Shown here: piece by piece, positions 1-64,000 of the stretch
Layout of the letters: each line of letters opens with the position of its first letter
Numbering within the stretch: the stretch's first letter is position 1
IMG/VR virus record: IMGVR_UViG_3300010935_000101
Coordinates: 29,068 to 93,067 of that record
Direction: 5' to 3' (one strand)
Source of the DNA: a virus
Length of the DNA: 64,000 nucleotides
The notes under the pieces: generated by a model
What the model saw: only the letters and a program-made list of their open reading frames with translations
What the model was told of the DNA's origin: nothing
Database searches by the model: none
Translations under genes and position numbers: made by a program

Positions 1-49
1 TAAGCAGGTTTATTTAATTGAACCTTTTGTAAACTTATAAGGAGTCACT

Positions 50-517
50 ATGGGATGTGATATACACACCAATATTGAATATAGAAAACCAGTAAACTCA
101 AAGCCAGTCTGGACAGATGGAAATGAGTATGGGCCAAACGAGGATTTTGGGGCGTACCCTGAAGCTTCAGAATTTATGCAAATTAATGAAATATGTGGTA
201 ACAGAGATTACCAACTATTCGCAGTATTGGCAAATGTTCGTAACTACTATGAGGATCAGATTACACCTTTATCTCAACCAAGAGGAATACCCACCGATTC
301 ATGTGAAGCTATTAAAGCGAAACATGAATGTTGGGATTGTGATGCACATTCAACAAGTTATTACACTTTAGCAGAACTTGTACAAGCACTACCGAATTAC
401 CCCATACTTCAAGAACTTGTGGATGCACTACTGGAACGGTACAAAGTACTATTACCTCAAGACGCTCCACTGATAACATATAATGATTTACGATTTGTTT
501 TTTGGTTCGATAATTAA
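50..517 (+). CDS. Hypothetical phage protein
   Basis: 155-aa ORF with AAGGAG RBS; no function recognised. Confidence 0.75.
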   Translation: MGCDIHTNIEYRKPVNSKPVWTDGNEYGPNEDFGAYPEASEFMQINEICGNRDYQLFAVLANVRNYYEDQITPLSQPRGIPTDSCEAIKAKHECWDCDAHSTSYYTLAELVQALPNYPILQELVDALLERYKVLLPQDAPLITYNDLRFVFWFDN

Positions 518-569
518 CCTAACTATCAGCTAATTTATAGTATAATAATACCCTAATTGGAGGCTTTTA

Positions 570-800
570 ATGACTACTCTCGAAGAGATGGAACAGTATA
601 TTAATGTTGAGGTTCATTCACGATGCGATTATGACATATACTCAACTTTATTGGATTTTATACACCAACAACAGGACCTACTTTGTGATAACTGTCAATT
701 TGACCACTGCGGATGTTCGGTGCAAAACAGCATATTACAAGTTAATTCAGAGGCAACTTTTACTACTTTTGGGTGTAATAGTTTTGAGTCATGCAAGTAA
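570..800 (+). CDS. Small Cys-containing hypothetical protein
   Basis: GGAGG RBS and upstream TATAAT; CDNCQFDHCGC motif. Confidence 0.65.
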   Translation: MTTLEEMEQYINVEVHSRCDYDIYSTLLDFIHQQQDLLCDNCQFDHCGCSVQNSILQVNSEATFTTFGCNSFESCK

Positions 801-1576
801 CTTTATCAATCCGACCACTTCCAGGCTTCACCAAGTCCGAACGGGAGGATATCAAGTTCTACACTAAATTTATCAAGTGCAATTTTATAGCTTTAGCTGA
901 CCTTTTAACCAAGGACTATATGTACTCCCCATTTCCGTATCTCGGAATGGAACAAGGGTTACATAACATTTGCGGAGAAGCTCAATTTATTATCCTTGAT
1001 GTGGACTATACATCTATTAATATTCACCAACGACTAATTCAGCTTGCTGATGAGGGACTTGAATGTATTTTAGGAACAACAAGTGACACCACGAATCTAT
1101 CTAAGTATAGAGTACTTTTACCACTTGATCGCACAGTAAACTATAAGGAATACCGTCGATTGGTAGCTGGAGTACGTGAACTCGGGTTGGTACATGATTT
1201 GGACCGAGCATCGGAGAAACCTTCTCAGAAGTTTTACTCTTATGCAGGGTCATTGGTGCTTACCAACAAGGGGTCACCATTAATTGTGGATGATTACATA
1301 ATAGATGAGCCGGAAATTGTTGAATGTGACTTAACTTGTTCGTACGATTTGCATGAGTTACTCACAGAGTTCAGTACTTACTCAACTGCTCCACCAGGTG
1401 ATCGCACAAGATATTTATTATCAGCTGCTTTCAAACTGGTCGAGCGTGGAGCTGACAATAAACTATTGGAAGAGGTTATTTTACATTTAAATAACTCATT
1501 CTTAATCCCGAAGGATACTAATTCTGTTTATCGCAGAGTTATTAACTTTATTAAGCAACGAAGGAAGTATTTATGA
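791..1576 (+). CDS. Primase-like protein (AEP/prim-pol type with C-terminal helical domain)
   Basis: ILDVD, GTTS and KYRVLLPLDR motifs resemble prim-pol catalytic motifs. Confidence 0.55.
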   Translation: MQVTLSIRPLPGFTKSEREDIKFYTKFIKCNFIALADLLTKDYMYSPFPYLGMEQGLHNICGEAQFIILDVDYTSINIHQRLIQLADEGLECILGTTSDTTNLSKYRVLLPLDRTVNYKEYRRLVAGVRELGLVHDLDRASEKPSQKFYSYAGSLVLTNKGSPLIVDDYIIDEPEIVECDLTCSYDLHELLTEFSTYSTAPPGDRTRYLLSAAFKLVERGADNKLLEEVILHLNNSFLIPKDTNSVYRRVINFIKQRRKYL

Positions 1577-2070
1577 AACAATACATAGGAACTAAGGTTA
1601 TTAACGCAAAGCCAATGACTAAAGGAGCCTACAATTTCTTAAGAGGATGGAAACAGCCAGATAACGAACATTCTGTAGAAAAAGGTTACTTAGTAGAATA
1701 TCTAGATAGTGGAAAACCTTGTCATCCTGATTTTGACAATTATATCTCTTGGTCACCAAAAAATGTATTTGAAGAAGCTTACAAGCAATCTGGAGAGATA
1801 AGTTTTGGTGATGCAATTACTTATCTGAAACTCGGTAACAAGGTAGCTCGTAAAGGCTGGAATGGTAAAGGCATGTATTTATCATATAAGCCAGGGTACC
1901 CTGAAGGAGTGCCCATAAATGCAGTATATGCAAAAGTACACAATTGTAAAATTGGAGATATCATTAAGTATATGCCATATATTGAGATGAAAACAGCTAA
2001 CAATTGCTTTATTCCCTGGTTAGCTTCACATAGTGACATGCTCGCAAATGATTGGGAAATTATTAAATAA
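1573..2070 (+). CDS. DUF2829 (Tad2-family) protein with additional N-terminal domain
   Basis: C-terminal FGDAI..LKLGNKVARKGWNGKGM...YIEMKTA...PWLASHSDMLANDW matches the DUF2829 pattern. Confidence 0.75.
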   Translation: MKQYIGTKVINAKPMTKGAYNFLRGWKQPDNEHSVEKGYLVEYLDSGKPCHPDFDNYISWSPKNVFEEAYKQSGEISFGDAITYLKLGNKVARKGWNGKGMYLSYKPGYPEGVPINAVYAKVHNCKIGDIIKYMPYIEMKTANNCFIPWLASHSDMLANDWEIIK

Positions 2071-2083
2071 CAAGGAGTCTTAA

Positions 2084-2815
2084 ATGACATTAGAAGGTAT
2101 CAAACTAGTAGACCGTAAACGACTTTGTAGTCACTACCCGGTTTTACTAGCATCGGAAACAGGTTCTGGCAAATCATTTGCCTTTTCACAATTATCACTA
2201 GCTGATAAAAAGCGTACATACATACTCAACTTTGATGGCAAGTCAATCTCGGATGATGATTCTGAGTTCTTGAAAGTATTCCATGACTTTGATGTCAAGG
2301 ATATTGACATGGTCGATAAAATTGAACAGCAAATCATAACAGTTTTAGCTGATGATAGAGTTGACAGACTACTTCTTGACACATTCACTCTGATGACTAA
2401 ATTATTCAACAGATGGGCAGCTCAGCATTTTACTGGATTTGATATCTGGAATGGATATAATAATGCCATTACACAGATTCTTGAGTGTGTTAAATCTGCA
2501 ACATTAACTTATGGCAAATTTACTTATGTGGCAGCCCATTACCCACCAAGACTTGGGATGGCACCAAACTCTAAACGCTATGTAACAACAAAGGGCAAAG
2601 AGCACACAAATGTCATTGAAGAATCATTCAGTACTGTTGTAGAAACAGTTATGGAAGACCACGCATTCAAGTATTCTTGTGATGTATTTGATGAATCTAA
2701 CACCACTAAAACTAAGCTAGTCGAGGGAGCATTCAAATTTGTAAGAAAATCAACAGATGATCTTGAACAAGTCTTAACTAGAACTAAAAAAGTGGTTGAT
2801 GAGCAGTTGGTATAA
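2084..2815 (+). CDS. P-loop AAA ATPase (AAA_24/Sak4-like)
   Basis: Walker A ETGSGKS, Walker B LLLDTFT. Confidence 0.7.
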   Translation: MTLEGIKLVDRKRLCSHYPVLLASETGSGKSFAFSQLSLADKKRTYILNFDGKSISDDDSEFLKVFHDFDVKDIDMVDKIEQQIITVLADDRVDRLLLDTFTLMTKLFNRWAAQHFTGFDIWNGYNNAITQILECVKSATLTYGKFTYVAAHYPPRLGMAPNSKRYVTTKGKEHTNVIEESFSTVVETVMEDHAFKYSCDVFDESNTTKTKLVEGAFKFVRKSTDDLEQVLTRTKKVVDEQLV

Positions 2816-2817
2816 TC

Positions 2818-3024
2818 ATGGATACTTATGACATACAAATAGTAGAGCATGTCAATTATGTAGCTAATATTGAAGCAGAATCTCAGGAGGCTGCTGAACA
2901 ATTAGCTATTAAGGACATTAACAATCCAGCATTTGATTGGGTTCGTATGACAGGCGGAAGTCCTTGTGAAGTTTGCCTTGAAGACGGGGATTACGAATCA
3001 ACTGACAATTTAAAGGCCGATTAA
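2818..3024 (+). CDS. Hypothetical protein
   Basis: 68-aa ORF tightly packed in operon. Confidence 0.6.
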   Translation: MDTYDIQIVEHVNYVANIEAESQEAAEQLAIKDINNPAFDWVRMTGGSPCEVCLEDGDYESTDNLKAD

Positions 3025-3254
3025 TGAACTCACTAACCAACAAGCAAATTAGGGAACTAATGACTGAGTTCTCACCATCTCCTGGTTTTGTTCTCAAACT
3101 AACTAGAGCAGAATTTGAAGAATTAGTTGAGGATGCAACAGATATTGATATATCAGAGCGTCCTGAATCCAATGGCAAACGTCTTAAGTTCATATTGAAG
3201 GAAGCTTTTGATGAACAAGTAAATGCCTTAATTACAGCTCTTAGGGCTGTTTGA
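3024..3254 (+). CDS. Small protein resembling the N-terminal domain of Abi-type defence proteins
   Basis: GFVLKLTRAEFEELV..ATDIDI..SNGKRLKFIL pattern; TAATG overlap. Confidence 0.45.
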   Translation: MNSLTNKQIRELMTEFSPSPGFVLKLTRAEFEELVEDATDIDISERPESNGKRLKFILKEAFDEQVNALITALRAV

Positions 3255-3331
3255 CCGCCTGTCAATAACTGTAGCAACTTTTAGTATAGGTGCAGCTTCG
3301 GCTGGAATCAATTAATAACAAAGGAGTAATA

Positions 3332-4087
3332 ATGTCAATTATTATGAACGCAATTAACAACATGTCTGAAAAAGACAGAGAAAAACTAGGTAAAGTTGGT
3401 ACTAAAATCAACTTAGATGGAGAACATGCATTGACAATCGTTGAAGCATACGAAATAGACAATCAGAGATTCTATCTTAAATGTGAAGATTCTGAAGGCA
3501 AAACTGTGGATTGGACTGGCTTTCTTAAGCAGAAAGTTGGCAAAGACAAAGATGGTGTCGTCAGAGCTGGGGAATACTCAGTGAATGGAGTGAAAACTCA
3601 ACTTGATACTGAAGGTGCAGAATACGATAACCTTAGAGTTATTGGACAAATCAACAACCTTTGGAAGATTGCAGGACTTGATGCAGCACAATTTGGCGCA
3701 GGAATCACTCCTGGTACAGTAACATTTGCCAAAGCAGGCACTAAACAAATTGAAAGATGGACTGCATTTATTGGTAAAACATTTACGGGTATAACATCAT
3801 TTCTTGTAACTCTTGATGCTGACGGAAAGAAAGCTTGGAGAAACCAAGAATTGAATATGGATGCATTGTTCACTGCAGCCAGACTATCTCAACCAGAGAT
3901 TGATGGTGGCAAAACTGAACCAGTTGCTATTGACGCAGCAGTTGTAGCAGCAAAAGCTAACGCAACTATTGAGTATAAAAACAGAACTAACAAAATCTGT
4001 ATCCAGGAATTACAGCTTATCAAGGGTGCTGGAAAAGTACCTAAAATGGAAGATGCAACTAAAACTGTTGACGCAGGCATATTCTAG
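3332..4087 (+). CDS. Putative single-stranded DNA-binding protein
   Basis: Start moved to ATG 3332 (AAGGAG RBS); beta-rich, near AAA ATPase as in N4-like phages; function is inference. Confidence 0.4.
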   Translation: MSIIMNAINNMSEKDREKLGKVGTKINLDGEHALTIVEAYEIDNQRFYLKCEDSEGKTVDWTGFLKQKVGKDKDGVVRAGEYSVNGVKTQLDTEGAEYDNLRVIGQINNLWKIAGLDAAQFGAGITPGTVTFAKAGTKQIERWTAFIGKTFTGITSFLVTLDADGKKAWRNQELNMDALFTAARLSQPEIDGGKTEPVAIDAAVVAAKANATIEYKNRTNKICIQELQLIKGAGKVPKMEDATKTVDAGIF

Positions 4088-4296
4088 TGGTGCAACCAGA
4101 GATCCTAAACAAGTACCAAGACATTCTTGAGGGAACTCTTGGTGCTATTGCAGCGCATTCTATATGCACTAGCAAGGCTTCTAGCAAAGTAATCAGAGAC
4201 TGTTCTAAACAACTGGACAACATGTCAGTTGAACTTAGAAAGACTTTACTTGAGCTGGATAAAACTATAGTGGTCCAGCATGACCAAACAAATTAA
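4087..4296 (+). CDS. Hypothetical protein
   Basis: GTG start overlapping upstream stop. Confidence 0.5.
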   Translation: MVQPEILNKYQDILEGTLGAIAAHSICTSKASSKVIRDCSKQLDNMSVELRKTLLELDKTIVVQHDQTN

Positions 4297-4705
4297 ACAC
4301 ATAAGGAAAGCACAACAAATGGAATTAATTAAATCACAAATTCAATTATCTCTCACTAAAACTGAACTAAACCAGCTTATTATGGAAGCATTAGCTGATC
4401 CAGAATCATCTGCAGCTATTAAGAAAGTTCTTAATCCACTTCTAGCAGGGCAATTCTCACAATTTCCTGACTTTACCAATATTATGATTGGTGATACAGA
4501 TGAAGTTTCTGGAGCAACTTTGGTTACTCTTAAACAACCAGCAACACCAAGAACTGTAGCTACCAAAGTAGCTGAAGCAGTCGAGAAACCAGTAATGGAT
4601 CCAGACGAAATGAGGAATGTAGAAGAAGCACTAGTGCCAGAGACTAAACCTGACTATGATGTACCTATAACATCTGGTACAGCGTACATTGATCCAATCT
4701 CTTAA
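4280..4705 (+). CDS. Hypothetical protein
   Basis: 141-aa ORF followed by terminator. Confidence 0.65.
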   Translation: MTKQIKHIRKAQQMELIKSQIQLSLTKTELNQLIMEALADPESSAAIKKVLNPLLAGQFSQFPDFTNIMIGDTDEVSGATLVTLKQPATPRTVATKVAEAVEKPVMDPDEMRNVEEALVPETKPDYDVPITSGTAYIDPIS

Positions 4706-4710
4706 TCTGT

Positions 4711-4737
4711 GAACACTCTTTCGGGAGTGTTCCTTTT
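4711..4737 (+). terminator. Intrinsic terminator
   Basis: GAACACTC-TTTCGG-GAGTGTTC then CTTTT, just after a stop codon. Confidence 0.75.
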
Positions 4738-5047
4738 AACTCAGCAATGAGCGTATTTATGAAAGTCAGATTCTATTGAATGACTACATAATGTAGTGGA
4801 AATTTACAATACGTTCTTTGGTGAGTTAATTACCACCAAGTCTAACTACAATTAAATAGACATAAAACTTTTAATGGGAAGCGCCAGTTATATAACGCAG
4901 TCTATTACTCAAGGAACACTATCTTGGGTATTACGTGCCGGCATCGTGAAGGACTTTAACCGAATGTCACCCCAATTATTTTTAGTGTTTACTTCAACCT
5001 TGTTTTCATGTTCAAGGTTGTATTAAACACTTATTAAGGAACACCAA

Positions 5048-5353
5048 ATGCAAGTTAATACTGTATCACGAATTGAGGTTATTTATCCCTGTGGCAGTTC
5101 GTTTACTGTGCGCTCATTATAACATCCTATGTACATGCCTATGATAAGTGATAAACATCCAATAGCATTTATCTGGCACGATTCATATCTCTGCCCAGCA
5201 ACACCAAAGCTAGTCAAGTGGATTGACAATGAGTTCAAGCCAATTTTTGATTATGACCCGCTTATGTGGTTAGCAAGTGTAGGCACTTGTTCACCAGAAT
5301 TACGACCTTATTTAAAGGATTTTTATGGAACACCAAGAGTTAGTACCTGTTAA
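5048..5353 (+). pseudogene. Gene interrupted by in-frame TAA (5120-5122); paralogue of 5325-5627
   Basis: AAGGA RBS and ATG at 5048 are in frame with the 5129 ORF; both halves align with the downstream gene. Confidence 0.6.
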
Positions 5354-5627
5354 TATTTTTCAATATATAATTCTTAGTTGGGACGACGGCTACACAGAAA
5401 CTATAAGACCTCTACTATCATGCAGAGGAATTACACATAAACAGAAACGTCCTGTTGGATTCAAGTGGGTTGACTCTCATTTAGTTACAGTAACACCAGA
5501 ACTTATTAAGTGGATTAAAACAGAATTTTTATATATTTTTAGACACGACGCTTTCCTTTGGGAAGTAAGCAAACACACCGCACCAAAGGAACTTCAATGT
5601 CATTTAACTGGTCTAACCAACAACTAG
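5325..5627 (+). CDS. Hypothetical protein, tandem paralogue
   Basis: RPVGFKWVDSHL..TPELIKWI vs HPIAFIWHDSYL..TPKLVKWI. Confidence 0.7.
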   Translation: MEHQELVPVNIFQYIILSWDDGYTETIRPLLSCRGITHKQKRPVGFKWVDSHLVTVTPELIKWIKTEFLYIFRHDAFLWEVSKHTAPKELQCHLTGLTNN

Positions 5628-7066
5628 AGATATTCACAGAAATTAATGAACCTACTAAGCCTGTACTTAAGGTTAAGGCAACTGCAGGTGCTGCTAAATC
5701 TAGCTCACTTGTGGAAGGTATTGCTCGTTACAAACACCATAACCCAACAGCAAAAGTACGCTACATTGTGTTTGGTAACTTGGCATCAAAAGAAGCCAGA
5801 GCTGAATTTGGAACAACTGCTATAGTATCAACTTTACACGCTTATGCTTACTCACAAGTAGTTAGGCAGTATGGACTTGGTGAGGTTAAACCATTTATAA
5901 CTTGGAAAGATATTCCTAAAACTGTTCGTAGACCATTTGGAAAAGATTTTGATCTAGCAAAATTAGTTGACGACTATTGTCAATCATCATTCCTCAGTAT
6001 GGACTCTTATGTGGACTCTGTTGACGAGGACTCATTTCAATTTAATCTAATTCCAGCAGCAAAGCAAATACTTAACTTAATGGCAACTGGAAAAATGCCA
6101 GTAACCCATTCATTTTATCTCAAGCTTTACCATATATTAGTAATGCGTGGTAGCGAAACTCCTGATGCAGTTGATCGACTATTGATTGATGAAGCACAGG
6201 ATATGTCAGCAATGGCATTGGATATAATTGAACGAATCCCAGCTAAACAACTAGTACTTGTTGGTGATCCTAACCAACGTATTTTTAGCTTTATGAACCT
6301 AATTGATGGATTCACACGATTTCCTGATGCCCAAACTTTAGAGCTATCCCAGTCATTCCGAGTGGACCACAAGTACGCACCAGCTATTCAACATTTTTTA
6401 CATAAACATTTGGATTCAACAGCAATCTTCGAGGGCATGGTATACCCTGATGATGTGGTATCAAAAACCAAAGCTTATTTAACTCGTACTAATGCATCAC
6501 TTATTTCAAAGATGATTAAACTGAACAAATCCGCTACACCTTATCACTTGAGTCATAGCGCAAAAATTAAACAAATGTTTAAAATACCACTAGCAGTGAT
6601 ATACGCTAAACCAGGATTTATGCAAAGAGACCCTGATTTAAAAGCATTTCAAGAACTAGTCGATGAATGGGGTAAACAACCAATACATAAACAGGAAACT
6701 GGAATGTACAGTTACCTTATGAATCATACGAATGTAGACCCAGCAACTGTTGCTGCTATTAAACTTATGATGAACTTTTCTAAAGAGGATATCATTGAAG
6801 CTTATGAACAAGCAGAAGCCCACAAAAATGTTGCCTGTAACTTGCAATTAATGACCGCACACACCAGTAAGGGTGTTACTAGGGACATAATTGAGCTTGA
6901 CCCAGATATGGACAAAGCCCTAAGTGAGGCACTATCCCCGAAGTTCAAAGGTTCTGAGGATGATCGCAGATCTGAACTATGTCTTTATTTTGTGAGTTGT
7001 ACAAGGCATAGGCATCAATTAACTGGTGCAGGACACTTAGAAAAAATTATGAAGGAATTATTATGA
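5597..7066 (+). CDS. UvrD/Rep-like SF1 DNA helicase
   Basis: ATAGAAKS Walker A, LLIDEAQD, LVGDPNQRI, LSQSFR, TAHTSKG motifs; start at ATG 5597 by RBS. Confidence 0.85.
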   Translation: MSFNWSNQQLEIFTEINEPTKPVLKVKATAGAAKSSSLVEGIARYKHHNPTAKVRYIVFGNLASKEARAEFGTTAIVSTLHAYAYSQVVRQYGLGEVKPFITWKDIPKTVRRPFGKDFDLAKLVDDYCQSSFLSMDSYVDSVDEDSFQFNLIPAAKQILNLMATGKMPVTHSFYLKLYHILVMRGSETPDAVDRLLIDEAQDMSAMALDIIERIPAKQLVLVGDPNQRIFSFMNLIDGFTRFPDAQTLELSQSFRVDHKYAPAIQHFLHKHLDSTAIFEGMVYPDDVVSKTKAYLTRTNASLISKMIKLNKSATPYHLSHSAKIKQMFKIPLAVIYAKPGFMQRDPDLKAFQELVDEWGKQPIHKQETGMYSYLMNHTNVDPATVAAIKLMMNFSKEDIIEAYEQAEAHKNVACNLQLMTAHTSKGVTRDIIELDPDMDKALSEALSPKFKGSEDDRRSELCLYFVSCTRHRHQLTGAGHLEKIMKELL

Positions 7067-8190
7067 CATTACCACTATTATACAAGAAAGCCAAGACTGG
7101 CAAAATTACTCAGTGTTTAATTTACACTGAAGGAGCAACTGTAATTACAGAAACTGGGTATATAGATGGAGTGCAAACTAAGCACACTTATGATGCATTA
7201 CCAAAGAACCCTGGACGCAGCAATGCCACTACAGCTGAACAACAAGCAATTGTTGAAGCCCAAGCAAAGCATGTGAAGAACCTCAAGTCTAAGTATGTAA
7301 CTGATCCATCTGGAGAAACTACTCAGCGTTTACCACGCAAAGTAGGAACTTACCAGGACTTATTTGTATCCGACAAGACTATGGAGAAGTTGAACACAAC
7401 TTTCTATGTGGAAAACAAGTACAACGGAGTCAATGGGACTTATCGCGGAACTAGTCTGGAACTAACTTCTCGTGGAGGTGAACAATTCCCATTAATTGAA
7501 CACCAAACATACAGCATTATTGATGTAATGGAACACTTTGGATTACCTTCAATTAATGTAGAGCAGTACATTCATGGCATGCATCTGCAGGACATTCAAT
7601 CAGCAGTTACCAAGACTAACTCTGATTCATCTAAACTTGTTGCAGTTATCTTTGCATTCCCAGACACCCCAGGTGACTATGAATCGCACATCGAACTGAA
7701 ACATCAAGTCAAGGACTACTGTGTTTTACAAGGATACCATCATATAGATGTTAGCCTGCCAGTCAAAGTCGAGGCATTACCAGATGGTTATAGGGATTTT
7801 GCTAGGGTGGATAAACTTCATGCCAATGCAATATTACTAGGGTATGAAGGTATCATTGTTGCTAATGGAAGTGATGTATATGAGTACAATGAACGCTCAT
7901 CAAACATTTGGAAGTACAAGATTGCAATGGACGCAGAATTCCTAATTGTTGGGTACGAACTTGACAAGAAAGGTAATCCAAAGCTTATTTGCTCCTCCAA
8001 TGGAGGAAACTTTACAGTACGACCAACCGGGGACCAAGCATCTCGCGATGTAATGAAGCTGGAACTAGACTCACTTATTGGGCAGTGGTACAAATGCCAA
8101 TTTGAATGCTACAGTAAGTTAGGAAAACCCACAAAGCCCGTAGGAATCGGTGTGCGTAAGTGTGATTTTAATGGCAAACCATTAATTTAA
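7063..8190 (+). CDS. ATP-dependent DNA ligase
   Basis: ENKYNG adenylation motif, YEGII, WKYK, C-terminal OB fold. Confidence 0.85.
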   Translation: MTLPLLYKKAKTGKITQCLIYTEGATVITETGYIDGVQTKHTYDALPKNPGRSNATTAEQQAIVEAQAKHVKNLKSKYVTDPSGETTQRLPRKVGTYQDLFVSDKTMEKLNTTFYVENKYNGVNGTYRGTSLELTSRGGEQFPLIEHQTYSIIDVMEHFGLPSINVEQYIHGMHLQDIQSAVTKTNSDSSKLVAVIFAFPDTPGDYESHIELKHQVKDYCVLQGYHHIDVSLPVKVEALPDGYRDFARVDKLHANAILLGYEGIIVANGSDVYEYNERSSNIWKYKIAMDAEFLIVGYELDKKGNPKLICSSNGGNFTVRPTGDQASRDVMKLELDSLIGQWYKCQFECYSKLGKPTKPVGIGVRKCDFNGKPLI

Positions 8191-8200
8191 GGAACTAATT

Positions 8201-8668
8201 ATGACAACTGAACAGATTAGCTCAATTATTACACAATTTGACATGGGGCAAAAATACTTTGTATGGCAAATGTCTGAATGCAATTCTGATATGGATGAGG
8301 GAGACAGGCTTAACCAATTCTATGAGAATCAACTTTTACCTCATCACATCATCTTTGAGGATGACGAAAAGGTATTAGCACTAATGGAGCACACTGGAGA
8401 CAACTGGGATGATTGTGAATCTGAAATTGACACCAAATACAATGTATACACAGATTCTGAAGCAGATGAATCAGTAGATAACCGACTCGAGGAATACTTG
8501 GATGACAACTTATTGTATGATATGGATAGTGCAATTGCACAATACTTTGACAGGGACTCTTGGAAATCGGATAACGCTAATGACAGAGGATTTTGGCTTA
8601 GTATTTCCGATAGTGAAGAATATGAAGAAATAATTAATAAAACAACTTATTATATCTATAAGATTTAA
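8201..8668 (+). CDS. Highly acidic hypothetical protein
   Basis: About 39 D/E vs 10 K/R in 155 aa by manual count. Confidence 0.75.
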   Translation: MTTEQISSIITQFDMGQKYFVWQMSECNSDMDEGDRLNQFYENQLLPHHIIFEDDEKVLALMEHTGDNWDDCESEIDTKYNVYTDSEADESVDNRLEEYLDDNLLYDMDSAIAQYFDRDSWKSDNANDRGFWLSISDSEEYEEIINKTTYYIYKI

Positions 8669-8740
8669 TTAGGTATAATTTCAATCTTCCACCAAACAAG
8701 TGGCTAAACTGAATCATTTAGTTTGTTTTAAATAATAGTT

Positions 8741-8749
8741 TGCTATAAT
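8741..8749 (+). promoter_or_regulatory. Extended -10 promoter TGCTATAAT
   Basis: Perfect TGnTATAAT upstream of endonuclease gene. Confidence 0.65.
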
Positions 8750-8751
8750 GT

Positions 8752-8831
8752 TTTTAGTACTTTAATCAAGCAGGTCTTCGTCCAGTTGCACCTGTTTAAT
8801 TAAGGTACTAAAAGTACAGAAGCAACTGGAC
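8752..8831 (+). ncRNA. Predicted H-type pseudoknot leader
   Basis: Stem 8752-8775/8790-8813; loop GTCCAGTTGC (8780-8789) complementary to GCAACTGGAC (8822-8831). Confidence 0.55.
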
Positions 8832-8874
8832 ATTCTTCTCAACTTCCTTAAATTTATTAGTCTGAAAGTGTAGT

Positions 8875-9576
8875 ATGCCAAAGAAAGTAACTAATATAGA
8901 TTTTGTTAAAAGGGCTATAAAAGTCCATAATAACACTTATTGTTATGAACAAGTGAATTATGTACATTCCCATAAAAAAGTTATAATTGTATGCCCAGGA
9001 CATGGAGAATTTTTACAAAGTCCTAACAATCACTTAAAAGGTAGAGGATGTCCTATTTGTGCAGAAAGTAAAGTACCTCAAAAATCTACCAAAGAAGAAT
9101 TTACTAAAAAGGCTTCTTTAGTGCATTCCAATAAGTATTCTTATGATAAAGTGAGTTATGACGGAAACAAAACTAAAGTGATAATTACATGCCCAACTTG
9201 TGGAGATTTTAAACAAAGGCCCGATCATCATTTAATTGGTAAAGGGTGCCCAAGTTGTGCTAAGTATGGATTTAATCCAAGTAAACCCGCAGTACTCTAT
9301 TATTTATCAATAAATAATGGACAAGCTTATAAGATAGGAATTACAAATAATACAGTAAAAAGAAGATTTGATAATGAGTCAGCTGATATTAGGATAATAA
9401 AACAATGGAAGTACCTTTTAGGAAAGCATGCTTATGAAAAAGAGCAAGAACTTTTGAAAAAGTACAGTGAGTTTAGGTATAGTGGGGACCCTCTACTAGA
9501 AAATGGCAATACAGAGTTATTTAATGAAGATGTGTTGCATTTAAATATTTTTATAAAGGATATAAATTATGACTAG
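8875..9576 (+). mobile_element. Free-standing homing endonuclease (DUF723-like Zn repeats + GIY-YIG-like domain)
   Basis: Two repeats IxCPxxGxFxQxPxxHLxGxGCPxC; LYYL...YKIGIT; terminal GNTELF. Confidence 0.8.
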
Positions 9577-9826
9577 AAAAGAGTTTATCAAGGCATTAGC
9601 CGAAAAGCAGGAAATAAGTCCAGCCAAAGCTGAGTATGTACTAGATGATATAAAAAGCATCTTAAAAACTGAGCTACTAGCAGGTAACAAAGTTGTGTTA
9701 GGATCTGATTTCGGTACTTTTAAACCAACAAACAGATCTGGTGTAGTCCCAACTACTGGAGCCAAATATAACAGCAAATCTGTCAAATTCGCAGTCAGTA
9801 AACCATTTAAGTGTGAGCTGAAGTAA
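9569..9826 (+). CDS. HU/IHF-like DNA-binding protein
   Basis: MTRKEFIKALAEK...KVVL..FGTF...VKFAVSKPFK. Confidence 0.8.
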   Translation: MTRKEFIKALAEKQEISPAKAEYVLDDIKSILKTELLAGNKVVLGSDFGTFKPTNRSGVVPTTGAKYNSKSVKFAVSKPFKCELK

Positions 9827-12051
9827 TGTCTAAGACAGCGCAATTAATGGCAGACGCCAAGTTTTACGAATCATACGCAAGGTATGATGATGTAGAGCAT
9901 CGATATGAAACTTGGAACGAAGCAGTTGCTCGTGTTATGGATATGCACAGAGCTAAATACTCTGACAAACTATCTAATAGCATAATCATAACACCATTTG
10001 AAGAGATAACCAAAAGTCTCGATTTGAACTCACTCGTAGATTTTGCACAGCAAGCTTACACAGACAAACTAACACTCGGAGCCCAAAGAGCTCTACAATT
10101 TGGGGGTAAGCAGTTACTGGCAAAAAATGCAAAAATGTACAATTGTACAGCATCTTACTGTGATCGTTCAGATTTCTTCAAAGAAGCTTTCTGGCTAATG
10201 CTATGTGGATGCGGAATTGGATTCTCTGTTCAGCACAGACATCTTGCAGGACTACCAGATATTAAACCCCGTACTAAACAAGCTAAAGCTTTCGTAGTTG
10301 ACGATTCCATCGAAGGATGGGCAGATGCTATTGGAGCATTAATGTCATCGTTCTTTGATGAAAGCTCTGAATTTGCAGGACGTAAGCTATACTTTGATAC
10401 CACAAACATTCGTAAGAAAGGCTCGGAAATTTCAGGAGGTTTTAAAGCACCTGGACCTGAACCCCTTGACAAAGCACTCAAACTGATTGAGAAACTTATC
10501 AAGGACGAACTAGCTAGTGGAGCTACTAGATTACGTTCAATTGTAGCATACGATATTTGTATGCATATTGCAGATGCAGTAATTTCTGGAGGTGTCCGTA
10601 GAGCAGCAACTATTTGTCTATTCTCACACGATGACTACGACATGATAACAGCCAAAACTGGTTCATGGTTTGTTGACAACCCACAACGTGGACGCAGTAA
10701 CAACAGTGCTGTACTACTTCGTGATTCAACACAGTTTGAAGAGTTTCAAGCAATCATGCAATCTGTACAACATTCTGGTGAACCAGGATTCGTATGGACC
10801 GATGATTTAGATATTCTGTTCAATCCTTGTGTGGAAGTTGGTATGTACGCATACACAGCTGACGGACGTTCTGGATGGCAGATGTGTAATTTAACTGAAT
10901 TAGCAGGAGCACGCTCCAATGATTTAGCAACTTTCTTAGCACAGTGTAAAGCCGGAGCAATACTTGGAACACTACAAGCTGGATATACAGATTTTAGCTA
11001 TTTAGCACCAGCAACTAAAGAAATTGTGGACCGTGAAGCGCTTATTGGTGTTGGTATAACTGGATGGATGAACAATCCTGATGTGCTATTTAATAAAGCT
11101 AACCAAAAACTTGGAGCAGAGACTGTTAAGTACTGGAACAAAGTTGTAGCTGAACTAATTGGTATTAACCAAGCAGCAAGAACTTGCGTTGTGAAGCCAA
11201 GCGGAAACGCTAGCGTCCTATTACAGTGTGCTTCTGGCATCCATGGAGAACACGCACCACGATACATCCGTCACGTTCAAATGAACAAAGAAGCAGAGGT
11301 CGGTAAGCTATTTTTAGAAACCAACCCAAGCATGGTGGAGGATTCTGTATGGACTGATTTGGACTATGTGATTGGATTCCCAATTGAACCTAAAGAGGGC
11401 AGTATCTACAAAGCAGACTTACTTGGGGTCAAACAACTTGAGTATGTGAAGAACGCACAGGACAATTGGATTGAACACGGTACTAACAAGCACTTGTGTG
11501 TCAAGCCATTCTTGAAGCACAATGTATCTAACACCATAACAGTCGACGACTGGGACGAAGTTACTAAGTATATTTTTGAAAATCGCAATTCACTTTGTGG
11601 AATTTCACTACTATCCGCAGCTGGCGACAAAGCCTACCCACAAGCACCATTCACTGAAGTTCTCACACATAAACAGATAGTAAACTTGTACGGGGAAAAA
11701 GCATTATTCACCTCTGCACTTATCGAAGCTGGATTAACAGCATTTAATAACGATTTGTGGACGGCAATTTCGACTGCACTTGGAGAAGGTGAGCAACTTA
11801 CGGATGGTAGCAAAGACTTACATAAGAGGGACTTTGTTCGCAGATTTCACAAGTTTGCAACTAGTTTTAACTCTAATGAGCAATGTGCAAACTGTCTCAA
11901 GGATGTCTACAATCTTCACAAATGGTGGAAAATCACATCATCTGCTAAAGATATTAACTGGACAACAGACCTAGGAAAGAAGGAATTTGTTGATGTTGAT
12001 ACACTTGGGAGTCAAGGCTGCAGTGGTGGCGCCTGTGAGATAACATTTTGA
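9826..12051 (+). CDS. nrdJ: Ribonucleotide reductase, class II monomeric (B12-dependent) type
   Basis: YNC, NPCVE, CNLTE, VKPSGNAS and C-terminal CSGGAC pair; no beta subunit adjacent. Confidence 0.75.
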   Translation: MSKTAQLMADAKFYESYARYDDVEHRYETWNEAVARVMDMHRAKYSDKLSNSIIITPFEEITKSLDLNSLVDFAQQAYTDKLTLGAQRALQFGGKQLLAKNAKMYNCTASYCDRSDFFKEAFWLMLCGCGIGFSVQHRHLAGLPDIKPRTKQAKAFVVDDSIEGWADAIGALMSSFFDESSEFAGRKLYFDTTNIRKKGSEISGGFKAPGPEPLDKALKLIEKLIKDELASGATRLRSIVAYDICMHIADAVISGGVRRAATICLFSHDDYDMITAKTGSWFVDNPQRGRSNNSAVLLRDSTQFEEFQAIMQSVQHSGEPGFVWTDDLDILFNPCVEVGMYAYTADGRSGWQMCNLTELAGARSNDLATFLAQCKAGAILGTLQAGYTDFSYLAPATKEIVDREALIGVGITGWMNNPDVLFNKANQKLGAETVKYWNKVVAELIGINQAARTCVVKPSGNASVLLQCASGIHGEHAPRYIRHVQMNKEAEVGKLFLETNPSMVEDSVWTDLDYVIGFPIEPKEGSIYKADLLGVKQLEYVKNAQDNWIEHGTNKHLCVKPFLKHNVSNTITVDDWDEVTKYIFENRNSLCGISLLSAAGDKAYPQAPFTEVLTHKQIVNLYGEKALFTSALIEAGLTAFNNDLWTAISTALGEGEQLTDGSKDLHKRDFVRRFHKFATSFNSNEQCANCLKDVYNLHKWWKITSSAKDINWTTDLGKKEFVDVDTLGSQGCSGGACEITF

Positions 12052-12542
12052 CTTTTGACAGATGGATATCAACACACACAAAGAAAAAAAATAAGATATT
12101 ATTAAAACTAGTAGGTAAAACTGATGTAGAGATAGTTGAGTATTTTAAGTGGGATAACATGGTTCTAACAGAACCTAAATACTGTGAATTATACGCAACT
12201 AAAAGTAAGTGCCACATAGTAGACAGCTTAAACTGTCTACTATGTGGATGTCCTTTCTTCAAAGTAACACCAGAAGAAGATCTCAGTACAACAGGCATGC
12301 TAGTCATGAGTAGTTGCTCAATAAACTCCAAATATGTGGACATCTTCAATTTCACTAATGATGATGGACGTGTATGTAGTCAATGTGATTGTACTAATTG
12401 CTCAATTAACCATACCGATAGCTTTGCTCTCAACTCATTAAGAGCAGATAACCCTGATTTCTGTAATGATACGTCCAGCTTTTTGGAACATTTAAGGGCA
12501 TATCAATTTTCAGAAATATTAGGAAAGTACAAATTATTTTGA
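12048..12542 (+). CDS. Cysteine-rich small domain (zf-like) protein
   Basis: YCELY..KSKCH...LNCLLCGCPFF...CDCTNCSINH. Confidence 0.6.
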   Translation: MTFDRWISTHTKKKNKILLKLVGKTDVEIVEYFKWDNMVLTEPKYCELYATKSKCHIVDSLNCLLCGCPFFKVTPEEDLSTTGMLVMSSCSINSKYVDIFNFTNDDGRVCSQCDCTNCSINHTDSFALNSLRADNPDFCNDTSSFLEHLRAYQFSEILGKYKLF

Positions 12543-12607
12543 ATAATTACACAATGACATTCGCAGGCTTCGTGCCTACTGATGAACTTGAACAACAAGG
12601 AACTTTA

Positions 12608-13261
12608 ATGAGCACAAAAAAACTATATGATATAGTCTATATAGATCCACCTTGGCAATTTAATGCCAGGAACAACACTGGAACATCATTTGGTGGAGGT
12701 GCAATGGCACATTACCCAACAATGCCAATGAAGGAAATTTCTAACTTGGATTTTACCAAAATTATGAAACCTAATGGACTTATGTACTGTTGGGTAACGT
12801 TAGCTAAATTAGACCAGTGCATAACAGCAATGGCTAAGAAGAACTTAGTCTATGTAACTACCGGATTTGTTTGGATTAAAACTAACAAGAAGGGTACTTT
12901 AGCACCCACATCAAACAAGTTGTCAGTTTTTGACAAGAATGAATATAGAAATGTATTTTACGGAGTAGGCAACTATACAGCTTCCAATGCCGAGATTTGT
13001 TTAATATTCCGTAAAGGTAGAATGGTTAAGCACAAAACCAAGGTTTCCCAAGTAATAATTTCACCACTTGATGTGCATAGTAAAAAACCACAAGAAGCTA
13101 GAGATTTACTAAACATTATGTATCCTTCACCAGAATTTGACAAGATAGAGATATTCGCTAGGACAGAAGCAACTGGATTTGACATTGTGGGTAACCAGTC
13201 TAACAACATAGATATAAGAGACTTTTTAGCATCTTATACTGAGGAGAACTTTAATGACTAA
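12608..13261 (+). CDS. MT-A70-family N6-adenine methyltransferase
   Basis: YDIVYIDPPW, HYPTM, HSKKP, KIEIFAR, GNQ; start at ATG 12608 by AAGGA RBS. Confidence 0.85.
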   Translation: MSTKKLYDIVYIDPPWQFNARNNTGTSFGGGAMAHYPTMPMKEISNLDFTKIMKPNGLMYCWVTLAKLDQCITAMAKKNLVYVTTGFVWIKTNKKGTLAPTSNKLSVFDKNEYRNVFYGVGNYTASNAEICLIFRKGRMVKHKTKVSQVIISPLDVHSKKPQEARDLLNIMYPSPEFDKIEIFARTEATGFDIVGNQSNNIDIRDFLASYTEENFND

Positions 13262-13601
13262 GCAATTAACCATTAACCAATTTAGAGAATGGTATGATGA
13301 ACTTCCAATATTAGCTTATGGGGAACTTAGCAATGAAGATGTACTTTCAGCATTCAAGCAAATATTAATTTGGAAGTCTGAGGGCAGATTTATCTCAGGA
13401 CCAGGAGCCAACCCAGAACATGACATACCTAAGTCAGCACATAACTTTACTGTTACTGAGTATTGGTTATATCTAGGATTGCTTACTGACTGTATTGAAT
13501 ACGGTTCATCTCCTCGTGGAGCTTGGTTAACTGATTTTGGTAAACAACTACTTGAGTTTTTGAACTCAGGCAAACATTTAGAATATTTGGAGGAAAATTA
13601 A
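13254..13601 (+). CDS. Hypothetical protein
   Basis: GGAG RBS; EYGSSPRGAWLTDFG motif. Confidence 0.7.
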   Translation: MTKQLTINQFREWYDELPILAYGELSNEDVLSAFKQILIWKSEGRFISGPGANPEHDIPKSAHNFTVTEYWLYLGLLTDCIEYGSSPRGAWLTDFGKQLLEFLNSGKHLEYLEEN

Positions 13602-14212
13602 TGAAACCCTTAGTTATTCAACTATTAGGCCAGGCTCGATCTGGCAAGGATTGGACAGCAATTCAACTTAAGCACTACTTTGAATCTCAAGGTAAGTCTG
13701 TTGAAATTATGTCCTACGCAGCCCCAATGAAACGTATCACAGCGGCTTTATTTGGAATTTCCTTGGACAAATTGGATGATTTTAAAAATCGTTCTAATGA
13801 TGTGATTATAGAAGCTCACGACTATACTGATAGAGCAAGAATGGGTGTAACAAAAGTAGTGAATACCAATTTCAGAACTTTTCTTCAACGCCTAGGCAAT
13901 GAAGCAATGAAGCCTGAATTTGGAGATGCTGTTTGGGCCTCTTTAGCAAAAGCACAAATGGCTAAGTCTCCAGCAGATGTATTTATTATGCCTGACTGTA
14001 GATTTAATGTGGAACTAAGCACTTTTCCAGAAGCAGTTACTGTACGTGTAGTTAACGAATCGTTACCAGCACCAATGCAGCATGCTTCGGAACTTGAGTT
14101 GATGGACACCAAGACTGATTTTATACTAGACAATACGAACCAATGCGCAACTAAAACTTGTGTTGCAAGTTTGGGATATTCAATTTTATTAAAGGAACAA
14201 GCATGCAAGTAG
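13601..14212 (+). CDS. Deoxynucleoside monophosphate kinase
   Basis: GQARSGKD P-loop, SYAAPMK, RTFLQRLG, PDCRF, HASE motifs of T4 gp1-like kinases. Confidence 0.85.
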   Translation: MKPLVIQLLGQARSGKDWTAIQLKHYFESQGKSVEIMSYAAPMKRITAALFGISLDKLDDFKNRSNDVIIEAHDYTDRARMGVTKVVNTNFRTFLQRLGNEAMKPEFGDAVWASLAKAQMAKSPADVFIMPDCRFNVELSTFPEAVTVRVVNESLPAPMQHASELELMDTKTDFILDNTNQCATKTCVASLGYSILLKEQACK

Positions 14213-14796
14213 ACTTATTGTACAACACACCATTGGATTTAATTAACTCTGGTATACGTATGTGCTGGAACTCCGAGTGCAAATCTGATGATAATGGACC
14301 AATAGATCAGGCTTTGAATGTGCGGATAGCAAATAAGCTTAAACATTCCTCAGTACTGAGGCATTCTATGTATACATTTCGTATTACAGCCTCAACAAAG
14401 ACTCTATTAGCATTTACCAGACACCATGCTGGAGTGGAATTTTCTGTGCAATCAACTAGGTACACAACAAAGAAACGTGCTGACCAACTTGAATTTACAG
14501 AAACACAAAACCCAACTATTAATGGGTATTTGACTACTATTATGGAAATAATACAATTAGCTGTAGCTTCTGGGGCATCTAATGATGATATTGCTATGTT
14601 ACTACCACAGGCATATAACTATACTTGGCAAGTTACTATGAATGCCCAATCCATTCAGCATTTTTTGAAACTTAGACTTTCTTCACATGCACACTATGAC
14701 ATACGGGCAGTAGCAAATGCTATTTACGAAGTTTTACCAGAATCCCATAAATATCTGTTTTCAGACTGCATTTCGCAGAATGTTCAACCAAATTAA
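14203..14796 (+). CDS. thyX: FAD-dependent thymidylate synthase (divergent)
   Basis: HSSVLRH, RHH..FSVQSTRY, LPQA..TMN..HFLKLR; start at ATG 14203. Confidence 0.8.
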   Translation: MQVDLLYNTPLDLINSGIRMCWNSECKSDDNGPIDQALNVRIANKLKHSSVLRHSMYTFRITASTKTLLAFTRHHAGVEFSVQSTRYTTKKRADQLEFTETQNPTINGYLTTIMEIIQLAVASGASNDDIAMLLPQAYNYTWQVTMNAQSIQHFLKLRLSSHAHYDIRAVANAIYEVLPESHKYLFSDCISQNVQPN

Positions 14797-14810
14797 CTAA
14801 AGGAGTTTCT

Positions 14811-15260
14811 ATGAAACAACAAATTTACAAGTCAGTATTTACTACTGGACCAGAAGCAACAAAAAGACAGCAAATGTTATTTGCTGCAGACACACAGTTC
14901 GCTGTAGACGAGGGATATGGATTTATCACAGATTCTGAAGGATGTACTTTTAAGATAATTAATGCTAAGAATTTAGTAGAAGTTGAACTCACTGAAGAAG
15001 AATTACTTCAGGAACCAACTGAAACTGCATTAGATCCACAAGAGCTTATTGACGCAGCCAATGAGCTTATAAACCTGTGTAGATCTAGTGAACTGGAACC
15101 TGAGGATTGTGATGCCCCAGAATTCCTTGATAATCAAGCAGCAATAGCAGAGATAATCAACAACACACTGAACCAAGTTGAGCCTTTAAGAGCTGATCAA
15201 ATAAACTCTTTACTGAAACTAGCAGCTCTTGCTGGTGAATTGAAGGAATTAGGATTATGA
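14811..15260 (+). CDS. Acidic hypothetical protein
   Basis: AAGGAG RBS, 149 aa. Confidence 0.7.
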   Translation: MKQQIYKSVFTTGPEATKRQQMLFAADTQFAVDEGYGFITDSEGCTFKIINAKNLVEVELTEEELLQEPTETALDPQELIDAANELINLCRSSELEPEDCDAPEFLDNQAAIAEIINNTLNQVEPLRADQINSLLKLAALAGELKELGL

Positions 15261-15646
15261 AACCATTAGTGGAAATTATGAAACTGAACCAGAATCGTTA
15301 TGGAACTACATTCAATTACCCAAGAGCAGTTGAAAAACTGTCTGAAGAGATAGATGAATTTGCCTATGGATTTGAAAGAGCAGACACTCATGAAATGGTA
15401 GACGCACTTGCTGATTTAATCGTAATAGCAACTGGAGAACTAGTCAAGCTTGGGTTTAACCCAGAACTATGTTTGAAGCAAACTGTTAAGGAAATCTCTA
15501 GTAGAGAGCAATTACCTGCACAAGCTTTAGCCTGGGCAGCTAATGACAAAGTAGTTGGCGAGAAATGGTTGAAGAACCCTGATCAGAACCCAGCAACTTT
15601 ATATCAAGCAGATTACTCAACTTGTAAACTAAAGGTTATTCAGTAA
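15257..15646 (+). CDS. MazG-like NTP pyrophosphohydrolase
   Basis: EEIDEF...EMVDALADL acidic helix motif. Confidence 0.7.
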   Translation: MKPLVEIMKLNQNRYGTTFNYPRAVEKLSEEIDEFAYGFERADTHEMVDALADLIVIATGELVKLGFNPELCLKQTVKEISSREQLPAQALAWAANDKVVGEKWLKNPDQNPATLYQADYSTCKLKVIQ

Positions 15647-15651
15647 TTAAC

Positions 15652-15673
15652 AGAGCACTCTTCGGAGTGTTCT
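15652..15673 (+). terminator. UUCG hairpin terminator
   Basis: AGAGCACTC-TTCG-GAGTGTTCT just after stop; near copy of the 4711 hairpin. Confidence 0.6.
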
Positions 15674-15705
15674 AACTAATTACCAAATTTTACGAAGGAC
15701 TTATT

Positions 15706-16047
15706 ATGAACCCATTTATTGACCAATTTGAGGCTATGAATTCACATTCGGAAATCTCACAGGAAGAAGAAATAGAACTAGTTGAACATTTATTCGCTAG
15801 CTTTAAATACAATAGTAGTGATAACTATTGCAGAACTCACATTTCTACAGACGATGCTGCTGGAATAGCATTCGCTAACCCAACAGTTTGCAGCGATTAT
15901 TTTGAATTGGAGGGAATTGAACCTGACCTAATCGCGGATTGTGTTTTACCAAAAGATTTAGCTCATTATTTAGCGTTTGAACAACCAGACAAAGCAACTG
16001 AACTATTCAACGAATTACTTTATTACCACAAAGTGGGACGTATATAA
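15706..16047 (+). CDS. Acidic hypothetical protein
   Basis: AAGGA RBS, 113 aa. Confidence 0.7.
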   Translation: MNPFIDQFEAMNSHSEISQEEEIELVEHLFASFKYNSSDNYCRTHISTDDAAGIAFANPTVCSDYFELEGIEPDLIADCVLPKDLAHYLAFEQPDKATELFNELLYYHKVGRI

Positions 16048-16274
16048 TGTTAATGTTAGCCGCAGTAATTGCAACTGTATTCAACATAGTCATCTTAATA
16101 ATCAAATTCAAGCGCAGGCGTTACGAAGATGCAACATTGGACTCATTACTCCTTGTTGGTGTTTTCTACGTCCTGAGGGGCTCTGAACAAATGTTATTGA
16201 TTGGCATATTCAGCTCACTTTGCATTTCAATTTATCTGTGGTTTTCACCACCGAACTTTAGGAGTTTATTATGA
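16047..16274 (+). CDS. Small membrane protein
   Basis: Three hydrophobic stretches; TAATG overlap. Confidence 0.65.
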   Translation: MLMLAAVIATVFNIVILIIKFKRRRYEDATLDSLLLVGVFYVLRGSEQMLLIGIFSSLCISIYLWFSPPNFRSLL

Positions 16275-16426
16275 AAGACATATCAATTATAGCTTGCTGT
16301 TTAGTATTGATAGCAGCAGGCTTTTATGCATTTCAGTTTTTAATTCTAGGAATTGTAGGGTTAACCATCTATTGGAGCCTGCCCGTTATCCGATTTATTT
16401 TAATAAGGAGGCCCAAATGGAAATAG
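16271..16426 (+). CDS. 51-aa membrane protein (not in ORF track)
   Basis: AGGAG RBS; MKDISIIACCLVLIAAGFYAFQFLILGIVGLTIYWSLPVIRFILIRRPKWK. Confidence 0.6.
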   Translation: MKDISIIACCLVLIAAGFYAFQFLILGIVGLTIYWSLPVIRFILIRRPKWK

Positions 16427-16506
16427 TAGCACTGGTGGCATTAGTGATTTTTCTCTATTGGAGAGAGGAACAAACTGATCCATCTACAGATGAACTAGCC
16501 GAATAG
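16417..16506 (+). CDS. 29-aa single-pass membrane peptide
   Basis: AAGGAGG RBS; MEIVALVALVIFLYWREEQTDPSTDELAE. Confidence 0.55.
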   Translation: MEIVALVALVIFLYWREEQTDPSTDELAE

Positions 16507-16514
16507 CTAGTTCA
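16491..16514. terminator. Hairpin between convergent gene blocks
   Basis: TGAACTAGC-CGAATA-GCTAGTTCA, 9-bp stem. Confidence 0.55.
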
Positions 16515-16518
16515 CTCT

Positions 16519-19500
16519 TTAATTGAACCTTACAATACTTGATATATCTGGTATTAAATCAAGGATATTTGGCTGTAGGATCTCTCCTGGGGCATTATCC
16601 ATCATCCAACGATAACTCACACCATCCACCCCAGTACGTAAATATGTATCGAATGGATCTTGAAAGTCAATACCTGTTAACTGTTGAGTTCCTTGCATTA
16701 ATAGGGACTTAGTCGGATTTCTTTTTACCATTGAGGTTAATGCTTTAGCTTGGCTCAAGTAGTACTTCATAAAGAACAACCCACCAACTCTCTCAGCGTA
16801 TTTCCACCATCTGTTCATGGTATATCCATAGTTCACCAACAACTGATCCAAATAATTTAGTATTTCTTTTTCAGTTTTGGATGTAATCTTACCATCTTTC
16901 TTAATTGCTTTCTCTTCTAACTCTTCTTTAATTATCTGTCTAGTAATTGCATCTCCATAATGCACTGTTTTCAATAGAGTGCCATACAGCGCACTTGTTT
17001 TATTAATATACGCTACATTTCGGATATTATCTATCGCACCTTTCCAATTCTTTTTCTCTATATATGTATTTACCATTGTTAATAGTTGCCCTTCACCTTG
17101 ACCCTCTATGTTGATATCCTCAACCAGTGCGGTATATTGACCATCCTTCACCAACTCATCCCATACATTACCCTCTAATTGTCTCTTTAACTGTTTTATT
17201 CTATTCTCAACTTCTTCACCAGCCATTCTTTTAACTTCTAGCACAGCAAGTTGTTGTGACTTTTTGTTGTAGTCATCCAAATCATCCCATCTCTGTTTGA
17301 ACTTCTTTGTATACTTTATTGGGTCTATCCCATGTGTCATTGCAACTATTGCATTTGATGTCTGGTTACCAGCAAGGACATCGAAATTTAACACAACCAT
17401 AGCATTCTTTACATACCTCAGGACCTCACTCAAATATGACTCCAACGCCATTAATCTAGCTCTTGCTACTGGGTATTTTCTTATGTCCAACCCAAACTTT
17501 ACAAAATTTCCAATTGTTACATCTTTTTCACCAGTCATTAATTCCACGTAATCTTTGTGAATCATTATGCCTTTAGCGCCAATCCTCTTGAATATGTAGT
17601 CCTTTGTATGGTCTGGCAAGTATTCCCATTTATCATGTCTCTTCTCACGTTTAACCCCATTCTTTTTATCTTCATCCGTGTACTCTTCAACTAGCACATA
17701 ATCTTCTGGTCTTTCTGATATTCCCTTTGCACTATGTTCTATTATTGTGTCTACTACTCTTTTATTTTCTGTTGCTGTCAAGGTTGTTTTGATACTTCTA
17801 CTGAATGTATTACTCATTACATCTGCCAACTCAGTTTTTCTATCTGGCAAGTGCAACTCTTTCTCCAATTTATTCAACTGTATTCTATAGTCAACTATTT
17901 CATTTTTGTGGTCGTACACTGGTATTAGTGTTTGTCCAACTCCTAGTGAGAATTTTTTTATTGTATCAGCATCATTATTGTTGATAGCATTAATTACATT
18001 TTTTGTTTTTCTTCTCAACTCACCATCTATTAACCCTACTTTACCTTTTAGCTCATTATTTTTTCTTACCAGTGAACTCACCGGTATACCTTCAGCCGTA
18101 TGACTAATTAACCCAATTGCACCCTCATTGAACCCAACTGACTTCACCATTCCTGTCATTAAGAAGTATTTCTTACCCTCTACTATTGCGTAGGGTTCGA
18201 TTTCTACCAAGTGCATTTTAATGCTCTGTTGAGCCTTTACCTCTTCTTCTGGTATCAACTCGTACTTTACCAATCCATCTTTTGGTCTTGTGTACCCTTT
18301 TGACACTGGATTATTAGCACCAATTGTTGCATCAGCAATCATATTATCCATATAACTTCTATACAAATGTATTGTTTTATCTAGCACATCCCTATCCAGC
18401 TTTGCAACTGCTTCTAGTTGTGTCTTATCACTTTTTTGCAGAACCTTCAAAGACACCAACTGATCAATCATCTTGACTAGTTCCTTATCTGGGCTCTTGT
18501 GTTTCTTAGACTGCACATGCAATCTTGCTGCTATGTTGTGTGCATTGATTTGCTGGTTGTGTACTGTTGTCTTACCTGTCACCAAGTAATCAGCTAATCC
18601 GTCTATCTGCTCCATTAGTATTCTATTTTGCTCTGCTGCTTTTGGTGCATGTTTTTCATTTCTTTCTTCTGCGGTGTATTTAACTTCTGCACTAGTAACT
18701 TGTTTTATCAACTCTTTTACTTTTGCTTTTACTTTGTCACCATCATTGATGTATGCTTTTAACTCGTCCACTCCGAACTGGGCCAAGTCACCTTCTAGCA
18801 CCACTCTAGTTACTGCTTTCTTAGTTGACTCATCTACATCTTTGTACAATTCATCAGCAACTTGTTTAACCCCATCCCTAATTTTTCCGGTGTGCTTTTC
18901 TACTACCTGCTTTGCTTGGCGGAACACCATGTACATGTCTGCGGCATCTACTGATGTTGTGTCCTGTGTTACCATTCTCCATAAGTACTGGCTAATTCCT
19001 GTTTCTACTAGGTCATTTAGTATTGGTATTTTCTTTATGTGATTTGCTAACCACTTGGCACTGTGCTTTGCACTTAGTTTTTGACTCCACTCTTCAGCTT
19101 TATCTATAGCAGGTTTTAGTGCTTCATCTAGTGCATTTATTTTCACCTTGGCGTAATCACTCATTCCCTCTGGGGCATTTTCTTTCTTATATTTAGCCTC
19201 TAGTGCTTCTGCATCTAATTTTGCTATGGTTTTTACCATATCAGCAATCATTTGACCACCAGTATCTCCTCTACCTGTTAATGTCCTCCACTGGTCATTA
19301 ACTATCTTTATCAGTATGTTTAACACTTTCTTGAAAGGCTCTCGTTTATTTGGGTCCATCTTTAGTTGTCTTATTAGTGGTGTTGTTATTTTTACATCTT
19401 TTATTGCATTATACACTTGTTCATTTGTAGTTGCATATGCGTAGAACTCTTCTGGATCTGCTGTTTTATCGAATGTGTATTCAAACTTCATCTTAGCTAT

Positions 19501-20388
19501 TGCTACTTCTTCGACTGTTGGGTTTTCAATTCCTTCCAAGAACAATTTATATGTAGCCCCACTATCTACTGCGCTATCTCGCAAATCTTCCATCAACTTT
19601 TTGAGTTTTCTATTTTTACTGAATACATGTGCTGACATCAAGTGGTTTATTTCATGTAGAAATATCTCACTAACTCTGCTCAATCTACTCATTTTATTCC
19701 ATCTAATATGCATTTCTTTTGTTCGTAAGTCCATTTGTCCAGCAGTTTGATCTTTTGCACTCTCAAACATTCGCAATTTTACGTTACCAGTTCCCAGGTT
19801 TTGCATAGTTTCTGTGTATGTGTCTATTATTGTATTTTGTAGGTCAGCAAATTCTATGTTTGTTATCGTGTTGCCTTCCTGCACATCTAATCCGTAGTAG
19901 TTATTGAACTCATCTCTCAACACTTCACCCAGACTTAGTTCTTCCTGTCCAAGGAACACGTCACTTTCTGTACTACCAATTCCAATGTCTGCTTCACTAC
20001 CACGTATATTAACAGCTGCCATTGACGGCATTAACACTGACTGTTTTAATTCTGTTTCTTGACTTCTTATTTCACCTTTGGTAAATGTGTAGTTTTTGCC
20101 ATCCATTAAGTGAATCACATGTGAACCGCCAATGTCTTTAACTAGCACCAATGGCTGATTTAGTTGCCCTGTTCCACCTAAGTTTATCCTAGCTACATTG
20201 TCTGTTTGTTCTACTAACTGTCTATACAACACTTTCTCAGTATCAGTCATTATGTTGTTCTTTAATCCCAACCAATATTCATTTATTGCTTTTTGCAATC
20301 GAACTGAATCCACTTTAAGATTCAATTCTTTTAATTTTTTATCAATTGCTTTGTAACCTGCTATTTGGTCTTGTGCTGAACAACCCAT
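16519..20388 (-). CDS. Large virion/ejection protein, equivalent to the C-terminal part of N4-type virion RNAP
   Basis: HEINH zincin motif + EEFYAY; C-terminal LVNY..RWWKYAE.VG.FF.KY recalls N4 vRNAP ends (from memory); 2 nt downstream of vRNAP. Confidence 0.7.
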   Translation of the reverse strand: MGCSAQDQIAGYKAIDKKLKELNLKVDSVRLQKAINEYWLGLKNNIMTDTEKVLYRQLVEQTDNVARINLGGTGQLNQPLVLVKDIGGSHVIHLMDGKNYTFTKGEIRSQETELKQSVLMPSMAAVNIRGSEADIGIGSTESDVFLGQEELSLGEVLRDEFNNYYGLDVQEGNTITNIEFADLQNTIIDTYTETMQNLGTGNVKLRMFESAKDQTAGQMDLRTKEMHIRWNKMSRLSRVSEIFLHEINHLMSAHVFSKNRKLKKLMEDLRDSAVDSGATYKLFLEGIENPTVEEVAIAKMKFEYTFDKTADPEEFYAYATTNEQVYNAIKDVKITTPLIRQLKMDPNKREPFKKVLNILIKIVNDQWRTLTGRGDTGGQMIADMVKTIAKLDAEALEAKYKKENAPEGMSDYAKVKINALDEALKPAIDKAEEWSQKLSAKHSAKWLANHIKKIPILNDLVETGISQYLWRMVTQDTTSVDAADMYMVFRQAKQVVEKHTGKIRDGVKQVADELYKDVDESTKKAVTRVVLEGDLAQFGVDELKAYINDGDKVKAKVKELIKQVTSAEVKYTAEERNEKHAPKAAEQNRILMEQIDGLADYLVTGKTTVHNQQINAHNIAARLHVQSKKHKSPDKELVKMIDQLVSLKVLQKSDKTQLEAVAKLDRDVLDKTIHLYRSYMDNMIADATIGANNPVSKGYTRPKDGLVKYELIPEEEVKAQQSIKMHLVEIEPYAIVEGKKYFLMTGMVKSVGFNEGAIGLISHTAEGIPVSSLVRKNNELKGKVGLIDGELRRKTKNVINAINNNDADTIKKFSLGVGQTLIPVYDHKNEIVDYRIQLNKLEKELHLPDRKTELADVMSNTFSRSIKTTLTATENKRVVDTIIEHSAKGISERPEDYVLVEEYTDEDKKNGVKREKRHDKWEYLPDHTKDYIFKRIGAKGIMIHKDYVELMTGEKDVTIGNFVKFGLDIRKYPVARARLMALESYLSEVLRYVKNAMVVLNFDVLAGNQTSNAIVAMTHGIDPIKYTKKFKQRWDDLDDYNKKSQQLAVLEVKRMAGEEVENRIKQLKRQLEGNVWDELVKDGQYTALVEDINIEGQGEGQLLTMVNTYIEKKNWKGAIDNIRNVAYINKTSALYGTLLKTVHYGDAITRQIIKEELEEKAIKKDGKITSKTEKEILNYLDQLLVNYGYTMNRWWKYAERVGGLFFMKYYLSQAKALTSMVKRNPTKSLLMQGTQQLTGIDFQDPFDTYLRTGVDGVSYRWMMDNAPGEILQPNILDLIPDISSIVRFN

Positions 20389-20390
20389 AT

Positions 20391-23300
20391 TTAGTCCTTA
20401 CATTCTATTTTTTTATTCACATTCTTATTAAATACTTCACTTGGAGCTATTATAACTTCTTCTTGCTTAGCAGTTTCTTTTGATTTATTAATTACTGCTT
20501 CTAACTGTTTTCTCCAATCTTTATCCATCATATTAATTGTTGGTATTCCCTTTACTCTGGCCATTTCAACTGCTTGTCCAGTTCCACCTTTTGGTCTCAT
20601 TGGATTTTTAGTCTCTTCTGAGTTGAATAGCACAAAGTCAACTGGAGTGTCCAGATTTTTACCAAACACTTGATTAGTATTTCTAGCCATCAACTTTAAT
20701 CCGCCTTCTCTCAAGTACTGTGGAGCGGGATGTAATTCTTTAGCAATTGCTTTTGTTTTCTCAGTAGCCATTTCTGGACCGAACAACTCTTTATTTGTTG
20801 TGCCATCACTGAATGCTTTATCTGCACCCTCTTCTTTGTTACCGAATGTTTTACCAGTTTGTAGTTTGTAACCTTTTTTCGCTAACCAAGCAGCAACTTT
20901 AGTCATCAGTATTAGTGTTTCTTTTGATGTTTGTCTACTACCAATCCCAGCATATGTCATTGTGTTTTGACCTTTTTGGTAACTTGGCAAACTATCGAAT
21001 ATTGGTCTATTTGAACTTTCTACAGCAGTCTCTTTTGTATCATTTGATATACTTTTTATGTCACTCTTAACCCACACCCCATTTACCAATTCTCTACCAA
21101 ACTTTGTTAAGTCTATTTTTGTGACTATCTTAGCATCAGAGTTTGCTAATTTGTTTGTTATGTTGTTGTAGTGCCAGCTTTGGCTATCCTTCTTTTTTGA
21201 CTCTGAATATTCACCAATTATCTCAACTGTATCATTCGCACTTAGTAAATCCCATAACTTATTATCAACTTTCAGTTTACCGTCTGATTTTTCACTAATC
21301 TGCGCAATGTTTGCTTTGGACTCAACTTGTGTTTTCTTATTTGCTATATCACTCAAGTTGAACACATAATCAGTATTTGCATTTAATTTTATTCCCTTAT
21401 TAGCAAACTCTTTTTTCGTTACTTTTCTGTCTGCTGCTAACTTATTCTGTAGCAATCTCTTAATTGTTTCAATTGCTGGGAATTCTTTAGCTCTAGTTTC
21501 ACTAGCATCTATTTTAGCTATTCCTGAACCCATCTGGAATAAGTGTCCTGAGTAGTAGCCCTTAGCACTATTTGCTAATCTCTCTTTATTCACTTCTTCT
21601 GCTGTTTCCAGGCTATCTAACATCTTACCAATTCCTAACCCAATTCTGTTTGTTTCGTTAGTGTAGTCCTCTCTTAACTCACCTTCTGGGCGTAATCCTA
21701 TGTTAGCAAACATTCTTTTCTTTTGTTTTTCATCCATTGTTGCAAGCATATTTTCTAGCATTCCTAGTTGGTCAGCAACTATTGATCTATTGAATCCTGT
21801 CTCAATCATGTTTGTATTGTAACTATCTGCTGTATCTGTTAGCATTGCTTTGTCTAAGCTCAGCACTACTGCATCGTATACGTTTCCTCCAGCATATTTG
21901 CCACCTAACTCTCTATTTAGCACATCTAGCATCATTCTGCCATCAATTGCGTGTATTGATATCGTTGGTGCTGCACCAGTATTTACTGCTGGCTTAAACT
22001 GCTTGATTTGACCACCAACTGATGTATTCCCAACTGTAACCTTAGTTGAGTGAATTCCGCCTTTGTCACCAGTCTTGTTCAGTGATTGATTAACTCTTCC
22101 TTCAGTTTCATCCCATACTATATTGTGCCCATGTCCTTCTGCAGTTAATTTAGCATTTATGCTCTGCATATCTTCTTTACTTAATCTGTATGTCTCACCT
22201 TTGTGTCTACCTTTACCGTACTTAGCATCTAGGAACTTATTTACCTCATCTGCCAGTCTTATTTGATATGCTTCGAACACCAACATTTCTATTGCTTTAG
22301 CGGCATCTCTATTTTTATTAACGAATCCTAATCTGCTATCGAATGCAGTTTCTATTGCTGTACCGAAAGTTTCCTTAATTACTGAGTCTATTGTGTCGAT
22401 TGCTGGCTGTATGTCTAGTGCAAGCAGTTGTTCCCATCTCTCAGAAGGCGTTTCAACTTTAGCACCGAACTCATTCACGTACTTCTCTTTTGGAATGAAT
22501 GTTTTTACGAACTCTAACTCTTTATCAGCATTTTCACCAGCTTTTAATTTCTTACTAGCTGTCTTTATTGCTTTTACTAATGTATTAACACCTAGTGAAT
22601 ATGTCAATTTCTTTTTAATTGAACTGATACTAGCACCGTATATGTACACCATAACTGGACTTTTTGCTATTGAACGAATGTTCTTCAAGTTTAACTCACC
22701 AATTTGATTTAGCATTGCTAGTTGTTGTATTTCTAACTCACTTGGTTTATCCAATCCCTCTAACTTAGTTTTGTACGCTTGTACTTCACCAATCATTGCC
22801 ACACCAATTGTTGAGTACAGATCTTTGAACGTATCATCTGATTCTAATTCTTTCCTTAATTCTGCAAGTTTTTCGCCTGATAAACCTTTCATTTTCTCTT
22901 CAATTTCAGCAGCATGCTTCTTACCAGCTTCAATTAGTGCTCCTGGTGTGAACTCAACTGTATCCCCCAACCATTTCTTAACATATGCCTCTAACTGTGG
23001 CTTTCTAGCCTCTGTGTATATACCACCTTTTTCTGCCAATCTTAGTGCTAAGTCACTACCAATCTGTAGTAGTGTAAGTATCATACCACTTGTTATCGCA
23101 TCTATCTCTAAGTTCGCGTGTGTTTCTATTTTCGTGCCATCTTTTATTGCCTGGTCCCAGTCTACTAGCAACTCTATTGAGCTTATTCCGTGGTGCCCTT
23201 CTGAATCAGCAAACACTTCTGCCATTGCTTCAGCATCTATCTTACCATCTCTCAGTGCTTCGTATGCTTGTTTTATTGCTACTTGAGTTTTATTCGGATC

Positions 23301-26300
23301 CCCATCTTTATCTAGTTGTGGTTCAATCTCAATTCCTTTGTCTGTTACTTTGAATACGTCATTGAAGTTAGCAGTAGCTGTTTCAGCACTTAGCTTGTCT
23401 GGATCCATATCTAACCCTTGCATGATGCTTGCCTCTAGCATTTGTCTGCTATCTGCATCATTTACGTCCACTGACTCTGTACTACCTTCAGCAACTACGA
23501 ATTCTCTATGTAGTTTACTCTCTTGGTATTGTATGTCATTCAGTATTGTGTATCTTCCACTTACTGTTTGGCCCCAATCTAAGTAAAACTCTTTACCTTT
23601 TGTTGCTTTAGCGAATGTCTTTAATATCTCCCATTCCCTAACTAATTTGTCATTTCTAGCCCTTTGTGCATCTATTTCACTTACGTGCAATCCGGCAGTA
23701 TCTACATCTACGTAACCCATTGCTTTTAGTGCTTCTTTTTCATCCATCTCTAACCATCTTTGTAATCTTGGACTAATTTTGTATGCAGTCTTTTCAGTGT
23801 TATTTAGGAATTCTACTGACTTTGCATCCATTGGATTCTTAGTATTCATCACTGTTCTATTAGCATTATCTTTTGGTGCTTTCAAACTTGGTAATGGCCT
23901 ATTTCTATTTTCATTCAGGTATTGTAGTTTATTGATTGCTTTAGTTAATGCACCTCTTTCCACTCCAATATTTTCCCAATTTGTTTTTATTAAGTTTTGG
24001 TTTTTTCCACCAGCTTCTAGTGGTTTACCATCCATTGAACCATTTTCAGTTGCTATCACCTGTACTAGTACACCCAACGTTGACTTGAATGACTCCTCTG
24101 TGAACTCTGGAGTAGTCTCATTTAGTCTGATTCCTAAGGCTTGATATACTTCACCACCAATGTCTTTTCTAATACTTGCTGAATTCACGTATCCTTGAGC
24201 AGCTTCTTGCTTTACTCGGATTTGCTCATCTGGATCTGTAATTCCTAAGTACTGCGCCATTTCTGACTCATCAAAGCTTAGTATCTTACCAATCATTGCT
24301 TGTGAATCTGCAAGCATCTTAGCTGTGAAGAACTTTAGTATATTTTTTGTTTGCTCATCAATCTGCAATTTGCCATCTTTTGTTGTACCAAGTAACTCTA
24401 TTATGTCAACCGGAGCTGACGTTTCTTGTTGCTCTAGCACTCCTGTGAATTCACTAACTTGTTTTATTGACTTAACTGGATTTCTGCCTGATGTTTTAAC
24501 GTGCACTTTGTCACCATCTGCTGATTCCACTATGTATGCTTGTTTATCCGCATCTTGTAGTTTATCACCTTTTACCACTACTTTCTTGATTGGCACATAC
24601 TTATTAATGTGTTTTATTACTAACCCATTATTATCTATGTTTTTACTGAGGGTATTATTACCAACTATTATCGTGCCAATTTTGGTATTGTTTAAGTAAT
24701 CGGCCATTGTCTTGAAGTTCTCTAGCAGCTCAACTTTACTCTCAGCATCTGTTATGAAGAACTCTTTGAATCCTTTTGGAAGCACTTCTAGTAGTCTATC
24801 AGCCTTAGCGAACGGATTTCCAGTTAATTGTCCGAACACACTATCATTTGCTCTCTTAACTAGTCTGTGTATTGGGCTATTTGCTGGGTAGTTAATTAGC
24901 AATCTGCCTATTAATTTAGCACTTAAGCTTGTCTTACCAGCTTCTATTTCTTTTAGTTCATCTCTTAGTTCAGCTATTTTATCATTTTTAACTAATTCTA
25001 GTGCTCGATTCATTGCTGTTCCAGGAGCTTCTAGCTTACCGTCTTTCTTTAATTGTCTTTTAGCTATTACTCTTTCACCATTAACATCAACTACTGGTGT
25101 ACCATACAATTCTTCATCTATTTTAGTAATCGTACCAATTGTTGTCTTAACTGGCTCACTTGTAAACTCAGCTTCAATTGCATTGATAGCATCTAGTATT
25201 GTTTGTAGCTCAGCATTAACTTTACGGTATTGCTTGTTTGTTTTCTTTAGCATTTTATCTAATCTATTGATTTGCTTTATCATTTGCTTCACTAACTTAT
25301 CAATCTGTGCAACCAATCCAGCAAGTATACTTTTTGCTTCTGTGTCGTACTTTCTGTTCATTCTTTTATCTAGGGCTGTCTCAAGTCTGTCAAGCATCTT
25401 ACCAAGTCTTGTTCTATCCTCTTGTAAGTCCCCAAGCTTCTTAGCGTAGTACTCTTTCACATGCTTTTTAACATTCATATCTTTAACACCATCAATTAAT
25501 GCACTTAACTCTTTATTAACAAATTCTATCTTTGCTCTAACTTCACTTAGCGGTCCATTATCTGATTCAACTTGTTCTGGGAGGACACCATCATCTATTG
25601 TTGCTTCGACTGGTTCTTGGATAAGTCTTTCCTCTTCCAGTCGAGTAAGCTCTGCTATGTCTTCTTCACTCATATTTTTGTAGTCTGAGTCGAACCCTTT
25701 TTCATTCATTATCTTTTTAACTTCTTGCTTAGGTTCATCTTCACTTTGACCCATCTTCACTTCTGAAGCTTCTTTCATTCTTTGTTGTTTTGTAGTACTT
25801 TCTAAGCTGCCTTTTGGCTTAGCAACTTTCTTTGGTTGTTTAGCTTTCTCTATTAACTCATTATATCTTTTAGTCTGGCCTGGAGTAAGTTTTAACTCAC
25901 CAGCAGCGTATCTAGTCACGAACTCTTGTTGTTTCTTAGTTAAGTTACTTAGGTCTTGAGTTTCTTTTACCTCTGTCTTAGTAGGCTTCACAGGGACCCC
26001 AACATCAGCAGACTTCTGATTAGCTTTAAGTTTTTCTGAACGTGCAATCTCCGCTTCTCTTTTTTCTTTTTTAATACGTTCTACATCTTTTACATAAGTC
26101 GTATCTTTATACTTTTGATCATTTAACATAGTGGTTTCTCTATTAGTCACTGTAACATATATACTTCTAAGACGTTTTCGCTCTTTACCATTAGCATTTA
26201 TGGCTGCTTCAGTCAGAGCATTTTTATATTCTTCCAATTCTTTTACAGTCATCTTTTTAACGTTTTTAATAACTTTAAATTTAACCTCTGTTTTTTCAGT

Positions 26301-29294
26301 AACTGATGCTACTTTTTCTGAGTTTTTGTACTCATCCATCAGCACTGCTTTGTTATCTACTACATCGCCAATCTTTGTCTTATTTTCGCCTGCAACTAGT
26401 TGGATTGATTCTGAACCATCTGTTTCAACTTGGAATGCAAGTGCACCTTTTATTCCCTTTGGTTTTGTGGTTTCATTTAGTATTTTTTGTCTTCTTTCTA
26501 GTTCTTTATTAGCCTCTAGTGCAGCATTTCCAGCAGTTTCTAGCTCTGCTTCATACGATTTTCTATCAGTTTCACTAATACTTTTTAACCCTTTAGCAGT
26601 CTTCAGTAAGTTCTTAATAGTTACCAACATTGCGCCATTTTCTTTTGCCAGTGTACCGATAAGTACATCAGTCTGGTATGCTACTTTATTTTTGGTTGCT
26701 CGTAACTTTCTTAGTCTACTAGCAGCAAATCCAGTCAATCCTTTTAGCGTTACTGCAGTTGTACCCTTGGCCTCTATCACAGCAGCTGCTTTAGCTTTTG
26801 GGTTCAACATCTTCTTAGTTAATTCATTCTCATATACTGTCAATCCTGGTCTATTTGGGTCTGCATGCAGATTATTACCTGATTCGCTAACTATGAATCC
26901 CAGATCAGCAAACTCACTGTTTACTGCAGTTGAATCTTTGTTTTCTAGGTAATTCTTTATTGTATTTTTTAACTTTGTTATTGATTCTGTTGTATCCCCA
27001 ATATCTTCTGAACCTCTAATAGATTTAACTGCAGCTTCAGTAGCATCAATTGTGTCCTGTATTTCTTTTATTTGAGATACTATTGTTTCTTGAATACCTG
27101 TTTTTTCATTAACTGCTTCACCCAAGTCTTTTAGCTTCTCAGATGACACGTCTGTATTCTGGTTTATTGCTTCAACTAGTTTTCTAGAGCTCTCATACAC
27201 AGTCTCATCAACCATATCTTTAAGGTTGAAATCTACTTTTTCATCTTTATCTAGTTTTGCTATTGTTTTGTACACATTATCAATTGCTGTTGCATCGCCA
27301 GATTTAGTTGCTTTATCTAGTGCTTCTTTAATTATCACACCATATGTTGTCTTCTTACTAGCACTTGCATCCAAGTTGTCAACCATTTTACCGTGTATAG
27401 CTTCAACCTGTGACACAACATTCTCAGTATCACCTGCTATTATTGTATCAATTGTTTTAACTTTTAGTGGTGTTACATATTCTCTATCTTCTCTCAGTCT
27501 TTTTTGTACTGGGGTTTCTGTTGCTCTCTCAACAGCTGTCTTACCAGCATTGAATACTTTTGGGGCTGCGTTTATAACCACCCCTGGAGTTGAACCAGCA
27601 ACTGATTGGCCTATACCTATTAACAGTCCTTGATAACCAGCGTGGCGTATAGCTTTTTGAGATGCCTCATCCAATAGACCCCATACTTTTTTACCATCAT
27701 ATTTAGTAGTGCCAACCCTCTCAATTAACATTCCAAGAACCTCTTGAAAAGATTCAGTACTGAATTCTTCAGTACCTGCAGCAGCAAGTTTAGTAGAACT
27801 TTTAACTATTGCTCCAATGGTCTTAGCAACGATACTCTCTCCGGCCTTTATTGGAAGGGCTTTAAACATGATATCAATGACCTTCTTATTAACTCCACCC
27901 AAACCTTTACCAACACCAAAAGACAGTTTAGCTGCAACAAAATCTGCACCTAATTCTACTGCTGTACCACCAGCTACTGCTAAGGTAGTTTTTAAATCAG
28001 CCGCTTCCCCTGTCACTTTTAATCTTTCATCCAGATGTTGATTAGTAGCACCTGCTAACATTGCCATAGGCTGTTTACCTAATGCGTACATGTACGATAA
28101 TGAATCTGCTATAGCTTGAGGTATAGCTTCTTTGTGGTTATATACTTCCTTGAGTGTGTTAGCTACTTTTGTATAGATTGGTTCATTACTACCCCATATT
28201 CCGTCCATGCTATTATTAAAGTCCTCTGTAATTTTTTGGTATTTAACATCATTAGCTCCGATCAGTGTATTGAATGCTTGTTTTGATGTCTTACCATCTT
28301 TTTCATAACCCCAGTAGTGTCTGACTTGTCCATCACTATCTACTTGGAATCCTAATTTACTTAAATTTGGTAAATCTTCTTTGGTTATATCTCCACCAAA
28401 AGCTCTTGCAGTTTTTTGTGCTAAATTAGCTCCAGCATCAAAGAAACCATCTGCTACATCAGCAGCAGTAGCTCCTATTGTTGCAGCAACACTCTTAGCA
28501 GCATTTTCCCAGTATGGAGCATTAGCTTCTTGTTCTTGTATGTATTTAGCCAATGCTTCTTTAGTTGGTGTATTATTATCACTTCTGGAATTTTTTACTT
28601 TACCTGCAAAGGCATTTTGCAATGGATCTATTGTTGCTTGTACTGTTACTTCTTCACCATACAAGTTTCCTAATGCTGCTCCACCTCTTGAACCGATGTC
28701 TCCAAGCTTTTGACTAATTATTGGCACGTTTAAGGGTACTTGCTGTGTATTGCCAAATTCATCTTTGTACTTCCCAGTTAGATTAGTTTGTTCCACACCT
28801 CGAATTAGTGGAGCAACCCATCTATCTTCTCCAGGAGTTCTTGCTAAGTCAGCAAGTTTTTGTATTTGTTGTTGATTAGCTACATCTAACATATCTTGTT
28901 CTGTGACTGTGTCTACAGGCTTATTAAGTATCATTCCAACTTGATTTCGTTGCATTTGCATGGAATACGTTGATTTACCAATCTCTCCAGCAGCTCTACG
29001 CTCTTTACTAATTCCTTGCATGTCATAAGGATTAGTGCCATGCTGTGTTTCAACAGCATCATACCTATTTCCATATGGATCTACTTCTCTAGAGTAGCCT
29101 AGGTTTTTAGTAATTGCTGTATCAGCATCGTATAGACCTTGTAGTGTATCTTTAGAGTATTTGGAAGTGTCTCCTAGTTTAGCAACTTTTTCTGCTGTTC
29201 TTTGATTTAGTTTATCTATTTTCTCTTGGAGGGTATCTTTTTGAGCTGTTGGACTGTATCCTGCAATCAGTGTTGCGAATTCTTCATTAGTCAT
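20391..29294 (-). CDS. Virion-encapsidated RNA polymerase (N4 gp50-like), 2967 aa, with C-terminal SLOG domain
   Basis: TVSGR (T/DxxGR), EIDAITSG (motif A), RSIAKSPVMVYIYG (motif B), NVYDAV (motif C). Confidence 0.92.
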   Translation of the reverse strand: MTNEEFATLIAGYSPTAQKDTLQEKIDKLNQRTAEKVAKLGDTSKYSKDTLQGLYDADTAITKNLGYSREVDPYGNRYDAVETQHGTNPYDMQGISKERRAAGEIGKSTYSMQMQRNQVGMILNKPVDTVTEQDMLDVANQQQIQKLADLARTPGEDRWVAPLIRGVEQTNLTGKYKDEFGNTQQVPLNVPIISQKLGDIGSRGGAALGNLYGEEVTVQATIDPLQNAFAGKVKNSRSDNNTPTKEALAKYIQEQEANAPYWENAAKSVAATIGATAADVADGFFDAGANLAQKTARAFGGDITKEDLPNLSKLGFQVDSDGQVRHYWGYEKDGKTSKQAFNTLIGANDVKYQKITEDFNNSMDGIWGSNEPIYTKVANTLKEVYNHKEAIPQAIADSLSYMYALGKQPMAMLAGATNQHLDERLKVTGEAADLKTTLAVAGGTAVELGADFVAAKLSFGVGKGLGGVNKKVIDIMFKALPIKAGESIVAKTIGAIVKSSTKLAAAGTEEFSTESFQEVLGMLIERVGTTKYDGKKVWGLLDEASQKAIRHAGYQGLLIGIGQSVAGSTPGVVINAAPKVFNAGKTAVERATETPVQKRLREDREYVTPLKVKTIDTIIAGDTENVVSQVEAIHGKMVDNLDASASKKTTYGVIIKEALDKATKSGDATAIDNVYKTIAKLDKDEKVDFNLKDMVDETVYESSRKLVEAINQNTDVSSEKLKDLGEAVNEKTGIQETIVSQIKEIQDTIDATEAAVKSIRGSEDIGDTTESITKLKNTIKNYLENKDSTAVNSEFADLGFIVSESGNNLHADPNRPGLTVYENELTKKMLNPKAKAAAVIEAKGTTAVTLKGLTGFAASRLRKLRATKNKVAYQTDVLIGTLAKENGAMLVTIKNLLKTAKGLKSISETDRKSYEAELETAGNAALEANKELERRQKILNETTKPKGIKGALAFQVETDGSESIQLVAGENKTKIGDVVDNKAVLMDEYKNSEKVASVTEKTEVKFKVIKNVKKMTVKELEEYKNALTEAAINANGKERKRLRSIYVTVTNRETTMLNDQKYKDTTYVKDVERIKKEKREAEIARSEKLKANQKSADVGVPVKPTKTEVKETQDLSNLTKKQQEFVTRYAAGELKLTPGQTKRYNELIEKAKQPKKVAKPKGSLESTTKQQRMKEASEVKMGQSEDEPKQEVKKIMNEKGFDSDYKNMSEEDIAELTRLEEERLIQEPVEATIDDGVLPEQVESDNGPLSEVRAKIEFVNKELSALIDGVKDMNVKKHVKEYYAKKLGDLQEDRTRLGKMLDRLETALDKRMNRKYDTEAKSILAGLVAQIDKLVKQMIKQINRLDKMLKKTNKQYRKVNAELQTILDAINAIEAEFTSEPVKTTIGTITKIDEELYGTPVVDVNGERVIAKRQLKKDGKLEAPGTAMNRALELVKNDKIAELRDELKEIEAGKTSLSAKLIGRLLINYPANSPIHRLVKRANDSVFGQLTGNPFAKADRLLEVLPKGFKEFFITDAESKVELLENFKTMADYLNNTKIGTIIVGNNTLSKNIDNNGLVIKHINKYVPIKKVVVKGDKLQDADKQAYIVESADGDKVHVKTSGRNPVKSIKQVSEFTGVLEQQETSAPVDIIELLGTTKDGKLQIDEQTKNILKFFTAKMLADSQAMIGKILSFDESEMAQYLGITDPDEQIRVKQEAAQGYVNSASIRKDIGGEVYQALGIRLNETTPEFTEESFKSTLGVLVQVIATENGSMDGKPLEAGGKNQNLIKTNWENIGVERGALTKAINKLQYLNENRNRPLPSLKAPKDNANRTVMNTKNPMDAKSVEFLNNTEKTAYKISPRLQRWLEMDEKEALKAMGYVDVDTAGLHVSEIDAQRARNDKLVREWEILKTFAKATKGKEFYLDWGQTVSGRYTILNDIQYQESKLHREFVVAEGSTESVDVNDADSRQMLEASIMQGLDMDPDKLSAETATANFNDVFKVTDKGIEIEPQLDKDGDPNKTQVAIKQAYEALRDGKIDAEAMAEVFADSEGHHGISSIELLVDWDQAIKDGTKIETHANLEIDAITSGMILTLLQIGSDLALRLAEKGGIYTEARKPQLEAYVKKWLGDTVEFTPGALIEAGKKHAAEIEEKMKGLSGEKLAELRKELESDDTFKDLYSTIGVAMIGEVQAYKTKLEGLDKPSELEIQQLAMLNQIGELNLKNIRSIAKSPVMVYIYGASISSIKKKLTYSLGVNTLVKAIKTASKKLKAGENADKELEFVKTFIPKEKYVNEFGAKVETPSERWEQLLALDIQPAIDTIDSVIKETFGTAIETAFDSRLGFVNKNRDAAKAIEMLVFEAYQIRLADEVNKFLDAKYGKGRHKGETYRLSKEDMQSINAKLTAEGHGHNIVWDETEGRVNQSLNKTGDKGGIHSTKVTVGNTSVGGQIKQFKPAVNTGAAPTISIHAIDGRMMLDVLNRELGGKYAGGNVYDAVVLSLDKAMLTDTADSYNTNMIETGFNRSIVADQLGMLENMLATMDEKQKKRMFANIGLRPEGELREDYTNETNRIGLGIGKMLDSLETAEEVNKERLANSAKGYYSGHLFQMGSGIAKIDASETRAKEFPAIETIKRLLQNKLAADRKVTKKEFANKGIKLNANTDYVFNLSDIANKKTQVESKANIAQISEKSDGKLKVDNKLWDLLSANDTVEIIGEYSESKKKDSQSWHYNNITNKLANSDAKIVTKIDLTKFGRELVNGVWVKSDIKSISNDTKETAVESSNRPIFDSLPSYQKGQNTMTYAGIGSRQTSKETLILMTKVAAWLAKKGYKLQTGKTFGNKEEGADKAFSDGTTNKELFGPEMATEKTKAIAKELHPAPQYLREGGLKLMARNTNQVFGKNLDTPVDFVLFNSEETKNPMRPKGGTGQAVEMARVKGIPTINMMDKDWRKQLEAVINKSKETAKQEEVIIAPSEVFNKNVNKKIECKD

Positions 29295-29297
29295 TTA

Positions 29298-29344
29298 TAA
29301 GCCTTCTTTTGGTATTTTTCTTTATTTTACCGCAAGAAGGCTTA
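29298..29344 (-). promoter_or_regulatory. 11-bp inverted repeat covering the vRNAP ribosome-binding site
   Basis: TAAGCCTTCTT (29298-29308) / AAGAAGGCTTA (29334-29344). Confidence 0.55.
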
Positions 29345-29352
29345 ATTATAAG

Positions 29353-30624
29353 TTATTTACTAATATTTCTTAGATTTTTTTCTACTGCTTTAATAAAACC
29401 TTTATGGTCAACACCAATTATGGAATTACCAAACACACCTCTTGAAGCATTAATAGCCTTTTTCATTTGAGTATCTGAATAACCTTGACCTTGCAATCCT
29501 GCTAATTGATTTTCTATCCAAGGCCTATCATATGAACCAGGATCACCAAAGTCGTCAAACATGCTCTTTAGTGCAGTTCTAATACCACTTCCATCCCCAC
29601 TTTTTGGAGTAATTTTGTTACTCCAATAGTTGTTATCTATTTTATTATCAGTTTCTGATTGTTTTCTGGCTTGTTCAAGTTCTGCAATCTTCTCTGCATT
29701 TGTTTTTTTAACATTTATTTTATTGGAGATTTCAACAGCTGTTGTAGCAGATATTTTACCATCTTTATACAATTGTTTAAGCTCGTTGAGTTGATTTTGA
29801 ACTGATTCCTCAGGACTTAACTTTTTAGATATTGATTTAGTAGTTCCTTTACTTAGTTTCTTAACATTTGCTTCATCAACTGTAATTTCTTTACCATCCA
29901 TATATTCAGTTAATCCAGCCTTTTCCAATGCAATTTTAGCGGCTTCTTCATTGGACATTTGTACTGGAGCAGGAGTCTTAACAAAGTCTTTTAAGTTTGG
30001 AGTTACTCCCATTAGCACATCAGTCTCATAACCACTGCCCTTAGTAGTGGTAGGTGTCGGAGTAGCTATTAAATGATCATAAGTATCACTGAATATTTGC
30101 CCCATTTTTTCTAATTTAGCATCTAACAATCTTTGTCTATCAGCATCTACATCAGCTTGTGTGATCACACCTGTAGTTGTAGTAATGGTTTTATTAGTTG
30201 GCAGTCCTATAAAGGCTTCAGCAACCTTCTTTTGTTCAGCTCTGTTTCTAACGCCTTCGTTTATCAATCTCAGTTTTTCTTTCCATTCTGGATCAGCAGC
30301 TCTCTCTTTTTTTAATGTTTCCATAGCAAACTGTTGTTTAGCATTTTGAGCAGCATTCCATTCTGGTGTGCCTGGAGTGTTTCTTTTATCTATTCCTGCC
30401 TGTCTAGCATCTTGTGCAGCTTGTCTAGCATGAATTAAGTCTTTCTCATTTAAGAGATCTTGCCTAAGAGCATCTTGTCTAATTGTTTTCTGTCTATTAT
30501 CAATACCTGCAATAGCTTGTTTAGCCAAGTTCCCAATTAAATTGGGACCACTATTATACGGTGTGCTAGTAGGAAGTCTAGGCATACTTACTTGTTGTAA
30601 TCTTATTGGATCATAGAATCCCAT
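29353..30624 (-). CDS. Putative internal virion/ejection protein
   Basis: Cys-free, Q/K/A-rich, directly upstream of vRNAP. Confidence 0.6.
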   Translation of the reverse strand: MGFYDPIRLQQVSMPRLPTSTPYNSGPNLIGNLAKQAIAGIDNRQKTIRQDALRQDLLNEKDLIHARQAAQDARQAGIDKRNTPGTPEWNAAQNAKQQFAMETLKKERAADPEWKEKLRLINEGVRNRAEQKKVAEAFIGLPTNKTITTTTGVITQADVDADRQRLLDAKLEKMGQIFSDTYDHLIATPTPTTTKGSGYETDVLMGVTPNLKDFVKTPAPVQMSNEEAAKIALEKAGLTEYMDGKEITVDEANVKKLSKGTTKSISKKLSPEESVQNQLNELKQLYKDGKISATTAVEISNKINVKKTNAEKIAELEQARKQSETDNKIDNNYWSNKITPKSGDGSGIRTALKSMFDDFGDPGSYDRPWIENQLAGLQGQGYSDTQMKKAINASRGVFGNSIIGVDHKGFIKAVEKNLRNISK

Positions 30625-30633
30625 GATTTCTCC

Positions 30634-31119
30634 TTATCTAGCGTATGGAAGCGCTTGGCTACCATTCACTGAACCACCAGATTGTTGGAATGCCAATTCT
30701 GCTTCTTTTCTTCTAGCTTCAGCAGCATCTGCATCACTAAATTGTCTATCTTGGTATGCTTGTGATAATGCCATTTGTTGATTGAATCTATCGTTAGTAG
30801 AATCTTGTGCATCTTTTTGTAAACCGTAATCGGCTAATCCACCAAGTACACCAAGACCTAACTTAGCTGTTTCAGGATTACTCTCTAACCAATTACCAGC
30901 GGTACTCAACAATCCAGGAGTCGCTTCTGAGCCTACCCAATTACCACTTTTACTATCAAAAACTCTATTACCAGCTGTACCAGTTAACCAATCTCCAACA
31001 CCACCAATAGCCCCACTTTCTCCACCAATGCCATCAGATCCAAATGCCCAAGTTCCCAGATCACCTAATCCACCTACTGCCTTTGTACCAAAATCTGCTA
31101 ATCCATCATACCATGCCAT
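30634..31119 (-). CDS. Putative ejection protein (Gly-rich)
   Basis: Gly-rich, Cys-free, AGGAG RBS. Confidence 0.6.
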   Translation of the reverse strand: MAWYDGLADFGTKAVGGLGDLGTWAFGSDGIGGESGAIGGVGDWLTGTAGNRVFDSKSGNWVGSEATPGLLSTAGNWLESNPETAKLGLGVLGGLADYGLQKDAQDSTNDRFNQQMALSQAYQDRQFSDADAAEARRKEAELAFQQSGGSVNGSQALPYAR

Positions 31120-31175
31120 ATCATTCTCCTATTATCTATTTACTGCATCTTACCATAGTTTATATTAATTATTAC

Positions 31176-32684
31176 TTATAATTTTTCTGCTAATGCATTT
31201 GCTTTAGTAGTTGCATCTTCAATAGCCTTACCAGTAGAGTCTAAGAATAACTGAGCAGCCGTGTAATCGAATGCCGCTTTTTGTGCTGCCATCTTTGCAG
31301 TTGTTTCATTATAGCTAGCCTGTGTTTTATTAGTACTACTATTGTATGAGTCGGATATTGCATTTATTGCAGCATTATTGCCTTCCCATGCACTTAACTT
31401 CTCATTATAATCATCCATTAATGAATTTATTGTGCCTTGGAGCACTTGTATTTTTCTGTATATCGCTTTTTTTGTGGTAACTATTGCACTTGAGTTACTC
31501 CCATTTGCAGAACCCTTTGTGGTTTTTGTGTTGGACAGGAATACTCTTTCACTACCTAGTAATGCAGGCATTGCCGCTGCTTCGAATACAGTATCATATC
31601 CAACTGCTGCCATATTCTGCTCTTGTTGCTGTAAGGGGTGGAAAAATATACCACCACCAAAGAATGCATTGTATAACACTCCTCCTGCCATTTTATCAAA
31701 AACATCTTCAGCATCTAGAGGTGACTCTTTACCGGAAGTGATATTATGTAATGCTTTCCATTTAACAAGGTTTTGAAAGGATTGTTCAACACTCGGAAAT
31801 TGATGTCCACTATCTCCTTCTCTATCCACACTCATATCAAATCCTGCTAAATCACTAGCGTTAATATCACTAGTATTTATTCCCATGGCATTTGCCATTG
31901 CTTGTAATGTTGTGAATTGGTCATATACAGAATATAATGAAATAGCAGTGACCGCCACAGCTGCTAACTTGCCTGTGGAAGTTAAGTATCCTGACACACT
32001 TGCTAGCGTTTCTAGTGTCTGTATAGTAGTAAACACTCCATAAGCAAACTGTAGTATAGCTACTGTAAATTCGATTTGTTGTTGCGCTTCAAAAGATATT
32101 ACCCCTGTCAAGGCTGCTTGTTTAGATACAGCAACCACTGCAGATGCTATAGTCGCAATTGCGGGGGCTCCAATTAATGCCCCAGCAGCTATAGTTGCGA
32201 GTGACTCTAGTCCTATAGCAACTGAGGCAGGAACTCCTTGCGAGTACAGATGAGAAGCTAGTGAACCACTTGATAGAGAAGTGTAGGATTTAGTATTAGT
32301 GACTGTAAGTGAGTCAAAATCAAAATCTAAGTACCCCGTAGTTACTCTATTACTCTCAATAGTAATATCATCTCCAACTTTACCAAAAGCATGAGTTGTA
32401 ACTGATTTAAGATCCATATCATAGGAATATTCGTATTCTGTAGCAGGAGCAATATCGGTATTTAGAGTACTGTATTCTTTACTAAAACTCTCTTCTACAG
32501 TTCCCCAATCGTTATTCCCACCAGAGCCTCCATCTGCTGCGTCACTAGCATTTGAGGAGCCCCCACCTGCAGATTGTCCACCAGCGTCACCGCCAGCGTT
32601 ACCAACATCGTAAAACGTAGATAGCTGCTCTAGTGGGTTGTACTTGGCTCTTCTAACAAGGCCATCATTAAAGAGCTCAAACAT
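31176..32684 (-). CDS. Putative ejection/pilot protein with hydrophobic helices
   Basis: Gly-rich N-terminus, central hydrophobic segments, C-terminal coiled coil, no Cys. Confidence 0.55.
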   Translation of the reverse strand: MFELFNDGLVRRAKYNPLEQLSTFYDVGNAGGDAGGQSAGGGSSNASDAADGGSGGNNDWGTVEESFSKEYSTLNTDIAPATEYEYSYDMDLKSVTTHAFGKVGDDITIESNRVTTGYLDFDFDSLTVTNTKSYTSLSSGSLASHLYSQGVPASVAIGLESLATIAAGALIGAPAIATIASAVVAVSKQAALTGVISFEAQQQIEFTVAILQFAYGVFTTIQTLETLASVSGYLTSTGKLAAVAVTAISLYSVYDQFTTLQAMANAMGINTSDINASDLAGFDMSVDREGDSGHQFPSVEQSFQNLVKWKALHNITSGKESPLDAEDVFDKMAGGVLYNAFFGGGIFFHPLQQQEQNMAAVGYDTVFEAAAMPALLGSERVFLSNTKTTKGSANGSNSSAIVTTKKAIYRKIQVLQGTINSLMDDYNEKLSAWEGNNAAINAISDSYNSSTNKTQASYNETTAKMAAQKAAFDYTAAQLFLDSTGKAIEDATTKANALAEKL

Positions 32685-32745
32685 TATTTATTTTTCTTAA
32701 TATACTTTCGAATAGGGTAAACTCTCGTTAAAAAATGTACATGCA

Positions 32746-33159
32746 TTAGTTTACCCCTCCTGTAGTTCTCACTGTATCACCACTAGCACCACTACCATCT
32801 GCGGTATCAGTAATAGTAGCATCATTATAATTATGTGTATGTGTAGCATACGCTGCAAGTGCTAACTCTAGTGCCGCTAGTCGTGTTTCTAAATCATCTA
32901 TATGTGTATTTATAACTACAGTATAACTGGCATTAGTTGCATCGAGAATAGCTTTATTTGTGTGTGTATGTGTATCATTCTCTAGAGAACCAATCCTAGT
33001 AGTAGTTGTATTATTGAGTATATTATTGTTTCCATCATATGTCACCCCAAAACTTTGACTAAGTGGGCTTACTCGAGGATCACTAACTAAGGTGGATCCC
33101 CTTTCAATATTTCTCACATGGGCAATTGCAATTTTTGCAAGTTTAGAACCATCCGCCAT
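32746..33159 (-). CDS. Virion structural protein
   Basis: HTHTNK and HTHNY motifs typical of tail proteins. Confidence 0.55.
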   Translation of the reverse strand: MADGSKLAKIAIAHVRNIERGSTLVSDPRVSPLSQSFGVTYDGNNNILNNTTTTRIGSLENDTHTHTNKAILDATNASYTVVINTHIDDLETRLAALELALAAYATHTHNYNDATITDTADGSGASGDTVRTTGGVN

Positions 33160-33160
33160 A

Positions 33161-34078
33161 TTACACCACTACACTAACAGTAGTACTTGCTGGAGTACTA
33201 TCTAGTTTCTTCCATTTAGCCCCATCGTAGTACGTAATATCACCTGCTGTCCATACTTTAATACCATCTAACATTATACTACCACCAACAGAAACTACAT
33301 AGAAATCACCAAGGACTCCATCAGCTGCTCCAGGGAATACACCAGTGGCATCCCATTCACCTTTGTAATCTCTCAAATCCTCTACTAATTCACCTATTAA
33401 CGTATAGTATTTATTCCATTGATCACTACTAACTGTAAGTCCACCAGCTCCAAATGTTCCATAAGTGCTAGATAAACTATCAATAGCTTTAATATATCTA
33501 TTGTCTATAACTTGTTCTTCTAATGCAGTTTGTTGAGCACCAGTCATATTGACATCTGCTAATGCTTTATCACTTTGGTATTTTCCTAATGTTATTTTGT
33601 ATGGTTCCACACCAAGAGTAACAGCTAATGCACTTTTGGATGTGTCTATTTTATCTTGTTTAGAACTGTCATCTACGAGATTTGATATTCGTAGTTTATT
33701 AGTGTTCTCTTCAGCAGACTGTTTGCTCATTATAAATCGCATAGATTCACTTAATGCAGCACTCATGGATCCTAAGTACACCTTAGCGTAATTAGCACCT
33801 GTCAATCTAGTACTCCTATGTTGAGCCTTTGTCTGAGCATTAATTGATTCCATCAATTTATCGAATACACCATCACCTGTTACAACATACTCTGCATCCG
33901 TTTGAACATTATCAGTTAGATCTGTTATTAGTATTTCAGTAGGTACTAGCGCAGTACCAGTTTTATACTCAACCAGAGTAGTATCTATATATGGAGGTAC
34001 ATCTGTAGTCGTGGCCCAACTACCCCAAACATCTGTTATTAGTGCTCTTGTTCGTTTTTCTATTGTAATTGTAGACAT
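33161..34078 (-). CDS. Structural protein (N4 gp54-like)
   Basis: GDGVFDKLM...RLTGANYAKVYLG; synteny. Confidence 0.65.
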   Translation of the reverse strand: MSTITIEKRTRALITDVWGSWATTTDVPPYIDTTLVEYKTGTALVPTEILITDLTDNVQTDAEYVVTGDGVFDKLMESINAQTKAQHRSTRLTGANYAKVYLGSMSAALSESMRFIMSKQSAEENTNKLRISNLVDDSSKQDKIDTSKSALAVTLGVEPYKITLGKYQSDKALADVNMTGAQQTALEEQVIDNRYIKAIDSLSSTYGTFGAGGLTVSSDQWNKYYTLIGELVEDLRDYKGEWDATGVFPGAADGVLGDFYVVSVGGSIMLDGIKVWTAGDITYYDGAKWKKLDSTPASTTVSVVV

Positions 34079-34133
34079 TCAGCTATCCTTATATAATTCA
34101 TTATAGAATCCACCTTAGTGGACTCTAACTGAA

Positions 34134-34739
34134 TTAGTCCTTAAATTTTCTAGTATTTTGGGCTCTTTTCATTTCATCTATCTCATCTTGTGTCCATCCT
34201 TCAGTCTTAGTTACTCTGAATCTTGGCTGTGACTTTACAACTGGTTCCCCTTTACCATTTTTAGTATGTACTGACATCATAATTGCAGCTAGTTTTTTAG
34301 CAACTGTAAATGGTAATGCTTGTTCGTTACCATGCAATCCAACATTCCAGTTCTTTGGACCTGTTGTGAGGTTACCATACTGGATTGGGAATGTTCTTGT
34401 TTCATCATCATCATCAATTTGAATTGAATTCTGATGATCTGTGACAATGTACTTAAATTTCACTTGTTTCAGTTTAGCTCTTTCATGTTGATCCACAACT
34501 TTCTTGAGTGACACTTCTTTTGTAGCCTCAGGATTATTTTCAGGCTTAGCAAGTTCTTTTTTAGTCTCTTCGTTTATCTCATCTTGAGAAGCTTTGAATT
34601 CTTCTAATACTGTTACGTATTCAGCATTAGTAATCTTTTCTTTGTCTTTAGCAGATTCCACTACTTTATCAGTTAGTTTTAAACTTTCCGCAGCTTTAAT
34701 CAGCTCTTCTTTATTCATTTGTTTAAATGTCTTTTCCAT
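34134..34739 (-). CDS. N4 gp55-like protein
   Basis: Directly downstream of capsid; WTQDEIDEMKRAQ C-terminus. Confidence 0.6.
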   Translation of the reverse strand: MEKTFKQMNKEELIKAAESLKLTDKVVESAKDKEKITNAEYVTVLEEFKASQDEINEETKKELAKPENNPEATKEVSLKKVVDQHERAKLKQVKFKYIVTDHQNSIQIDDDDETRTFPIQYGNLTTGPKNWNVGLHGNEQALPFTVAKKLAAIMMSVHTKNGKGEPVVKSQPRFRVTKTEGWTQDEIDEMKRAQNTRKFKD

Positions 34740-34880
34740 TTTGTCTTTCCTTATTTTATAGTTAGCTATTACGCCATTGCTACGATCTCCAGATATCTCA
34801 ATCTGTACATTTTGTATTCTATCTTAATTCATCTTAAGGGGAGCTAAGTGGGAAATTAATCCCACCTAACTATTTAGTAA

Positions 34881-36302
34881 CTACGCAGCAGCTACAATTG
34901 CAGGGTTTTTAGAAACCGAGAACTTCAATGAAGCAATTCTCTCAGGACGGTAAATTAACATACCATAACTCCAGTTAGCTGAAATACCAGCCATTTGAGC
35001 ATGCATATCATTATGTACGTCTTTCTTAGGAGCGATGTATGAAGCAGCAGTACTGTTTCCACCGAATCCTGTGATTGTAAACGAATCATCACCAACTACT
35101 AATGCAGTAAATACATCATAGTCCCCATTAGTTTGGTAAGCAGCAGCTTGAGTTGCAGCATTTGCAGCATCAGTACCATTACCACCATCTACAGCTAGAC
35201 CAACTTGTAGTCCAGCTCCATATTCTCTCTCAAAGTCTTTACAAGTTACGAATCTGAATTGACCAATTTTACCTTGCTCACCATCTACTAGTTCTGTACC
35301 AGCAGCATACATTTCTTTTGGTGTCCATACTAGAACTCCACCAGGACCTGTCATTGCACGTAATGTTGGTAATACTTCAGTATTTACATAGATAATCCAT
35401 GCATCTGATACTGTTTTAGTATCTACTAAGTCAACACCAGTAAGAATTTCTGTATCCATTGGAACATCGTTGTTCAATAGGTATTGCTCTAATGTTTCAA
35501 GTGCAGAGTAAGTTAACACATCTAAACCATCAATTTCAGCAATTGTGTCTGTAGCTGGATTTACAGCAGCATTACATACGATTGCATTTACACTACCTGC
35601 AGCAATTAGATCTCTACGAACTTGCATTTCTTTTAAGTCTTGAACTGCATCAGCCATATACTGAATCTTTCTTGCAATTAAGCCTTTTCTTGAATCTAAG
35701 TCTACAGATCTCATTGAGAATTTGTGACCAATTCCGTGGAATGTGATGTTAGCAGTAACCATTTTACTGTAATGGTTTAGTAAGTTAATTACTCCACCTT
35801 CTTCTGGCATCTCAACTAATGGACCTTCTGTAGCAGCATAAGCAGCTTCACCATTAACCATACCACCTGAACCTGATACTACTTCTTCACCACCATTAGC
35901 TGCAGCAGCAGCAGCAGCTTTTGCAGCAGCTCTAGCTAGGGTCCATGTTGCGTATGTACCAGTTGCCCAATAGGCTTTTGTGTCGAATGAAGATGTTGCA
36001 GATGTGATATCTTTTGAACCTATTGGAACAACATACCATACATCTTGTAGAATTGTTGCTGTATTAGCATCAACACCACCATCAATTAGTACACGCTTGT
36101 CTAGCATACCATAACTTACTTCTCTTGATAACTTATCACCACGATTTTTTGGCATTGAGAATCTATCAGCTCTCACTGAAAAATATCTTTTTCTTTTTGG
36201 TACTTCTACTACCGCTTTTGTAACGAATTCATCGTTAAACTGTCTATCTATTGTTGTAGATGTTAACACACCAGTGTTAAATTCTCCTAATAATTCAGCC
36301 AT
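34881..36302 (-). CDS. Major capsid protein (N4 gp56 family)
   Basis: MPKNRGD, E.GG..N, GEQGKIGQFRFV, LVVGDDSF, W.YG.LI.RPERI. Confidence 0.9.
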   Translation of the reverse strand: MAELLGEFNTGVLTSTTIDRQFNDEFVTKAVVEVPKRKRYFSVRADRFSMPKNRGDKLSREVSYGMLDKRVLIDGGVDANTATILQDVWYVVPIGSKDITSATSSFDTKAYWATGTYATWTLARAAAKAAAAAAANGGEEVVSGSGGMVNGEAAYAATEGPLVEMPEEGGVINLLNHYSKMVTANITFHGIGHKFSMRSVDLDSRKGLIARKIQYMADAVQDLKEMQVRRDLIAAGSVNAIVCNAAVNPATDTIAEIDGLDVLTYSALETLEQYLLNNDVPMDTEILTGVDLVDTKTVSDAWIIYVNTEVLPTLRAMTGPGGVLVWTPKEMYAAGTELVDGEQGKIGQFRFVTCKDFEREYGAGLQVGLAVDGGNGTDAANAATQAAAYQTNGDYDVFTALVVGDDSFTITGFGGNSTAASYIAPKKDVHNDMHAQMAGISANWSYGMLIYRPERIASLKFSVSKNPAIVAAA

Positions 36303-36340
36303 TTTTATTTCCTTTTTGTATTACCCTAATCTAATAAGTC

Positions 36341-37558
36341 TTAACTCATTAGCATATTTCTGAATGCTGCCTTGAAGTCATCGCCCTGTAACTCTTCGAG
36401 TTTAGCGGGTGCCTTCTTAGGCTTCTTAACCATTTTCTTTTTACTCATAGAAGCTGCTTTCTTTCTATCTTCAGCAATCTTTGCTTCTTTTGCAGCTGCT
36501 TTCTTTTTGAACTCTTCAGCTTTTTTAGCTTCAGCAACTTTATCAACCACAACTTCAGCAGGTTTTACAACCTTAGCCGGAGCAGGTCTTTGTTGATTAA
36601 GTCTAGCCATAGCCATTCTGTATTTTTCAACAGAACTTACATCATCTAATATACCACTAGAGTCCAATAATTCCATCCTGTTGACTTCATTCTGTACAAT
36701 ATCATAGGTACCGTTTTGTAGATGTGTTAATAAGTCACTTCTCATTTTACCATCTTTAACAAACTCTTGTAGACTAGGAACATCCCAGTCTCTACCAATC
36801 ACATTGTTGAACTTGTCACCAATTCCCAGGTTAACAGCTTGTTCCTGTGCTTCCTCTATAAGCATCTGTGCACTTGAAGGCAATGTATTCTTTGGAGTAT
36901 ATTGAATATCTTCCAAGTCAAACTCCATCGGGTCCATATTCTTCTCTTTTAGCACTTTCTTAATTGCTTCAGGATCACCGTCCAACAAACTCATCGCTAA
37001 GTTGAATTTATCTGGGTCAGATACCATACCACGCTCTTCTAATGGTTTTAGGAATTTCTTGTATTCTTTGAATACCTTCATTTTGTCACTATACCCATGT
37101 AGCATTTGCTGTGCTCTAACCAAATCCTCAGGATTTTTGAATCCTTCAACTTCTTTGCCATTAGCTGTAAACTTAGCTAATGCCACTTTTTCATAGAACT
37201 CTTTATAATTGATTTCTTCAGCATCATCTGACGTTTCTTCAGATTCTTCTTCGCTTGTTTGAGTGTCTTCTTCCTGGTCTTCCTCTGCAGTTTCCGAAGT
37301 ATCCTCAGTAGAACCGTCGCTCTCCTGGTCTGTGTCTTCTTCCTCTTCAGTATCAGTTTCCTGGTCTGTGTCCTCAATGTCGTTTTCAGTTTCCTCAATG
37401 TCATCTATTTCTGATTCTGATTCTTCAACTTCAGTAGTCTCTTCTGTTTCTACTTCCTCGAATTCATCTTCATCTTCATTAATATCTGTAACTTCTCTAT
37501 TCTTATGAGTGCCATTGATCATTTGGTTCAGCTCTTCTCTTGCAGTTAATTCAGCCAT
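36341..37558 (-). CDS. Scaffold-like protein (N4 gp57-like)
   Basis: D/E-rich N-terminus, FTANGKE, Lys-rich C-terminus, just upstream of capsid. Confidence 0.75.
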   Translation of the reverse strand: MAELTAREELNQMINGTHKNREVTDINEDEDEFEEVETEETTEVEESESEIDDIEETENDIEDTDQETDTEEEEDTDQESDGSTEDTSETAEEDQEEDTQTSEEESEETSDDAEEINYKEFYEKVALAKFTANGKEVEGFKNPEDLVRAQQMLHGYSDKMKVFKEYKKFLKPLEERGMVSDPDKFNLAMSLLDGDPEAIKKVLKEKNMDPMEFDLEDIQYTPKNTLPSSAQMLIEEAQEQAVNLGIGDKFNNVIGRDWDVPSLQEFVKDGKMRSDLLTHLQNGTYDIVQNEVNRMELLDSSGILDDVSSVEKYRMAMARLNQQRPAPAKVVKPAEVVVDKVAEAKKAEEFKKKAAAKEAKIAEDRKKAASMSKKKMVKKPKKAPAKLEELQGDDFKAAFRNMLMS

Positions 37559-37560
37559 AA

Positions 37561-37935
37561 TTATTCTCCCTTCTTAGCAAACAACTCTTGTTTTTGCTTT
37601 ATAAGGATATCTCTATCAATTGCAGAATTTGCAGCTGATATTTTAACTGTACCTTTGTACTCTGGAGAACCCAAATATCTACTCAAGTTTTTGATTGTAT
37701 CTAATTGACTTAAGTAACTATCTTTATCATCCGGTTTAACTGTGAGTGGGTGGGTTAGTAAACTAAAAACTCTATTAGCTTCAATTTCTAAGTACCCTTC
37801 CATCATTACCAAACGGAACTCTTCCATACCCATTAACTTATCCAATGCCTTAGCTCTTTGGATATTCCAATCTAGAACTTCTAAGTTCTTATCTATGTTC
37901 TCAATTTCTTCATCAATGTTAAGTATCTCACTCAT
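37561..37935 (-). CDS. N4 gp58-like protein
   Basis: L.KL...EEFRLVMMEGYL pattern; synteny. Confidence 0.6.
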   Translation of the reverse strand: MSEILNIDEEIENIDKNLEVLDWNIQRAKALDKLMGMEEFRLVMMEGYLEIEANRVFSLLTHPLTVKPDDKDSYLSQLDTIKNLSRYLGSPEYKGTVKISAANSAIDRDILIKQKQELFAKKGE

Positions 37936-37990
37936 TGCATTAATCCTTTAGTTTACAGCTTTTAGGGACGGTCAGTTTATGGTCCAATTA

Positions 37991-38386
37991 CTATGCTAGT
38001 TGACCTAGCCCTTGACTTTGTCTCATTTGATTTGCTAATCCAGCTTTAACTTGATCTGGAATCTTAGCGTCCGCCATTACTGCCTCAGCAGGTACTTGAC
38101 CTTTCATAACAGCATTCACCATTGTTCTGGCGTATGTTTCTTGATCTGGAACACTCTTAGCAATACTATCTGACATTGCAGCATACTCCATTCTTGGGTC
38201 TCTAGGAGATAATCCTTGTGGTTCTTTATTTTTATTCATGTAATCGGCAAGTACTGAGTTTGGTGTACTCATATTTCCCACTTCCTGAGCAACACTTGCT
38301 TTTTGGTCTACTTGAGATTGTGTAGCAGCATTCTCAGCTCTTTGTCTGTTTAACTCTTGGTATGTAGGTGCTTTAGCCATTATCAT
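37991..38386 (-). CDS. Hypothetical virion-block protein
   Basis: AGGAG RBS, Q/A-rich. Confidence 0.6.
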   Translation of the reverse strand: MIMAKAPTYQELNRQRAENAATQSQVDQKASVAQEVGNMSTPNSVLADYMNKNKEPQGLSPRDPRMEYAAMSDSIAKSVPDQETYARTMVNAVMKGQVPAEAVMADAKIPDQVKAGLANQMRQSQGLGQLA

Positions 38387-38435
38387 TCTCCTATCATTTT
38401 GGTAATTTTATCATTCTGAACCTTAGAAGCAGCTT

Positions 38436-38894
38436 TTACTGCCATACTGTACCGTCTGGTAGTACGACTTTATCAATGCCTTTTCCTTGTTCTCTCTCAA
38501 AGTAGCCTCTTAGTTCATTAACATAATTCGGATTTCTTTTGAATTGACTCTCACTTGGAGCGTACACCCATCCGGATTTATCCTTTGACCAAGTGCCTCC
38601 TTCAGCTGCTTCCAGTCCTTTTATTGCGTAGGGACTTTCATCACTGAATGTAGGATGTCCTGGTAGCTTACCACCAGGGAGCCCAGTTAACCCCAATCCT
38701 CCTGGGTTATCTGCAGCGTGGAGTCCTTTAGCACGTCTATTGACTTCATTAGCTGCTTGACTATTAGTTAATACATAATTTCCTAATAGTGCAGAATCCC
38801 TTTGCAGGGAAGCTGAGTCTAGTCCAGTACTGTTTTTAGCAGCATTAACTAATTCCATAGCGTCTGCTAATGTTAGCATATTTGGACTAGCCAT
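38436..38894 (-). CDS. Hypothetical protein
   Basis: HPTFSDESPY...GGTW motif; overlaps portal stop. Confidence 0.6.
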   Translation of the reverse strand: MASPNMLTLADAMELVNAAKNSTGLDSASLQRDSALLGNYVLTNSQAANEVNRRAKGLHAADNPGGLGLTGLPGGKLPGHPTFSDESPYAIKGLEAAEGGTWSKDKSGWVYAPSESQFKRNPNYVNELRGYFEREQGKGIDKVVLPDGTVWQ

Positions 38895-41046
38895 TTGGTT
38901 GACCCTTGTCTTTCTCAGCTAACTTTGTAGCCGCATCAAACTCTTTGTCTAACTCGTGTTCATTTCTTTTTTGTCCTGACACATCTTTTACGAATTCATT
39001 TGCAAGTGCATCAGCTTCTTCTTTTAACTTATCAGCATTAGCAAGTGCTTCCTCCGCTCTACCAAGTGCTTCTTTTGATTTAGCGTTTTTTAGTACTCTG
39101 TCAAATTTATTTTCTTCTGCTCTAGAAACTCTTTCTACAATTCTTGAATCCATTTCTTCTAATTCTTTTCTCGCAATTACTATTTTCAACTTAGCTTCTT
39201 CTAGTGCAAGCATTTGTAATTCCTCTTGAACTGGGTTTGGTTTTGGTTCATAACTCTCTATTGACTTAGCCAATCCAGGTTGTTTCCACAACTTAGCAAT
39301 CTTCGCTCTGTATATCCTTGCCTCAGCAGGATCCATGCTAGCAGCATTTGTTTGTAATAACGTATTTAGTTTGTTAGCAGTATCTTGATCTTTCTCTGGT
39401 GTAGATACATCAATTTTTAAGTCGAATTCTCCGGCCAAGTCATCTCTACGAATAGTAACGAATTCTTCATTAGTTACCCTAACTACTTCTTCTTCACTTA
39501 AGTATGCTTGGTTCATAGCAATTGTAAGTCTTGCCATATCTTTGAATAGCTCACTTAATCTTCTTAGTATACTCAACTCTCTTTGACTTGTAGCATCTAG
39601 TGCTGATCTAACCCCGCCTACGCTATCTCCAAGTGCATTACCTGATATCCCACCAGCAAATGCTTTCGTACCAGTTAGCGACTCAGCATCCGATTGTTGC
39701 CATTGAATCATATTGAATACGCTTGACGGAACTGGAGCAACTGTGTTTTTGTATATTGAATTTTTTGGGTTTAATCCAGCTCTATAATAAACTGTATTAC
39801 CTTTTTCGTATTGTTGTCTAACGGACATATTTGGGAATAGTGTTTCATCTATGAACTCTTGTCCAACTGCTTGTTCACTTGTTATGTCATGCGCAGCTCT
39901 TGTCAATTTACCAATTGATTCTTGATTTTCCCTCAATAACTCAGCATCTGGTTCACCCATTACTTCTTTTTTGATTGGCATGTATTGTGCTATACTGAAT
40001 GGCAACCTTTTGTGTGGGAATGGATTTTCCTCTAATCTAATTAGTATCTCTCCAACCCATGTAGCAACTATTGGCACTAATTCATCATCACCATTAATAT
40101 CCCAATAGCCCCAGTATTCATAGGCTGTTAATTTCTTTCTAGCTTTATCTGTAAATTTAAAATTATTATATGCGCTACTTTTGTGTTCATCATATATAGC
40201 TTTACCATCTTCATCTTTCAGTAATTCCAAGTTGTGATAGACACCAGAAACTTCTCCAGATTCTGCATCCTTGAAGTACTCTTCTTTTTTTAATTCAGCA
40301 ATATTAACATCATATTCATGAATTATGAAATTAGCATCTTCAATATACCCTTCACATGTAGGGTCAATTATTATATTAGCAGTATTACATACTTCGTATT
40401 TTGGTTGGTTTTTTACTATCTTTGGAACTTCAACTTCAACTTCTCGAACCCCAGTTTGCATTGGTTCACCAGAAGCCATCCTTTGTTGGAATTCAGCCAT
40501 AGGCATTTGTCCACTTCTAACTGCCTGCTCCATTAGCATTAACGATTCTTCTGGACTAGCATACACTGGCTCTTCTTGCATTACTTTGACTAATTTTTCT
40601 TCAACTTCCCAACCAGTTTTAGTTATCACAGTACCATCATCAACAACATATCTAACTATGTCATTTATTAATTTAACTTTATTGACTTTAGTAGACCATT
40701 GATAATTTAGCAGCAATTCGTTTTGTTCTGCTGCTTTAACATCTTCCCATGTTCTTGGGTTAATCTCAAACATATCTTCGGTATTTAGGAATGGATCTTC
40801 TAATTTTGGATACTTCCACTCAGCATTTTTTCTAACTACCTTTGGTCTGGCAGTAGACTTACCTGGTCTGGCACTAATTTGTGGCCCACCATCTCTATCT
40901 TCTTCATACTGCAGTAATTTCTTTTTGTAATCTTCATGGAATGATGAGGACCCATCTAAGTCATTTTTGAAATCATTATATGTCGGCTCATTTTCCCACG
41001 TTGTGAGTTTTTTAGCCTCATTAAGTTTTGTTTTTTGTACTTTCAT
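38887..41046 (-). CDS. Portal protein (N4 gp59-like)
   Basis: W.NEPT..DFK.D, RPK.VRK.AEW.YP.L.DPFL, YEYWG, E.NPFPH, SGNALG. Confidence 0.88.
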   Translation of the reverse strand: MKVQKTKLNEAKKLTTWENEPTYNDFKNDLDGSSSFHEDYKKKLLQYEEDRDGGPQISARPGKSTARPKVVRKNAEWKYPKLEDPFLNTEDMFEINPRTWEDVKAAEQNELLLNYQWSTKVNKVKLINDIVRYVVDDGTVITKTGWEVEEKLVKVMQEEPVYASPEESLMLMEQAVRSGQMPMAEFQQRMASGEPMQTGVREVEVEVPKIVKNQPKYEVCNTANIIIDPTCEGYIEDANFIIHEYDVNIAELKKEEYFKDAESGEVSGVYHNLELLKDEDGKAIYDEHKSSAYNNFKFTDKARKKLTAYEYWGYWDINGDDELVPIVATWVGEILIRLEENPFPHKRLPFSIAQYMPIKKEVMGEPDAELLRENQESIGKLTRAAHDITSEQAVGQEFIDETLFPNMSVRQQYEKGNTVYYRAGLNPKNSIYKNTVAPVPSSVFNMIQWQQSDAESLTGTKAFAGGISGNALGDSVGGVRSALDATSQRELSILRRLSELFKDMARLTIAMNQAYLSEEEVVRVTNEEFVTIRRDDLAGEFDLKIDVSTPEKDQDTANKLNTLLQTNAASMDPAEARIYRAKIAKLWKQPGLAKSIESYEPKPNPVQEELQMLALEEAKLKIVIARKELEEMDSRIVERVSRAEENKFDRVLKNAKSKEALGRAEEALANADKLKEEADALANEFVKDVSGQKRNEHELDKEFDAATKLAEKDKGQPNG

Positions 41047-41083
41047 GGTAATCCTCTATTAGTTATTGCTTTATTATATCGTT

Positions 41084-41581
41084 TTAATTCTTAAGTTGCA
41101 CTAAGATAGGTGTTACATATAACATGTAGTTATTAATGAATTCTTCCGGGGTTGCTTTACCAGCAGAACTATTGTACCATTTTTTGTAATACTGTGCCAT
41201 CAATTCCAACTCAATTGGAATAATACTAGGTACTAATTTGTACTTCAATCTAACAAACAACACTGCCAGAAATGGGTTATGCCATATTTCTCTCCATGTT
41301 ATTTTCTTAACATCAATATCCCATGCATCAATGCATCTTTGTCTATCCTTTTCACTAGTTCTATCTACTACATCATTGAACGGCATCTCATCGAATTGTG
41401 CAATGCTTTGTCCGGCACTTGTGGGAGTGGGGTCTTTGTATGTTCCTAAATGGGTTTCTTGTGCTATTGTACCTAGTATCAGTAAATCTGCATTTGCATT
41501 ATTACCATTGCCAAGTACTGTGCATACTTCTTTAACATAATCTAGTAGATGTTCTTTTTTAATTAACCCGTAATAGATCAT
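41084..41581 (-). CDS. Putative endolysin (lysozyme-like fold)
   Basis: TIAQETHLG...AQFD...YYKKWYN; next to membrane/holin genes. Confidence 0.5.
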   Translation of the reverse strand: MIYYGLIKKEHLLDYVKEVCTVLGNGNNANADLLILGTIAQETHLGTYKDPTPTSAGQSIAQFDEMPFNDVVDRTSEKDRQRCIDAWDIDVKKITWREIWHNPFLAVLFVRLKYKLVPSIIPIELELMAQYYKKWYNSSAGKATPEEFINNYMLYVTPILVQLKN

Positions 41582-42027
41582 TTTGTAATCCTTAATTTGA
41601 CCATTGGCAATTCAAAACTGTGTCTCCACCAAGGTGGTGTATAAGTAACTATGTATGTTCTGAAATCCCATTTACCTGGATGGGTGTCATCTGGAATAAG
41701 TACACTTCTACATATATTTTTTAATCCCTTTTTTCTTGGAACATAAACTGTTGGAAAAATAACAGGGGCAACAACAATTTTGTCGTCTTCGTCTGGTTCT
41801 GCTGTTAAAGCTCGACTAATATCCAAATCTACATCTCTAGTATATTCTACTGTTCTGCATAACAGAAATGAAGTTCCTCTTTTAACTACTATTTCACCAT
41901 TTGGATTATGTGTAATAATTATAGGATTTTGTGTAGACAACACAAACGTCCAAAATAAAAGTAGCATAGTAGAGCCAATAAGTATGGCTAACTTATCCGT
42001 GAGTATTTGCTTAAAAATCCTTTTCAT
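41578..42027 (-). CDS. N-terminally anchored membrane protein (lysis block)
   Basis: Single N-terminal TM segment. Confidence 0.55.
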   Translation of the reverse strand: MKRIFKQILTDKLAILIGSTMLLLFWTFVLSTQNPIIITHNPNGEIVVKRGTSFLLCRTVEYTRDVDLDISRALTAEPDEDDKIVVAPVIFPTVYVPRKKGLKNICRSVLIPDDTHPGKWDFRTYIVTYTPPWWRHSFELPMVKLRITK

Positions 42028-42254
42028 TTTGCTGCTACCTCTTGGATAAACCTTACTGCTGCATACCCAAGTACACTCATAAGTGACATAGTTCCAAACC
42101 AGATTATTGCAAAAGTTATAGAAGTTCTAACTTTCTCTTTTCTTTCTTTTCTAACTTTACTTTCTATCATTTCACCCTCTACCCAATAATGATGCTTCTT
42201 ATGCACTTCAAAAGGTATTCTTCCATCTTCATTATCTGGTATGAACTCACTCAT
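42024..42254 (-). CDS. Small membrane protein, possible holin/antiholin
   Basis: One C-terminal TM segment. Confidence 0.5.
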   Translation of the reverse strand: MSEFIPDNEDGRIPFEVHKKHHYWVEGEMIESKVRKERKEKVRTSITFAIIWFGTMSLMSVLGYAAVRFIQEVAAK

Positions 42255-42285
42255 TACTTACCACCCTCACTTAATTTTTTTTAGT

Positions 42286-42294
42286 ATTATACCA
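42286..42294 (-). promoter_or_regulatory. Extended -10 promoter TGGTATAAT
   Basis: Reverse complement of ATTATACCA in intergenic gap. Confidence 0.6.
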
Positions 42295-42302
42295 TATTTT
42301 TA

Positions 42303-42788
42303 CTAGTTAATCCCAATATTTTTGGTATCTACGCCTTTTTCTTTATCTCTTGATCTTAATATAGCCATACCTAGCATAGAACCAAGCAATGCTATAACAT
42401 CTCCTACTCCTAAATCAGGGAATACTGGGAGTGCTGGTATAATAACTCCTGCTTCTACAGAGAATGTTAAATACACTTGATAACACCAAAATCCTGTCAT
42501 TACCAAGGCTTTAGGAACATACATTACAAACAATGATATTACTCCTACCCAGCCGACAGCAGGCCTCCACCCACTTACGAACCAACTGGGGTTCTTAGCT
42601 TCTTCTCTATTTATCTCTAACTGCCCTACCATCAGTTGTACATGAGCATTTAGCTGTGCCAAATCCCCAGTTTGTTTTAATGTCTCTAACTTTAGCAATT
42701 CTTCAGCCTGTTTAGTTGGGTCTGGCCATATTTTTTCTATAGCAATCTTTCCTAAGTCAAACGCAGCTGTTAATGGATCAAAACTCAT
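42303..42788 (-). CDS. Holin (GTA 3TM-type)
   Basis: KIWPDP...EEAKNPSWFVSGWRPAVGWVG...LLGSMLG.A.LRS.DK.KG. Confidence 0.75.
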   Translation of the reverse strand: MSFDPLTAAFDLGKIAIEKIWPDPTKQAEELLKLETLKQTGDLAQLNAHVQLMVGQLEINREEAKNPSWFVSGWRPAVGWVGVISLFVMYVPKALVMTGFWCYQVYLTFSVEAGVIIPALPVFPDLGVGDVIALLGSMLGMAILRSRDKEKGVDTKNIGIN

Positions 42789-42800
42789 AATATCTCCTTA

Positions 42801-43172
42801 TTAATATTTACTCTCATGGGCTTGGCAAACTCTTAAATTATGGCAGATAAAGTCAAACTTTTCACACCATACTCTACCACCGCCATCTATATCATACTTG
42901 TTATATGGAACATGTTCCATAGCTTCAAGTGCACCTTCTGAATAGTCTCCATATTCACAGTTACCACATCTCTTACGTCTTCCCTCTTTTTCACTAACCA
43001 TCATTTTGTCCGCAAAAGTTACCCAGAATCTCTTATTCCCATTTACAGAAACTTCTGCCTCTGCTGGTCCAAGAGTCCAGTCTTTTACAAGTGAACGCAT
43101 TATAACCATATTATCTTTCTTGGTCAACTCTCTTGCTTCTTTGTATCTTCCATTATATTCTACTGTATCCAT
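42801..43172 (-). CDS. Cys-containing hypothetical protein
   Basis: Start moved to ATG 43172 (AAGGAG); CGNC...WCEKFDFIC..RVC. Confidence 0.65.
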   Translation of the reverse strand: MDTVEYNGRYKEARELTKKDNMVIMRSLVKDWTLGPAEAEVSVNGNKRFWVTFADKMMVSEKEGRRKRCGNCEYGDYSEGALEAMEHVPYNKYDIDGGGRVWCEKFDFICHNLRVCQAHESKY

Positions 43173-43173
43173 T

Positions 43174-43422
43174 TTATTCTCCTTCACTTTTAAAGCAGTG
43201 ATTTTGTTCAAACTTTCTAAGTAAGCAACATAAAGCTTTCTCAAACAAGTTAGCTTCGTTCCTTTGAATCTTTCTTCCTATATAACTACTTATTGTTTCA
43301 TCTTGTGATTTGTTCCACCCAACACAACCAATGGCTTGGTCAAAGGATATTACTATCCTCATAACCCTACTCCTCTTAGCTATATCTCTATCAAACTTAC
43401 TAAAGAGTTCTTCTTTTACCAT
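43174..43422 (-). CDS. Conserved tail-region hypothetical protein
   Basis: DQ...DETISS..G...LC..L...NHC pattern. Confidence 0.6.
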   Translation of the reverse strand: MVKEELFSKFDRDIAKRSRVMRIVISFDQAIGCVGWNKSQDETISSYIGRKIQRNEANLFEKALCCLLRKFEQNHCFKSEGE

Positions 43423-44270
43423 ACTATTGCCTTAACTTCATCTACAGTTGTACAAGCATCTACTTGTTTTATAAGTCGTTGAAATTTACCAATTTGACCA
43501 GCATAAAACACAGAGTAAGCATCCGCTTTGGTGATCACTTTATCTATAAGTTGGGATTTAGTTTCACCATTAGCTCTTGAAGCCAGTAACACATCTATAA
43601 AAGGAGTAGCTGCCAAGTTATCTAATAACCAAGCCCTAGCTTCTTTTTCTTGCGTTGTAAAACTAGCAATTTCCCATGAGGCGGTATCTCCTAGAATGCC
43701 ACGCAGCTCCTTATCTTGTTCAGTTTTTAGCCATATCTTCATATCATTCTTAGCATCTATTATGCTTATATTCCAAGCTGTAGTGTAGAAGTAATGGCTT
43801 CTTAAAAAAGGGTACTCAGATAATGTATCTGGGGCATACTTTGTGCCTTTATTATACCTAGTATCTCCATAACCAATATACATGCCTGTTACTGAGTCCA
43901 CCAAGCAGCATACTGCCCATGAGCCCTCATACCATTTTTCATTCTCTCCGGATGGTGCAGTATCAACAACTAAATACTTATCAGTATTATTAAGCTCTCC
44001 TACATAGTTCCCCCCAGCATCAACACAGTGATATAGTAATATAGGTTTTGGCTCAACTACAGCAGCAATAGGAGGAGTGAAACTGTCTATGAATGCTTCT
44101 GCATTTAAAATCTGCTCATCGTTTAATGGTATATCATCCATCATCTTTAGTGTTGGTTCATAGTAAAAATTTACACCTGTAATAAAACTAGGTTTTATTG
44201 CGGTATCACTATAAAAACCAATATCGTTTATTACAGTTATCTTTCCTTCGACATAGGTAAGTACTCTCAT
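43416..44270 (-). CDS. Tail fibre assembly-like protein
   Basis: C-terminal Q..EA.AW..D..A.TP..D.L..R...KA..Y...G..Q......T..EV.AI.W. Confidence 0.65.
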   Translation of the reverse strand: MRVLTYVEGKITVINDIGFYSDTAIKPSFITGVNFYYEPTLKMMDDIPLNDEQILNAEAFIDSFTPPIAAVVEPKPILLYHCVDAGGNYVGELNNTDKYLVVDTAPSGENEKWYEGSWAVCCLVDSVTGMYIGYGDTRYNKGTKYAPDTLSEYPFLRSHYFYTTAWNISIIDAKNDMKIWLKTEQDKELRGILGDTASWEIASFTTQEKEARAWLLDNLAATPFIDVLLASRANGETKSQLIDKVITKADAYSVFYAGQIGKFQRLIKQVDACTTVDEVKAIVW

Positions 44271-46087
44271 TTGTCATCCTTCATATATACAAATTTTAAA
44301 TTATGAAAAGGTATATTTATGGCTTGTATATGGTAAAAAGCATTTTTTGCATGTTTTTCGTAATGGTAAATTCTTGCTTGTTTTGTTGTGAAAAATATAC
44401 TGTTAAATACACCATCTAAATAGCTATCTTTATGCCTATGTATAATGTCTGAAATATCTAAAATAATTTTATCACCATCCACAGACTCGCTCATTTCTAG
44501 GATTTGATTATAATAAATTCCCTCTTCCCATAAATGCTCTTGTTTAGTTCTTTTCTCTTCACCATAAGTTGTTGCAGTATTTCTAAGCATACTGATTTTA
44601 AGCTCATTACCTGAAAGACTATCCTCTTCACAGTTTGCTAAAAAGTATTTTTTATCCATCTCTAATTTAATCTCATCACTGGACTTAATGCCATATATGG
44701 TTTGAAAGCTAAACTCTTGTGGCTCTAGTGGATATACCTCTCCATTCACTATTATCTTAAATATACCACTCTCATAGATAACCTTGAGCTTTTCGTCGTT
44801 ATCGATAATACTTTGTAACTTTTGTTCCTCTGAGTAAAGTTCAGGAGTAATGATATGGTGATCTCTTTTTGGATATACCTCAGTAAATTTTTTTATGTAC
44901 TTTGGGTTATTTGACAATACAAAATCTTTTACATATTCCTCTATCTCCTTAGTTTCCATCATTGGGTATCGTCTAGGGTTATCTCTATAGAGTGCTCTTT
45001 GAACTCCACACGTATAACTTCTATTAAGTCCTGTCTCTTTGCGGACTAACGAGCAACCTTGTTGACAGTATTTAAAGTAAGGGCAGGTAAAACAATCATC
45101 ACTAATCTCAAGAGTGCTCTCATTTTTCTCTATTACTTTTGTTGCATTTTCTTTTATCTTCGAGAAGCCATCCTTAAATATATTTCCATATTTGTACTCT
45201 GGGTCTGGCTGTGTTCTGTGGCAGGGATACACATCTCCATTCTTTTGTAGTATCAATTGGGTTGTTCCACAATTTTTAACATCAGTACAGTAACCACTTT
45301 GAAACTCTTTGAACCAACCATACTTGATGGCTTGCTCATATGGAGTGCCTATAAATTCTTGCTTTATCTTTTGATAAAACTCTACCATCTCGTCCTGTGA
45401 TAGCATTTCTGTGCCCTCTATCTTCTCTTGAAACTTGTCTTCACTTGCTTTAGAGTCATATCCAAACATGAAGTAAAAGTTTTCTATCATATTAAACCCT
45501 ATCACTTCATGCATGTACCTCAAGTCCTTGACGACTTCATCAATCTTCTCTAGGTGTGCTTTGGTAATAACACAAGACAAGCCTTTGCCATACTTATAGT
45601 CTTTTAATAGGGATATGTTCTTCAGTGTTTTTTCGAGTGTTGAATTGCCTTGCTTATCTACTCTATATTTAGCGTGTAGACTAAATGGTAAATCAAAAGA
45701 ACCACTTACTGTTACTTTGTGCTTACTATACAGCGCTTGCAATTTAGCAAAGTTATGTAAGTTTGTTTTAATATGGATATTAGCCATCCGGACAGATCCA
45801 GCAGTCGCCACGTTTCTTTCTAGACTGTTCTCACTTAACTTATTTGTCATATACTCAAACATTTCAGACAAATATTTTTCAGGTATAGTAGATACTTCTG
45901 CTCCATGCAACTGAAATCTAGATATACCATAACCGGCTTTTTCAATCTCTTGTACAGCCTGCTCTAGTTTTGTGGTTATGTCAGTATGTGTATCTTTATT
46001 ATCTGTAAGGCTACCTAAGTAACAATATTTGCAGCCAAAGTTACAGTATTGGTTTGGCACATATATAAGCGCTATATGTTCTTTCAT
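44267..46087 (-). CDS. Radical SAM/SPASM enzyme with long C-terminal extension
   Basis: CNFGCKYC (CxxxCxxC); SPASM C-x5-C...GDVYPC...CFTC-x5-C-x3-C...C. Confidence 0.92.
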   Translation of the reverse strand: MKEHIALIYVPNQYCNFGCKYCYLGSLTDNKDTHTDITTKLEQAVQEIEKAGYGISRFQLHGAEVSTIPEKYLSEMFEYMTNKLSENSLERNVATAGSVRMANIHIKTNLHNFAKLQALYSKHKVTVSGSFDLPFSLHAKYRVDKQGNSTLEKTLKNISLLKDYKYGKGLSCVITKAHLEKIDEVVKDLRYMHEVIGFNMIENFYFMFGYDSKASEDKFQEKIEGTEMLSQDEMVEFYQKIKQEFIGTPYEQAIKYGWFKEFQSGYCTDVKNCGTTQLILQKNGDVYPCHRTQPDPEYKYGNIFKDGFSKIKENATKVIEKNESTLEISDDCFTCPYFKYCQQGCSLVRKETGLNRSYTCGVQRALYRDNPRRYPMMETKEIEEYVKDFVLSNNPKYIKKFTEVYPKRDHHIITPELYSEEQKLQSIIDNDEKLKVIYESGIFKIIVNGEVYPLEPQEFSFQTIYGIKSSDEIKLEMDKKYFLANCEEDSLSGNELKISMLRNTATTYGEEKRTKQEHLWEEGIYYNQILEMSESVDGDKIILDISDIIHRHKDSYLDGVFNSIFFTTKQARIYHYEKHAKNAFYHIQAINIPFHNLKFVYMKDDK

Positions 46088-46686
46088 ATTTTGTCCCCAT
46101 TAAAAATTTCACCAGAATTTCTCAAATCTATTAAAACTTTAAAATACTCATTATCCCAACTCTTTGCCCTATAGGTATATGGAACACTTCCTCCGGGTAC
46201 TTGTCCTAAAACATAATGTAGAAAATCACAAATGACCGTTGCTTTATCGATGTTATTTTGAAGATACAGTTTCGCTTTTGTGAACATCTTCATTCTAATA
46301 GTATTTTTGTCCTCTTTTGCTCTATTGTAGTAACCGTCAATTAATCTGAATGTTTCTTCTAGTGACAAGTAACCATCAGCATGTCTATCATCTTTGTTTT
46401 GTAAAAATCCATTAGTAAAATACTTACTTAATTTTTCTTTGTACTCTGGCTGCCAAGTTCTTTTAACTTCATCACCAATAGGGGACTTACCATCACAAAA
46501 TCTATGAACAGCCAGTCTCATCATCTCTGGCATAATTGAGTTATCTGCTTGTATTACAGATATTATCTTGTTAAGAGTTTGTGGCTTATTCATCTTTCCG
46601 GAGTCCAAGGCCATGTCCCGTCCTTTTTCTAAGGCAGATATAGCTGTTTTTACATCCACCCCATTTATTTTGCTATTTATCCCCAT
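46084..46686 (-). CDS. Hypothetical protein coupled to the radical SAM gene
   Basis: AAGGA RBS; ATGA overlap with rSAM start. Confidence 0.75.
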   Translation of the reverse strand: MGINSKINGVDVKTAISALEKGRDMALDSGKMNKPQTLNKIISVIQADNSIMPEMMRLAVHRFCDGKSPIGDEVKRTWQPEYKEKLSKYFTNGFLQNKDDRHADGYLSLEETFRLIDGYYNRAKEDKNTIRMKMFTKAKLYLQNNIDKATVICDFLHYVLGQVPGGSVPYTYRAKSWDNEYFKVLIDLRNSGEIFNGDKI

Positions 46687-46697
46687 TGTATTTTCCT

Positions 46698-46802
46698 TTA
46701 GTGATTGCTGTTGTTTGTACAGTTAGTTGTTATACACGTACCATATGTTGTGGTTGTATTTACTACATAACTTAAATTCTCTGCTACTGCTACTGTTGTC
46801 AT
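46698..46802 (-). CDS. 34-aa peptide MTTVAVAENLSYVVNTTTTYGTCITTNCTNNSNH (candidate rSAM substrate)
   Basis: Hand-translated; GGAG RBS 7 nt upstream; fills the gap between flanking genes. Confidence 0.65.
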   Translation of the reverse strand: MTTVAVAENLSYVVNTTTTYGTCITTNCTNNSNH

Positions 46803-46805
46803 ATT

Positions 46806-47309
46806 TTATCTCCATTCATATCTATTGTAATATATATCTCTTTTACAGGCTGGGAAAGAATAAGAACATGGACACCCAGAGCAAGATGCACATAGTGCAC
46901 ATGTGCTGTACCTATAAAGTAACCAGTCCTTATTATCTGCTACCCTATTACCATTCGCATAAGCATAACATTGATTTATGTACTGTGCAGCATTAATTGC
47001 GTAGGCATCAGTTGTGAACCACACATCCATCAATTTGCCTAATCTAGAACCATCTGCTGCCTGAAGTACGCCAGCCCCATTAACGAATAGTTCCCCCTTG
47101 TCTGCATACTCAACTATGTCTCCGGCAGCACTAACAGCGTATGCATCCACATTATTATCTACCAGAATTGCACCGCTATGAACAATAGTCCACGTTCCTG
47201 CAATCTTACGATACACTTTTTTAGCTTCCGTCCATACGCTAGCTATATTTCTGTATACCTTTTTAATAGGAGTCCAAACTCCTGCTATTTTTTTATATGT
47301 CTTTGCCAT
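46806..47309 (-). CDS. Tail fibre tip/adhesin-like protein with six-Cys C-terminus
   Basis: Three YxxIAxxWT repeats; CALCASCSGCPCSYSFPAC; start at ATG 47309 via TAATG overlap. Confidence 0.7.
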   Translation of the reverse strand: MAKTYKKIAGVWTPIKKVYRNIASVWTEAKKVYRKIAGTWTIVHSGAILVDNNVDAYAVSAAGDIVEYADKGELFVNGAGVLQAADGSRLGKLMDVWFTTDAYAINAAQYINQCYAYANGNRVADNKDWLLYRYSTCALCASCSGCPCSYSFPACKRDIYYNRYEWR

Positions 47310-48724
47310 TATGTCATGTACCACCAGTCATTATCTACTCCACCACTTGGTGCGGAAACTGAAACACTTATAGTTCCACCTAACACTTTAGTTGTATCTG
47401 CTGCTGTGGCAGTCGTCGCCAACTTACCGGCTAAAGCAGTGTCAACTTCTGTCTTTGTATATGTTGTAGCTTGGTCTGCTTTTAATACATCCTTAGCATC
47501 TATACTAGCTTTAGTATATGTATCTGCTATACTAAATGTACCATAAGCTACTATATCTACTATATCATTTAGATTAGCACCTAAAGTTAAAGTTATGCTT
47601 GTGCCATTAGTAGCTGTAAAGTCTACTGTTGCTTGTAACTTACCACTATTTAAATATACATCTACAAACCCTACATCATATGTAACATTGAATATAGTTT
47701 GTCCAGCTGTTGCAATATAAACTTGCCTCTCTGATGTACCGTTTACTGAACTACCAGCTAATTTCCATATTGCACCATCATATATTTTCATAAGAAATGT
47801 AGTTTCATCAAACCATAAATTACCTAGTACAGGAGTTACTGGTTCTGTTGGTGAACTTTTATATTGTCCTTGAAATGTATTTAAACTATTTAAGGCACTA
47901 GCTGCACTTGCAGCTGTTTCACCTGCTTTGGTTGTAGCTATTCCTGCCTGTGCTGTACTTATAGTAGCATTAGTAAGAGCATTTAATATAGCACTATCAG
48001 TAGGTTGATTAGTACCTATTCCTTTTACTATATCTGCATATAATGCATCTAAGGTTACTTTGTCTGTAAAGATGCTATCTAGCTTAGCTTTATCAGCGTA
48101 TATACTATCTAACTTGGTCTTATCAGCATATAAACTATCTAACTTTATTTTATCAACAAACAAACTGTCCAGAACTGCTTTACTTGCGTATAGACTGTCT
48201 AATGTTAATTTATCAGCGTATAGAGAGTCAAGTTTAATCTTATCAGCATATAATGAGTCTAATGTTGCTTTATCAGTAAATAAAGAATCTAGTTTTGCTT
48301 TATCAGTAAAGATAGAGTCAAAAGTTAATTTATCTGCATATAAACTATCCAATGTAATTTTATCTGCATATAAACTATCCAATGTAATTTTATCTGCATA
48401 TAAACTATCCAATGTAATTTTATCTGCGTATAAGCTATCTAATGTAGCTTTGTCTGCATATAAGCTTTGCAATACAGCAGACATGGCTTCTAGTACCAAT
48501 AACTGATCTAGAGAATTAATGGTAGCACCAACATTAGAGTACATAGTCTGTATAGAACCATATATACCAGCACCTAATCTTGGGGCATTATCACTATCAG
48601 TTGTTTTACTTACTATGTCATGATAAATACCGTCTGTATATACATCACCTGGTGCACCACTTCCTCTAATTTCCCGTAAAATTTCAATAAAATCTTTATT
48701 TCCGGCCATATCTATACTCCCCAA
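47309..48724 (-). CDS. Tail fibre protein with decad repeats
   Basis: 14 x DKxxLDSLYA; GNLWFD..T..MKIYDG; ATAGQT.F.V.Y..G.VDVYLN domains. Confidence 0.8.
   Translation of the reverse strand: MGSIDMAGNKDFIEILREIRGSGAPGDVYTDGIYHDIVSKTTDSDNAPRLGAGIYGSIQTMYSNVGATINSLDQLLVLEAMSAVLQSLYADKATLDSLYADKITLDSLYADKITLDSLYADKITLDSLYADKLTFDSIFTDKAKLDSLFTDKATLDSLYADKIKLDSLYADKLTLDSLYASKAVLDSLFVDKIKLDSLYADKTKLDSIYADKAKLDSIFTDKVTLDALYADIVKGIGTNQPTDSAILNALTNATISTAQAGIATTKAGETAASAASALNSLNTFQGQYKSSPTEPVTPVLGNLWFDETTFLMKIYDGAIWKLAGSSVNGTSERQVYIATAGQTIFNVTYDVGFVDVYLNSGKLQATVDFTATNGTSITLTLGANLNDIVDIVAYGTFSIADTYTKASIDAKDVLKADQATTYTKTEVDTALAGKLATTATAADTTKVLGGTISVSVSAPSGGVDNDWWYMT
48035..48454 (-). repeat. 14 x 30-nt coding tandem repeat
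   Basis: Three exact copies at 48331-48420. Confidence 0.95.
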
Positions 48725-49170
48725 ACATGCATTGTATCATAACAGCTATCTTTATCGAACTTCAGTGTTTCAGCATATGCCCAATCACTTAGTGTTCTAA
48801 CCACTAGTTCCGATGCTATATGTATTATACTAACTTCATACTGTGTCTTAGCTTCAGCGTCTACTTGAGCATCAGTCCACAAAGGATTTGCAAACATTAT
48901 TGTGTTAACTATTCCTTGGTAATTTATATAGTCCCAATAAGTCTCTTTTTCTAATTGGCTCATTTTAGCTAAACACTCATTACTATCAGCATCTCTCAGC
49001 ACCATTATAAAGTGCTCTGTGAATACTACTTTAGTATTTGCACCATCCACAGTATCTTTGAATATGAACGGCTTATTATTTGATTTGAATAGATTCTTAG
49101 CCTCTTGTGTAGAAGTCGTTACAGTTGTTGTAATAGCAGCATTAAGAGGGTCAACTAACAATTTAATCAT
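48712..49170 (-). CDS. Hypothetical structural-block protein
   Basis: Start moved to ATG 49170 (AAGGAG). Confidence 0.65.
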   Translation of the reverse strand: MIKLLVDPLNAAITTTVTTSTQEAKNLFKSNNKPFIFKDTVDGANTKVVFTEHFIMVLRDADSNECLAKMSQLEKETYWDYINYQGIVNTIMFANPLWTDAQVDAEAKTQYEVSIIHIASELVVRTLSDWAYAETLKFDKDSCYDTMHVWGV

Positions 49171-49573
49171 TTGTGACTCCTTCTGTTGAACCATATGTTT
49201 CTACAAATTCATCAACTTGTGCATTATAGCTTCTAATTATATCATCAGCAGTACCTTTATGCATTCCCATTTTCTTTTCTGATATATAACTAGCAATCAA
49301 ACTTGCAGCAGCATACCCTAATTCGTGGTCTATATCCAATAAGTCTGTATCACTAGTAGGTAACTCTGGTCTTCTAACCAAGAAATTGCCTCTACCAAGT
49401 CTTTGGATAACAGCACTCTTATCTTCTGTTTGTAAATTTAGCACTTGACATTTCTCAGCTATATAGTTATATGCCATTCCAAGTAATGCTTTTATAGAGT
49501 CATCACTTTCTGGCAATGGAAAATCACTACTAAGCAAAGCTTTTGTAAGTGTCTTTAATTCAATATACATCAT
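49163..49573 (-). CDS. Head-tail adaptor-like protein (N4 gp67 position)
   Basis: Synteny downstream of terminase. Confidence 0.5.
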   Translation of the reverse strand: MMYIELKTLTKALLSSDFPLPESDDSIKALLGMAYNYIAEKCQVLNLQTEDKSAVIQRLGRGNFLVRRPELPTSDTDLLDIDHELGYAAASLIASYISEKKMGMHKGTADDIIRSYNAQVDEFVETYGSTEGVTND

Positions 49574-49631
49574 TTGACTTTCCTACTAATTAGTTTTTCT
49601 TAATTTTAACTAAAATAAACTTGCATATAGC

Positions 49632-51488
49632 TTAGTAACTATCATATGCACTAATTTCATTTGAAGTCTTTGCTTCATAGTAGTGTAATCCATCTGGAGT
49701 TGTCATTTTATTCAATGGAGCTTCATATGTTGGATAGTACACATGCATAGTCACAACCGCCTGGGTTATCAAGTCTGGACCATCATCAGATCTAGTAAAC
49801 GTACTGTGTGTAGCACCTTTTATCTGTGCAATAAATTCAACTATATCCGGAGTATTTTTGAGATGCTCTGGAAACCACATCTTTTGATTCAACAACACTT
49901 GACTAGCAATTCTGAATCTCTCATGTTTGTCGATACCAGTATTCTTACTTAACAGTCCCTTTCTTGTGCTATCTAATTGACCTTTTTGTTTAGCAAAGCT
50001 GTAGAATGTTCCTTGATCTCTCATTAGTTTTTCCAATGCATTGACATGTGCACTTTGATTACCATCTACTTCAACACCAATTTCTACATTTTTACCTCTA
50101 CGTTTCCACTTAGCAGCTTCCTCTAATGTTAAAGCATACTGAGTATCCATTCCCATTCTCCGCAAACTCAAGTTCAACAGGAACCAGTCTTCATTACTAC
50201 TTACTGCCCAAGTTGCAATACCACTAAAGTTTGATTTCTCACCACTCGTCGTTGTATAATCCGTTGTTATATACACATTATAAGCTTCTATGTTCTTCTC
50301 TATTACTTTAGTATCACAAAACTGTAAACAATTATCTGGAATTAATCTTTCACTACCACTGGTTAGTCTAAGCATACGCTCTTGCAAGAATAACTTTAAC
50401 TCTTTAGCTTTTTTAGCACGTTTTAATAAGCCAATTATAGACACCCTAGGATGCATTGCTTCCCAACTACTATGTATTGCAGTTGCTTTCAAGTTTGGAT
50501 CCTCAGCATCAAATGTTTTGGCCATTGGTATGATTATTGGTGTGAATGAACCATTAAGTATTGCTCTAGTATTAACATCACCATAGTGGAATGGTGTAAA
50601 ATACAACAGTACCCTGCCTTTTCCTCCACCTTTTAGCGCATTCACAGCATCGGAATGTAACACAGTATGTAAGTTATCACTCATTACTTTTGAGTATGCT
50701 GCAGCCGTATTTAGTATTGTGTCATCAAATAATAACGCACAGGGTCTTCTTTCACCATATCTACTACCACGAATACCAGTGTTCAATCCTTGGTATCTTA
50801 TTAGGAATGACCTATCTTTCTTTTGTACTTTACCTGTGGGGTCTTTTCTAATGAACTCACTTTCTGTCTCTGTAAATCGCATATCCTCGAAGTAATCATT
50901 CAAGTATACACTTTCTTCACACATTGCTTTTACTGCCAGTGCATTAACTCTGGCACCACCTTTACTTGATGCAGCTATTAGTAAATAAAACCACACTTTA
51001 CCAATCCCATTTGGCAACTTCCCTTTTAACGCACTGTATACGCCAAAAAATGATATACCAACTGTTGATTTTGCTAAACCACGACTCGCCATAAATCCTA
51101 ATGCATTAATATCTATCTCTATTGTCTTACATATCTCTTCACTGTATGGAAACATCATTGGATCTGTTATATAACCCAATAACATATCCACCATAAAATA
51201 GTGAGCTATTGGAGTGTCGAACTCGAAGTCTCCACCTTGTACTAATCTCATTAATATGAAGAACTCGAACGCATCCTTGCTTGGAGTGTATCTTGGGAAT
51301 GTTGGGTCATAACTATCCAATGCACCATCTAAGTCGAACTCTGCATTTTCCAGTAGCTCTACAGCTTCTACAGCAGCTTGTCTCTTAGCTGCTTCATCAA
51401 CGACATTCCTTACCATGTCCTCACCGTAGAGTTCAATCAGCTCAGCAAGCTCTTCTCGTTTCTGTTCTTCAGTTAGTTCAATCTTCAT
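49632..51488 (-). CDS. terL: Terminase large subunit (N4 gp68-like)
   Basis: Y.PS..AFEF, ASRGLAKST, GIRG.RYGE.RP...LFDD, YITTDY, DDGPD. Confidence 0.9.
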   Translation of the reverse strand: MKIELTEEQKREELAELIELYGEDMVRNVVDEAAKRQAAVEAVELLENAEFDLDGALDSYDPTFPRYTPSKDAFEFFILMRLVQGGDFEFDTPIAHYFMVDMLLGYITDPMMFPYSEEICKTIEIDINALGFMASRGLAKSTVGISFFGVYSALKGKLPNGIGKVWFYLLIAASSKGGARVNALAVKAMCEESVYLNDYFEDMRFTETESEFIRKDPTGKVQKKDRSFLIRYQGLNTGIRGSRYGERRPCALLFDDTILNTAAAYSKVMSDNLHTVLHSDAVNALKGGGKGRVLLYFTPFHYGDVNTRAILNGSFTPIIIPMAKTFDAEDPNLKATAIHSSWEAMHPRVSIIGLLKRAKKAKELKLFLQERMLRLTSGSERLIPDNCLQFCDTKVIEKNIEAYNVYITTDYTTTSGEKSNFSGIATWAVSSNEDWFLLNLSLRRMGMDTQYALTLEEAAKWKRRGKNVEIGVEVDGNQSAHVNALEKLMRDQGTFYSFAKQKGQLDSTRKGLLSKNTGIDKHERFRIASQVLLNQKMWFPEHLKNTPDIVEFIAQIKGATHSTFTRSDDGPDLITQAVVTMHVYYPTYEAPLNKMTTPDGLHYYEAKTSNEISAYDSY

Positions 51489-52251
51489 CGTCCACTACCT
51501 CAGCATCAGTAACTATACCGATTTTTTGTATCTTTCTAATATCCCCACCATTTGCCATCTGTTTTACCATAATAGCAGCCATATTTTCAACTTGATCTGC
51601 CAAATTTTGTTGAGCATTCTTAGTTTCTGTATCTAACCCATGTGTTAAACTAATCGACATAGTCTCTGGGACTTTTACTATCTCTCTTAGCGCTATTATA
51701 GCATTCAGCTGTACAGTGGCACTGGCAGGACCATCTGCAGCTTGGCCATTTGACAATTGCAATAATTTTTCAACTATCTGGTGATTCAATGGAGCGTAGG
51801 TTATTGAATCTGCAATTTGTATATTCTCCATCACCGTTCTTGGAATTTTTGTTCCTGCATATTGACTAGCGAATGAACTTGGATCACCATTTCTCTCAAG
51901 AATCTCCTGAGCTTTTTCTGGGAATGTGACCATCCATGCTTTTGTTTGGGTCATTTTCGGGGTTAAACTCAATGTAACAAACTGAATACCCTTCAGTAGT
52001 TGCTTCATACCAACCCCAGGTCCTAATAGATGCAGATGACTCATTAACCTTTCTTCCATAAGTCCCCTGTGTACTGAGGATTCATCAATTAATCTATTCA
52101 CCAGTTCCACAGTTTGTTCAGTTACTTTTACCCTACTGCCCTTTGGGAGGAAATATTTTAACTTCTCAGTAGTTATCTTTTGCTCATCCATAGCCAGGTC
52201 CTCCCAATCTTGTGGAGCTGGTAAGTTTTTCATCTCATCTTTTAGTCCCAT
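51478..52251 (-). CDS. N4 gp69-like protein (possible terminase small subunit)
   Basis: Overlaps terL start; Q.KAW..TFP motif; synteny. Confidence 0.6.
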   Translation of the reverse strand: MGLKDEMKNLPAPQDWEDLAMDEQKITTEKLKYFLPKGSRVKVTEQTVELVNRLIDESSVHRGLMEERLMSHLHLLGPGVGMKQLLKGIQFVTLSLTPKMTQTKAWMVTFPEKAQEILERNGDPSSFASQYAGTKIPRTVMENIQIADSITYAPLNHQIVEKLLQLSNGQAADGPASATVQLNAIIALREIVKVPETMSISLTHGLDTETKNAQQNLADQVENMAAIMVKQMANGGDIRKIQKIGIVTDAEVVDDED

Positions 52252-52254
52252 TGA

Positions 52255-52389
52255 TTAATCCTCTTTACTATCTAATATATAATCTAAAGTATCCCTTATA
52301 CTATCTAACTCATCTGTTGTTAGTTCTATCCCCAGAGTTTCCAGGTCTGCCTCTATTTTTTCTAGTAGTTTATCAACTATCTCTGTCAT
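52255..52389 (-). CDS. 44-aa acidic protein (not in track)
   Basis: MTEIVDKLLEKIEADLETLGIELTTDELDSIRDTLDYILDSKED; fills gap. Confidence 0.5.
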   Translation of the reverse strand: MTEIVDKLLEKIEADLETLGIELTTDELDSIRDTLDYILDSKED

Positions 52390-52390
52390 G

Positions 52391-53785
52391 TCATCTCTTT
52401 TCCATAAATAATTTTTCAGCAAATTCTGCCATTTTTCCTCTTACAACTTTCTTTAATTCAATTGCAAATATGCTCACACTTGTACCAAGTGACTGGTCTC
52501 TAGCCTCACCCATTAGTACAGCAAGGCCATTATTGTACTTACTTGTATACTTATTATCTATCTGTGCTTGACTACCAGTAATTATTATCTTACAGTCTTT
52601 ACCAACTCTTGTCAAGGTCTTTTGGGAAGTTGCTTGACTAGCATTTTGCCACTCATCCAGAATAACTATAGTGTTGTGGAATGTTTTACCCCTAAGTCCT
52701 GTAGTAATTCTAGACTGCATATTGCATTTTTCTTTTAGGTCTAGTATCTCTTCCGCAACTCTAGCTTCGAACTCTTGTTGTTTCTCACTTGGTTTTTGTT
52801 TGATTTTTTGACGAACTAGGAAATCTAGTGTATCTTCCATGGGTCCTAGATACATAGCCAATTTTTCATCATTGCCCGCAAGGTACCCAATATCTTCACC
52901 AGGCTCCTCATCATTCTGTGGAGTTCTTATATACATAATTGCTTTATATTTATCTCTATTAGTTTTTAGTAATTTAATAGCATTGCTGAGTGCTACTATA
53001 TTTTTACCACTACCAGCCTGTCCTTCCATAATCACCAAGTCTACAAACGGATCTAGTATTGCTCGACTGGCCAATAATTGTTCACTATTTACAGGAGGGC
53101 AGTCCTGTCGTCTAATCGCTTTTTCAGTTTCCTTGCCAAGTACTTTTATAAACCCATTAGTCACAGTTGCTAGTTTAACTTGTTCTGTGTCCAATTGGAT
53201 AAACTTATAACTATAATTCTCTGGTTTGTAGTCTTTATCAACTTTAAAAATATCCTCATCGTGTAAAGTCTTGAACACATCTGGGTCTGTAACTACAAAT
53301 TCCTTTGTAAATTTGAATTCAGTATCATCAACCAACTTCAAGTCTATTGCAGTTAACCCAATAGCCAGCCCACGAATTCTAGCGAGCACATCGTTAGTCA
53401 TGAATGTTGTGTTACCATACAACTCCTGCATTCTTTGGGCCACTTGGATTATTTTTTGATCATTTGCTCCTGAATCATTAGGGTCAATATTGACATATTC
53501 ATCCAATGTTACAATTTCTAATGTCACATTTTCACCCTTGTGGTACATTGTTGTGATTGTGATACCATCAATATTAGTGGTATTTACCAAGTTGCACATT
53601 GACAATATCCTGCCCATCTGACGAGCTTGGTATGCTAACTCACCGTAGCCTGATTTCTTATTATCTACTTCTTTTATAGTAGTCTCTGGAAGCACTATAA
53701 TATTTTCTTTTCCTAATGTGAATAAATTTGTAGAATCTAATAGCACTATATTAGAATCTAACACTAATCTTGGTTTAGTTTTCAT
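52391..53785 (-). CDS. phoH: PIN-PhoH protein
   Basis: PIN LDSN...ETTIKEVD; GQAGSGK; LRGKT...ILDEWQN...TRVG...TGS..QID. Confidence 0.9.
   Translation of the reverse strand: MKTKPRLVLDSNIVLLDSTNLFTLGKENIIVLPETTIKEVDNKKSGYGELAYQARQMGRILSMCNLVNTTNIDGITITTMYHKGENVTLEIVTLDEYVNIDPNDSGANDQKIIQVAQRMQELYGNTTFMTNDVLARIRGLAIGLTAIDLKLVDDTEFKFTKEFVVTDPDVFKTLHDEDIFKVDKDYKPENYSYKFIQLDTEQVKLATVTNGFIKVLGKETEKAIRRQDCPPVNSEQLLASRAILDPFVDLVIMEGQAGSGKNIVALSNAIKLLKTNRDKYKAIMYIRTPQNDEEPGEDIGYLAGNDEKLAMYLGPMEDTLDFLVRQKIKQKPSEKQQEFEARVAEEILDLKEKCNMQSRITTGLRGKTFHNTIVILDEWQNASQATSQKTLTRVGKDCKIIITGSQAQIDNKYTSKYNNGLAVLMGEARDQSLGTSVSIFAIELKKVVRGKMAEFAEKLFMEKR
53660..53677 (-). repeat. 18-bp direct repeat, copy 1 (ATAAAAGAAGTAGATAAT on minus strand)
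   Basis: Identical to 54748-54765. Confidence 0.9.
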
Positions 53786-54684
53786 TTTAATCCTTCTGGG
53801 AGCACATTTATAATAAACATTTCTGAATTACCTGCATACAAAATAGAGGGGCCATCATATTTATTTATTATATTGCTCTTTATTATTCTTTGTTCATGTT
53901 TCCATGCCGAGTACCCATCAGGATACACCTTTTGTGCAAGCACTGTATAATTAACTTTATTTCCTGCGAATCTTTTTTCTATGCTCCTATTAGTAATTCC
54001 TATTTTATATATATCATAATCAGGAAAATAAACATAATATAGTATAGTCTCTTTTAATGGGTTAAACTGCCAAGCTTTTAATTTTTCAGCACAACTAGGA
54101 CAATTTGATCCTGACAAATGATCTCTAGGAATTTGCCAAAATGGTCCGTGTTCTGCACAAATTATCAGTATTGGTTCTTTCATCTTTGTATATACAGCAT
54201 CACAATAATTATATTTATTTCCATGTACTAATAAAGCCCTTTTAGTAAATTCTTCAGTATTCAGTGTATTCTTTAGTCCTCTAGTAATATCAGAACACCT
54301 AGGACATCCGTGACCACTTAAGTGTCCTGCTGGGGATTGTTGAAAGGCCCCATGTTCCGGGCAAGTAATTGTCAATGGAGTATGTCCATTTTTGTACTCG
54401 GCATTTGAATAAGTGTACTTCATATTATGTACATCGTTAGCTTGTTCTATGAATGTTTTAATTGATTTTCTAGTTTTGGAATAAGCAGCACTTTTACCAC
54501 ACTCCTTACATCCTTTCCCTGCCACATGTTCACTAGGCTTTTGCCAAAATACTCCATGAACCTTACACATTATCTTAACTTTAGTTGAAGCATTCACATA
54601 ATCCACCTCATTGTAGGTATACTTATTTTTATGTTCATCAATTGCTTTTTTTATAAATTCTTCTTTAGTTTGTTTTCTTGGCAT
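53782..54684 (-). mobile_element. Free-standing homing endonuclease (three DUF723-like repeats + GIY-YIG-like domain)
   Basis: IxCxxHGxFxQxPxxHxxGxxCxxC x3; LYYV...YKIGITN. Confidence 0.82.
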
Positions 54685-54738
54685 CTACCACCCTTTTTAC
54701 TTTATTTCATAGTTAGTATACTTTAATTATTATTAATT

Positions 54739-54864
54739 TTACCTTAAATTATCTACTTCTTTTATCACTGTTTCGGCAAGTACGATTACTCTATCTTTGC
54801 CTAATGTCAACATATTTTGCGCATCCAATAGGATTATATTACTATCTATTACTAATCTTTTCAT
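54739..54864 (-). pseudogene. Truncated 41-aa copy of the PhoH N-terminus
   Basis: MKRLVIDSNIILLDAQNMLTLGKDRVIVLAETVIKEVDNLR vs MKTKPRLVLDSNIVLLDSTNLFTLGKENIIVLPETTIKEVDNKK; ATGA-coupled to upstream gene. Confidence 0.85.
54748..54765 (-). repeat. 18-bp direct repeat, copy 2
   Basis: Identical to 53660-53677. Confidence 0.9.
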
Positions 54865-55436
54865 TTAGCAGCCTTCATTTTATTAAATCTTTCTATTACT
54901 TCATTTGAATTCAACCAAATGTCTTTTCCATCAATTACTCGTTTAATTTCATTTACTGTGAGGAAATCCTTATGAATTGCTTTAAACATTTTAGGGATTT
55001 CGACTTTGTCAAACTTATGTTTGGCATCTATCTCGTTCCCCTTACCGATATTTCCACCACTGTAATAATGTGTCAACCAACTTGTATGTGGAGCGACCTC
55101 AATCTTATCACATGCCAGTGTTATCATTGTTGCAGCACTTGCCACAATCCCACTTAATACTGCTGTGACTGTTGCGTTTGACTTATTTATACTTTCACGA
55201 ATTGTTAGCATACTATGCATCAACCCGCCACCATTGTTTATAATTAGTCGTACTTCATCCGCTTGGGTATGTTCTAGTGTATAGCACAACTCATTGTATT
55301 CTTCGGTTTCATACACTTCACTCATTAAGTAAGCAGTAACTATCGTACCTCTACTTACTATGGGAACTAATTTGTCCCATTCACTAATGATGTCCTCTTT
55401 TTCTTCCTTAAACAATAGTTCTAACTCCATAGTCAT
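54861..55436 (-). CDS. ClpP-like protease
   Basis: IINNGGG, GIVASAA (Ser), WLTH (His). Confidence 0.75.
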   Translation of the reverse strand: MTMELELLFKEEKEDIISEWDKLVPIVSRGTIVTAYLMSEVYETEEYNELCYTLEHTQADEVRLIINNGGGLMHSMLTIRESINKSNATVTAVLSGIVASAATMITLACDKIEVAPHTSWLTHYYSGGNIGKGNEIDAKHKFDKVEIPKMFKAIHKDFLTVNEIKRVIDGKDIWLNSNEVIERFNKMKAAK

Positions 55437-55482
55437 CCTTTTTTAGTTTGTTGACTACATTTTATCGAGTATTGCCTTAATT

Positions 55483-55875
55483 CTATATCAATTTGGCCAT
55501 GAAATTTTGATAAACAAATACTTTTTTTGCTCCTGGCAACTGTATTTTACCATTATACTTATATTTTTGGAGTAATAAGTACATCGCATCGGCTCTAACC
55601 TGGCCCAAGTAGGACTCTTCAGACGATTCCCCCACTATAGAGGTAATACCAACATCAGCCCATAACCTATCAATGGCTTCTTGACCATCTATTATTGACT
55701 TTACTGCTGCTATTAGTACTAACCCAGTTTGCACACCAGCCTTTAGTAGGTGGTAGAACACTACTGTGGTTTCAATTTCACTATATCTATCAGGCTCTAA
55801 CACTTCTATGGCCATTTGTTCCATTTCACTATCACTGAAGGCCCAGTCAGGAAGTCTATCTTCTCTTTCTATCAT
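55483..55875 (-). CDS. Hypothetical protein
   Basis: 130-aa ORF, ATGA overlap. Confidence 0.6.
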   Translation of the reverse strand: MIEREDRLPDWAFSDSEMEQMAIEVLEPDRYSEIETTVVFYHLLKAGVQTGLVLIAAVKSIIDGQEAIDRLWADVGITSIVGESSEESYLGQVRADAMYLLLQKYKYNGKIQLPGAKKVFVYQNFMAKLI

Positions 55876-56264
55876 AAACTCACCTCGAATTTCTTTGTGG
55901 GTGCAAAGCCTTCAGCAATACACCTGTCATATATGTCTAGCAACTCACTCTCTGGCATGCTCCTCAACTCTGATTCTCCAGCCCACTCACAGAACCCCAA
56001 ACTGCACCTTTGCTTTTGGGTTTTACTCAGCACAGCCGCCTCTATTTTGTAGTTATCTTTAGTTTGCTTTTGTCTGAGCAACTCTATCTTTGGTATGAAC
56101 CCAAGGACACCCAGTAACTCACCAGCAATTTCTAATATTCTGGTCTTCACCAACCTATTAGTTGTCCCCACTTTCAGTACTACGCCATTAGGAGCATGAA
56201 TCTTTGCTATGTACACAAACCCGTCGTATTTTATTTTCGGCTTGGACCACTTGTTTTGGGTCAT
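55872..56264 (-). CDS. GIY-YIG-like (T5orf172-type) nuclease domain protein
   Basis: FVYIA...LKVGTT.R...R...E......G.SEL. Confidence 0.55.
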   Translation of the reverse strand: MTQNKWSKPKIKYDGFVYIAKIHAPNGVVLKVGTTNRLVKTRILEIAGELLGVLGFIPKIELLRQKQTKDNYKIEAAVLSKTQKQRCSLGFCEWAGESELRSMPESELLDIYDRCIAEGFAPTKKFEVSL

Positions 56265-56542
56265 TGCATTTGTACCTTATCGTCGCCTAACGGCTCCTCA
56301 ACAGCAACTACCTGCTCTACTCCAGATTCAACTAGCCATCGCCCGTACATTTCCCAGCTGGCTCCTGACCAACACCTCTTTAATTCCTTAGCAATTGTAT
56401 TTTCCTTACGTGCATTTCCAAGCTTTGCCTCTTCAGCCACTATGTATCTAGCAGCTGCTCTAGCACTTGGGAACATTATAAGGTTCACCTCTATTGGTAT
56501 TGGTTTCATTTGTTTCTTCCTATCTGACTTATGAATTGACAT
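56261..56542 (-). CDS. NUMOD1-like DNA-binding protein
   Basis: PIEVN..MFPSARAAAR motif. Confidence 0.45.
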   Translation of the reverse strand: MSIHKSDRKKQMKPIPIEVNLIMFPSARAAARYIVAEEAKLGNARKENTIAKELKRCWSGASWEMYGRWLVESGVEQVVAVEEPLGDDKVQMQ

Positions 56543-56582
56543 CTTTGTAGTATGTCTGTAATATCTAACTTTTTGTTTGATT

Positions 56583-56912
56583 TTATATGAATTCTACTAG
56601 TGTCTTACCAGTCTGTTCACCTACGGGTGTTAGTATTCTGATCCCAAGGAATTTATCCTCAGATTCAGCTATTCTTTGTTTGTATCCTGCTGAATAGTAT
56701 CCTGCATTCTCCAATTCTCTGTTATTTCGGAATCTATGAAATGTTTGGTAGTTCAGCACTAAAGCCACTGGCAAACGACCATGGAGGTCTGTGTATTTAT
56801 CTAGCATGTGTTCAATCTCATGTACAAGTAAGTGTACTTCTGTAACTTCCTTTGCCCATTCTGGTCTATTAAATATATCACGCATAGTCACTTTACTTAA
56901 CATTTGCTTCAC
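56583..56912 (-). CDS. Hypothetical protein
   Basis: AAGGTG RBS, 109 aa. Confidence 0.6.
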   Translation of the reverse strand: MKQMLSKVTMRDIFNRPEWAKEVTEVHLLVHEIEHMLDKYTDLHGRLPVALVLNYQTFHRFRNNRELENAGYYSAGYKQRIAESEDKFLGIRILTPVGEQTGKTLVEFI

Positions 56913-56957
56913 CTTTATTGAATTTTAGTACTTCTACTTTTGTACCTTCTGGCACCA

Positions 56958-57164
56958 TTATAACAGCACCATTATAACAGCACAATTATATGCCTCAGTT
57001 AAGTCCTCCACAACGGAAATCATGAGTTTTATGTACCGTCTGTATGTTGCCGCATTAGTATAACTCTCAGAATTTTTAACATGCACTAATATAGTATCTT
57101 CAGCTGCTATGCTTTTTATAACAGTGCCATTTAGCACCAATTGGACGGGTTCTTTAGTTTCCAT
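56958..57164 (-). CDS. Hypothetical protein
   Basis: AAGGAG RBS. Confidence 0.55.
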   Translation of the reverse strand: METKEPVQLVLNGTVIKSIAAEDTILVHVKNSESYTNAATYRRYIKLMISVVEDLTEAYNCAVIMVLL

Positions 57165-57315
57165 TTGTGGACTCCTTTAATAAGTTTTTTGGTTTTTGTA
57201 TATTGAGTATAATGACCTCACCGTTTTCATATTTATTGTATTGCCACACAGGTACTTGAATAGTTACTGTGAGGGTTTTGTATTCTATAGGAATATTATT
57301 AGTAAATGCTTCCAT
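57154..57315 (-). CDS. 53-aa hypothetical protein (not in track)
   Basis: AAGGAG RBS; MEAFTNNIPIEYKTLTVTIQVPVWQYNKYENGEVIILNIQKPKNLLKESTNGN. Confidence 0.5.
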   Translation of the reverse strand: MEAFTNNIPIEYKTLTVTIQVPVWQYNKYENGEVIILNIQKPKNLLKESTNGN

Positions 57316-57532
57316 ATGTAACTCCTTTTTAATATTAATAAGTATACTACTTAACCCCTTAAGTATACCTTAGGTATGAGGGGAATAATTATAGAAGTGC
57401 AAATCTATATAATATGAGGGGATAGCTTATTACTTATTTTTCGCTCGGGTATGTTTGCAGTACACACCTTAACACGCCTTCGAAGACAAACTGCCCCCCC
57501 ATAGCCAGACCTAGTAACGTCCCTTGATTTCT

Positions 57533-57550
57533 ACAGCTAACGCTGTTTTA
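57533..57550 (+). promoter_or_regulatory. Candidate vRNAP hairpin promoter
   Basis: ACAGC-TAAC-GCTGT-TTTA. Confidence 0.55.
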
Positions 57551-57579
57551 TTAGTACTAGATTACTATAGGAGGTTATT

Positions 57580-57630
57580 ATGACTGAAGAGCAGTACGAC
57601 GCATACTTGGAGTCAATCAACAAGCATTAG
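57580..57630 (+). CDS. 16-aa early peptide MTEEQYDAYLESINKH
   Basis: Strong AGGAGG RBS. Confidence 0.5.
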   Translation: MTEEQYDAYLESINKH

Positions 57631-57648
57631 AGCCTAACGGCTCTTTTA
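57630..57648 (+). promoter_or_regulatory. Candidate vRNAP hairpin promoter (or terminator)
   Basis: GAGCC-TAAC-GGCTC-TTTTA. Confidence 0.55.
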
Positions 57649-57712
57649 CTTATATTACAGTTGCCTTACATTAGTAGGGCTTATCCAATCATATATCTGT
57701 AGGAGGATTAAT

Positions 57713-57991
57713 ATGTTAGTAGCAATAGACCGCAATTCAAGAGAGTATATTCAAAAGAACCCAGTTCGTTCTAGTATAGGTGCAGTAGGCTTTGGTGTAT
57801 GCCAATCAGTTAACTTAGCAGTAGATATAGTAGATGTTAGTAGGGATGTAGTTAAGTTGGCTAAGCTATCTATACAAACATCAGTCATTGAAGCTGAAGA
57901 AGAAGCATTAACTGCTCAACTAGAATCAGCAGACAGATTAGCAACTCTAAAAGCTCAGTTAGCTAAGAAGCAAGCTGAGTTAGCTAAGTAG
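57713..57991 (+). CDS. Early protein
   Basis: AGGAGG RBS; coiled-coil C-terminus. Confidence 0.75.
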   Translation: MLVAIDRNSREYIQKNPVRSSIGAVGFGVCQSVNLAVDIVDVSRDVVKLAKLSIQTSVIEAEEEALTAQLESADRLATLKAQLAKKQAELAK

Positions 57992-57996
57992 TATTA

Positions 57997-58015
57997 GGGC
58001 TTAACAGCCCTTTTA
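57997..58015 (+). promoter_or_regulatory. Candidate vRNAP hairpin promoter (or terminator)
   Basis: GGGCT-TAAC-AGCCC-TTTTA. Confidence 0.55.
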
Positions 58016-58072
58016 CTTATATCAGGTGCTAGTAATAGCTTATCAATTATTAATCCATAGGAGGATATTATA

Positions 58073-58393
58073 ATGGCAAAGTTAAATTTAAAAGACAATC
58101 AAGTAAATGAAGTATTAGGCAAGTTGACTCCAGCTTGGCAAGGCTGTGTTAGTGTAGATACGCTAGCTAAAGCACAAGTACCAAAGTCATCTAGCCGTAA
58201 TTGGCTATTTGGAACTTTAATGAACAAGAAATTCATTAAGCTATCAAGAGCTTGTAATGGTTTTAAGAAAGGAGAAGTTGTATCATTGGTTGATATATAT
58301 GACTCAGACTCAGCATCTAATCTTGCTAGTCTAATGATATATAGACTTGGTCATAGCGGTCTTAGCAAGACCCCACAAATAGTGGAGGCCTAA
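58073..58393 (+). CDS. Early protein
   Basis: AGGAGG RBS. Confidence 0.75.
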   Translation: MAKLNLKDNQVNEVLGKLTPAWQGCVSVDTLAKAQVPKSSSRNWLFGTLMNKKFIKLSRACNGFKKGEVVSLVDIYDSDSASNLASLMIYRLGHSGLSKTPQIVEA

Positions 58394-58395
58394 CA

Positions 58396-58572
58396 ATGGC
58401 TTCCTACTACAAAGTTTGGCAATCATCCGGAGATATTGAGGAAACTCAGTATCGTCCGGAGGATCTTGAAGATGAAGAGTATATGTGGGAGTTTCAATAC
58501 TGCGAATGGTATGAAACTTTAGTAGAGGCTATCAATGCCTCTATTGATACAAAACTAGCTCTAAAGGATTAA
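58396..58572 (+). CDS. 58-aa acidic early protein (not in track)
   Basis: GGAGG RBS; about 15 D/E. Confidence 0.6.
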   Translation: MASYYKVWQSSGDIEETQYRPEDLEDEEYMWEFQYCEWYETLVEAINASIDTKLALKD

Positions 58573-58656
58573 TATGTATTATAAATTCAAGCGTTTATAT
58601 GTTGTATATTCAACTGCATTATATATGCGGTTCAAAATACTTGCGTATAAAATATT

Positions 58657-58683
58657 CTAGGCTCTTCGGAGTCTAGTTTGTTT
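58657..58683 (+). terminator. UUCG intrinsic terminator
   Basis: CTAGGCTC-TTCG-GAGTCTAG-TTTGTTT. Confidence 0.7.
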
Positions 58684-58704
58684 CCCTCAATACAAAACAC
58701 ACGC

Positions 58705-58848
58705 TACACTACTCTGATAGTAGGTCCAGGACGGATTTACAAATATTTACATTTATTTGGAGTGATCCGTTTGCTACGCTGCGCTACGCAAGCCGGTAGC
58801 AACTATCAACCTGTTGAACCTGGACTCAGTACACTACGCCGATAGTAG
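58705..58848. other. Structured element: 19-bp direct repeats around a four-way junction
   Basis: TACACTAC(T/G)C(T/C)GATAGTAG at 58705 and 58830; nested inverted repeats between. Confidence 0.6.
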
Positions 58849-58851
58849 TTG

Positions 58852-59214
58852 TCAGTTATGTTTGAGTTTATCTACTGTAGTTCTAATGGCCTGTTCTTGT
58901 TTTTCTGTGATAGTTCCATTAGTCTGCAACCATTTAGCTACGCTCTGAGTAAACTCATTACTTGGTATTGTTTCTACTCCCACATAAGCACACAGTACTA
59001 CCAAATGTTCTTGTTCTTTTTGTAGCTTCTCCAATTTTTGCTGTTTTATTTCCTCTATAGCAACTTCTTTGTAAGCTTGCTTTTGGATTTCTTCATTACG
59101 CTTATCTTCTGCACTGAGTGTAACTGATATCTGGACCATGCTTAGTTCGGTAGCATCTAAACCACTTATTAGTAGCTTTAGTGCTTTTTGTTTTACTTTA
59201 TCTCTATTTCTCAT
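58852..59214 (-). CDS. Hypothetical coiled-coil protein
   Basis: Track labels it +, but CAT at 59212-59214 and TCA at 58852-58854 show it is on the minus strand. Confidence 0.7.
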   Translation of the reverse strand: MRNRDKVKQKALKLLISGLDATELSMVQISVTLSAEDKRNEEIQKQAYKEVAIEEIKQQKLEKLQKEQEHLVVLCAYVGVETIPSNEFTQSVAKWLQTNGTITEKQEQAIRTTVDKLKHN

Positions 59215-59938
59215 TGTAAATTAGTCCCTTAACAAATTTATAGTTAGCTAGTTCAACTAATGCTATTCTAGTTTGCACATCAGTAATCTTATTTATCTTT
59301 ACAAACTCATAGTACCACTCTTTACCTTTTTGAGTCTTAATTGCTGAGTCTTCAGACCATACATGCTCTTCATCAGCAACTGCTTTTTCTAAGTCTCTTT
59401 TGATATAAGCATAGATTGTTGATACTTTATTACTAGTTGTGTCGAACCCTTCAGCACTAACTATGTTTACTGAGTGCCCATCGAACAATGGTTGAATGAA
59501 TTCTGGTCTATGCTTAGCTATGAATTTACCATTCTTTAGTAATCCTTCACTTATTCCCCAAGCTCTTGCTACCTTTAGGTTATTTCCAGAACCTGGTCTG
59601 AGTGAGTCTCGGACGGCACTAATAACCTTCTGAGTGTGGGACAAGTTTCTCCTAGTATTCACTGACTTCACATAGATTCTTACTTCAGCTTCAGTAAGCT
59701 TATCATCTAATTCTCTGTACATTATATGGGAACCCAGCATCACTAATGATTTTTGCCTGCATCTACCATCAATTACTTTACCATGCCATAGCACTATTGG
59801 GTCTTGTTGTTGGTTATCAGCAATATCTTGTGTTAGCACAGCTTGTTCAACCTCATCTGCCATTGGCACTAAACCAGCCAACTCATCATTTATCTCAAAC
59901 GGTCCATCTTTACTCAATCTAACTTTTACATCTGTCAT
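59204..59938 (-). CDS. ParB/Srx-like N-terminal domain protein
   Basis: DI..N.Q..PIVLW.G.VIDGRCR...N.RRNLS; AAGGAG RBS. Confidence 0.7.
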   Translation of the reverse strand: MTDVKVRLSKDGPFEINDELAGLVPMADEVEQAVLTQDIADNQQQDPIVLWHGKVIDGRCRQKSLVMLGSHIMYRELDDKLTEAEVRIYVKSVNTRRNLSHTQKVISAVRDSLRPGSGNNLKVARAWGISEGLLKNGKFIAKHRPEFIQPLFDGHSVNIVSAEGFDTTSNKVSTIYAYIKRDLEKAVADEEHVWSEDSAIKTQKGKEWYYEFVKINKITDVQTRIALVELANYKFVKGLIYNEK

Positions 59939-60197
59939 ATCAACTCCTTTGTTTTATTACTGTAATTGTATCAATCTCTAGCTTAAATTCACCTTATTTT
60001 ATAGGGAATCAAGTATGATTTGAGGAAGGTTGCTAGTTCAATCGGACAAATCTGTCCGTTTTTGACTCCTGTTAAGTGTAATATATACATGTTCTGTCCG
60101 ATTTCCCCTCATAATTTAATTTATCATGAGGGAGTGTCTCACTCTCGTTTGGTTACAATACAAAACCACCAAACCAACCCTTTATTTTATCATTTCC

Positions 60198-60270
60198 AAA
60201 TTGTACTAAAATTGTACATAATTTATCAAATTGTACAATAATTGTACATAAATTCCAAAACTGTACAATT
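60198..60270. repeat. Five AATTGTAC(A)-type repeats
   Basis: Copies near 60199, 60210, 60229, 60240 and an inverted one at 60262-60270. Confidence 0.8.
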
Positions 60271-60303
60271 TCTATACATTTCTCCTAATTCTCATAACTT
60301 TCT

Positions 60304-60325
60304 TAATGCTTACGCATTATTATTT
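60304..60325 (+). promoter_or_regulatory. Candidate vRNAP hairpin promoter
   Basis: TAATGC-TTAC-GCATTA-TTATTT. Confidence 0.5.
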
Positions 60326-60398
60326 ATATTACATTCTCCTATGGAGTATTTACCTTTACTTTAGCTTATTGCTATTGTAGAGGTATTGCTTTTTTCTC

Positions 60399-60420
60399 TA
60401 GTGCTTACGCACTATTATTT
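60399..60420 (+). promoter_or_regulatory. Candidate vRNAP hairpin promoter
   Basis: TAGTGC-TTAC-GCACTA-TTATTT. Confidence 0.5.
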
Positions 60421-60554
60421 TTAAAGAATATTGTAATTCTAGCTTGCCAGCTTTTTGAGAGACCATATTCAACTCGTAGTAGCCTTTAAGTAGGCTACTA
60501 TTCTTTTTTTAATTGCCAACCCGTTTGGCCCACCTTAAATACATAGGAGTATAA

Positions 60555-60881
60555 ATGAACAAGTACATAAAACAATTAAATACTACAGGGAATATAACTT
60601 CACCCTATTCAGAAGTGGAAGCTTATGGAGACAAGTTGCTTATGGAACTTATGAAACTGAACACATATGGGTATACACCATCAGACTCTAAAGTAATAGA
60701 GTTTATCAATCAAATGGATTCTAGAATTGGAGAGACTCAATCAGAGGAATTGAAGAAACAGTATGTTGAAGGAATGACTTATATAAAAAATGTAATAAAA
60801 TTTGATATAACAAGTCAATTTCAGGATCTGGTACTAAACATAGAACTAGAAGCAGATAAAGAATGTGCAGGTATTTTATAA
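60555..60881 (+). CDS. Early hypothetical protein
   Basis: AGGAG RBS. Confidence 0.7.
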   Translation: MNKYIKQLNTTGNITSPYSEVEAYGDKLLMELMKLNTYGYTPSDSKVIEFINQMDSRIGETQSEELKKQYVEGMTYIKNVIKFDITSQFQDLVLNIELEADKECAGIL

Positions 60882-60933
60882 CCTGCTCAACCCAGGCTTA
60901 AATGCCTATAACCAAAATACACAGGAGCACAAT

Positions 60934-61092
60934 ATGAAAGTAGAACAAGCAGAACAAGTACAAGAAACAATAACAATGTATAAACATTGTATGTTAAGTT
61001 TAAAGGAAGTCGAGCAACGCTTAGGAACCATAATGGGTGGTGCTTGGTCAATAAGTTATATACTAGGGTCATTTACCTTAGTAAGCAAATAA
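60934..61092 (+). CDS. Small hypothetical protein
   Basis: Start moved to ATG 60934 (AGGAG). Confidence 0.5.
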   Translation: MKVEQAEQVQETITMYKHCMLSLKEVEQRLGTIMGGAWSISYILGSFTLVSK

Positions 61093-61117
61093 CCCTACCA
61101 AATTTAAGGAAAATTAC

Positions 61118-61357
61118 ATGAAGTTAAAAGACATCGCAAAGTTACCCTTCTCAGTCCGCTATATAAAAACTACCGACATACACAGTCAAACTTATACTAT
61201 AAATGTCAATGGCACAGAATTAATAGACCTACGTTTGGATAATCATATCCAACATGATGAGGTTATGTCAGATGGAGCATTAGCAGATTATTACTACGCA
61301 CAGTATCCGATAGATAGTTGGGAACCTTGTAGTAAGTATGGACATACCGTAAATTAG
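61118..61357 (+). CDS. Hypothetical protein
   Basis: AAGGA RBS. Confidence 0.6.
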   Translation: MKLKDIAKLPFSVRYIKTTDIHSQTYTINVNGTELIDLRLDNHIQHDEVMSDGALADYYYAQYPIDSWEPCSKYGHTVN

Positions 61358-61404
61358 CCTCATTCCCGTCTGAGCAATGGCGGGACAATCTAAAGGAGAT
61401 TAAC

Positions 61405-61731
61405 ATGGCATTTAAACGTAAGTGGGAATGTGAATATTGTGGTTATGAAATAACAGCAACAACAGAGGAAGCAGAAGGTATGTTATGTCCTTCCTGTGAG
61501 GGATATGAGCCTGCACCAGAACCTGAAGAGAGCCCTAAATGGTCAAAAGAAGAGCGTAACGAAAGATATAGAATTGCCTATCATTTACGTGGAAGTTCTT
61601 GGGAAGGAACTGAATCTTATATGTACTTAGGAAATTTAATAGATGGTCAAGCCGAAGTTTATCTTGCATTGAATGAACCTAGATCAGACAAAAAACATAG
61701 ACTTAACAAGGCTATAAGAGAGGGAAAGTAG
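61405..61731 (+). CDS. Zn-ribbon protein
   Basis: CEYC...CPSC; AAGGAG RBS. Confidence 0.65.
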   Translation: MAFKRKWECEYCGYEITATTEEAEGMLCPSCEGYEPAPEPEESPKWSKEERNERYRIAYHLRGSSWEGTESYMYLGNLIDGQAEVYLALNEPRSDKKHRLNKAIREGK

Positions 61732-61777
61732 GTTAATAAAGAATTCATTTTGAGTTCTTTTTTTCAACCAACCATTT

Positions 61778-61799
61778 TGTGCCTTACGGCACATTATTT
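61778..61799 (+). promoter_or_regulatory. Candidate vRNAP hairpin promoter
   Basis: TGTGCC-TTAC-GGCACA-TTATTT. Confidence 0.5.
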
Positions 61800-61833
61800 T
61801 TATTGATTTGAATCAAACCACAAAGGAAATCAT

Positions 61834-62157
61834 ATGATTATCAGAAACGAATACAAAGGTGACCTAGCATTGGGTCGTAGAGTCAAAACAACTGCTGTGG
61901 CATCGTTAGATACCATAACAGAGACTGCACAAGGTATTGCGGATGTTGTAACAACTGCTAGATCAGTAGTTGAATTAGTTCATGGTAGCTTACAACCAGC
62001 TATCATGGAACAACGAATTGAACTAGCCACTGTTGGTGCCAAAGGTCTAAGAGACCTAGTAGCATTGGGAATGACTAATGAAGAAGCTCACAGCTATCTA
62101 CAAATGTCATATCAAGCATCAACTAGTACAATTGCTAAAGCCGCTAAGTCAGCATAG
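61834..62157 (+). CDS. Early protein, likely paralogue of 57713-57991
   Basis: Shared D.V...R.VV.L...S.Q...E pattern. Confidence 0.7.
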   Translation: MIIRNEYKGDLALGRRVKTTAVASLDTITETAQGIADVVTTARSVVELVHGSLQPAIMEQRIELATVGAKGLRDLVALGMTNEEAHSYLQMSYQASTSTIAKAAKSA

Positions 62158-62160
62158 TAA

Positions 62161-62180
62161 GAGCCTACTTCGGTAGGTTC
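62161..62180 (+). terminator. UUCG hairpin
   Basis: GAGCCTAC-TTCG-GTAGGTTC after stop; no U-tract. Confidence 0.5.
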
Positions 62181-62218
62181 TATGGTGTGTTCACCAAATC
62201 AAATTTCTAAGGAAAAAC

Positions 62219-62887
62219 ATGAGTAAGAAAACAACAGCTAAGGCTGTAGAACTAACAGTTGCGCAAAAGATGGCAGTAGCAATTGCTAAAGCAAGAGAGT
62301 CTAGAAAGCAAGCTAAGGATGAGGCTAGATTGGCATTACTAGAAAATGGTAAATACGTGGACTATTTAGCATCTATCGAAGATGAAGCTGACCAAGTAGT
62401 TAAGTTAGCAACAATTATGGAACAGCTTAACAAGATGAAACCGATAGTAACCAACGATGGTACTAAGTATGGTGTCAATATATTTCCAATAGCGGAATAC
62501 GCGTTTGGACCAGTAATGAGCAGAGTTGTTGGTATTATCAATGGTGCATCATCAATGTTTACTGATGAACGACAAGCTGAGTTTGAAGCGATAACTGGGG
62601 TATCCCACTTATCAGCAACCAAAGCAGGGGATACTATTGGTAGCCCAGCATATTATTCAAAGGGCAACTTAGCAAATGCAATTCCAGCTAATGGTGCTTG
62701 TATAAATACAGCAATAACTGCAGTGTCTGATGCATTGGGCATTGATATAGCATATGCATCTAAAGTGAATGCTGATACTGTAGAGAGATGGTTTACTGTA
62801 GCTAAGAACAAAGCTGATAAACAGTATGCGGAATTTAAGAAAATTGAGATAGTGGACTCCGAGAACAACTTCGTTCTCGAGGATTAA
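62219..62887 (+). CDS. Ala-rich hypothetical protein
   Basis: AAGGA RBS, 222 aa. Confidence 0.75.
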   Translation: MSKKTTAKAVELTVAQKMAVAIAKARESRKQAKDEARLALLENGKYVDYLASIEDEADQVVKLATIMEQLNKMKPIVTNDGTKYGVNIFPIAEYAFGPVMSRVVGIINGASSMFTDERQAEFEAITGVSHLSATKAGDTIGSPAYYSKGNLANAIPANGACINTAITAVSDALGIDIAYASKVNADTVERWFTVAKNKADKQYAEFKKIEIVDSENNFVLED

Positions 62888-62931
62888 CAACATAGGGCTG
62901 TAACAGGCCCTTAACTAACCAAGGGGAAAAT

Positions 62932-64000
62932 ATGATACTAGCACAGATATTGGCAGGCAGACTAAGAATGCCTAACATACATGACATGAAAAGTGTATAT
63001 GGATTGGAAGTATACAAACAATTAGACGGTATGTTCTCAGCAATGTGGGAGGCATATCTAAGCAGAGGTCAGAGACAACTTGATAATGGTAGTATGACAA
63101 ATACTATATCTTTACCATATTGGGCTAAGAGAATTAAACATCCAAAAGCAATGAACCAAGCGCTCAAGCTATTGAGTGACCATGGTTGGATCACAGTATC
63201 AACTAGACCTAATAACAATTGGTCTGAAGCGCATATCAATGAATCTAAGTTACTTACTTATGTAACTCAATCTCAACTTAACAAAGTGCGTATGTATAAC
63301 AAATTTAACAAGTATAAACTAGAATTCCATAATCTTGACCAAGACTTTGGTGCTAACAAAATGAAAATTAATGGAGCAGTACATACAGTTAAACATAGCT
63401 GTAACGGCTTTGCAAAAGCTGGTAAAGTACCATTTCAGTATGATACTAACAAACTATTTGTTAACTTTGATGTCGTATTACGTGAAGTTAACAAGGGCAT
63501 CGAAAATATGATTGAGACTTATCCAGCAATCATTGATGACTATGCTAATTATCGTGAGATAGGTAAGAATGTACTTGAATCATTAATCTATGACGAAGGA
63601 ACATACAATGCTGGTCCTAGAACATCTGACCCTAGACATCGTAATAACTCTGGGTATCTCAACAAGGTAGCAAATCCAGTTGGGTTCAAAGTAATGCGTG
63701 GATTGCTAACTATCCCAGTTGAGCACCGTAACATATGTACTCCAAATGGGCTTCGCAATAAATACTTATTCATAGCTGAATTAGTTGGCTTCAAAGCAGG
63801 TTCAGTTGATGCTAAAACACAGTTCGGTAGATTAGCATATTATAATAGAACTATAACAAAGTGTGATGTCGAGGACATCTGGTTAGAGCGTTTGTATGCT
63901 GACATCGACAGTGCGTTTGGTAACAAATGGACTATGACAAGAAGTAACAAATTAGCAAAGATTAGTGAGTATAAATCAGGTTCTAATTGGCATATAGCTA
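62932..64000 (+). CDS. T7-like RNA polymerase subunit (N4 RNAPII large-subunit-like), truncated by window end; not in track
   Basis: Hand translation open to 64000; SDPRHRNN...NPVGFKVMRGLL aligns with T7-family DxRGR...NPQG.D..KGLL. Confidence 0.7.
   Translation, partial: MILAQILAGRLRMPNIHDMKSVYGLEVYKQLDGMFSAMWEAYLSRGQRQLDNGSMTNTISLPYWAKRIKHPKAMNQALKLLSDHGWITVSTRPNNNWSEAHINESKLLTYVTQSQLNKVRMYNKFNKYKLEFHNLDQDFGANKMKINGAVHTVKHSCNGFAKAGKVPFQYDTNKLFVNFDVVLREVNKGIENMIETYPAIIDDYANYREIGKNVLESLIYDEGTYNAGPRTSDPRHRNNSGYLNKVANPVGFKVMRGLLTIPVEHRNICTPNGLRNKYLFIAELVGFKAGSVDAKTQFGRLAYYNRTITKCDVEDIWLERLYADIDSAFGNKWTMTRSNKLAKISEYKSGSNWHIA

What the first reader, a model, noticed from the sequence alone, without database searches (positions are those of the whole stretch)
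57533..61799. Six conserved-loop hairpins: candidate vRNAP promoters with a four-base GTWA template loop
Stems vary but loops are fixed: TAAC followed by TTTTA (57533, 57630, 57997) and TTAC followed by TTATTT (60304, 60399, 61778). On the template strand the loops are GTTA or GTAA, five of six closed by C-G. N4 vRNAP recognises template hairpins with 3-nt loops followed by an A-run (established). A tetraloop version would be a new specificity. A weaker variant lies at 62894-62911 before the RNAPII gene. Two copies follow stop codons and could instead be terminators.
Basis: partly seen in the sequence, partly recalled or inferred. Interest (0 to 1): 0.65.

Follow-up and report, generated by a model that had tools for sequence, protein, structure and literature searches.

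The report
Tetraloop hairpin early promoters, N4-like phage
Six small DNA hairpins at the front of this uncultured N4-like phage genome are most likely the start signals read by the RNA polymerase the phage injects; they are an expected feature in an unusual four-base-loop form that swaps with the classical three-base loop at matching sites in related phages.

Summary
Six perfect 5-6 bp hairpins with TAAC or TTAC loops lie on the + strand at the stated coordinates. A structure-plus-sequence model finds no other copy in the 96.8-kb genome.

The two supposed classes are one family: stem, T-N-A-C loop, stem, then a TTAyTTaTAt tail. An invariant A lies 9-10 nt after the loop, where N4 has its +1.

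A relative (L162) has the same six sites with compensatory stem changes. Its first three tails lack a T-run. Two other lineages (L165 type and L172) carry N4-like TTC or TGC triloops at matching sites. L172 mixes triloops and tetraloops.

On the template strand all 21 loops read G...A and are mostly closed by C:G. These are the two known "mini-hairpin DNA" motifs, GCGNAGC and GCGNNAGC. Stems are Watson-Crick only, and several copies have no co-directional gene upstream.

Best reading, at about 0.7, is N4-type hairpin early promoters for the virion RNA polymerase. The tetraloop is a tolerated variant rather than a separate specificity. The 62894 hairpin is not a member. No start sites have been mapped.

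This scan has noted variant hairpin promoters in many other N4-like phages, so novelty is moderate.

The parts
57530..57565 (+). H1: hairpin 57533-57546 (ACAGC-TAAC-GCTGT) plus tail. The invariant A at 57550 is the predicted +1, 31 nt before the first early start codon (57581). Nothing co-directional lies upstream.
   Evidence: 37.1 bits; orthologue in L162 at 2369
57627..57662 (+). H2: hairpin 57629-57644 (AGAGCC-TAAC-GGCTCT) plus tail TTTTACTTATATTAC. Invariant A at 57648. It overlaps the stop codon of a 16-aa micro-ORF and lies 65 nt before ORF 57713.
   Evidence: 38.3 bits
57994..58030 (+). H3: hairpin 57996-58011 (AGGGCT-TAAC-AGCCCT) plus tail. Invariant A at 58015. It is the only copy closed by T:A. 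The L162 orthologue has its stem flipped G<->C.
   Evidence: 37.9 bits
60302..60337 (+). H4: hairpin 60304-60319 (TAATGC-TTAC-GCATTA), template GCGTAAGC. Invariant A at 60322. It is the first + strand element after the inverted - strand module. The L172 orthologue has the identical stem but a TTC loop.
   Evidence: (43.1 bits)
60397..60432 (+). H5: hairpin 60399-60414 (TAGTGC-TTAC-GCACTA), in tandem 95 nt after H4. Invariant A at 60417.
   Evidence: 37.9 bits
61776..61811 (+). H6: hairpin 61778-61793 (TGTGCC-TTAC-GGCACA) plus tail TTATTTTTATTGA. Invariant A at 61796, 38 nt before ORF 61834. Orthologues in L165 and L172 have TTC triloops.
   Evidence: (41.3 bits)
62894..62911 (+). NOT a member: an imperfect hairpin (GGGC..GCCC) before the RNAPII-like gene. 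Every relative has a hairpin at this position, but loops and tails differ, with no TTAyTT tail and no T-run.
   Evidence: (no hit at E<=10)
60476..60511 (+). Ordinary terminator-like hairpin (9-10 bp stem, 6-nt loop, T7 run) between H5 and ORF 60555. It serves as a contrast to the family.
20391..29294 (-). 2967-aa ORF carrying the virion-RNAP polymerase module. Residues ~1700-2600 match Schitoviridae vRNAPs at 22-26% identity. This is the presumed reader of the hairpins.
62932..63999 (+). 5' part of a 660-aa ORF (it runs on beyond the window) with T7-like motifs A, B and C. It is a putative fused RNAPII lying downstream of all six hairpins.
   Evidence: weak

Best explanation
The six elements are N4-type DNA-hairpin early promoters, most likely read by the injected virion RNA polymerase.

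Proposed mechanism. On the template (-) strand each element can extrude a 5-6 bp hairpin capped by 5'-GTTA-3' or 5'-GTAA-3'. Such a GNNA tetraloop, with a sheared G.A pair and usually a C:G closing pair, is the four-base sibling of the GNA triloop in N4 promoters. Both belong to the unusually stable 'mini-hairpin DNA' motifs GCGNAGC and GCGNNAGC. The polymerase would bind the hairpin, measure along the single-stranded AT-rich tail, and start at or near the invariant A 9-10 nt past the loop. That would drive the small early genes and, further on, the RNAPII-like gene.

What is shown: the anatomy, the confinement to the early region, the covariation, the interchange of triloop and tetraloop at matching sites, and the fit of the template strand to the mini-hairpin rule.

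What is inferred: hairpin extrusion, which polymerase reads the sites, and the start site.
For: (1) Same layout as N4 P1-P3 taken from NC_008720. N4 P2 is GAAGC-TCC-GCTTC-TTTT-G; window H2 is GAGCC-TAAC-GGCTC-TTTT-A.

(2) A single family. The 12 copies from the window and L162 align with an invariant loop T, A, C and an invariant tail T-A..T..TA.

(3) Covariation. In 21 copies from four lineages 89.7% of cells are paired, 55 cells show changes on both sides, none shows a change on one side only, and there is 1 G.U in 126 cells. 0 of 500 shuffles reach this.

(4) Confinement. Model R1 hits only these six in the whole genome. In L172's 90-kb record it hits only the early region, all on one strand.

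(5) Position. H1 is the first element after the divergent late block. H4 and H5 follow an inverted module. In L165 three tandem copies lie in a 980-nt gene-free gap directly before the homologue of ORF 61834. There is no transcript upstream for them to terminate.

(6) The tails of L162 H1-H3 have no T-run.

(7) All 21 template loops are G...A and 17 of 21 are closed by C:G. H1, H4 and H5 are exact GCGNNAGC. The literature reports that GCGNAGC and GCGNNAGC are both extraordinarily stable and that the N4 promoter is a GCGGAGC mini-hairpin (PMC13037366; d(cGNNAg) is cited in PMC10085684).

(8) The phage encodes a vRNAP homologue.
Against: No RNA 5' ends or biochemistry exist for this phage or any close relative.

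Five of the six copies also satisfy a simple terminator scan, and H2, H3 and H6 follow stop codons.

The N4 determinants are not all kept. There is no 3-nt loop with a central purine, and the -8 position varies.

More distant relatives lack the family: L003, L001, L168, L169 and Alteromonas phage AD45-P1.

A second motif confined to the early region, ATGAGGGG...TTTTCGGG, is conserved more widely and could be the real early signal.

A seventh copy in L162 (3848-3863) faces a convergent gene with no obvious ORF downstream.

The physical genome end was not located.
Confidence: 0.7

Rival explanations
1. They are intrinsic (factor-independent) terminators, or terminator-like RNA 3'-end hairpins, that punctuate the early operons.
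For: They are GC-rich stems followed by T-rich tails, and 5 of 6 are called by the terminator scan. H2, H3 and H6 lie just after stop codons. The seventh L162 copy lies at the end of a + operon facing a convergent gene.
Against: H1, H4, H5 and the three tandem L165 copies have no co-directional gene upstream.

The tails of L162 H1-H3 lack a U-run.

The loop ends and specific A residues in the tail are invariant, which terminators do not need.

There are almost no G.U pairs.

The family is absent from the other ~90 kb, including the ends of all other operons.

The region's plainly terminator-like hairpins look different: a 9-10 bp stem with T7 at 60476, and a TTCG loop at 58657.

N4 promoters P2 and P3 give the same hairpin-plus-T look.
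Confidence: 0.1
2. They are hairpin promoters for the phage's second, T7-like polymerase (RNAPII), as reported for the middle promoters of Pseudomonas phage LUZ7, and not for the virion polymerase.
For: LUZ7 middle promoters are GC-rich hairpins with stems of >=6 bp and loops of 3-4 nt about 15 bp upstream of the start site (PMC9163698). The stems and loops here fit that description.
Against: All six copies lie upstream of the RNAPII-like gene itself and at the very start of the early block. The ~45 kb of + strand genes downstream of the RNAPII-like gene, presumably the middle class, have no copy. The identity of the 660-aa ORF as an RNAP rests only on motif-level matches.
Confidence: 0.1
3. 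They act in the RNA, as protein-binding or processing hairpins. Examples would be nut/boxB-like antitermination sites, RNase sites or 5' stabilisers. Transcription would start further upstream, for instance at the ATGAGGGG motif.
For: The loop ends are conserved while the stems vary, as at boxB. UAAC and UCAC belong to the UMAC tetraloop class (own knowledge). ATGAGGGG motifs lie 120-180 nt upstream of both hairpin clusters.
Against: H6 has no ATGAGGGG motif nearby. Stems are strictly Watson-Crick, with 1 G.U in 126 cells. Triloops TTC and TGC replace the tetraloops at matching sites, which fits the DNA GNA/GNNA rule on the other strand but no known stable RNA loop class. The conserved tail keeps a fixed register from the 3' side of the loop.
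Confidence: 0.06
4. They are single-strand initiation (primase) signals or origin elements. Mini-hairpin DNA is also known at phage G4 and plasmid ssiA priming sites.
For: Mini-hairpins of the GCGNAGC type occur at priming sites (PMC13037366).
Against: There are six co-oriented copies, each 30-140 nt before an early gene with a strong ribosome-binding site. Their spacing and tail parallel N4 promoters, and none lies near the replication genes.
Confidence: 0.03

Closest known systems
Coliphage N4 early promoters P1, P2, P3 (vRNAP DNA-hairpin promoters; Glucksmann 1992, Gleghorn 2008, review PMC4496689)
   Same: Both have a 5-7 bp stem and a template-strand loop that begins with G and ends with A and is closed by C:G. 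A short T-run follows on the coding strand, then a purine about 10 nt after the loop. Both lie in the early region, co-oriented with the early genes and upstream of the RNAPII gene(s), in a phage that encodes a giant virion RNAP.
   Different: The loop here is 4 nt (GTTA or GTAA) instead of 3 nt (GGA or GAA), so there is no single central -11 purine. The -8 base varies. The predicted +1 is A, not G. The conserved tail runs about 12 nt further than in N4. There are six copies instead of three. The vRNAP is split and only 22-26% identical in the polymerase module.
Pseudomonas phage LUZ7 early and middle hairpin promoters (ONT-cappable-seq, PMC9163698)
   Same: LUZ7 also has many hairpin promoters (nine early ones), some in tandem. 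Its middle promoters show that loops of 3-4 nt occur in N4-related phages.
   Different: LUZ7 early loops are 3 nt and the start site is a G 13-14 nt from the loop centre. The LUZ7 hairpins with 3-4 nt loops belong to the middle class, whereas the ones here sit at the head of the early region.
Mini-hairpin DNA GCGNAGC / GCGNNAGC and the d(cGNNAg) stable tetraloop (PMC13037366; Nakano et al. 2002, cited in PMC10085684)
   Same: The template strands of H1, H4 and H5 are exact GCGNNAGC (GCGTTAGC, GCGTAAGC). H2 and H6 are CCGNNAGG.
   Different: Those motifs are a physical-chemistry class, not a genetic element. Their formation here has not been shown.
Rho-independent terminators
   Same: A GC-rich hairpin followed by T-rich sequence.
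   Different: The hairpins here have fixed loop ends, a fixed tail with invariant A residues and Watson-Crick-only stems. Some have no upstream gene, and in L162 some have no T-run.

Membership tests
N4-type vRNAP DNA-hairpin early promoter | Inverted repeat giving a 5-7 bp stem whose sequence may vary as long as pairing is kept | tested here: met
   Six perfect 5-6 bp stems. All 6 pairs covary in 21 copies, and 0 of 500 shuffles reach the observed score.
N4-type vRNAP DNA-hairpin early promoter | Three-nucleotide loop with a central purine (-11) on the template strand | tested here: not met
   The window loops are 4 nt (template GTTA or GTAA). Matching sites in L165-type phages and L172 do have GAA or GCA triloops.
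N4-type vRNAP DNA-hairpin early promoter | Template loop closed by a G...A (sheared) pair on a C:G closing pair (mini-hairpin) | tested here: met
   At sequence level, 21 of 21 template loops are G...A and 17 of 21 are closed by C:G. The structure itself cannot be tested here.
N4-type vRNAP DNA-hairpin early promoter | Conserved -8 G on the template strand, contacted by the specificity loop | tested here: not met
   The second base of the coding 3' arm is C, G, T or A across the copies. In N4 P1-P3 it is always C.
N4-type vRNAP DNA-hairpin early promoter | Fixed short spacer from the stem to a purine +1, about 10 nt after the loop | tested here: inconclusive
   An invariant A lies 9-10 nt after the loop in the 12 copies from the window and L162, and a nearly invariant one in all 21 copies. 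No start site has been mapped.
N4-type vRNAP DNA-hairpin early promoter | Confined to the first-injected early region, co-oriented with the early genes, upstream of the RNAPII genes | tested here: met
   The only six copies in 96.76 kb lie within 4.3 kb, all on the + strand and before the RNAPII-like ORF. The same holds in L172's record. The physical genome end was not determined.
N4-type vRNAP DNA-hairpin early promoter | Used by a virion-packaged single-subunit RNAP on single-stranded or supercoiled DNA with SSB | not testable with these tools
   A vRNAP homologue is encoded. Packaging and activity need experiments.
LUZ7-type RNAPII (middle) hairpin promoter | GC-rich hairpin with a 3-4 nt loop placed in front of middle genes | tested here: not met
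   The shape fits, but no copy lies anywhere in the + strand block downstream of the RNAPII-like gene.
Rho-independent terminator | Hairpin followed directly by a U-run at the 3' end of a transcription unit | tested here: not met
   H1, H4, H5 and the L165 triplet have no upstream unit. L162 H1-H3 lack a U-run. H2, H3 and H6 could double as weak terminators.

The most novel reading that the evidence does not exclude
In this clade of ~90-100 kb N4-related marine phages the virion polymerase may recognise a promoter hairpin by its sheared G.A-closed cap and the 3' side of the loop, not by a single central -11 purine as in N4. The same enzyme would then accept both GNA triloops and GNNA tetraloops, which coexist in L172. 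The window lineage would have moved entirely to tetraloops. That would be a natural test set for how single-subunit polymerases read DNA shape.
Probability: 0.45. Interest if true: 0.6.

Novelty: new variant of a known kind. Interest (0 to 1): 0.45.

Why it matters
Hairpin promoters read on single-stranded DNA are known in biochemical detail only for coliphage N4, where a 3-nt loop with a central purine is taken as a defining feature.

Here a distant branch with a split virion polymerase keeps the same overall design but uses four-base GNNA caps. Related phages show one-base loop insertions or deletions at matching sites, for example TAATGC-TTAC-GCATTA against TAATGC-TTC-GCATTA.

This links promoter evolution to the two known ultra-stable DNA mini-hairpin motifs. 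It also gives ready-made natural variants for testing what the polymerase actually reads.

In practice the motif (stem, T-N(N)-C loop, stem, TTAyTTaTAt) can be used to annotate early promoters in this uncultured clade. It is an incremental advance, not a new kind of system.

Tried and rejected
- Megablast of the region against GenBank phages gave no match.

- A first loose IUPAC pattern was uninformative, with 17 hits against 16.5 expected.

- Pattern scans of IMG/VR for the two tails returned about 150 loci, essentially all chance. None had multiple hairpins.

- The nearest IMG/VR relatives (L001-L003, 50% identity in the RNAPII-like gene) and the cultured Alteromonas phages AD45-P1..P4 (31%) are syntenic but lack the family. 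Their hairpins have other loops and tails that I could not interpret.

- I first misread the L157/L159 hairpins as TTCG tetraloops, which would have favoured an RNA-level role. A re-parse showed 5-bp stems with TTC triloops.

- Sigma-70 promoters were rejected. Matches do not exceed shuffles, and there is no conserved -35 or -10 at the hairpins.

- No tRNA or Rfam family lies in 57000-64000.

- DNA folding energies favour the template strand by only 0.3-0.4 kcal/mol, because the model carries no GNNA bonus.

- The AlphaFold model of the 660-aa RNAPII-like protein, built from a 3-sequence alignment, was unusable (pLDDT 38). Pfam, PDB and hhalign gave only motif-level hints.

The near-complete genomes holding P0005, P0041 and P0067 could therefore not be fetched to tabulate loop type against vRNAP sequence.
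Full report
**Observation.**

| Copy | Coordinates | Stem-loop-stem |
|---|---|---|
| H1 | 57533-57546 | ACAGC-TAAC-GCTGT |
| H2 | 57629-57644 | AGAGCC-TAAC-GGCTCT |
| H3 | 57996-58011 | AGGGCT-TAAC-AGCCCT |
| H4 | 60304-60319 | TAATGC-TTAC-GCATTA |
| H5 | 60399-60414 | TAGTGC-TTAC-GCACTA |
| H6 | 61778-61793 | TGTGCC-TTAC-GGCACA |

On the - strand the loops read GTTA or GTAA, and five of six are closed by C:G.

The window is bases 29068-93067 of a 96,760-bp contig whose ends overlap, which indicates a circular assembly. A scan of the whole genome on both strands finds no other TWAC hairpin with a GC-rich stem and a T-rich tail. Five such hairpins are observed against 0.04 expected, with a maximum of 1 in 200 first-order Markov simulations. 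H4 falls just under the GC cut-off used there.

**Genomic setting.**
The 2967-aa ORF at 20391-29294 (-) matches virion RNA polymerases of Schitoviridae at 22-26% identity over residues ~1700-2600. It has no Pfam or PDB sequence hit. The phage is therefore a distant N4 relative.

The closest cultured relatives by the 660-aa ORF are the ~100-kb Alteromonas podoviruses AD45-P1..P4. They were described as N4-related with a split vRNAP, and no hairpin promoters were reported for them (PMC3821669).

The region is laid out as follows:
- Late genes run leftward up to 57315.
- From 57533 small ORFs with strong Shine-Dalgarno sites run rightward.
- An inverted two-gene module (58852-59938, - strand) interrupts them.
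- Rightward ORFs resume at 60555 and lead to a 660-aa ORF starting at 62932.

The 660-aa ORF aligns weakly with N4 gp16 across T7-type motifs A (EIDMSAS), B (RQCYGS) and C (VHDA). Calling it RNAPII is plausible but not proven. A structure prediction from three sequences failed, with pLDDT 38.

**One family, not two classes.**
N4 itself, read from NC_008720, served as a control. On the coding strand its promoters are:
- P1: GTTGC-TTC-GCAAC-TTAT-G
- P2: (AA)GAAGC-TCC-GCTTC(TT)-TT-G
- P3: (AA)GCTGC-TCC-GCAGC(TT)-TT-G, which lies just before gp15

Window H2 reads GAGCC-TAAC-GGCTC-TTTT-A, which is the same design with one extra loop base.

A metagenome scan with the RNAPII-like protein recovered L162, at 72% amino-acid identity. 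L162 carries all six hairpins at matching positions. Its loops are TTAC, TAAC, TAAC, TTAC, TCAC and TTAC, and its stems differ by compensatory changes. H3 changes from AGGGCT/AGCCCT to GCCCT/AGGGC, and H6 from TGTGCC/GGCACA to GCACC/GGTGC.

Aligned together, the 12 copies form a single family: stem, T-N-A-C loop, stem, 0-1 nt, then TTAyTTaTAt. Loop T, A and C are invariant, as is a tail pattern T-A..T..TA. The invariant A lies 9-10 nt after the loop, at 57550, 57648, 58015, 60322, 60417 and 61796. The N4 +1 is the 10th nt after its loop.

Covariance model R1, built from these 12 copies, gave the following:
- It finds only the six copies in the whole genome, at 37-43 bits and with nothing else at E<=10.
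- It finds the six L162 copies plus a weaker seventh.
- It does not detect the 62894 hairpin.

**Triloops at matching sites.**
Relatives L157, L159, L160 and L165 are 64-71% identical in the RNAPII-like protein. They carry three tandem hairpins about 90 nt apart with 5-bp stems and three-base TTC loops. TTC is the N4 P1 loop, and its template reads GAA. They have the same tail:
- ATCAC-TTC-GTGAT-TTCATTTATATTG
- TGCAC-TTC-GTGCA-TTCATTTATACTG
- GTGAC-TTC-GTCAC-TTCATTTTTATTGATAT

The last is the counterpart of window H6, whose tail is ...TTATTTTTATTGATTT.

In L165 the three copies lie in a 980-nt gene-free gap. The gap follows the inverted module and a TGTACA repeat, and it ends directly before the homologue of ORF 61834.

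L172 comes from a 90-kb IMG/VR contig and is 62% identical in the 107-aa protein. It has the six positions with mixed loops:
- TGC (H1)
- TATC (H2)
- TAAC with a bulged stem (H3)
- TTC (H4, H5 and H6)

Its H4, TAATGC-TTC-GCATTA-GTATTTATATTAGATTCTCC, is nearly identical to window H4 over about 38 nt apart from the one-base loop difference. R1 hits L172's 90-kb record only in the early region, all on one strand. It does not hit L003's 100-kb record.

**Which strand matters.**
In all 21 copies the template loop begins with G and ends with A. The loops are GAA, GCA, GTTA, GTAA, GTGA and GATA, and 17 of 21 are closed by C:G. These are the two 'mini-hairpin DNA' motifs GCGNAGC and GCGNNAGC. A recent review describes both as extraordinarily stable and names the N4 promoter (GCGGAGC) as a natural example (PMC13037366). 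d(cGNNAg) is a selected stable DNA tetraloop class (Nakano 2002, cited in PMC10085684), and GNA stability depends on the C:G closing pair (PMC3201870). H1, H4 and H5 are exact GCGNNAGC.

On the coding strand, or in the RNA, the loops are T...C. No single stable-loop class covers both the triloops and the tetraloops there.

The stems are Watson-Crick only. Of 126 cells, 55 carry changes on both sides, none carries a change on one side only, and one is G.U. That is what a hairpin needed on the opposite DNA strand would show. RNA-only helices usually tolerate G.U pairs.

**Promoter or terminator.**
A simple terminator scan calls five of the six copies. It would call N4 P2 and P3 too. Several points argue against terminators:
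- H1, H4, H5 and the L165 triplet have no co-directional unit upstream.
- The tails of L162 H1-H3 (CAGTATTTGT, TGTTATTTAT, TCTTAATTAT) lack a U-run.
- The loop ends and the A residues in the tail are fixed.
- The family is missing from the ends of every other operon.
- The region's clear terminator-like hairpins look different (60476-60501 with T7, and the TTCG hairpin at 58657).

Sigma-70 matches do not exceed shuffles, and none is conserved at the hairpins.

An RNAPII reading, as for LUZ7 middle promoters with 3-4 nt loops (PMC9163698), is disfavoured. All copies precede the RNAPII-like gene, and the long + strand gene block downstream of it has none.

**Caveats.**
- No start site has been mapped.
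- The N4 contacts at -11 and -8 are not preserved.
- More distant relatives (L003, L001, L168, L169, AD45-P1) lack the family.
- A second motif, ATGAGGGG followed about 25 nt later by TTTTCGGG, is conserved upstream of the early block in all relatives and is unexplained.
- The seventh L162 copy has no obvious gene downstream.
- The hairpin at 62894 is positionally conserved in every relative but has variable loops (mostly TTCG), no T-run and no family tail. It is a different element.

**Verdict.**
The six elements are very probably N4-type hairpin early promoters (confidence ~0.7). They are best described as a tetraloop (GNNA) variant that interchanges with the classical GNA triloop within this clade. 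The evidence does not show a separate new specificity.

This scan's notes list many variant hairpin-promoter sets in other N4-like phages. Those notes are unchecked and were used only as context. The general phenomenon is therefore expected. The particular value here is the matched triloop/tetraloop series and its link to the mini-hairpin motifs.

Noticed in passing
window 57376-57460; also 60105-60112 (-) and 60126-60133 (+); L162 2193/2228, L172 2738/2766/3284, L003 3410/3442, L001 3256, L169 1224/1242: An oriented motif, ATGAGGGG followed about 22-28 nt later by TTTTCGGG(T/G)RTG, lies between the late block and the first early gene. It is conserved even in the distant relatives that lack the hairpin family. 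In the window a divergent pair also lies upstream of H4. It could be a terminus or packaging signal, an operator or another promoter type.
   Followed up: partly
window 57581-57631: A 16-aa micro-ORF (MTEEQYDAYLESINKH) with a strong TAGGAGG ribosome-binding site lies between H1 and H2, and its stop codon overlaps the H2 stem. L162 has a 16-aa ORF with a GTG start at the same place.
   Followed up: partly
window 60476-60511: A strong terminator-like hairpin (9-10 bp stem, T7 run) lies between the tandem H4/H5 and the next ORF (60555). There is no ORF between 60320 and 60555. H4 and H5 may produce short RNAs or an attenuated leader. L162 has an ORF directly after its H5 instead.
   Followed up: no
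window 62894-62911 and the same position in L001, L003, L157-L162, L165, L168: Every relative has a hairpin immediately before the ribosome-binding site of the RNAPII-like gene. Its loops vary (often TTCG) and it usually has no T-run. The function is unknown. It could be an RNA 5' stabiliser, a processing site, or a counterpart of N4 P3.
   Followed up: partly
window 60190-60280; L165 2489-2510: TTGTACA repeats lie upstream of the second hairpin cluster and are also present in L165, ahead of its three tandem hairpins. They may be operator sites that control the divergent module or the hairpin promoters.
   Followed up: no
window 62932-63999 (ORF continues to L153:7982); AD45-P1 NC_021532 40472-43835: The 660-aa ORF looks like a fused single-chain version of N4 RNAPII (gp15+gp16). 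It has motif A, B and C residues, but no Pfam or PDB hit. Its AD45-P1 homologue is broken into several ORFs around a GIY-YIG nuclease gene. The AD45 paper reported that no RNAPII was found.
   Followed up: partly
L162 3808-3891; window 58705-58848: The seventh L162 hairpin (ATTGGC-TATC-GCCAAT) is flanked by direct repeats CAC(T)ACTCTGATTGCAG. These resemble the CTACACTACTCTGATAGTAG repeats that bracket the structured GC-rich element in the window's convergent gap.
   Followed up: no
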